NCBI RefSeq assembly: GCF_006345805.1
Contig: NW_021835692.1
Location: 1-37,665, forward strand
Source: Octopus sinensis
Lineage: Eukaryota
DNA: 37,665 nt
Direction of reading: 5' to 3'
In this document: positions 1 to 37,665 of the stretch, one piece after another
Numbering within the stretch: the first letter of the stretch is position 1
Layout of the letters: each line of letters begins with the position of its first letter
Translations under genes and position numbers: made by a program
The notes under the pieces: model-generated
Databases searched by the model: none
The model's input: only the letters and a program-made list of their open reading frames with translations
What the model was told of the DNA's origin: nothing

Positions 1-275
1 CGTGGCAACACGCATGCGGTACTTTCCGCAGGAGGGTGCGTGCTTTAGCCCCCCCAGAATTCCCCCTCTGTACATTCCTAACTTAATTTGTTTTCTTTTT
101 TTTGAAAAAAAGATATCTTGTAAAACAACTGCGAGAGAAGCTATTATTAACAATTCACCCAAAACATGGGTAGCATTATTTTTAGCAACGATTCGGCAAT
201 TTTGTAGGATGCAAGTAACCCATCTATGAAATAGGTTAAAAGTAATACTTTTTCCTGCAAGAACATGATGAGTGA

Positions 276-1207
276 TTAACTTTTGAATGGTAGTAGGTTC
301 ATCAATCTTGTTTTTATATTTTGAAAATATTCGTGCGAAGATTCGACTATATTTGGATGTTTAGTCCTCATATGGTGTACTAATCTTGACAATTTCATTG
401 AACTATTTTTGCAGATTATGAAAAAAGGTTTAGATTTGTCTCCACTAAAATAAAAATAATACCATGATCTATTTTCTTTCCATACACCATTCGAGTATTT
501 TTTATGTACCAAAATTGGTGCACCACGGTTGAGAATCACCGGTCTGAATCAATTATGGCAGTCACTCTCTGTAAAAATTCAAATCTGTAGTTGTGCTTTA
601 GACTTTTTATGATCCCCATATTACATGGCTGAATGGGAATAAAGTCATTCATTTTCATAGTTTTACCAAAGCTAGTAGTTTTATGGGTTAATATGTGACC
701 ATTCATTGGCACATTTCTCCCTGGTTTGAGCAAACCAGACGGACAAAGCAGTCTCTACATTTTTTTCTTTGCCATGGCGTCGTCTTTTGCAACTAAAATT
801 GGTGCAATTTGATTCAGCCAATAACATAATTTCTTCTCTGTTCTTCAAAATCCCTGAAACTTGAGACTGAAAACATTGGAATCCTCCTTGAATAAACAAA
901 TTGATTATTTCCAATTTTTGAGAAAGTGTAAGATCACCACGTAACATAAATGAGATGCGCAATGATAATTCAATTTTAAAATTACAAATTATTGTTATGC
1001 AATTAAGCAAAAATTTTTATAAGAAAAAATAGTAAATGTTCCCAATGAGAGTATGCAATAAACCGATTTATGCAATTAACCGATATATTTTGAATGTAAA
1101 GTATATAAATTATGGTTTTAAACATAAATTTATGCAATTAACCGATATATTTTGCATGTAAAGTATAATTTTACACATAAATTTATGCAATTAACCAATT
1201 TCTACTG
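276..1207 (-). mobile_element. Tigger/pogo-family DNA transposon remnant with an internal deletion; one TIR retained
   Basis: Minus-strand translation gives LTLSQKLEIINLF (HTH-psq), KRRRHGKEKNVETALSVWF (CENP-B-type HTH) and IQPCNMGIIKSLKHNYR (degenerate QPxDQGII DDE motif). The terminus reads TA|CAGTAGAAAATTGGTTAATTGCATA (TIR ends at 1207, TA at 1208-1209). The other TIR was not found. Confidence 0.8.
1052..1199. repeat. Four subterminal direct repeats TATGCAATWAACCRAT of the Tigger/pogo element
   Basis: Copies at 1052-1067, 1069-1084, 1131-1146 and 1184-1199; copies 2 and 3 extend further (GATATATTTTGMATGTAAAGTATA). Confidence 0.85.
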
Positions 1208-1719
1208 TAATTTAATTGAAAAATCGGTTTTTAATTATAAAATATAAATAAGAAAAGTCATTTTTATGCGAAAAAATTACTTGACTGTTTCAGTGGAGGA
1301 TGGCGATACAATTCTTTCCCAAAGCCACGATGATTTACGTGGCTCACTTATACTATTAGTAGTTCATTTCTAAAATCAATGAGGAAGGCCGTGTTGAGAT
1401 CCCACGCCTGAAGTTTCGATTAGGACTTGAAATCTATATAGTATAGTTTAAATCAATCTTATATACAAAAATTATAATATTTCAAACTGAAAGACCCCTG
1501 GCCTTTAAGAATGACACAACCAGATCATCAGGTAACTCGTTTGCTATCAGCAGGTGCAGCCACTGGGGAATCATAATTGCTGATATAACTTATAATTCAA
1601 ACGCGTGACGCTAAAACCAAACATATTCCCCTTTGGAAGGGAAAGGTCGTCATTCTGTGTGCTCTTCTCCCGTCTACTGCGGATTCCAGTTAAGTGTGGA
1701 ATCCAGAATTACGGAGAGA

Positions 1720-1880
1720 CCGGTGGATGATCTGATTTAGTTTTGGATGTCGTAAAAGCTTTTAATTCCGTGATGACATGTAAGGGAGTCATTGCTGTAC
1801 CACCCATCGGCTGTTTATTGTAATCAGAAAGAACATTCTCAATCATTTCTTAGAGGACCGACAAGAAGTACGCCCCAAGT
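1720..1880 (+). mobile_element. Highly decayed LINE reverse-transcriptase remnant
   Basis: Short motifs LDVVKAFNSV (LDxxKAFDSV-like) and HFLEDRQEV (FLxxRxQxV-like). Confidence 0.35.
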
Positions 1881-3889
1881 CAACTAGGGTGGTCAGACAG
1901 ATGCTTCCAAAGAGTGAGTTGTCTCTATGTCTGCATTAAAATAGATATTTAGAATAATATTATCTAAATCTATCATATGTCTTTAAGACTTAGCTCTTTG
2001 GAACAGAAATTGTCGGTTTTATTGGAATTGAAAACAAGGAAAGCTCTTTATTGACACCTCTTAATAAGCTTTATATTCAAATATCATCTAATTTATACTT
2101 AAAACCAGAAATTGTGGCCACATGTGTGTTTTTTAACATCCGAAAATACCTGCTTTTCTGATCAGACAAAAAAGCGAAATAGAATGCATTCCCCTAAATT
2201 AAAATTAGGCATCAAGAGAAAAAAATAGCATAAAAATGAATGAAAAAATAAAAATGCTCATTTTTAATATTATTTTCGTATTAACAAATTTTGTTTTATA
2301 AATACCGAAATCTCCTTAATTGATACTCAGATTTCAAAGAGAATATTAAAATTGATAGCCTTCCTTAACAAAAATATTAAATAAATATTTTCAAAAAGAG
2401 GAATAATCATTTTTGTTTTAGAAAAGACTCGAGTATCAATGCGTCAATACTTCTTAGGTAAATCGGACAGGAGACGAATTTGCTAACCAGCAAGCAAGAC
2501 ATTCCTTATGAAATGTGTGGAAGTAAGGGAGATGTCTTATAATGTCGTCGTTTTGGTAATCGCACAGACAAATGACACTACTGAATGGACATAAATGAAG
2601 AACTGAGGACTGAAGTGATGGAACTAAGCGTCACGGCCTGTGAGAATTTCTTGACAAATAATGAAGCAAGCATATATTATTAATGATGTTGATTTGTCAA
2701 AGAAACATTGGACAAAAAATTCGGGACAGGATAGCACGTGGTCATCTGGGAAAGTTTCGGGTTCGATTTAATGCGAGAAGCCTCAACGTTGCTTTACATG
2801 TGCTTTGCGGGCTTTCTGGGAATACTCTCCTGGAAGTGTTCTTAATCTTACCTGATTGCTAAAATTAATAATACAAGGTTACTCTCATTCTGGAATTTCC
2901 TATTTCATTTTTTGAAAGAATAATTGAAGTCTCGAAATGAACATTTTTCCTTGAATAAGAAAAGTGCTCAACTCAACAAATATTCTGCCATCTTTATCAA
3001 AGATCGCTGCAGATTATAATTAAGAGTGAAATCCAACAGTTCGGAAACACCCGCGGATGATCTCGTTTAGTTGTGGAAGATATTATTAGAGAAAATTTAT
3101 TTTTATCGTCACGAATTGACAAGGAAAGTACTAAATAAATGAATGGTATGTAGAAATTTCAGGGCTTTACTTCACCCGTTTTTTGTTTTGGATCTATTCA
3201 AAAAATTTATTTTGTGTTAAATTTAGTCGATTTATATTTCTAAACCCTTGCCGATTTGAGTCTAATTTTTGTTTTGAAGACAAAATACATTGAAAAATAA
3301 ATTTTCAGCAAACCACGATTAAAGAAGCATTCCTATTAAACCTATTTTGTTTATAAACCATTCCAAATAATGTAATTTCAACGCCCAAACAGAATGACTT
3401 GTTACTTTTCCGTGAAGGGAAATCTTTTGTTTGAAATGTGTCATGCTTAGACTCTTTATCAAAATGCCTTTGCTTTCGTCAGCGACTGGGAGATATGTCA
3501 GTTGAAAAGGAATAGAAGTACGTCCCTCTCTTGAACAATGTGGAAATCATCCAACTTGGGTTTGAGAAAAGAGCTGTCACTGGTGAGAAAGCAGAGGTAT
3601 TTTTGAAGGAGGTCGAAAACATTACTTCCAAACGCACATTTGAGAGGAGAATGACCGTACGACTGTTCCAGATAATCTCAATCACGAGCCCGAAAAGAAA
3701 CAAATTGGCTATTCGCCATTCTAAACTGGTAAAATATATTTGATCGAAATTAAATTATTAGCGATGGGTGTTGATTTATTATACTTTACATTTCTGTAGT
3801 AAGAATAAGGCAATAAAATTTTTTTATAAAATGAATGTGAGAATTGCATTTTTTGAATCTAGTTTACTTACTTTAGGCCTAAGAGTCAA

Positions 3890-4330
3890 TCCACTCCAAA
3901 AGCAGTCGGCCTTTTTGGAACGACGGCAGGCGTCCCGACAGGATAAAGACCTTTCCTTTTTTGGAAGGCAGGTCCCTATGACTTTTTTTGGCGACGATGC
4001 TACCCAAGACTTGGAGCAACTTGTCCTCCGCCAGTACTCAGATCGAAGAGGACAAAATACCTGTGTATTCTAACCCTTGTCTTCGAAACCTCAGGAATCG
4101 TCGACAAAACCGCGACACAACTCCTCACTGACATTGATAGGAGAATCTCCTTGAAAACAAACGACGGAAGGGAGAGAAGCTGACTCTTTTAGCGAATCTT
4201 GGTTGCTGAGCTCCACAGAAACTGTCATTCAATACACAAGTCGGTGTCGTTGAGCGAACCTTCAAGCCTTCGACTTCTCTTTTAGCTACTTATCCTAGCC
4301 TGCATCTAACTTTGTTTTTTATATAAATTT
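3890..4330 (+). mobile_element. CRE-clade non-LTR retrotransposon, 3' fragment (RLE endonuclease C-terminus)
   Basis: Translation with stops: ETSGIVDKTATQLLTDIDRRISLKTNDGRERS*LF*RILVA, resembling the C-terminus of the 12873-13838 ORF (ESSGIFGPKTLRFLRSLGRLISRTSHDPREFSWLLERLSIA). Confidence 0.6.
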
Positions 4331-4339
4331 GCGCACTTG

Positions 4340-5110
4340 GCACTTGGTTTTAATTATCTTATGCAGCGACCTGGATGGGAAACACACAGTCGGCGGATAG
4401 AGAGGAAAAATTTTGCTTTCGCAATTGACTTTTTAACAATTCTGAACAATCTATCGAGGAACACAAGGACTCCACTCAACGTGACTGATAAGACTATATC
4501 ACCTGATGTAACCCTATGCTCTTAATCCCTTCATTGACTATGAACTGGTCAGTCCTCTATGAAACGAGAAGCAACCACAAAATCAGATGCAAATAGCTAA
4601 GAGAATAGTCGAGAAGCTCCGCGGTGAAAATGAAAAAGGGAAGCTTTCACCAAGAAAATTCCTGTTCCATACAATTATAATGCGGCAAACTGGTCATGGT
4701 TCCAGGAGATCTTGAATTCTAAATTAAAGAATTGCAATCTGAACAACTTTAGCTTTCTCAACAAAGTCATCGGCTTCTTTACGAAGACTATTTTGGAAGC
4801 AAGAGCAATGGCTATATCCAATCGCCAACCTCATGCTGCCGACCTGACCAAGGAAATAAATCCAACCATTGAACAAGGAATTGAAGACTAGTGAATACAG
4901 ATACATTTGTTTGAAATGAAATCGGATCCTTACAGCCGTGAACCGAAATCGTTCAACAGCAGAAGTATGGAAAGCAATTCGGCACGTGGCCAACGTAACA
5001 ACAAAGCATATTCCTTTCAATATCATTATGGGAATCAAGAGCATTAATGCACCAATTGATGTAAAAATGGAAGCTCTTTAACCAGTTATTAGAGAAGATG
5101 CTGAGGGAGA
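4340..5110 (+). mobile_element. APE-type LINE remnant (endonuclease C-terminus and linker)
   Basis: Motifs TISPDVTLCS, NWSVLYETRSNH and YNYNAANWSWFQEIL, paralleling SPDITLCS, TDHNPI and NYKRGKWDSF of the 17.4-19.4 kb element. Confidence 0.6.
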
Positions 5111-5158
5111 AATTCAATTTTTGGAGGATTGCAACTATTCTCTTAGCTACTTGCATCT
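4585..5158. repeat. 25-bp inverted repeat pair (24/25 match) about 525 bp apart
   Basis: 4585-4609 AGATGCAAATAGCTAAGAGAATAGT versus the reverse complement of 5134-5158, AGATGCAAGTAGCTAAGAGAATAGT. Confidence 0.85.
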
Positions 5159-5565
5159 AATATTGTTTCTGATTTAAAAAAATTGTTGGAAATAAAGTAA
5201 CTGATAATGAAAATACTACGAACAATTTGTTATCAAAATACGATAAAATAACGAAAGCAGCAGAAAAAATGAAAAACAAGCAAAAATGGAAATTCGACCA
5301 AAATGACATTGAGGTTGTGTATAACGTGTTATTATACGGATTAAGGTCAGGGATAAACTTGTATTTAATAATTCTTTATTTTTGAAACTATTATTGATTA
5401 GAAACCTATGCCAGAGGCAAATAGCTGGGTAATCTAATATCTGATATTAATCTAATTGGTCCTGGGTTTAATTCCCAGGGGCTGCCTGTGCCAAAAGCTC
5501 CGATTAGGTTTGAAAACTGACACCGTCATGACATCTAATCACACAGATTCCAAAAATACGTTGCT

Positions 5566-6705
5566 GTGATGATTGGATGGTTAAATTTCCCTAAAACAAC
5601 ATACCTGACATTGTTTAAGTCGAAAGAATCTCCTCTTAAGAAGAACATGATTACTAAGATATGGCCGATAAGCCTAATATGCTCCGTCTCTAAAATTATG
5701 GAACGGATTGTCTTCACAAGACTTTCGAACTTCGTAGAGGAATCAGGTGCACTTGCAGTAGAGCAGTGGGGATTCCGACGAAAAAGATCCTGTGGTGATT
5801 GTTTCGGAGAACTCGAGAAAGTCATCTCGCTTAGTCTTGCTAATAATACAGCGACTATTGCTATCTGCCTCGATGTCTCAAAAGCTTTTGACAGCGTATG
5901 GCACCTGGGCCTCTTGGAAAGTGTCGCCAAGAGCAAACCCGGGTCTAAAACGGTCAATTGGCTGAAGAGCTATTTATCAATGAGAAGGTCATACATACGA
6001 TGCGGAAACCGTTTGTCGGAATCTGTCGATCTCAAAAGAGGGGTACCTCAAGGCTCGGTCTTGAGCCCCCTGCTTTTTAATATTTACGTTGCTGATATTC
6101 CAAAACCGAAAGATCCTACCAGTCGTCTCATGATCTACGCGGACGACATATTAATAACGGATCCTTCGTGGAGAAAAGACATCTCGTGGAGGAAGTTAAA
6201 AGGATACGTGACAAGAGTGGAAGAATGGTGCATATCAAAAGGACTGACGCTTGCAAAAGAAAAGTGCACCGCCACTTGGATTGCAAAACAGGGAGCAAAA
6301 CGAAAACCGCCGAGAAACCTCTATGGGTTTACAGTAACGGAGAACCTGAAATACCTTGGGGTTGAAGTTGGATCCAAGGGTTCTTACTTCAGATACATCG
6401 ACTCGAGGAGAAGGAAATGCGCTCAAATTCTCAGGAGCATAATTCACTTCCACCTTTCCCCGGAAACGTTTTTATATGTTTATAAAACGTGCGTCGAACC
6501 ATTGCTTACCTACGGGTTCGAGGGATGGTATCCTACTGCTGAAAGGGATGGCATTATCGCTAAGCTCGAAAAGACGAGGCGATATGCCATCAAATTGGCA
6601 AATGGACTCCAGTTGGACCAACCCATCCCTCAAGTGATGGAAGACGCGACGGAAACGGTTGGAAGTGTTCTTGAGAGAGCCTTTTCTTCTCGAATTAAAT
6701 ATTAA
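5566..6705 (+). CDS. Uninterrupted reverse-transcriptase ORF of a 5'-truncated Jockey/I-group LINE (379 aa)
   Basis: Motifs PISLICSVSKIMERIV, EQWGFR, CLDVSKAFDSVWH, GVPQGSVLSPLLFNIYV, YADD, KYLGV and VEPLLTYG in one frame ending in TAA. The first ~30 codons may not belong to the element. Confidence 0.9.
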   Translation: MMIGWLNFPKTTYLTLFKSKESPLKKNMITKIWPISLICSVSKIMERIVFTRLSNFVEESGALAVEQWGFRRKRSCGDCFGELEKVISLSLANNTATIAICLDVSKAFDSVWHLGLLESVAKSKPGSKTVNWLKSYLSMRRSYIRCGNRLSESVDLKRGVPQGSVLSPLLFNIYVADIPKPKDPTSRLMIYADDILITDPSWRKDISWRKLKGYVTRVEEWCISKGLTLAKEKCTATWIAKQGAKRKPPRNLYGFTVTENLKYLGVEVGSKGSYFRYIDSRRRKCAQILRSIIHFHLSPETFLYVYKTCVEPLLTYGFEGWYPTAERDGIIAKLEKTRRYAIKLANGLQLDQPIPQVMEDATETVGSVLERAFSSRIKY

Positions 6706-6823
6706 AAAAAAAAAAAAAAAAAAGAGGGAAACAACGAAGAAGAGGCATACGTTGTCTCATTAACTTTCTCCCTCTTTTTTCGGCTTTTCCGTTAATAAAA
6801 ATTCATTCATTCATTCATTCATT
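5660..6823 (+). mobile_element. LINE copy 1: RT, 3' UTR stem-loop and (ATTC)5 tail
   Basis: Closely similar to 27430-28540 throughout; 3' UTR followed by AATAAA and ATTC repeats at 6801-6823. Confidence 0.9.
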
Positions 6824-6962
6824 ACTAAGATATGCGACGATGGACTTGAATAATTTGATTCAAAAAGAAAATTTCCTTTTGTTTCAGATTTATTAATATT
6901 TCTTTTATATTGTTTATCCTTAAATTTTATATTCAAAATAGCGCGCTGTTTTTACATTTTTG

Positions 6963-7200
6963 TTTGATACCTAAGATGTCTTCTGGCTCAAATAAGAAAG
7001 GTCGTCATTATCAAAACGAATATTTAAAATATGGGTTTATTCAAAGTACTGAAGATACAAAACGGCCTTATTATCTTATTTGTCAATATTCTTTCTCAAA
7101 TGAGGCGATGAAGCCATCACGATTATAGGATCATTTAAAACGCAAGCACCTGGATAAAATGTCAAGGCCGATTGAATAATTTCAAACTTTAAAATAAGCA
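6963..7200 (+). mobile_element. hAT (Buster/ZBED5-like) transposase N-terminal BED-finger remnant
   Basis: RHYQNEYLKYGFI...RPYYLICQYSFSNEAMKPSRL*DHLKRKH matches the family pattern RxYxxxYLxxGF...PxCxxCxxxLSNxxMKPxxLxRHLxxKH. Confidence 0.8.
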
Positions 7201-7269
7201 AACGATCAAATCGCTACAGTCGGACCTCGGTTTGAAATATAAAATATGAATTATAATGCTTCCACTTGT

Positions 7270-8823
7270 CTGACTTTTTGCTCACTTAGTTATCCAAAGC
7301 GACTGTGAATTAACAGGACTGTTTCTTGCCTCCAAATATGCAGTTGTCGGCCGGGAAAATCTGACCATTGAGTTACTGAAGGACGCACAAAGGAAACTCT
7401 TGCTTAACCGAATCAACTGTAAATCACTACACTCGGTGATGTTCAAATGTATGGAGGAATCAGATGTCGACAGATCTACTTCTTCGCAATGGCTATCGAA
7501 AGGGAACAATGGTCCACAAAGCGAAGCATTGTACTGTCTTTTGCAAGATAGGAATTTGTTCTTTGCATACACGGGATCACTCTGCGTCCATTGCAAAAAG
7601 CAGGCAGACTGTTGACCATCTGGCCACGCAGTGTGGTAGGATGCTAAACAGTGACACAACGAAGAGTATTCATCTTCACTTGTGTCGAATGTATGGAATT
7701 AAACGAAGCAGGAAATTGAAAGGACATTCGGGTGTGTCAACAATGTCGACCCAAAATGTCGAAATCAGAGTTGACACGTCAATTATGACTGAAACGAAAG
7801 TCCAATTCAATAAACCTGATATTTTCGTTTATGACAAAAGGAAAAGAGAAATCCATAATCCTCGTGCGCGTTGTTGTTGTTGCTCTTGTTGCTATTTCTT
7901 GCATTGTTGTTCATTCTTATATTGTATATTGTTCTTTCTGATATCCTTGTATTCTATCTTATATTCTTGTACTTATTGTTATATTCTTGAATTCTTGTAT
8001 TCTAATCTATCTGTGATCCCATCTCATATTCAATCATTTCAAACATTCGAATGCTTAATCTGCTCAACAAATAACACTCGCAAGAAGGCGAGGAAGTGCT
8101 TTGACTGTCAGAGAGATGTGCACGTATCTTGTGCCGGCTTAACAAAGTTATCATCTGCAGCCCTCGCAATCTGGAAATGTCCAGCGTGTCTCAGTGCTTG
8201 TCCCCTAAAGCCAGTACCCCTTCAAAATCCCCCACTTCCGTCTCGTCCGGTTGTTTGTGACATCCCCTTCGAAGATTTGTTATCCTCTGTTGCCGGTCTG
8301 CGCCGCGCACGGAAGATATGCATAAAAATTCCAAAAGCAGCTCGGATTTCCGTCGCAGACTCGCTCACGAAGACCACTGTAAACGCCCTCGATTCTGACC
8401 AGCCTGCCGATTGCTGATATTATTTTGCTTTGTTCCATGGCAATTGGCACACCCTTCAGGGAACCTAATTCGAAGCAGCGCGGTTCACTGACTTCGCAAT
8501 TAAAGGAAAATTTCATCGAAGTGGGAGTTACCTCGCAAGACCGTTTAAATCAAGTTGAAGTTGAGAAATTTCACAAATACGACCTGCTTGCAAACGAACT
8601 GTTGGTTCTCGATGAAGCAAAAGTGAAGATTATTCCAATTGTCTTGACACGGGATGGAGTTATCTCAAAGTTCTTTAAAAGTCATATGGACAAGTTATCC
8701 AATCAACTTGCGGAGCTGGCATGTCGTGAGGACACTCAGTTGAATAAAATCATTGACGCAGAAATAGAAAATGAAAGGAAGTTTATGGAAAACTCTTCTT
8801 CCAAGCGAAAGAGAAATCACTGA
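7270..8823 (+). mobile_element. R4/Dong-like RLE non-LTR retrotransposon 3' portion, split by a CRE insertion at about 7853-8510
   Basis: CCHC region (CVHCKK...TVDHLATQCGRML...H...HLC) and RLE motifs NKPDIFVYDKRKREI | FIEVGVTSQDRLNQVEVEKFHKYDLLANEL...KIIPIVLTRDG continue across the insertion; homologous to 33020-33410. Confidence 0.8.
7853..8510 (+). mobile_element. CRE-clade element 5' end: T-rich leader, PHD finger and IPKAAR region
   Basis: C4HC3 pattern CLIC-x11-CFDC-x4-HVSC-x13-WKCPAC at 8052-8189, then KIPKAARISVADSLTKTTVNALDS, homologous to 34330-34480 (-) and 35850-35980 (+). Confidence 0.75.
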
Positions 8824-9399
8824 AGATCTGGATTTTTAATTGGATAATTTAAAATAGAATTGACATATTGATGAAAAGTTGAAGTTGAAATAAAATTAAT
8901 CGGAAATTAAAAATTAAGATTTTTAACTGTAAAATTTAGAGCAATTGAATCAAATTTTGATAAAAATAAAACAAAAGAAAATAAAGTCGATAAATTATAA
9001 AATATCAATAAAAATCAATGTATATAATAGAAAGGAAAAGATATCAGTTAAAAAGATGCATTCAATTGAAATTAAATTATAAAACAAAGGACACATTAAC
9101 TTGTAAAATAACTTTTATCAAGATATTCTACATGTACCAAATATTTAATCTTCAATTAAATGCAAAATATTATTTAAAAAAATGTTGAATAACAAATAAT
9201 AATCAACCGAATTCTTTTTTTTCGTAATTAAAAAGTAACCACATCAACTGTCGAAAATAGAACACGCTGATGAAAATAATGATTCAATATTTATACTTTT
9301 TAATTATTTAAAAAATAATATTTATAGAAAATATATAGTTAAAGTTTAATCATTGATTATGTAACTTAATCAGAAAACTTTTAAAATAAAAACTAAAAA

Positions 9400-9790
9400 A
9401 TCTAGGTTCGAATTAACTTGGTCTATCAGCCTTGATCACTGCTTACTGACCTATTCTGGCGATTGGCTTTGTGCTGTCCCTTTGACATACGCCGGATCTT
9501 TCGTTGATGACAAATCCGACAGATCACGATTTGCCTCTTTCTGTGTCTTTAAGTAAGCAGGCCTTCTTTTCCTCGATGCGAGAAAGCTATCGACTATAAG
9601 AAACTTGATCCTCTCTTTTGCAAACTGATTGTGGGTAGATTACTTTGTTATTCCCCACGACATTATCAGAGGAGCCTTGATTCAATGGCGTTTGTTCTAT
9701 TCTGGGTCTCAATCACGGAACTGGAACACTCTTTTCCAGTTTGGAAAAGTCAATGTAAGGCCTGCGATATCACCCGGAGATTTTTTGTGA
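9400..9790 (-). mobile_element. Decayed 3' end of a Jockey-like LINE
   Basis: Weak frameshifted motifs on the minus strand (YRRPYID, ETQNR, IKAPL, LPTISLQKR) typical of the post-RT region. Confidence 0.35.
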
Positions 9791-11699
9791 CTTATTAATA
9801 AAATTAATTTACCTCATAATAACATCGAAATCATGTATCCTGTGGGATAAATGGAGAATTTTTTTGCTTCAGACAGTTTATTCAGTCGTTTGAATAAAAT
9901 CTATGGCTATGGAAATAAAACTGATAATTATTATCTATAAATAATGATTTTTATAACTTTTCGGAGTAATAAATCTGTTTCAATTTTTGGACAAAACCTC
10001 AGCTTTTGGAACACTTAGTGCTCGAAATCCGAGTGTATTAATCCAGGTCTGAGGCGTTTTATAAATGACCTTTAACCTAACCAAGTGACATTATTTAAAA
10101 GCCTAAGTAATGATTTCAGCAAATTGCTGTTTGATCAGATTAATTAGAGAAGTACAAGAAGAAAGACCAACCGTACTGATCCTGAGTTCGTTCACGCTTG
10201 TTTGAATTGACTTGATCAGTACAAGCAATCAACAACATTTGTGGGGCAATAATTCAGTTTGTTGGTTAGGTCCTCACACACACCCACTCGTAGTGGCCAA
10301 GTGACTGGGTCACGTACTTTGGACAGCAAACACTTTTCTACTGAACGCATCTGTTGGCAGTAGTCGCTCATTTCTTGTCGTAATTTCGGTTCTCGATTGC
10401 CATTATCCGGGGAAACAGTTTGGCAATCCGCCAGGCTACATAGATATCATAAACATAATACTAACTAAATTATCTGATTGTAACCTCAAATTGTAATTTC
10501 CTCAATTGTGCACAAAACTTGTGACAATTATAACGTCATACTTTATTGTGTTGTGTAATCAAATGGAAAATATCACCTGTAGGGATATCCCCGCTGTGAG
10601 TTAGTTGGAATTAGTCGTCCTTTAATGAGGTCAGCAGTGCCTCCAAGACCAACCACAGTTTTCGGTAATCATTGGCCTGAATAGAGCACGAATGTTGGCC
10701 TAATTCATCGACATAACAGAAATACTCCATGAGATGGAGACTGTCTGTCCACTTGGGAATCTCAGCGTGGTTTAAAGGAGTGTATCCTCGATGCGGTGAT
10801 CTTTATTTGATTATTTGGAATATTTTTTATGAAGCCACCCAAATCAAGTATTTTGGCTGATTTGAAAGTGACTTTGAGATATCCTTCGAACATGTCGGGG
10901 ATGTCAAAACGCATCATGTGCAGAGGCAAATGAAATCTTTTTAAAATGTGCATTTGACCAGCAAATAGATGCACAATTAATACTTTGGTCAACTTTGAAA
11001 AAGAAAAACAAGTCGACTGCCAGTGTGGACTGCAGGTCTGTCCAATCTCCACTAAACTCGACCACAAAAGTGTAATTTTTGGCTATTTTAATCTCATTAA
11101 ATCTCTCAATTTTGGAGGTGCAGATATAAACAGCAGTCTTTGAGGCTCTAGGACGGCCAGACACGTCTGGTCATCGTTCCTGTCCAAAATAAACATAAAA
11201 CAAATGACTGAGTGAAAGTCCCGCTCAACAATTGCAAAATCAACCGCTTTATAAAGAGTTCGAGATTTGCTTCGGCCCTATCGCTATCATGTTTGGAGAG
11301 TATAATCTAAGCACGCCTTGGATACTCCCGACAGCGAGGATGTCTCATGTGGTTAAGAAAGAGTACCGTTTGTGGAGGATTTGAAGTTGAGCAATGCCAT
11401 CGTGTCCTTTGTGAACTGTTCGTCGGACGCTACTTTCGAACGCCAAAAAAATTTGATTGAAAGAGCCACATTTATTGAAATAGCCCTGTAGAAACAGAAT
11501 TTAATTTTGTCTATGTTCTCTTTGTTTTTATATAGATTTAAGTTTTTAACAAACGTCCATCTTGATTGAATTCTTATGTTTCTGATTTAGTGAATATTGC
11601 ATCACTGATTTACAAATTAAGCTAATTAGATTATCCTAAGAAAAGCTCTCTTATTAACTGCTGGTGATCTGTAGTCAGCGATAGATCAAAGACCGCTCG

Positions 11700-13890
11700 G
11701 AAAGTATACTGACAAGCGTCAGCCAAATTTTTGTGTTCGTGATAGACATCGAAAGAATAGTCACCAAATATCACACGGCCAGTCAATTGCTACAGCTCTT
11801 TAAATTGATTAAGCATATTTTTGCCGCTTCATCTCCGGTTCCCTCCCCGATTTTGCTCGTGATATTTTCTTTTCCGCCAACCTTACTGCCCTTGGGAAAA
11901 AGGACAACGGCGTGAGGCCATCGCCGTGGGCAATATTTTCCGGAGGCTCTCCGCTAAACTTCTGTGTCGAGCCATTGTTCCCTGCTTGTCCTCGAAGTTT
12001 CTGCCTGTCCAACTCGGGGTCGGCGTTCCTAACGGCTGCGAAGCTGCTGTCCACTCAATTCGTGACTTAACTGAATCATTCGAGGAGTTTATCATGGTCA
12101 AATTGGACGTTTCCAACGCATTCAATTCCATCAGGCGGGACCACCTTCTGGAGTGCTGTTGTGAATTAGTCCCTTTCGCCTATCCCCTTGTGCATCTCTC
12201 TTATGCTTGCTCAAGTATCCTTATGTTCAACGATATACCTATTTCTTCGGCCACCGGGGTCCAGCAGGGAGATCCCCTGGGTCCTGTCCTTTTTGCCTTG
12301 GGCGTTAACAGTATCGCTCACTCTGTTCGATCCCCAGTTAATATATGGTATCTGGATGACGCAACCATTTGCGGTCCCCCCGATGCTGTTTTTGACGACC
12401 TTCGTTCTATCCTCCCTTCCCTCTCGGACATCGGCCTATCTATAAACGCCGATAAATCCGAAATCGTGAACATTGCCTTAAATCCGAGTGACTTCACTGC
12501 TTCAATTTCCACGTGCCGAGGCATTCTCTCAGATGTCCGGATTACGGACAAATCAAATCTTACGATCCTCGGTGCCCCCATGGGGCCTTCTGCCCTCGAA
12601 TGCTCACTCTCTGGAAAAATTTCCCATTTATCCAAAATGATCGACAAGCTTAAAGTCATCGAGCCTCATGTGGCTCTTTTCCTCCTCCGAAACCACTTTT
12701 CCGTCCCTAAGATCCTTTACACCCTAAGATGCGCACCCTGCTTTCAAAGAGGCGACCTTCTTTCCGACCTTGACAATATCCTCAGCTCGGTACGAGCTCT
12801 CTTTGCAATCTGGCTTTCGACGATCTAGGTTGGACTCAGGCATCCCTGCCTGTACGCTGGGGCGGCCTTGGCTTGAGATCCTATTCCGATCTTGCCCTCC
12901 CGGCATTCCTATCCGCTCATCACGCTTCTCGTACTCTCTCAGACATCGTTCTTAGAAACCTCCCCGAACGGAAATTGTCTGAAGTTTACTCTGCAGCCCG
13001 TGGTCGGTGGGAGGCTCGGTTTGGTTCGAAGCTGCCCAATTCTCAATCTGCACAGCGTAAATGGGACGAAATCTCTTGTCAGGCAATCTTCGAAGGCCTG
13101 CTTCCTGTCTCCAATCAACACCGTGTCGCTTGCCTCCGTGCAGGTCGCTGTGAAGGCAGCGGTGTCTGGTTAAAGGCTCTCCCTCTCCCTTCCATCGGGA
13201 ACCTGTTGGACAAGGAATGCCTAAGAATTGCAATCTCCCTCCGTGTCGGGCTGAAAATCTGCCAGACGCACAAATGCCGTTGTGGGGGAACTGTTGACGA
13301 GTACGGTTTGCATCCCCTCGCTTGCCGGCGGAGTGCCGGTCGTGCCCCCCGTCACAGTGAACTCAACTCAGTCATACAGAGAGCCCTCGCTTCAGCAGGC
13401 ATCCCGTCAATCCTTGAACCTGTTGGATTGGATAGAGGGGATGGCAAACGCCCTGACGGCATGTCCACCTTCCCCTACGAGCAGGGGAAATCCCTTATTT
13501 GGGATTCTACCTGCTCGGACACGTTCTCGCTGGGAAATCTCGCTCTGTCCGCCGCCAATCCTGGGCACGCTTCCAGGCAGGCCGAGGAGCGAAAGATTCT
13601 CAAGTACGGCCACCTCTCCAACTCGCTGCTCTTTACTCCAATTGCCGTGGAGTCCTCCGGGATCTTCGGTCCCAAGACACTCCGCTTCCTTCGCTCGCTC
13701 GGTCGACTGATTTCAAGGACTAGTCACGATCCAAGAGAGTTTTCTTGGCTCCTGGAACGTCTGTCGATTGCTGTGATCCGAGGGAACGGCTTCGCCATTC
13801 GCGAGGCTGGTCGGGTGTCTCGTGAGGCCTTTAATTAACTTAGCTATCTTTAATTTCTTTCTTGCTTTCAGAACATAAAAAAAAATAAAA
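11700..13890 (+). mobile_element. CRE-clade non-LTR retrotransposon, 5'-truncated: RT, CCHC and RLE endonuclease, two frame disruptions, A-rich tail
   Basis: FFSANLTALGKKDNGVRP(I)AVGNIFRRL, QLGVGVPNGCEAAVH, KLDVSNAFNSIRRD, GVQQGDPLGPVLF, WYLDD; then CRCG...HPLAC...RHSELN and KRPDG...WDSTCSDT...EERKILKY; stop at 13836-13838, A-rich run from about 13878. Frameshifts near 11920 and 12790-12830. Confidence 0.9.
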
Positions 13891-13924
13891 AATTTTGGAC
13901 AAATAATCCCATTTGTATTGATTG

Positions 13925-14160
13925 GTTACGACATGTGAATAATGCCATTAACGGGTCAGGAATCGCTGCAGTTGATCGGATGACTTATTTGGGTGTGCTG
14001 TTCAACCCGTCCGGTAAGTTTGATGATCACATTGCACGTACGAAAATGCATGCAATGCAGCGACTAGGCACGTTGCGTGCTTTCCGCCTGCGAAGAAGTG
14101 CCTGGCTACGCGTGTTTAACGCCATGGTGTTACCCGTGTTGACCTATGGCAGGGATGGCA
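13925..14160 (+). mobile_element. LINE RT thumb-region fragment
   Basis: VDRMTYLGVLFNPSGKFDDHI...LRVFNAMVLPVLTYG. Confidence 0.75.
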
Positions 14161-14173
14161 AAACACTGGCACT

Positions 14174-14365
14174 TTATTATTATTATTATTAGAACCAAGA
14201 TCACCGTCCAAAACATAAAACTAATTAATCAGGTGATCCCGGCTTCTCTGAGGAGGGTCCTCAACTTTGCCCGGTGCTCCTCCTTTGTCCCGGCACAATT
14301 TCTGTGAGGGCGCGGTGGTGGTGTTTTAGGCCCTGTAGCCCCGAGGTTTCTTTTCTGGCACATTT
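14174..14365 (-). mobile_element. 3' end of a LINE with a (TAA)n tail
   Basis: About 75 nt closely similar to 31890-31970 (CACCACCGYGCCCTCAYAGAAATTGTGYCGGGAC...GCACCGGGCA), followed on the minus strand by (TAA)5 at 14174-14191. Confidence 0.7.
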
Positions 14366-14513
14366 TGAATTTCTTTTTTAAATTATTAAAATATGATAGG
14401 ATATTAATTCTTTTATTTAATTTTAACACTTTGTTTTATTTAAATAGTATTATAATAATTTTTAATAAGGTTAACCCTCCTACAGTTTATTACGCTACAC
14501 GTTACATTATTAA

Positions 14514-14805
14514 ATGTCAGTTCTTAAGCATACTGTTAGTACAAAATCAAAGCAAGCTAAATCAAATGGCAGAACATTTCAAAATTCATGGATTAAAGAA
14601 TATGGATTGCTGAACACAGGTTAATATTTTATTTTTAGGAGACAAAGCTTTATGTGTGTTGTGCTCCGGCCAAATTGCTTGCCGAATATCTTCTATAAAA
14701 CGCCATTTTAGAACTATTCACAAATCATTATCTGAGAAAACTAAGGATGAACAAAGAGAAACAATTGCATTTCAGTTAAAAAAACTCTTAACAATCAGAA
14801 TAACT
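14514..14805 (+). mobile_element. hAT (SPIN/GTF2IRD2-like) transposase N-terminus with an inferred 19-nt intron at 14620-14638
   Basis: ATG at 14514; removing GTTAATATTTTATTTTTAG joins GRTFQNSWIKEYGLLNT and GDKALCVLC...SIKRHFRTIHK in frame. Confidence 0.75.
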
Positions 14806-14809
14806 CAGA

Positions 14810-14925
14810 ACAGAAATAAATCCATCAACGATCAGGAAATTAGGAGTACGCTAAGCGTGTTTAGACAAACAAGAATGCCTATAGCGTACTCCTAATTTCC
14901 GGATCGTTGATGGATTTATTTCTGT
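14810..14925. repeat. Near-perfect hairpin or MITE-like foldback: 44-bp arms, 28-nt loop
   Basis: Arms 14810-14853 and 14882-14925 are reverse complements with one mismatch. Confidence 0.95.
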
Positions 14926-15523
14926 AGTCGAATATTTATCATCTCGAGAGGAACGGAAGACTAGGGAAGGTTTATTTGGCAAATTTTCCGACAATTGCCT
15001 CATTTTAATATTATCGAATATTTAATGATTGCCTTGTGCCTGATGAGAATTTGTTAGTTTCTTTATGTCATCTTCACTATTTAAATCTCAAATCTCTTTT
15101 ATTCACAATTTGTAATTTATTTCTTTTTTGGTCAAAATATTGGAGACTGCACTAAATACCCTTTCAACTATATGTTCATGCAGCAGGAAATGGAACGCTG
15201 ATGGAATTTCGAGCACTATTATTACAAAATCTGTTAGAATATTCTATGACAAATCTAACTCGTGAGAAAATACGGAATTTTTACAGAAATGCAGAAAAAA
15301 TCATTGCAAATTGTTCGATTGGGATTCCACAATACTGTAAAACTTTTTGGCCGAGAACATTTTTGGCCCTTGAAAATATCTTGATCATTATCCGACATTT
15401 AATTTTATATATTCGATTTTTATCGGTATTTATCCTATTAGATTAGTTTTTTATTTATAAATGTTATCATGGCAAACCTTAATTTCTAGCGTGATATTTA
15501 GCATGAATGATTATTTTGTTGCA

Positions 15524-15932
15524 ATGGCTTCTTACAAGGGTTTTGTAAAAGATTGCGTTGAATATCAAATTTTAAAAAATGCTTTACATGATAAATCTCC
15601 CGAAAATCTTCCAAGGCACCGAAAATATAGACTTATAAAGAAAATGGAGAATTTCACCATTATCAATGACAGGTACTGTAAATTTGTAATAAATTTACAG
15701 ACTTTATCTTAAATCTAGTGATCCCAAGTTAGTCATATCCCTCGATGATGAAACCGAAATGGAGCTTGTGGCGAAATCATTACATGAGTTTTCACACGGA
15801 GGAGTAATAAAATTGAATATGAATGTCGACAAAGATATTTCAGTCAAGAATGACATTATCAGAAAATTTATTCGAAATTGTGAAGTTTGCAAATTTTCGC
15901 GACTTTTAAAAGTTGACCAGACTAAAAAATAG
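15524..15932 (+). mobile_element. Ginger/GIN-like integrase-type transposase, N-terminal part, with an inferred 28-nt intron at 15673-15700
   Basis: Spliced 126-aa ORF: ...FTIINDR|LYLKSS...LHEFSHGGVIKL...IIRKFIRNCEVCK (HHCC integrase zinc-binding motif). The catalytic core is absent. Confidence 0.6.
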
Positions 15933-16829
15933 TTACCAAAATTTTACTCTTTACCAGAATTTATAAAGAGCCTGGAAGTCAGCTCAAAGTCGCCGCAGTG
16001 CGTATCGAGTGGCAGTTTCCGCGGAGCACCGCGACCGAGATTCGCTGGAAGAGCCAGCTGTCTCCCTCCGGTCGTTTCCATCAATTAAATTAATTGAAGT
16101 TAATCTTAATTCAATCGGCGGCCAGACATTTATAATGACCACGCACCAGTCCACCTTGTACATATGTACTTGCAGATGTTTTCCGCAACAGCCTGTGGCA
16201 ATACTCACACCGATCACGGTCAAATTTAAGTTCCCGAAAATAATTCTTTACGAATGCTGTATTCCAATCTTTCTCATCAAAATTCGACATTATCACAAAG
16301 AAGAAGCTAGTAAATATTTTATTTACTCTTTTAAATTTTTAATAGAATATAATAAAAATTAATATAATAAATAAATTTATTGTAAATTCTAATACAGTTC
16401 TAATTTTGTTAATTTCTATTAAACATGTTAATTTCGTCTGTCCTACAATTGCTGGATTTTTAGCATACATCTGGTCGCTCTACAACGACAAATCTGTCTC
16501 TTAAGTTATGAGTATAGAATGAAAACACATCCTTCTTTTGATATACCAAAGGCCTTGGATTTTTTTCAAAATAAAAGCTTTGACAGTGGTTTTTGCTTAT
16601 TTGTTGTCTGTGTTCCCGTCCCAGATCACTTAATTTAGTTCAAATAGAAGATCTAAGGAAATAGTCCTACTCCATATACGTTAGAATTTTATCAAAAAAT
16701 AAATTCGCTGGGACCATTAAATTTGTCTTGGAATGTGCTGGATTACATTTATCTATCACATTAACTGGCATTTCAATAGATCAACCCAACAATAATTTAT
16801 ATATTTTACATTCAGACCGATATATATTA

Positions 16830-17045
16830 ATTATTAACATCGGGAAGGCCTCGGAAAACGTCCAGCACTCCTCCTGCACGATAAAGGATGCAGACCGAAA
16901 GGGTCAACAGTGCAGCCACAACGACACGTGTGCGGGACACATTGCCTGAGTCCGAGTGTGTGGCTCGAGGAGACGGACGAGACAAAAGCAGGGAACGATA
17001 AGTCGGAACATAAGCGGATGCTGAGCCCCGCAAAAGATAACGGGA
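16830..17045 (-). mobile_element. CRE-clade fragment with an in-frame internal deletion, different subfamily
   Basis: TLPLSFAGLSIRLCSDLSFPAFVSS|...LGLRQCVPHTCRCGCTVDPFGLHPLSCRRSAGRFPR, homologous to the 12.85 kb and 13.25-13.35 kb parts of the main CRE copy. Confidence 0.75.
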
Positions 17046-17394
17046 GGGTTTACATTTTATTTACCTAAATGTGATATATTATGGAATTCTTGTTGTGCGT
17101 GCATGTTCGTTTCGACTGAGCTCTGTGAAACGTTACCTGAGGGCCTACCTACGAATCAATTGAAAAGAAAAGCCAGTGAGAACGTAGATGAAGTGGCCCA
17201 ATGCCAAAGAATTTGCCTTATCTCACAACCCTTCTCCCCAAGTAGGCCACGAAGGCCTGCTTACCTTGCAAGCAGTAATCGATCAAGTCACAAGTTCCGA
17301 CAAGATTCAGTGGGCCACAGAAGTGGTTCATTCTGTCAGACAAAGATTTGGAAGGATTTCTCGCGGTGGATGGCCTCATATAACAAGGGCGTTC

Positions 17395-19400
17395 AATTGC
17401 ATTTTGAGGAGGATTATGATTGTTAAACCCATCCGCAATGTGTCAGTCTTGAGAGATGGGTGGAAGTGGAATCCAAAGAACGAAAGCCGTGTTGAGATTC
17501 AGCAAATAGGAGGAAAGGTTTTATGATGCTCAGTACTACCCGTTCTGTTATTTTTAAACCACTGAAATCAAAGAGATAGGTCGAAAAGGTCAGATGTATC
17601 TCGATTTGGTTTTGGAATAGGGATGATGGTAGATTTTTTCCAAAGCATAGGAACCAAACCATGGTTGATCGAGTATTCGATTAAATTGGTCAGGGCCAGA
17701 AAGTCATTTGGACCCAGATTTTTTAGATGGTGGATGACAAGACCATCCGGACCTCTGGCGTAAGAATTTCGCGAGTTAACAACAAGCTGCTTGGTAAGTG
17801 ATTCTGGGATGTTAATAAAGTGTGTAGAATTGACATTGGAATTATATGAGATTTTCTTATGAAACAGAGATGTTTGGGGTAGGAATAGTTTAGGCTCTAA
17901 GTTGAACTGATGTAGGAAGGTGACTAATTTTTGCATAATGACGAATTAAGATGTTAGCTTGATCCCGAAAGGATAGGAAAGATTTTTTGGACGAGATGCC
18001 GGTGGCATGTGAGAGAGGGCATGTTTGCCTTGTGTGAATTTTCTTGAGAGATCTCCAGAAAACACGGGATCCAGTATGTGGGGATATAGATGTGAAAAAA
18101 TCATTTCATTTTTCAGTTTTATGTTTTTGATTAGTTCGTCGATTTGTTTATTAATTTCTGCTAGATATTCCGCAGTTCCATTTATAGATGTCGTCGATTT
18201 GAGCCTCCTTCGTTTTTTGAATAGTTCAATGATCGGGGGAGGATAATGGAGGCCGTGATTTTTGATGAACCGCAGGGAATAATCTTTTGTGCGCAGAAAG
18301 AAGTATATTAGTAAAGAAAGCAACAGCAGCATCAAATGATTGAAAGGAGGAGCAAGAAAAGTTACTGAATATACGCTCAGTGTCATTCCTGAAGGAGTCC
18401 CATTTCCCACGTTTGTAGTTAATGTAGGTCTTCATAATTCTCTTTTTTACAGGGTGATGATTTATTTTAATTAGAATAGGATTGTGATCCGTTGGTAGGT
18501 CGTACACCACTGTCCATTTGGTGTCGAGTGCAATGTTTGGAGAACATAAGGTGATGTCAGGAGAAGTGTTTAAATCTCCAGGACGCATTGCACAGCGGGT
18601 GTGCAGAAGAGGATTGTTTAGAGTGATCAATTCTTCCGCATCAGTTATAATTTGTTGGCCTCGTTTATCAGTTTTGTTTGTGGATAGCCAAAGAGGGCGT
18701 TGAAGTCGCCACAAAGAATACAGTTTCAAGTGAAAAAAGAGGCAGTAAGTTCGGAGTATAATTAGGATCACATGACGAAATCGGGGGGATATATAAGTCG
18801 TCGAGAATAGTGGAATATCCTTTTCACAGGTGGGAAAGACCTCTAGTCGTGCTACAACGCCGAAGGTAATTCTACCCCCGGCGCGAGCGGTCTTCTTCGT
18901 CTGCGGATCCATCTCCGAAGACGAATTGCGAGTACCTAAATTGTTAGAAATTGGACGGCAAGCGACACGTTTAGGTTTCCCAACGTTACGCCAGCCGTCC
19001 TCATGGGCTACCTGAGTACTTTTTTTTCGCGATCGTTTAGCAAAACTTTTTTTCTGCTTTAAGATTGTCATTTTTGCGCATCACAGAAAAAACGAGCATG
19101 CTTGCACGCTACAATTCAACTCTCAGTAAGTTTGGTCTCACTATTCTCCACGCTATATCAATAGAGTTCGTGTGAAGAAAGTAGCGTAGGTCATTGCATT
19201 TCTTAGAGATCCCGTTAATGTTTAGTTGAAGGATGGTTAGTGTTCTAATAGATTCAGGTTTTGCTCCACATCTCCACACCGAATCAACAACAGAGTCAGG
19301 GAACGTAAGCTTGACGCTCGTAGCCACTGCCAACCAAACCGTTGACATGTTGGTTGGCAAGGAAAAGGTTGGTTCTGTTTGTTACTGAAGGAGAATCAGC
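17395..19400 (-). mobile_element. APE-type LINE (I/Jockey group), degraded: 2A-like peptide, APE, linker and RT N-terminus
   Basis: ILQLNINGISKK...DI, YIPP, GDFNA, SPDITLCS, TDHNPI, GPDGL, LWKKSTIIPIPKP, QHGFR and GFNNHNPP in order; multiple frameshifts; foreign segment at about 18800-19120. Confidence 0.85.
19250..19293 (-). other. Degenerate 2A (StopGo) motif upstream of the LINE endonuclease
   Basis: CTGTTGTTGATTCGGTGTGGAGATGTGGAGCAAAACCTGAATCT reads LLLIRCGDVEQN(P)ES if one C is restored in the CC run; it directly precedes IRTLTILQLNING. Confidence 0.7.
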
Positions 19401-19559
19401 ATCCAATCGTCTCCACGAGAAGGTGAACCACATGACGATCAAGGAAACACTAGAAAAAATCAAAGAAATCAAGGACCCCAAAAATTTAAAAAGCCAACCT
19501 GGCACCCCCTTTTTTAAATCTAACAGATATTTGTATTAAAATGATCATTAAAAAAATAT

Positions 19560-21010
19560 TTAGGTTCCTTGAGATTTTTCTTGCCTTTTAGTCTTATTAA
19601 TTCTTCGAAACGCGGTTTTTTGTTTGCTAGTGCAATTCTGAGATTGTTTTCAGGCTAAGAGAGTTTCTGTTCTTATTTTTTATACATAATAGAGATGAAA
19701 ATCCAGATTCACATAGCTAAGTTGTTGCAAATGGAATCAGAACTTCCAGTGCTTTCTTTCCAAGTTTCGGGAACCCTGCTTGCAAACCGCTCCAAAAAAC
19801 TTCTAAAGTATTTGAGCCGTACAACATTTTCAGTGATGTAGATGCTTGCAATTTAATCAAATCGTCTTTAACTTCGTTTCTATCATCCATCTTTTCCATT
19901 TTGAAAACAAATGGATTAACGATCCAGGTATCAGAATCTTCGATATTTCCGAGTAGAAAACATTCATCAAATGAATTTTTTGAACATTCAAGATTGTTGT
20001 TGATTTGTTTAATAGTTTTATCAAAAGTCAAGTCGGAATCAATAGCAACTTTATCCAACGTTGGAAAATTGGCAAAATTATTGTCTTAAATACGGCGAGT
20101 CCATAACAAAAGTTAATTCCTGAAGGTATTTAGATTGTCAGAAGCATTAATAATGCTTATCCCTTTCCCTTCAATTAAAAGATTCAACTCGTTAAGGTGA
20201 TTGAAATTGTCAGCCAAATATGCCACCAAAATAACAAAATCAGGAGATTTGATAGAATCAAGTAGTTCAGAGTTTTTTCAAATAGAAATTGCTTGATTTC
20301 AACTCTGAGAATATAAAATCTTGTTAAAACACGACCTCTTGAATGCCATCTAAAGTCAGTATGATACAAAAGAACAGTGGTGTCAGCATCATAATCAATA
20401 CATAATGCTTTGAACAATCTATGATTCAAAGCTCTTCCTCGAATAAAATTCACAATTTTGACGCATGAATTTGAAACGGTATTTAACAGAACGAATATCC
20501 ATAGCCATAGTCAAAGGCAATACTCTGGCTATCTACCAATGACCAGTTTTCTTTAGTCTTTAACAAAAAAATATTTGTCAACTTAATAGGCAAGAACTTT
20601 GATACGAGTGTATGTCGATGAAAAATACAGTGAGTAACTTTTACATCTGGAACATGTTTTCTTAAAAGGGCTGCAAAGCCCGACCTGTTCCCCAGCATAA
20701 CTGGAGCACCGTCCGTGCAAACTGATCCGATAAATTCCAATGGAATATCATTTTCATTAAAAAAAGTCTCAGGTATATGGAAAACATTTTTTACAGAGGC
20801 TTCTTTTTCGAATTAACAAGAGTCTCGGCACTTCTTCGATTTTGCAACTTCATATGCTACTTGGAATGATTCCAAATAGTAGCGGTTTGTCAATGGAGGT
20901 AAATTCATGCTTCGGAAGCGTTCCTTTAATATTGTATCTGACCCTTTTAACCTTTAAACATTCGAAATCATTTCCTGAACGTTTTATTCCCCCGTGCTAA
21001 CCAAAAAAAT
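19560..21010 (-). mobile_element. hAT (Buster/ZBED5/Charlie-like) transposase remnant
   Basis: SFQVAYEVAKSKK, SVCTDGAPVMLG, VTHCIFHRH, NFIRGRALNHRLF, LLYHTDFRWHSRG, VLIPFATTYLCESGFS; several deletions and frameshifts. Confidence 0.9.
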
Positions 21011-21169
21011 GCTTGTTCAGCTAAAATGGTTTCAAATTAGAGTTAGAAAAGATTGCATCACAAATGATGCACTGGGGTCGATCGATTCCATCAATGATTA
21101 TTTTCGTAAACCATAGTTAAAATAGTCAAGATCCCAATTAGTGAGACAAGATCCCAGTCATTCTATTAA

Positions 21170-21486
21170 AAAATTCTGGTGACGAAAAAGTTACCTTTCT
21201 ATCAGCTATCTTCAACCATTCGATCTACAAAAATGTGTTACCGTTATTATGGAAACACTAATAAGGCCGATAATGAAACCTGAAAGACCTAGAGACAACC
21301 CTGCATCTTTTAGACCGGTTTCCCTATTATGGTCCATGTCGAAAAATCCTGGAAAAGATGGTTCTTGGAAATATAAGCTAACATGGATCGGCTGAACGTC
21401 TTACTACCTGATAGGTGCCTGACAAAGTGCATCGGGATCACGTGACTATTTGTCCGGTTTCTTTGTGTTTAAATAAATAAATAAAC
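21170..21486 (+). mobile_element. Collapsed LINE: RT N-terminal motifs joined to a 3' end with a (TAAA)n tail
   Basis: LSAIFNHSI...LWKH...IMKPERPRDNPASFRPVSLL...LEKMV, then within about 100 nt TAAATAAATAAATAAA. Confidence 0.6.
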
Positions 21487-21711
21487 ACAGAGAATTCAGC
21501 ACTCATGGATAACAGTCTGATAGCCAGAGGAAGAATTCCAAGAACAGTAGGGACCAGGATTACCTAGCCTAGTTAGCTTAACTTTCTCTCTTCGTGGTCT
21601 TATGATTAAATAATAAAATGAAATAAAATTGATGATGATGAATGAATTTCCATTCTCACGATATCATAATAACTATATTTGCAAACTTGCCGTCATTATT
21701 ACCAATTACGA

Positions 21712-22429
21712 ATGTTTGATGAGGAGATGATTCAGAGTCATACAACTGCTATGGCCATCCGATATACAGGAGGTGTTGTTGTGGCTGCAGACAGCCGAGT
21801 AACTCTGCCAAGCCCTTCAAAGAAATGTATACTAGTTTTTTACTCAATTTAGGCTTTGACACAGAAAAAAAATATTTCAGTTATCAATAAATTCTGTATT
21901 AACATACAGTGGATCAGTGAACGTCGCGAAAAATCTTGTAGAACAAATTAAAAAAGAGTACACGTAATTATTAATATTTTAAACATTTAGAGATGCATCG
22001 AGAGTGGATCACATCAGAATGGAAGAGCGAATTCACGAGTTTTTAAAACCTCTAAAAATGCGAAGCGAATATATTGTAAATTTAAGTTTTCTAAATGTTT
22101 AGCGAGTCATTTTTGTAAGTTGTGACGGCGCCATGAATTATATTTCAATAATCAACCATGAAAAAATGTCATACAAAAATATCTACGATTGGTTCAGGAT
22201 CTCGACCAGCAAATAATCATGCAAACAAAAAGTTTAAATATACAATAATTTTAGTTACCCGGGCGAACATTCCACAAAAGAAGATATAATTAAATTAGCA
22301 AATGGACCAATAAAACGCGCTGAAAAATCTGACAAAAAACGGGAGGACCAATATTTAGTTAATGTTATCTATAAGATATTAGTCGTCTCTCTTTCCATGA
22401 ACGGCATCATTTTTGAAAGTTATCGATGA
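21712..22429 (+). pseudogene. Divergent 20S proteasome beta-type subunit, full length (about 196 aa), five micro-introns, three frameshifts all in A-runs (pseudogene or assembly errors)
   Basis: MFDEEMIQSHTTAMAIRYTGGVVVAADSR...KIFQL...YSGS...STIGSGS...YPGEHSTKEDIIKLA...SDKKTGGPI. Introns 21827-21852, 21964-21990, 22076-22102, 22232-22254, 22358-22382. Frameshifts at A-runs 21865-21872, 22161-22166 and 22334-22339. Confidence 0.8.
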
Positions 22430-22555
22430 TCCAAGTTTAGTTTAATGCAAAAAATTATTTTAGGTGTTTAAATAAGCGTCGGCTATTTACTGATTGATAT
22501 AAATTAAATGAATCACATTAAGAAGATATATTCGTGGCTGCTGGACTAGAGAAAA

Positions 22556-22792
22556 ATGTGGAAAAGTAAGGTGGGTTTTGTGCGGACTCCTTATGGAGAC
22601 AGAGACTGTTTCGGTATTGGGAGGGGCATCCGACAAGGCTGTATTCTATCCCCGGTACTGTTTAATATTTACAGGGAGAAAGTCATGGAGGAGTTAAATT
22701 GCGAAAATGATATCGGAATCAAGATTGGTAGCCTCAACATAAATAATCTCCGTTATGCAGACGATACTACTCTGAAACAGAGGATGGCTTGA
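22556..22792 (+). mobile_element. RTE-clade (BovB-like) RT fragment
   Basis: GRGIRQGCILSPVLFNIY...GIKIGSLNINNLRYADDTTL. Confidence 0.85.
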
Positions 22793-23554
22793 GGCAATTA
22801 ATTACGAGAGTATTGATTGCCATACCTTATGCAGTGTTTGGGGACGGTTTTGCGGTAAGTGACGGAAAGATTGAGAGTGGCAAAAATCATTGATTGACAA
22901 CTTTTATGTAGATAAAAAGATTTAAAAAGAAAAATTAAAGTTTAAAAAAAGCTTAAAAGATTTAAAAAGAAAAATAATTCAATCTCTTCCTCATAAATAA
23001 AATTGTGTTACAAAGAATGAAAATTTTAATTAAAAATAGGATTAAATTCAATTTCAAAATAAGTAGAATATACAGATTGAAGAATAAACTTACAAATATT
23101 ACAAAATGATGAAATTTCAGATAATTAAATCATTAAAAGAAACTACATCGCAAAATATCCCTTCTGAATCCAATTAAATAAAAAATAAAGATCGACCAAA
23201 TAATGTAACAAAACAACAAAGTATGTCAACCACGTGTTTACACGGGCATAATTTATTAGGTTTTCTATTAATAATTGGATAACAAAAAATTAAGATAATT
23301 TATTAATGAAAACAAACATTATTTTAATTAAAACACAATTCTACCTAGTAGCTTATAAACAGTGTAAATATTAGAGCGCATATTTCTGCGATGCTCCAGA
23401 TAGCTGAAATAAGGATACAAACAAGTGCGATCAAGATTGTTGAGGTGTCAAAAGTCGTGTTTAGTTATCTACAAATTTTCATAACCAACTGTACTCTCAA
23501 AAATGACAGTGAATGCATTTCAGAGGTAAAAATCGATTTTTAAAGTATTTTATT

Positions 23555-23708
23555 AAACGGAAACAGCAGTGTTGTCAAAATCCTTGCAAACATGGTTGAT
23601 CCACGGCGAAGACGAAAACTCCAATACGCTCCTTGACTTGCCTGCCTTAAACGGACACAAGGAAGTAGTAAAATTTCTCATTGAGAATAACGCAGTCATC
23701 GAAGCCAG
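23555..23708 (+). pseudogene. Ankyrin-repeat gene remnant (about 1.5 repeats, frameshifted)
   Basis: NGNSSVVKIL then, after a frameshift, EDENSNTLLDLPALNGHKEVVKFLIENNAVIEAR, matching the ankyrin consensus with TPLH degenerated. Confidence 0.65.
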
Positions 23709-24386
23709 GTTACTTATTTGCATGAACACAGAAATTAATTTTTTAGTAATTGGGCTAAAATGCGAACAAAAAATAAAAAGTTGTTTTCAGCTGTAGGACC
23801 GAGTGGGCTTTAATTATGTTACAATAAAAGCGGTTTGCAGTGCACTTCAAGTCTATTGGGGTTTCAGCTTTAACAAGTTTACATCATTTAATAGACCTAC
23901 GTAACTCCAGAGCTTTTGGGCCGATCATTAATTAAGATTCAGAAATTATATAAATAGACTCTACCTTATTCGGATTCTTTGACCATTGAAGGAGAGAATG
24001 GAAAACTTAAGGAAAAAATAATCTTATGAATACCAAAATGCACTAAAAATACCCTTTCTTGCTATAAAATATTTCTTACTAACAAAACTTACATAACTTT
24101 TGACAAAACTGAGAGGCTAATATGAAAACAATGCCGTTTCTATGAAATCATTCGAAAATTTATATTGGAAACAGGCATTATCTATACGTGTCTGTTCTGC
24201 TTACTTCTTGATTCTCTAATTTAGAAAGCTGTTTGATTTGATCACTATTTCACTCAATATATTGCCTTCAGAATTTTAAACGAGTCCTCAGTGTCTCCCA
24301 CCTAATGAATTGCCTAAAACTCCACAAAATAAATCCCTTCATTCTTCCCTCTGAAATAATGTGTACTTTCAGACAAAATAAATTAA

Positions 24387-25058
24387 TCAGTGTGGAGTAT
24401 TTAGTTCATTAACCAAGACACTCCGATAGGCGTCAAACCCCTCAGAAATAATACTGACTTGGCCTCCATGCACATGCCACAAATCAGTGCACACGGAATT
24501 AAGCAAATGTCTCTCGTGGGAGACGAGGACAATCCCCCCTTATAAACCAATATTGCCTTTGCCAACGCGTCCACTGACTCCACATCCAAATGGTTTGTTG
24601 GCTCGTTCAAAACAATAAAATTTGGACTACAAATTATTATAAAACAAACTTCTTTAAACACAAAGCAGCAAAAACCACTCTGCTCTTCTGTCCTCCACTC
24701 AACGTATTAATTGACTTGAGATTGGACTTCCTCGATCCATTATCCCCCACCTACACCACTCACTACTCTCCGTACTATGCAGATTCGACTAGTCATGGAT
24801 ATTGACACTGAAAGGTACTCGAATATGGGTTTGTTAGGGTAGGAGAAACACACATTGTTGAATTCAACTACCGTCAGCTCAGAGAAGGAGACCACTGGGA
24901 ACTTGAAGACCACGGGACACTCCTTCTCGAGTGGGGACACAAATGACATTTTTTGTAACATTTTTATTTCGAATTAGAAGGAGGCACTGCTGTTGTCTCC
25001 AGAGACTTCCTGCTCGACATGCAGCATTGAGACATCATCAGAAAATTGTAAATTTCGT
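24387..25058 (-). pseudogene. ABCF3: ABCF-family ATPase (ABCF3/GCN20-like) remnant with large internal deletions and two micro-introns
   Basis: RNLQFSDDVSMLHVEQEV (first ABC domain) | FKFP...FNNVCFSYP...SRICI-VGDNGSRKS | NLK | SINTLSGGQKSRVVFA...NFIVLNEPTNHLD...GG(I)VLVSH...FDAYR. Introns 24751-24775 and 24627-24649; frameshift in C6 at 24534-24539. The symbol is the best-guess subfamily. Confidence 0.8.
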
Positions 25059-25189
25059 CTATAAATATATTTAGTTATTTATATTAATTTAAATATAAAT
25101 AAATTGTATTTAAAATATGTACCTGTGTGACAACGTTTATTTAATACATTGCAATGGCCTTCATTAGAGTAGTTTTTCCCACACTATTC

Positions 25190-28100
25190 CTCTCAACCAT
25201 ATCTCCTTCCCTGCAGAAACATGTCAATGTCCTTTTGTAAGCACATTGATCTCATTTCAACCAAGATCTTTCCAAAAAATTCCTTTCGTCTCAATCTGCT
25301 AGTGAGAACGAAGATGATTGGGAGGATTTGCGACAAACCCTCCAAAACATTTATCCCTGCCTCGTCAACATGTGCCTTTAAATGCAGAAGTTCTTGGTTA
25401 ATAAAATTTGAGAATATTTCTCCAAGGATTGGAGGGAATTGCGCACGGTACAAGCAACCAGACACGCAATGTTTCCGCTGCCAGCGTTTGGACATATCTC
25501 ACGGTTCTGTACAGAAAAAGTGAGATGTCTCATTTGTGAAGGACCCGTTCGGAATGCCCTCTGACTGGAAACTACCCTACCAAGTGCATAAACTGTGGAT
25601 CCTCAGCACACATGCCCAACTATGGAGGATGTCCCTTGTCAAGGAACTTCTTAAAAAGAGATTACCTCGGAAAACTACAGATCAGTCTACTAAACTGAAA
25701 TTTGATGCGTCTTCCGCAATGAAAATACAAGAAAAAAAGATCAAAACAGGAAAAGTGAAAGTACAAAATACCTGGAAAGGATGAATCTTTAGTAAAAGTA
25801 CAAAATTTGTGGACGCTGAGGTTCAGACTGACGATATCTCTGAATCCATGTTTAACACTTCGAAAACTGCGACACCCACTATATCTACGCAAAAACCAAA
25901 ATTAAAGTTGGAACAAGCCGTAAACACAACCGAACCCAAAAAGGAATGGCATCTTTGAAACTCGGGGACACTTCTAAATCAATCCCGGGACAACCACCAT
26001 GCAACATACTGGTGGCAGACGAAAAGACAAGTGCAATTGAACTTTTAAAAGCAAAACTGGAGGATCTCCATCTTAAATCGAAAACGACGACTAAAAAACG
26101 TTTAAAAATTTATTGGAACTGGTGACGCTCGTTATGGAGGACAGTCACCAAAACTTGAGGAGATGAGTGTTTTTACGCTTATCAACGCCCGGTCAATTCG
26201 GAAACGGGCTACGGAGCTAACCTACTTGGTTAGATCGGTAAACATGGACATATTGGTTGTTAATGAAACGAAGCTTAAGGGAAAGCAGCATCACAAAATC
26301 CATGGTTTTCAGTCAAACAAAATTTGTGCGAACTGATTACATTGAAACTACTAACATCCTTTGGATGGATATCTGTAGGAGTACTCCAAAGCAATGAAGA
26401 AATATCCAAATCTTATTGAAGATTTTTCAAAATAATGAAGGAGGAATTTTAATAGAGACCTTAACGCAGAACACACATCGTACGGATGTGCTAATACAAA
26501 TCGGACGGTCATATACTCTCTGATTATCGGAGAACTGCGGCTTTAGTGTTTTGACCTCACGAGAACCAAACCATTTTCTTGTTATGGAGAGGATGTATTG
26601 GAGTTTTCCTTGTATCGGCTGATCTTGTTCATCAATGCAGCATACCAAGAATTGAGATAAACATACAAATTGAAAAACTTGATAAAATTCTCAGAGAAGC
26701 TATACTGGACTTTCTCCGATAATCTTCAATCAGAAAATACATCATGTCAAATACTAACAGAAAACCCGGATAGACGAATCTTTGGGAAAACTTATAGAAT
26801 GGAAGGGAAACCTTGAAAAGAAGCTAAGACGATGCAGTGACCCCATAGATCGTATTCGGGATAAGATTCGTACCGTGAAAATAGAGATAAATGATGTCGC
26901 AAAAAAACATTCAGACCTTGCTTGGAAGAGTCAATGCTCGAAACTGAATAAGAAAAACCCTCATTTTGGAAGGTTTTCAACATACTAAGTAATATGGAGA
27001 ACAAAGGTGAAGAGAATCCGACTAAAAACAACTGAAGGAATAGCTATCCCGCTCAAAAAAGCCCTCACATTTGCGAAGTCAACTGGCAAAAGTTCAAGAG
27101 GTGGATCGATCGACATGGTTCCGAAAGAATTTATATGTGAGGCACAGAGAAGTCTGCGAGCTAACTTGAGTTATACGGGACCACTGTGCAGAGACATAAC
27201 GTTGGAACAAACGTATGTCGCTATTATGAGCTGCAAGAACAATGCACTCGGCCATGACTACATTCCAATTACTGTATTCAAACATGCTCCAATTATTCTC
27301 CTACGATACTTGACCGCACTATACAATGCAAGCTGGAGACTTGGATGCATACCGGACTTTTGGAAAAAGTCAATCGTACGTATGATTTCAAAGCCTGAAA
27401 AATGAAGGACCGTGCAGAGAACTATCGGTCAATAAGCCTAATATGCTCAGTCTCTAAAATTATGGAACAGATTGTCTTCACAAGACTTTCGATCTTCGTA
27501 GAGGAATCAGGTGCACTTGCAGCGGAACAGTGGGGATTCCGACGAAAAAGATCCTGTGGAGATTGTTTCGGAGAACTCCATCTTGCTTAGTCTTGCAAAC
27601 AATATAGCGACTATTGCTACCTGCCTCGATGTCTAAAAATCTTTTGACAGCGTATGGCACCTTGGCCTCTTGAAAAGTGTCGCCAAAATCAAACCCGGCT
27701 CTAGAACGGTCAATTGGCTGAAGAGCTATTTATCAATGAAGAGGTCATACATATACGATGCGGAAACCGTTTGTCGGAATCTGTCGATTTTAAAAGAGGG
27801 GTACCTCAAGGCTCGGTCTTGAGCCCTCTGCTTTTTAATATTTATGTTGCTGATATTCCAAAACCGAAAGATCCTACCAGTCGTCTCATGATCTACGCGG
27901 ACGACATACTAATAACGGATCCTTCGTGGAAAAAAGACATCTTGTCGAGGAAATTAAAAGGATACGTGACAAGAGTGGAAGAGTGGTGCATATCAATAGG
28001 ACTGACACTCGCAAAAGAAAAGTGCACCGGCATTTGGATTGCAAAACAGGGAGCTAAACGAAAACCATCGAGAAACCTCTATGGGTTTACAGTAACGGAG

Positions 28101-28540
28101 AACCTGAAATGCCTTGGGGTTGAAGTTGGTTCAAAGGGTTCTTACTTCAGATACATCGACTCAAGGAGATGGAAATGCGCTCAAATTCTCAGGAGCATAA
28201 TTCACTTCTACTTTTGTCCGGAAACGTTTTTATATGTTTATAAAACGTGCGTCAAACTATTGCTTACCTACGGGTTAGAGAAATGGCATTATCGCTAAGC
28301 TCGAAAAGACGAGACGATATGCCATCAAATTGGTAAATGGACTCCAGCTGGACCAACTTATCCCTCAAGAGATGGAAAACGTGACAGTAACAGTTGGAAG
28401 TGTTTTTGAGAAAGCCTTTTCCTCTCGAATCTCTAATTAAAAAAAAGAGGGAAACAACGGAGAAGAGGCATACGTTGTCTCATTAACTTTCTCTCTCTTT
28501 TTTCGGCTTTTCCGTTTTAATAAAAAAATTCATTCATTCA
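25190..28540 (+). mobile_element. Near full-length degraded Jockey/I-group LINE (copy 2): gag-like ORF1 with three CCHC knuckles, APE, RT, 3' stem-loop, (ATTC)3 tail
   Basis: QCFRCQR(F)GHISRFC...RCLICEG...KCINCGSSAH...GCP (about 25465-25640, frameshifted); INARSI...DILVVNETKL at about 26180; GDLNA; LGHDYIP...WKKSIV; RT colinear with 5660-6705. Confidence 0.9.
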
Positions 28541-28571
28541 ATGTTTTCTTGAGATACGTCGTTGTACTAGA

Positions 28572-29228
28572 CAGGGGTTCTCAACCTTTTTAGCTCATGG
28601 GCCAAATCGATAATTAAGAATATCTTTGCGGGCCGCACAAAAAATATTTTATGTTATTAATGAAAAGAAGGCTTTAGTAAGTAATAAAAATCAATGCGAG
28701 ACTTGATTCTGTTTGGCGTCTATTATTTTGTCGAAACAGAGAGTAAAAGTCGAACACGATGTTCGTAAAAGTTGATTTAGGTGTCCATCAGTCAATCGAT
28801 TTCGATACTTTGTTTTTATTTGCGTTAGTTTGCTGAAAAAAGCTTCACATGTACACGTTGATTCGAAGACTGATGCATTTTTTTGAGCATTATCGACCAA
28901 GTTCGGATATTTCCACTGCGGAATTCGACCCCAAAAATCCAATTGTTCACTTGACTTAAATCGCGCTGTAAGTTGTAAATCTGCCTGCATTTCAATTAGT
29001 TCCAGTTGATATATGTATTTTTCCTCCCTTCAAAAACGAAAAATTTTTCCTCCCATTCGGGGTTAAATGCACGATTTTCATGAATAATTTTTCTACTTCG
29101 TTTAACACGTTTATCAGACATCACAAACAATATTATTTAAATATTAATGTACAAAATATTTAATATAAAAACAAAAAATATTTAATATTTTTTTATAATT
29201 TTAATCGGGCCGCGGTTAAGAACCGCTG
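28572..29228 (-). mobile_element. Internally deleted non-autonomous hAT (SPIN/Buster-type) with both TIRs and an 8-bp TSD
   Basis: TIRs CAGGGGTTCTCAACC (from 28572) and reverse-complement CAGCGGTTCTTAACC (ending 29228); TACTAGAC at 28565-28572 and 29229-29236 (left copy shares its last C with the TIR). N-terminal RAFNPEWEEKFF is fused to C-terminal QLELIEMQAD...FESTCTCEAFFS...QNQVSH. Confidence 0.9.
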
Positions 29229-29279
29229 TACTAGACTTTCTATTAACAAAAAATTTTTATTCTTCGCTATATTTCTGAC

Positions 29280-30360
29280 AACCCGTCAATGTCTGGTTCC
29301 CTAAAGAGCAATTTTATCCGATTCAATAATCATTTCAAAGTCTCTAAAAATGAAAAATCCATTACTGATTTTAACGACATGGTCAATTTGAAAATTCAAC
29401 AATATGGATCGGATAACGTCTATAATGCTGATGAAACCAGTGTTTTTAAAAGGCAATTTCTTCTAAAAGTGTATGTACAAAATCAAGGCCTGGAATAAAG
29501 TTGTAGAAGGATCGATTTTCATTATTAATATGTGCAAAATGTTCCGGAAAAGATAAAAGAATGCCATTGATGATAGGAAGATTTAAAAATCCTAGATGCT
29601 TCAACAATTTTAACTTTGGAAATTATGTTACGTACACATATTCGAACAAAGCATAGATGAACACTGAAATTTTATATTAAATGACTGACTGATTTTAAAT
29701 TTGAGCTGGCTAAGAAAAAAGAAAAATTTTACTTGTGACTGACCAATCTCATCAAATCATAGTCACTTTGAAGTTTATAGAAATTCTTTTTTTCCTCAAA
29801 GAACATTTTCATTGTTGCAACCAATGGATCAGGGAATAATAAAATGTTTAAAGTTGAGTTAACAGATTTGAAAATAAACAAAATAATAAAGAAAGATTGA
29901 AGCAGGAGAAAAACTTCAGAATGCAATTCATAAATCTCTCTTAAATCTGCTGCGCAATTTACTTTCTTTGCTTGAAATAACTTGACTCCCACAACCATTA
30001 TAAATTGCTTTCGGAATGCACAATTGATGAAGAAATAGATACATAACTTACAAAGATTATGAGAATAATTATGAAGATTAATTAAAAAATGTGAAATCAA
30101 TGATGCAATTTTTTATGATGGATTTCTTGAATATTGCTCTATTGAAAATGAAGAACTAGTTGAATTTTTGAAAGGGCAATCTCGAGAAGATCAAAAACCT
30201 CAACCAGTACTTGATTTTATTTAATGACTAAAATTAGGAAACAAGTGATGAAGAGGATTATGTTAAAAAAAAGTTGAGCTATTGGAAGCATTTAGAGCAC
30301 TAGAGACCATTAAAACTTACATTTCTCAAATCAAAAATTCAAATGATGATCACGAAAATA
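29280..30360 (+). mobile_element. Tigger/pogo transposase DDE-domain remnant
   Basis: NVYNADETSVF, KDR, PLMIGRFKNPRCF, KILLVTDQSH and PMDQGIIKC motifs in order, with stops and frameshifts. Confidence 0.8.
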
Positions 30361-30392
30361 TTAATTATCTGCTCATTACACACAAATGAGGA

Positions 30393-30640
30393 CTATTCCC
30401 AGGATGACCACCACCAACAGAAGACCCACAGTACATTATGCATTGTGAGTAATTGAGATGAGTTGGGGTCATATACCACAGCACCCGCAAAACCAGCACG
30501 TAGTACATTGATTATCTGAAATAGTATATTGGAGTGACCTTGTCCATGTATGTGCAGCCATATCGTTTGATTATTGCAATATCTTATTACTTTTGTTGAT
30601 TTTCAATAGAGAAAACACGCGGTCGTTAAACACCCCGTTT
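30393..30640 (-). pseudogene. PA (protease-associated) domain gene remnant, RNF13/RNF167-like, with a 23-nt intron at 30516-30538
   Basis: Removing GTCACTCCAATATACTATTTCAG joins IAIIKRYGCTYMDK and IINVLRAGFAGAVVYDPNSSQLLTM, matching the PA pattern IALIxRGxCxFxxKxxNAQxAGAxAVIVY. Confidence 0.6.
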
Positions 30641-31554
30641 ATGAACCCCACAACTGTGGATTGTTGTCCTTTCAATATAAGGCTGTTATTGGAAATGATT
30701 TAAAAGATTGTTCATGGCAATGTTGTCCTATTGCTATTAGTTTTTAGTGGTTTTAGATTTGTGGAATCAATGAAACGGTAACTTAAGTGAGGTCTGAAGT
30801 AGTGATTGGCGTCTAGAATTCCATAAGCAGCAATATCAAGACGGAAATTAGTAATCGTAGGTTTACTAAATATACGGAATTTTAGCGAGATTTTGTTTTT
30901 GATGATTGACGTGATTGCAATCCTCTTAAAAGGTTACTCTGCTGAGTGGCGAACAAAATCAAGAAAGCATTATTAGAAAAAATTATTTTCTATCATGAAT
31001 TGACAGAAGTATCAAATTAATGGACGGTGTGTACGAATTGCAGAACTCTTTTCAACCTCTTGTTTTTAATTTTCTTAAAAGAGGTTTCAGTTACTTTCAA
31101 AATTTAATTTCATAAAATCTCCTCTATTTTTAAAAATCCGTGAAACTTGAGAATGAGAACAGTTGAATCTTGCAGATGGAGCTTCCTGTATATGGCAAAT
31201 TGGACACAAACTTCCCTTAGCCCCTTGCAGTTGATGAATTAAGAGTGAAGATATGGGCATGCAAATCTGAAATTGTCCAAGATAAATGCGACGAAATAAC
31301 TTAAGGAAGAAATGAATGTTTTTATGAGTCTCTCCAGAGCATCAAGTTTACAAGATAAAAAGCTGATAGATATATCATAATTTGGGGCGTAGCTGAACTG
31401 ATCGATAGGTTATTGAATACTCTTTTAGCCACCTAACCTAGCTAGCATTTAATTTTTTCCTAAAAAACTAGGTATTATTCCATTGTCTGCCAGGCTTACT
31501 TAGTCTTTAAATGTAAATATAATTTTGATAAAAATAATTTTGATACATACAAAT

Positions 31555-31560
31555 AAAAAA
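31555..31560 (-). terminator. RNA polymerase III terminator (T6) directly after the tRNA-His gene
   Basis: Six Ts on the minus strand immediately 3' of the discriminator base. Confidence 0.85.
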
Positions 31561-31632
31561 TGCCTACGCCGGGAGTCGAACCCGGATCCCCTCGGCCACA
31601 ACGAGGAATTCTAACCGCTAAACTACGTAGGC
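31561..31632 (-). tRNA. tRNA-His-GTG: tRNA-His (GUG), intronless, A73 discriminator
   Basis: GCCTACGTAGTTTAGCGGTTAGAATTCCTCGTTGTGGCCGAGGGGATCCGGGTTCGACTCCCGGCGTAGGCA: 7-bp acceptor GCCTACG/CGTAGGC, anticodon stem CCTCG/CGAGG with GTG, T-arm CCGGG-TTCGACT-CCCGG. Confidence 0.97.
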
Positions 31633-31869
31633 CTTTTAATTAATGCCTTCGTCGATATAATAAAATCAAAAATTGAAGTACTTGTTTAGATCATTTCAAG
31701 TCAGAGTACCGACAATTTTCTGAGTAATTGCAATCTTGTAAATAATGGAAGTGATACATTACTGAAACTTTTTAATTGTCGAATTAATTTTATGTAAATG
31801 TATGGACTATGACTTAATTATGTAAATTCTATTTCAAATTATCTAATTAAGAATCCAGCAGTTCTTGGG

Positions 31870-33030
31870 GGAACAGTTTCTCAATTCAGCTCATGCCCGG
31901 TGCTGCTCCATAGTCCCGACACAATTTCTATGAGGGCACGGTGGTGAAGTTTTATGGCCTGTAGGCCCATGGTTCCTTCCCAATATTTCTTTGAATGAGG
32001 GGATGGATAGATGTTCATTCGGTCCTTGAAGTGCTTTCCGAAATCTTTCTTGAGTTTTTTCGATTTTTCACGGTTTGTTTCACTGACAAACCCTCCCACG
32101 CCCCACAAGCATAACTAATGGAGGGTTTGATGTATTGCCGGTAGATTAATTCGCGTTCGTCGCGTCTGGGGAAGCTGATCCATTGTTTGCATTTTCGGAG
32201 GAACACTTTTAAATGTTCAATTTCTTCATGCAGCAAGTAGTAATATTTTCAACTTGTTGGGAGAAAGACTATCGTAAGTCACGCCGAGGATTTTCTGGGA
32301 TTTTTTAAAAAGGATTTCCATGTTGTTTAGGTATAAGTTAACCACCATTTTCCCAAGCTTCCTTGCTGAAGTCATAAGCGTAGTGACCGATTTTTCAGGA
32401 CTCGTTGATAGTCGATTTAACGAGAGCCAACTTTCGAGATTGTGGAGGTAGTTCTGCAGTTTTGTACTTGCCGTGTTCACCTCACGGCTCCGGGTAGCAA
32501 TTACAATGTCGTCAGCGTATGATAATACGATTGAATCTTTGTCGTTTGGTAGCGGGAGATCCGATAAGAATAAGTTAAAAAGAGCTGGTGAAAGGGGTGA
32601 GCCTTGAGGGACTCCGTTTGGAAAATATCGTGACATCGATCTTGTATTGTTTTGTTGGATCCTGCCTCTTCGGCCGCTAAGGAAGTTAGCTAGCCACTTT
32701 TTCAGTTTTGGGTAAATTTCACTATGGTATATTTCCCTGGTCAGTATTTTCCTGGGAATGGAGTCAAGCCTTATGGATATCCACTGAGCATATACCGTTT
32801 TGGTTATACGGTTTGAGCAGATAGGCCACCTGAGGTGAAGTTCGTCACAGTGACAAGGGGGCGAAGTGGTTGATTTACCACATTTAAATCTATGTTGAAA
32901 ATCCAAATCCGCGAGATATTGGTTTGATGTGGTGAGTATAAGTTTTTCCAGAACATTGGATAGGACACAGAGGAGAGATATTGATTGGCCTGTAGGACGC
33001 CGGTTGTCTGATCTTGTGAGTAATGCCTAC
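31870..33030 (-). mobile_element. Jockey/I-group LINE RT and 3' region, 5'-truncated and frameshifted
   Basis: YRPIS..., FQHRF, GVPQGSPLSPALFNLFLSDLP, SYADD, ILGVTYD, YIKPSISYACGAW; 3' part homologous to 14174-14365. Confidence 0.9.
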
Positions 33031-33410
33031 TTTGATTCGACATTTTGTGTCGACATTATGGACACAAACGAATGTCCTTTCAATTTCCTGCTTCGTCTAA
33101 TTCCATACATTCGCCATAAGTGAAAATAGATAAATTTAACCACTTTATTATGTCTTTGGGGATAATCACTGTTTAGCATCCTACCACACCGCGTGGCTAG
33201 ATTGTTCACAGACTGCTTGCTTTTTTGCAATATACGCATAATGATCCCGTCAATACAAAAAACAAATTCCTATCTCGAAAAAGACAGTAAAATGCCTTGT
33301 TTTGTGGACCATTGTTCCCCTTCAATAGCTATTGGAAAGAATTAGATATGTCGACATTAGATTTCTCCATAAATTTATACATAACCGAGTTTAGTGATTT
33401 AAGTCTTGAA
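33020..33410 (-). mobile_element. R4/Dong-like RLE element fragment (second copy)
   Basis: Colinear nucleotide similarity with 7420-7770 (TAAATCACTA...CAAAATGTCGAA). Confidence 0.85.
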
Positions 33411-33589
33411 AATAATACTTTCAAGTGAAATTGATTTTATAATTTAATAAGAAAAATTATAATTCAAGAGCGAGTTATTGAATCAATCTTTTCTTTCTTA
33501 TTCTAATCAACAGAGAAGCTTTTAGTCTCGATTATGGCGGTGCTAACTAGAATTTGTGAATTGTCCATTTCTAGTGACACAAAACACTA

Positions 33590-34890
33590 TGAACATTATT
33601 GCAAATTTTTTTGGCTTGTGGGATTAATAAAACAAAAAGTTAAACTAGTTAAAAGCTTCACGAGACCCTTGACCAGCCTCGCGAATAGCAAAACCATTTC
33701 ATAGCGATCGTTCCAAAAGCTAGATGACTCTCTCGAGTCGCGTCTCATCCATCATATCCGTCGACCGAGCAAGCGAAAGAAGCGAACCGTCTTGGGGCCG
33801 AAAATGCCAAAAGAATCCAAAGCGATTGGAGTAAAAAACAAGTTTGGAAGATGACCGTACTTGAGAAACTTGTGATTTTGGCCTGCCTTGATACGTGCCC
33901 GGGATCCTTTTTCCTAAGGGCAGTAAAATTGGCAGAAAAGAAAATTTCGCGTGCAAAATCAGGTAAAGAACCGGAGATAAAATGGTTTCACAGGTTGGTA
34001 TTTGACCGTAATAATCTCCGTCCAGCTTCAGCGGTGACAGGACGAAAGCTTTCGAGATCACTCAGGGATTGACAGTGAGAATAAGAGAGCACGGCTGAGA
34101 TGTGAAGTCATTGGGCTGATAAGAATGTTTTTCTCTAAGCGAATTCAAAACGGTGGATGTCGACGACAAAAGAGAACTTGTCAAAACGACAAGCCCGACA
34201 ACACCGCGAGCATCGCCATCTATGACTTTGCTATTTACTTTTCTGTAAAGATAGTCGTCATCATTCGCGGCTGCAGGTGCATTGTTGAGGTTATGCCGGA
34301 GAAAGACTCTGAATTAGCAAGATAGGCCTGCAGCAAGAAGCAAACCAGAACAACTTAAGCCAATCAGATTGTCCATCTAAAGCCAGAGCATCATTAATTC
34401 TAGTGGACAAAAAGGAACCTGCTAAGATATAAGCAGCTTTAGGGATTCTAGGCGGGATTTGCCTGAGACGGCGGAGAAGTGTGATTGATTAGAGAACGAA
34501 GGAGATATAGTGCGTCCCAGAGATAGAATCATAAAAAGGGAAGGAATCTGGAGAGTGGGAGACACCAGGAATCGAGGATGAAGATAAGGACCAGAAAGAC
34601 AGGTGTGGCAGACCTATAATGCAATACGTTCCGGAATGCGGGAAACACAGGAAAAATAAAAAAACAGGATGAGCAAGATCGGCCACTCTTTCTTTTGGTA
34701 ACTACGTTGAAATTATGCAGAGGCAAACGGGATTGAAAGTAGGATGAGTGACAGCCATGCAACAGAATAAGATCGGGACGAATAATGAATAGAAAAAAAT
34801 AGTTGAAAAGAAGAAAACGATTTTTTGGACAGAATAAAATGACACCACAGCAATACGATAGCACATACTCTAAATTACACAAGAATTATG
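33590..34890 (-). mobile_element. Internally deleted CRE element spanning 5' leader to 3' end
   Basis: T-rich leader, decayed PHD (KRKSGRSCSSC...VCHTC), RIPKAA...INDALALDGQSDWLKLFWFA, KVIDGDARG...LREKH, FFSANFTALRKKD, then a direct jump near 33904 to PGHVSRQA...KYGHL and ...GLVKLL/REAF-type terminus shared with 13800-13838. Confidence 0.8.
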
Positions 34891-35149
34891 AACTACTAAA
34901 CGGATAAATGCTGACCTGTGTGTTTTAAGATGAGTGCAGATCTATAGTTGCGGATTCTTGTTTTTTGAAATGGCATTTAAACAAAATCATTTGCCAGTTG
35001 CATAAAACAGCTGGGGTTACAGCAACTTGATACTTTCTTGAATTTATTATAAAGATGGATTCTGCAATGTGAATTAGATTTCTTAATGGTTTTCGATTTT
35101 TGTCACCACCGCTCTATTTTCAGCGTCTTGGACTTAATGTCTAGAGACT

Positions 35150-35480
35150 GGGTGCAAGTGGAAGAAAATATCAGGGACGCCCCGCGTATTGCAGAACTGG
35201 AGGTGCGGGATTCGGATCTTAAATCAATCAACCGGACGCCTAAAAGTGGGAATGATCTGAATGCAATGAGCTTGGCATTCAACAGAGGAAATGGAAAAGG
35301 ATTGTCGAGAAAATCGTTTCAAGTGGCGCACGTGTGGAAACGTAACTATTATGTTTCTACGGCAGTTGCCAATAATAATATTAAAAACAAAGAAAATTGC
35401 TAAATACGCAACTCTTGGACAACGGCATCGTTTCATTACAATAACTGTGAACATCTGGAGTAATTGGGTGTTAGCGACTT
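35150..35480 (+). mobile_element. Possible L1/Tx1-like APE remnant
   Basis: Weak: MI*MQ*AWHSTEEMEK...FKW...GNVTIMF resembles DIIxLQETHSxxxxExxW...GVxILF. Confidence 0.3.
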
Positions 35481-35699
35481 CTTTGATGAAAGAAGTCGGA
35501 GGAAAAGTCCCTATGCGACGTGGCGAGCCATTATTGTTTCAACAAATCGGCAATACACACTCCATGTGCATGCAATCGTAAGTTGCTTTTACCGTGTCCT
35601 TTAAAATATTATTGCACATAAAAAAATTTAATAAAATGATATTGATGTAGTAATCGATCATTTTATTCTTAATATCTAAGTTGCTGCTATTCCTCTGTC

Positions 35700-36890
35700 A
35701 AGATGGCTTTACCCCTCTTGCCTTCCTAGTCTGAGCCAATTAAGCCCAGGCTAACAGTCGGTAGTCTCTTTCCCGACAAATTCTTAATCGACCGAACTTG
35801 TCGGAGGCATTCGTCACCGCTTGTCTGAATTCTGCAAATCTAAAGTTGTCCATCTCGAATTCCTACATTGGTCAGGATCTAATTAATCAATCTTTGGATC
35901 TAGCAATTGAGCGTGCACTAGACTCAAATTCATCCGAAGATTGGTGCAAGTTTTTCTCTTTTGCCTTCGTTTGTCACGGAGGCTCTCCAAATCGCTATCG
36001 CGATGGAAACACGTCCGTCTCACAGCATGTTAAAAAGAGCTGAAAGTTATACGACAATACTAAATTCAATTTCAACGCCATTTCTTTCCAGGCTGTAGAA
36101 AGGCAGCTTCGCGCTAATCAGAACATTCAGGACATCACCCAAATGGTTTGTAGCAACCTCATGCAAGGCGACGTACTCACTGCTATGCGTGTTATCTCAT
36201 CAAACTTAACAATTTCACCTCTTTCGAACAGTTTCTCAGCCAACTGCGCTCAAAACACACTGCTGCATAGGTCGATTTATCATAAACTCCAGAATTCACT
36301 GGATTCGATTGTAGCGTATATTCCGTCACTGCAGCCGAAATAACTCCTGCCTCAGTTCTTTCCCTTGGTGAGTGGGGGTATTGATAATATGAAACCCATC
36401 CACCAGAAAGATCTGCTCTCTACGATAACTGCTGAGGCAGGGAGGCGCCTGATTGTGACAATCACATGCCTATGTACAAGGATTCTCTCGGGTGCAATTC
36501 AACTTTTTGCAAGGGATTTACTTTTTTCCGCAAACCTGACAGCTCCCAACAAATGTGATGATGGAATATGGCCCATGGCTGTTGGGACGTCTTAAAACGC
36601 CTGGCGGTCAAAATTATTTGTCGCTCTGTTCTTCCCGAAGCAAGTTTAGTTTTAATGCAACCCTAACTGGCTGTGGGTGTGAATGGAGCCTGCGAATCAG
36701 CCGCTCATGGTATAAGGCAGTTGGCTTTGTCTGGTACCTTATTATGTTTGAATCGGGGATTCAACAGGCGACTCATTGTGGCCTCTTCTGTTTTCCCTTG
36801 GAGTTAATCATATCGCTGTCAATTGTCTTTTGAATTAATCTTTGGAATCTCGACGGCATCACATTTGGCGGACATTTGGAGGTCGTCAAA
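35700..36890 (+). mobile_element. CRE-clade element fragment (N-terminal region to RT core), degraded
   Basis: AIERALDSNSSEDWCKFFSFA, MQGDVLTAMRVISS, SGGIDNMKPIHQKDLL, DLLFSANLTA, LKRLAVK...LAVGVNGACESAAH, GIQQGD...LFSLGVN, WNLDG (decayed WYLDD). Confidence 0.85.
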
Positions 36891-37052
36891 AATTGTCACA
36901 AAAATTAGTCAAATTTTTGTGAACATAAAAATATTAAATTTAATATTTTTACATACATATTAGAATTTCATTAATCTAATTTAGTTTTTTTTACATATAT
37001 ATTTAAAATTCTTTAAAATGATAAACTAACTACACGTTCTACAGTTGTTAGC

Positions 37053-37223
37053 ATGGTGGAAAATCGAAAACGCCTGTCATTTTTTCAAAAGAAGGAAATA
37101 ATCGAATTTTATCATAAAAATAGACATTACACACAGCGCGATTTATCCCTTTATTTCAATGTTTCTCTGGGCTGCATAAACAAAATTTTGAAAAATTCTG
37201 AAGGAATACTAAATGTTTTAGAT
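37053..37223 (+). mobile_element. Tigger/pogo transposase N-terminus (HTH-psq), cut off by a hAT insertion
   Basis: MVENRKRLSFFQKKEIIEFYHKN...TQRDLSLYFNVSLGCINKILKN. Confidence 0.75.
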
Positions 37224-37665
37224 CAGCGGTTCTCAAATGCGGCCCCCGGGGCCGCATCTGGCCCCCAGGATTTTTTTTGCGGCCCCTCTAGAGTAACTAA
37301 CTTTTTGAATTTTTTTAAATGTTTAAAATTTAATTAATTAATCAATTTGAAGCACGTTTTGGGGTACATTATATAAATTTAATTTTTAGACTTTTAAAGA
37401 ATTCCTTCCTTTAACTTATTCCAGATTTCAAAAACTTAATAAACAAATAGTACTTTCTTTTTAAATACAACGCCTTTTGTAGATTTTTTAGCTTTTATTT
37501 CTTTATAAAGAAAATGGAAATTAAAAAAAGAAAAAAGTCCAAAAACTCATTACGCATCAGCAGTGGCTGCACTTCGGATTGCAAGCGAGTTACCGGCTTG
37601 AAAAATATAAAAATATATTAAAATATTTTTTGTGCGGCACGCGAAGCTAATCTTAATTATCGATT
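37224..37665 (+). mobile_element. Non-coding hAT (Buster/SPIN-type) element, left end; right end probably beyond the window
   Basis: Starts CAGCGGTTCTCAAATGCGGCCCCCGGGGCCGCATCTGGCCC, similar to the TIRs at 28572/29228; preceded by TTTTAGAT (TA at positions 4-5). Confidence 0.7.

What the first reader, a model, noticed from the sequence alone, without database searches (positions are those of the whole stretch)
14620..30538. Ten inferred spliceosomal micro-introns of 19-28 nt with almost no splice-site information
Seen: removing GT...AG segments of 19, 28, 26, 27, 27, 23, 25, 23, 25 and 23 nt (14620-14638, 15673-15700, 21827-21852, 21964-21990, 22076-22102, 22232-22254, 22358-22382, 24627-24649, 24751-24775, 30516-30538) joins conserved protein motifs in five unrelated genes; most joins are exactly in frame, but some proteasome introns lie next to A-run frameshifts. 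The 5' sites share only GT (GTAT, GTAA, GTTT, GTTA, GTAC, GTCA) and I see no shared branch-point motif. Both introns of 3n length (27 nt) carry an in-frame stop. Known: introns this short occur in few lineages (for example dicyemids, Paramecium, nucleomorphs, some microsporidia), and stopless 3n introns are depleted in Paramecium. Inference: the host has a reduced spliceosome that defines introns largely by length and relies on NMD.
Basis: partly seen in the sequence, partly recalled or inferred. Interest (0 to 1): 0.7.

Follow-up and report, generated by a model that had tools for sequence, protein, structure and literature searches.

The report
Dicyemid-type tiny introns in gene relics
The ten 19-28-base segments are mostly real relics of very short ordinary (GT...AG) introns, but they sit in dead gene copies and mobile-element genes of what is almost certainly a dicyemid (a tiny octopus kidney parasite), a group already known for such introns.

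Summary
All ten segments are GT...AG on the coding strand at the stated coordinates. Joining reading frames by itself is no better than chance in this window. Seven segments have independent support: ungapped joins inside conserved ABCF and PA-domain motifs, losses of 8 and 12 bits in the Pfam proteasome score when two segments are kept, and in-frame stops in both 27-nt segments. Eight of the ten are also 77-89% A+T, against 63% in their flanks. Three are weaker: 14620-14638, 15673-15700 and 22358-22382.

The "five unrelated genes" are two mobile-element ORFs and three decayed relics: a proteasome beta subunit, ABCF3 and a PA domain. The window is dense with transposable elements.

The same locus, 99% identical and with the same introns and frameshifts, lies on an unplaced 42-kb contig of the Octopus sinensis assembly GCA_006345805.1. 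Sister contigs there carry intact animal genes with 30-91-nt introns. O. sinensis is the host of Dicyema japonicum, whose published genome matches the window in GC content, repeat load and intron size. So this is an already described feature of dicyemid genomes.

The stops in both 27-nt introns have a chance probability of 0.42.

The parts
14514..14895 (+). Transposon-type zinc-finger ORF (Spin-doc / hAT-associated type), two exons
   Evidence: The spliced ORF matches Pfam zf-C2H2_12 at residues 25-76, across the junction, with E 4.7e-5, below Pfam's cut-off.
14620..14638 (+). Candidate intron 1, 19 nt, GTTA...TTTAG, phase 1, 89% A+T
   Evidence: Removal restores the frame from 35 codons upstream to 84 downstream. 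Read-through hits a stop at intron offset 2. The two frames overlap by about 8 nt, so a single indel is an alternative. Identical in L001. Moderate support.
15503..15932 (+). Retroelement integrase N-terminal fragment (Integrase_H2C2), two exons
   Evidence: Pfam PF17921 matches residues 74-121 with E 4.9e-4, below cut-off. The match does not span the junction.
15673..15700 (+). Candidate intron 2, 28 nt, GTAC...ACAG, phase 2
   Evidence: Joins ORFs of 70 and 76 codons to give ...FTIINDR|LYLKSS.... The frames overlap by 17 nt, so an indel is possible. Weak to moderate support.
21712..22429 (+). Proteasome beta-subunit relic (pseudogene): 6 exons, 5 micro-introns, 3 one-base frameshifts
   Evidence: The conceptual protein matches Pfam PF00227 over positions 5-184 of 189, at 59.7 bits. 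It is colinear with PDB 8oix_L residues 1-185 at E 9.5e-6. The frameshifts are shared with L001. Differences between the two copies are mostly nonsynonymous, and L001 has GSGS changed to GSRS.
21827..21852 (+). Intron 3, 26 nt, GTAT...TTTAG
   Evidence: Keeping it as an insert lowers the Pfam score from 59.7 to 51.9 bits. GT and AG are kept in L001.
21865..21872 (+). A8 run: frameshift 1 of the proteasome relic
   Evidence: The frame changes between ...FDTEKK and IFQLSINS.... The same A8 is present in L001.
21964..21990 (+). Intron 4, 27 nt (3n), GTAA...TTTAG, two in-frame stops
   Evidence: Two substitutions against L001, with GT and AG kept.
22076..22102 (+). Intron 5, 27 nt (3n), GTAA...TTTAG; its only in-frame stop is the terminal TAG
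   Evidence: Keeping it costs only 1.4 bits. Support comes from the stop codon.
22161..22179 (+). A6 / A5 runs: frameshift 2 of the proteasome relic
   Evidence: The frame changes between ...IINHEK and KISTIGSGS. Identical in L001.
22232..22254 (+). Intron 6, 23 nt, GTTT...TTTAG
   Evidence: Keeping it lowers the Pfam score to 47.7 bits, a loss of 12.0.
22334..22339 (+). A6 run: assumed frameshift 3
   Evidence: It is needed to read ...SDKKTGGPIF, which matches the D-x3-GG spacing of proteasome beta subunits.
22358..22382 (+). Candidate intron 7, 25 nt, GTTA...TTAG (ambiguous)
   Evidence: It works only together with frameshift 3. An uninterrupted ORF from 22238 to 22426 reads through it and scores 58.1 bits against 59.7.
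24387..25290 (-). ABCF3-like relic (pseudogene)
   Evidence: Best matches are animal ABCF3 proteins at up to 56% identity. A stretch matching ABCF1 residues 371-437 is missing, and about 250 aa are missing between HVEQEV...GDNSSA and LEKECPVVFKF. Walker A reads GDNGSRKS. There are frameshifts in the first Walker A and at a G-run. The 5' end appears cut off by a LINE, judged by eye from the translations.
24534..24539 (-). G6 run (C6 on the + strand): frameshift in the ABCF3 relic
   Evidence...LVYKGG then changes frame to IVLVSHERHLL....
24627..24649 (-). Intron 8, 23 nt, GTTT...GTAG
   Evidence: It is the top-scoring of 875 stop-free excisions. It lies inside an ungapped 96-residue alignment to human ABCF1 438-533.
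24751..24775 (-). Intron 9, 25 nt, GTAC...GTAG, unusually G-rich (48% A+T)
   Evidence: Removal gives SRICI|VGDNGSRKS, ungapped against ABCF1 MDSRICIVGPNGVGKS. It is one of four equivalent 25-nt excisions and the only one with GT..AG.
25059..25147 (-). Extra intron not in the finding: 89 nt, GTAT...TATAG
   Evidence: Removal gives RNSVGKTTLMKAIA|IRNLQFSDDVSMLHVEQEVSGDNSSA, an ungapped 40-residue match to ABCF3 proteins.
30396..30583 (-). PA-domain fragment (relic)
   Evidence: Pfam PF02225 scores 28.3 bits across the junction. The upstream and downstream reading frames are broken.
30516..30538 (-). Intron 10, 23 nt, GTCA...TCAG
   Evidence: The PA score is 28.3 bits spliced and 18.2 bits with the segment kept. 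Neither exon alone gives a hit.

Best explanation
The window is a transposon-rich stretch of a dicyemid genome, Dicyema japonicum or a close relative living in Octopus sinensis. It carries two mobile-element ORFs and three decayed copies of host genes: a proteasome beta subunit, ABCF3 and a PA-domain protein.

The ten segments are ordinary U2-type GT-AG introns of the ultra-short class already described for dicyemids, or their fossil remains in the pseudogenes. In the live parent genes such introns would be removed by the normal spliceosome through intron definition. The cues would be a minimal 5' site (GT plus A or T), high A+T content, an A-rich patch about 8-10 nt before the 3' end as the likely branch region, a 3-4-nt T run, and YAG.

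Shown here: the GT-AG ends, the exact homology-restoring joins, the A+T contrast, the pseudogene state, and the presence of the same locus in octopus-derived sequence data.

Inferred: the dicyemid identity, actual splicing in RNA, and which residue is the branch point.
For: GT..AG in 10/10.

Exact joins: ABCF, PA domain, proteasome, and stops in both 27-mers. A+T is 0.78 against 0.63 in the flanks, P about 2e-8. The 3' pattern is A-rich at -10 to -8, T at -6 to -3, then YAG.

Source organism:
- The GC-rich LINE ORF at 11863-12825 is 96% and 85% identical to proteins labelled Octopus sinensis that sit only on small unplaced contigs.
- L001, from contig VCDQ01007817.1 of GCA_006345805.1, aligns to window 2093-22861 at 98.9%. 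Differences are mostly substitutions, and the introns and frameshifts are shared.
- Sister contig L002 carries a lamin-tail intermediate-filament gene with introns of 30-91 nt. It also carries a peptidase M3 gene whose NCBI model XP_036355262.1 needs introns of 32, 73, 32, 30 and 37 nt, confirmed by exact protein look-up.
- L003 shares repeat fragments with the window.

Published data:
- D. japonicum was collected from O. sinensis. Its genome has 36.7% GC, 49% repeats, many LINE copies, a mean intron of 38 bp and 1.24% heterozygosity (PMC6736024). The window has 37.6% GC.
- Dicyema introns measure 26.2 +/- 1.9 nt (PMC2222250), with a median of 27 (PMC6543705). [quoted passage not shown]
- The ten window segments average 24.6 nt.
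Against: No dicyemid sequence could be compared directly, so the identity rests on host association, intron size, composition and fast-evolving animal genes.

No RNA evidence was available for any of the ten junctions.

All three host-type genes are dead copies, so their introns may no longer be spliced at all.

Intron 9 is not A+T-rich. Introns 1, 2 and 7 have alternative readings.

A 490-nt tract with 9% divergence between the two copies of the locus is unexplained.
Confidence: 0.85

Rival explanations
1. The window is true octopus chromosomal DNA, and the micro-intron genes reached it by parasite-to-host transfer from dicyemids. On this reading it is neither a dicyemid genome nor a contaminant contig.
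For: The same locus and related contigs are deposited and annotated as Octopus sinensis.
Against: All matching contigs are small and unplaced: 42, 53, 232 and 509 kb. They carry apparently intact (no frame breaks seen in the parts read), fast-evolving animal genes with 30-91-nt introns over tens of kb, which is not what octopus genes look like. The AT-rich LINE of the window has no relative above 35% identity in a database that contains octopus proteins. No octopus-type sequence was recognised in the window.
Confidence: 0.04
2. The window comes from a myxobolid myxozoan, the other animal group with introns under 30 nt.
For: Myxobolids have median introns of 22-27 bp and reduced splice signals (PMC13644364).
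Against: Myxobolids alternate between fish and annelid hosts, whereas this locus turns up in an octopus assembly. The one myxobolid whose GC is quoted in the papers read, H. salminicola, has 29% GC, against 37.6% in the window. The same paper describes myxozoans as having relatively few transposable elements, though content varies among species.
Confidence: 0.03
3. The segments are not introns. They are chance GT...AG stretches next to ordinary frameshift and nonsense decay in pseudogenes.
For: ORF-bridging GT...AG excisions are as common as for other dinucleotide pairs. The genes do carry true frameshifts. Introns 1, 2 and 7 each have an indel or read-through alternative.
Against: For introns 8, 9 and 10 the exact excised length is fixed by ungapped alignment inside conserved motifs, and a GT..AG pair sits exactly there. 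The A+T enrichment has P about 2e-8. Intact genes on sister contigs use the same kind of intron, and NCBI's gene model depends on them.
Confidence: 0.03
4. The host is some other octopus-associated eukaryote with short introns, for example a chromidinid ciliate of the renal sac.
For: Ciliates are known for introns of 15-35 nt (PMC2222250 and PMC13644364).
Against: The standard genetic code fits: LINE ORFs of 321-388 codons are free of TAA and TAG. The ABCF relic is closest to animal ABCF3. A sister contig encodes an intermediate-filament protein with a lamin tail. The transposons are animal-type LINE, hAT and gypsy-integrase elements.
Confidence: 0.02

Closest known systems
Dicyemid micro-introns. 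Dicyema acuticephalum: 26.2 +/- 1.9 nt, n = 16 (PMC2222250). Dicyema sp.: median 27 bp, about two thirds under 30 bp (PMC6543705). D. japonicum: mean 38 bp (PMC6736024), with signals reduced to GTa...AG (PMC13644364).
   Same: Length (19-28 nt, mean 24.6). GT-AG ends with little else at the 5' site. An A-rich patch upstream of the AG. A tail of longer introns (89 nt here, 61-91 nt on a sister contig). GC near 37%, LINE-rich repeats, very divergent proteins, and association with Octopus sinensis.
   Different: The introns here lie in pseudogene relics and transposon ORFs, not in working genes. The 3' ends in this small sample show a clearer T run plus YAG than the genome-wide logo is described as having. 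Dicyemid identity is inferred, not shown by direct sequence match.
Myxobolid myxozoan micro-introns (Henneguya, Thelohanellus, Myxobolus; PMC13644364)
   Same: Animal lineage, median intron 22-27 bp, 5' signal reduced to GTa, weakly conserved A residues before the AG.
   Different: Myxobolids are cnidarian parasites of fish and annelids. This locus co-occurs with octopus sequence data, and its composition and repeat load fit Dicyema better.
Paramecium introns (20-35 nt) with depletion of stopless 3n introns
   Same: Similar length range. The 3n introns seen here all contain in-frame stops: two in the window and two on a sister contig.
   Different: The window uses the standard genetic code and animal genes. 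The sample is far too small, since two of two is expected 42% of the time. No evidence was obtained on NMD.
Nucleomorph (Bigelowiella, 18-21 nt) and microsporidian short introns
   Same: Very short GT-AG introns in reduced genomes.
   Different: Those genomes are compact and poor in transposons, whereas this window is mostly transposons and pseudogenes. The length range is also different.

Membership tests
U2-type GT-AG spliceosomal intron | GT at the 5' end and AG at the 3' end on the coding strand | tested here: met
   10 of 10. Kept in the second copy L001 for introns 1-7.
U2-type GT-AG spliceosomal intron | Exact removal restores the reading frame and colinearity with homologues | tested here: met
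   Strong for introns 3, 4, 5, 6, 8, 9 and 10. Weaker for introns 1, 2 and 7.
U2-type GT-AG spliceosomal intron | Branch-point adenosine and pyrimidine tract upstream of the 3' site | tested here: inconclusive
   A at -10 to -8 in 5-7 of 10, T at -6 to -3 in 6-9 of 10, Y at -3 in 10 of 10. With n = 10 no single motif can be fixed.
U2-type GT-AG spliceosomal intron | Absent from mature RNA | not testable with these tools
   No transcript data could be reached. The proteasome query found no protein in the 5.8-billion-sequence collection.
Dicyemid ultra-short introns | Length distribution centred near 26-27 nt with a minority of longer introns | tested here: met
   19-28 nt, mean 24.6, plus one of 89 nt. 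Sister contig: 30-37 nt and 61-91 nt. Compare PMC2222250 and PMC6543705.
Dicyemid ultra-short introns | Source organism is a dicyemid | tested here: inconclusive
   The same locus is in an Octopus sinensis assembly contig. D. japonicum is collected from O. sinensis. GC, repeats and gene divergence fit. No direct comparison with a dicyemid assembly was possible.
Myxobolid ultra-short introns | Source organism is a myxozoan (a fish and annelid parasite) | tested here: not met
   The locus and related contigs occur in cephalopod sequence data.
Paramecium-type surveillance of intron retention (stopless 3n introns depleted) | 3n introns carry in-frame stops more often than composition predicts | tested here: inconclusive
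   Both window 3n introns have stops, but the chance probability is 0.42.
Functional 20S proteasome beta subunit | Uninterrupted reading frame under purifying selection | tested here: not met
   Three frameshifts are shared by two copies. Differences between the copies are mostly nonsynonymous, and L001 has GSGS changed to GSRS.
Functional ABCF3 | Two complete ABC domains with intact Walker A motifs | tested here: not met
   Large internal deletions, two frameshifts, Walker A reading GSRKS, and an apparent 5' truncation by a LINE.

The most novel reading that the evidence does not exclude
Dicyemid micro-introns may be under the same translational surveillance as Paramecium introns, so that introns whose length is a multiple of three and that lack an in-frame stop are selectively depleted genome-wide. 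That would make NMD-type quality control a general companion of ultra-short introns, in animals as well. The four 3n introns seen here (two in the window, two on a sister contig) all carry stops, which is compatible with the idea but not significant.
Probability: 0.4. Interest if true: 0.4.

Novelty: already known. Interest (0 to 1): 0.2.

Why it matters
As a finding about introns it adds little. Ultra-short GT-AG introns with weak signals have been documented in dicyemids since 2007-2010, at genome scale since 2019, and compared with myxozoans in 2026.

Its practical value is indirect:
- Even dead gene copies in this genome keep recognisable micro-introns, which is useful when annotating such genomes.
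- Tracing the locus exposed contigs and RefSeq proteins labelled Octopus sinensis that most likely belong to its dicyemid parasite. This matters to anyone using that assembly for cephalopod gene or transposon studies.

Tried and rejected
1. Assembly error as the cause of the A-run frameshifts. Rejected. An independent copy of the locus differs mainly by substitutions (132 substitutions in 153 difference events across the two alignment blocks) yet shares all three shifts. Long LINE ORFs with T7-T8 runs are intact.

2. Alternative splice choices that would remove the need for frameshift 1. Worked through by hand on the sequence; none kept the frame.

3. Ciliate or altered genetic code. Rejected on the stop-free LINE ORFs and the animal-type genes.

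4. Finding transcripts or close homologues. The proteasome query gave nothing. The AT-rich reverse transcriptase gave at most 35% identity. ABCF gave at most 56% identity, all to ordinary animal ABCF3.

5. Looking for micro-introns in the hAT transposase at 19720-20812(-). The frame breaks there have no usable acceptor, so it is a decayed element.

6. Rfam scan for snRNAs in the window. Only a tRNA-His was found.

7. Supplementary logos of the 2026 paper. Not held in the library.

Full report
**Observation.** All ten segments begin with GT and end with AG on the strand of the gene they interrupt. Their lengths are 19, 28, 26, 27, 27, 23, 25, 23, 25 and 23 nt. The window is eukaryotic, 37.6% GC with no gaps.

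It is dominated by mobile-element remains:
- four LINE reverse-transcriptase or endonuclease blocks;
- hAT transposase pieces, one identified by a Pfam hAT dimerisation domain and one only by reading the sequence;
- a gypsy-type integrase fragment.

Rfam and ARAGORN find only a tRNA-His at 31561-31632(-).

**Is it more than chance?** Frame-joining alone is not. An unbiased scan found 204 GT...AG excisions of 18-30 nt that bridge two ORFs of at least 30 codons. The rate is 0.080, against 0.070 +/- 0.008 for the other dinucleotide pairs. The case therefore rests on homology and composition.

- *ABCF relic.* The conceptual protein aligns to human ABCF1 residues 306-370 and 438-533 with only one 1-residue gap, well away from the junctions, and both junctions lie inside these blocks. 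For 24627-24649 the GT..AG excision is the best of 875 stop-free candidates. For 24751-24775 it is one of four equivalent 25-nt excisions and the only one bounded by GT..AG.
- *PA domain.* It scores 28.3 bits when 30516-30538 is removed and 18.2 bits when the segment is kept as an insert. Neither exon alone gives a hit.
- *Proteasome gene.* The spliced, frame-corrected protein matches Pfam PF00227 over positions 5-184 of 189 at 59.7 bits. It is colinear with a solved proteasome beta chain.
  - Keeping 21827-21852 costs 7.8 bits and keeping 22232-22254 costs 12.0 bits.
  - The two 27-nt segments cost little, but they contain two and one in-frame stops.
- *Composition.* Eight of the ten segments are 77-89% A+T, against 63% in their flanks. 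Only 4.1% of all 1,971 GT...AG segments of this size in the window reach 77% A+T; seven of the ten segments do and an eighth is at 76.9% (P about 2e-8).

Three segments are less secure.
- 14620-14638 and 15673-15700 lie in transposon ORFs where the two frames overlap, so a single indel would also restore the frame. The Pfam matches there are below cut-off.
- 22358-22382 needs an assumed frameshift at an A6 run. An uninterrupted ORF reads straight through it and scores nearly the same.

**What the genes are.** Two are mobile-element ORFs: a Spin-doc-type zinc finger and an integrase zinc-binding domain. The other three are dead copies.

- *Proteasome gene.* It has three one-base frameshifts at A runs.
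- *ABCF3-like gene*:
  - about 250 and 67 residues are missing internally;
  - there is a frameshift in the first Walker A and another at a G run;
  - the second Walker A reads GSRKS;
  - the 5' end appears cut off by a LINE.
  - It also contains an 89-nt intron at 25059-25147(-), whose removal gives an ungapped 40-residue match to ABCF3. So not all introns here are tiny.
- *PA fragment.* Its reading frames are broken on both sides.

**Where it comes from.** Neither the AT-rich reverse transcriptase nor the proteasome relic has a close relative among 5.8 billion public proteins. The ABCF relic is closest to ordinary animal ABCF3, at no more than 56% identity.

The GC-rich LINE at 11863-12825 does have close relatives. 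It is 96% and 85% identical to proteins annotated as Octopus sinensis, and these sit only on small unplaced contigs. Fetching one of them gave L001, from contig VCDQ01007817.1 of GCA_006345805.1 (42 kb). L001 aligns to window 2093-22861 at 98.9%.

- The differences are mainly substitutions, so L001 is an independent copy of the same locus.
- It has the same seven introns with GT and AG intact, and the same three proteasome frameshifts. The frameshifts are therefore real, not assembly noise.
- The window runs 14.8 kb past the end of that contig, so it comes from another assembly.

Two further contigs of the same assembly look like the same organism.
- L002 (232-kb contig, 34.6% GC) shares the LINE. 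It carries a lamin-tail intermediate-filament gene with introns of 30, 61, 88 and 91 (or 22) nt.
- L002 also carries a peptidase M3 gene. NCBI's model for it, XP_036355262.1, requires introns of 32, 73, 32, 30 and 37 nt, which I confirmed by exact look-up of my spliced translation.
- L003 (509-kb contig) shares several repeat fragments with the window.

These are animal genes with introns far shorter than those of cephalopods (the comparison with cephalopod intron size rests on my own knowledge).

Octopus sinensis is the host from which Dicyema japonicum was collected. The published D. japonicum genome has 36.7% GC, 49% repeats with many LINE copies, a mean intron of 38 bp and 1.24% heterozygosity (PMC6736024). 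The simplest reading is that the window is dicyemid DNA and that the octopus assembly carries dicyemid contigs.

**How it works.** These are canonical GT-AG introns of the ultra-short dicyemid class.
- The 5' site is GT followed by A or T.
- The 3' end has a pyrimidine at -3 in all ten, T at -5 in nine, and A at -10 to -8 in five to seven.

Splicing in RNA, the branch residue and recognition by intron definition are inferred. In the pseudogenes the introns are probably fossils.

- A reduced spliceosome cannot be assessed from this window. The 2026 comparative paper found that U2 snRNA and U2AF are retained in the myxozoan case.
- The NMD argument rests on two introns. Simulation with the introns' own composition gives a 0.42 probability that both would contain an in-frame stop.

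**Comparison and novelty.** This is the known dicyemid intron architecture (PMC2222250, PMC6543705, PMC6736024, PMC13644364).

The myxobolid alternative fails on host association. The ciliate alternative fails on genetic code and gene content. The "not introns" alternative fails for at least seven of the ten.

**Unexplained.** Differences between the window and L001 pile up in 21760-22247. There are about 45 substitutions in 490 nt, biased to transversions and mostly nonsynonymous. There are no differences at all between window positions 20178-21759 and 22248-22567. Gene conversion from another relic copy is a guess.

Noticed in passing
L001 (GCA_006345805.1 VCDQ01007817.1), L002 (VCDQ01003444.1), L003 (VCDQ01001009.1); window 2093-22861: Unplaced contigs of the public Octopus sinensis assembly look like DNA of its dicyemid parasite rather than octopus. 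RefSeq proteins on them include XP_029657117.1, XP_029656011.1 and XP_036355262.1 ('mitochondrial intermediate peptidase-like'). One contig is 99% identical to this window. Another carries animal genes with 30-91-nt introns.
   Followed up: partly
window 21760-22247, against L001 19640-20126: There is a sharply bounded tract of about 9% divergence (about 45 substitutions, 17 transitions and 28 transversions, mostly nonsynonymous) between two otherwise 99.4-100% identical copies of the locus. It coincides with exons 1-4 of the proteasome relic. Both copies keep the same frameshifts. The cause is unknown.
   Followed up: partly
window 11800-14200: A LINE with 51.6% GC sits in a setting of about 35% GC. 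It has two long ORFs (11863-12825 and 12774-13835) in different frames. Copies 85-96% identical occur on other small 'octopus' contigs.
   Followed up: partly
window 14810-14853 / 14882-14925: A 44-nt inverted repeat, 98% complementary with a 28-nt spacer, lies at the 3' end of the zinc-finger ORF, and the ORF reads into it. It may be a hairpin or a small foldback element.
   Followed up: no
window 2457-2630 (-): A RING-H2 finger fragment (Pfam zf-RING_2, 28.8 bits) in which several zinc-binding cysteines appear replaced. It is on the same strand as the PA-domain relic at 30396-30583, 28 kb away. Both could be remains of one PA-TM-RING (RNF13-like) gene, or unrelated relics.
   Followed up: partly
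window 25059-25147 (-): An 89-nt GT...AG intron in the ABCF3 relic that the finding does not list. It shows the gene mixes tiny and ordinary short introns.
   Followed up: yes
window 5539-6702 and 27399-28540: Two copies of one AT-rich LINE family lie in the same window, about 90% identical over 1.15 kb. The first has an intact 388-codon reverse-transcriptase ORF. No relative above 35% identity exists in the public protein collection.
   Followed up: partly
window 31561-31632 (-): A tRNA-His (GTG) gene scoring 62.6 bits is the only RNA gene found in the window.
   Followed up: no
window 22238-22426: An uninterrupted 63-codon ORF runs through candidate intron 7 into the last proteasome exon. 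The one-base shift at the A6 run and the 25-nt segment together add up to a multiple of three.
   Followed up: yes
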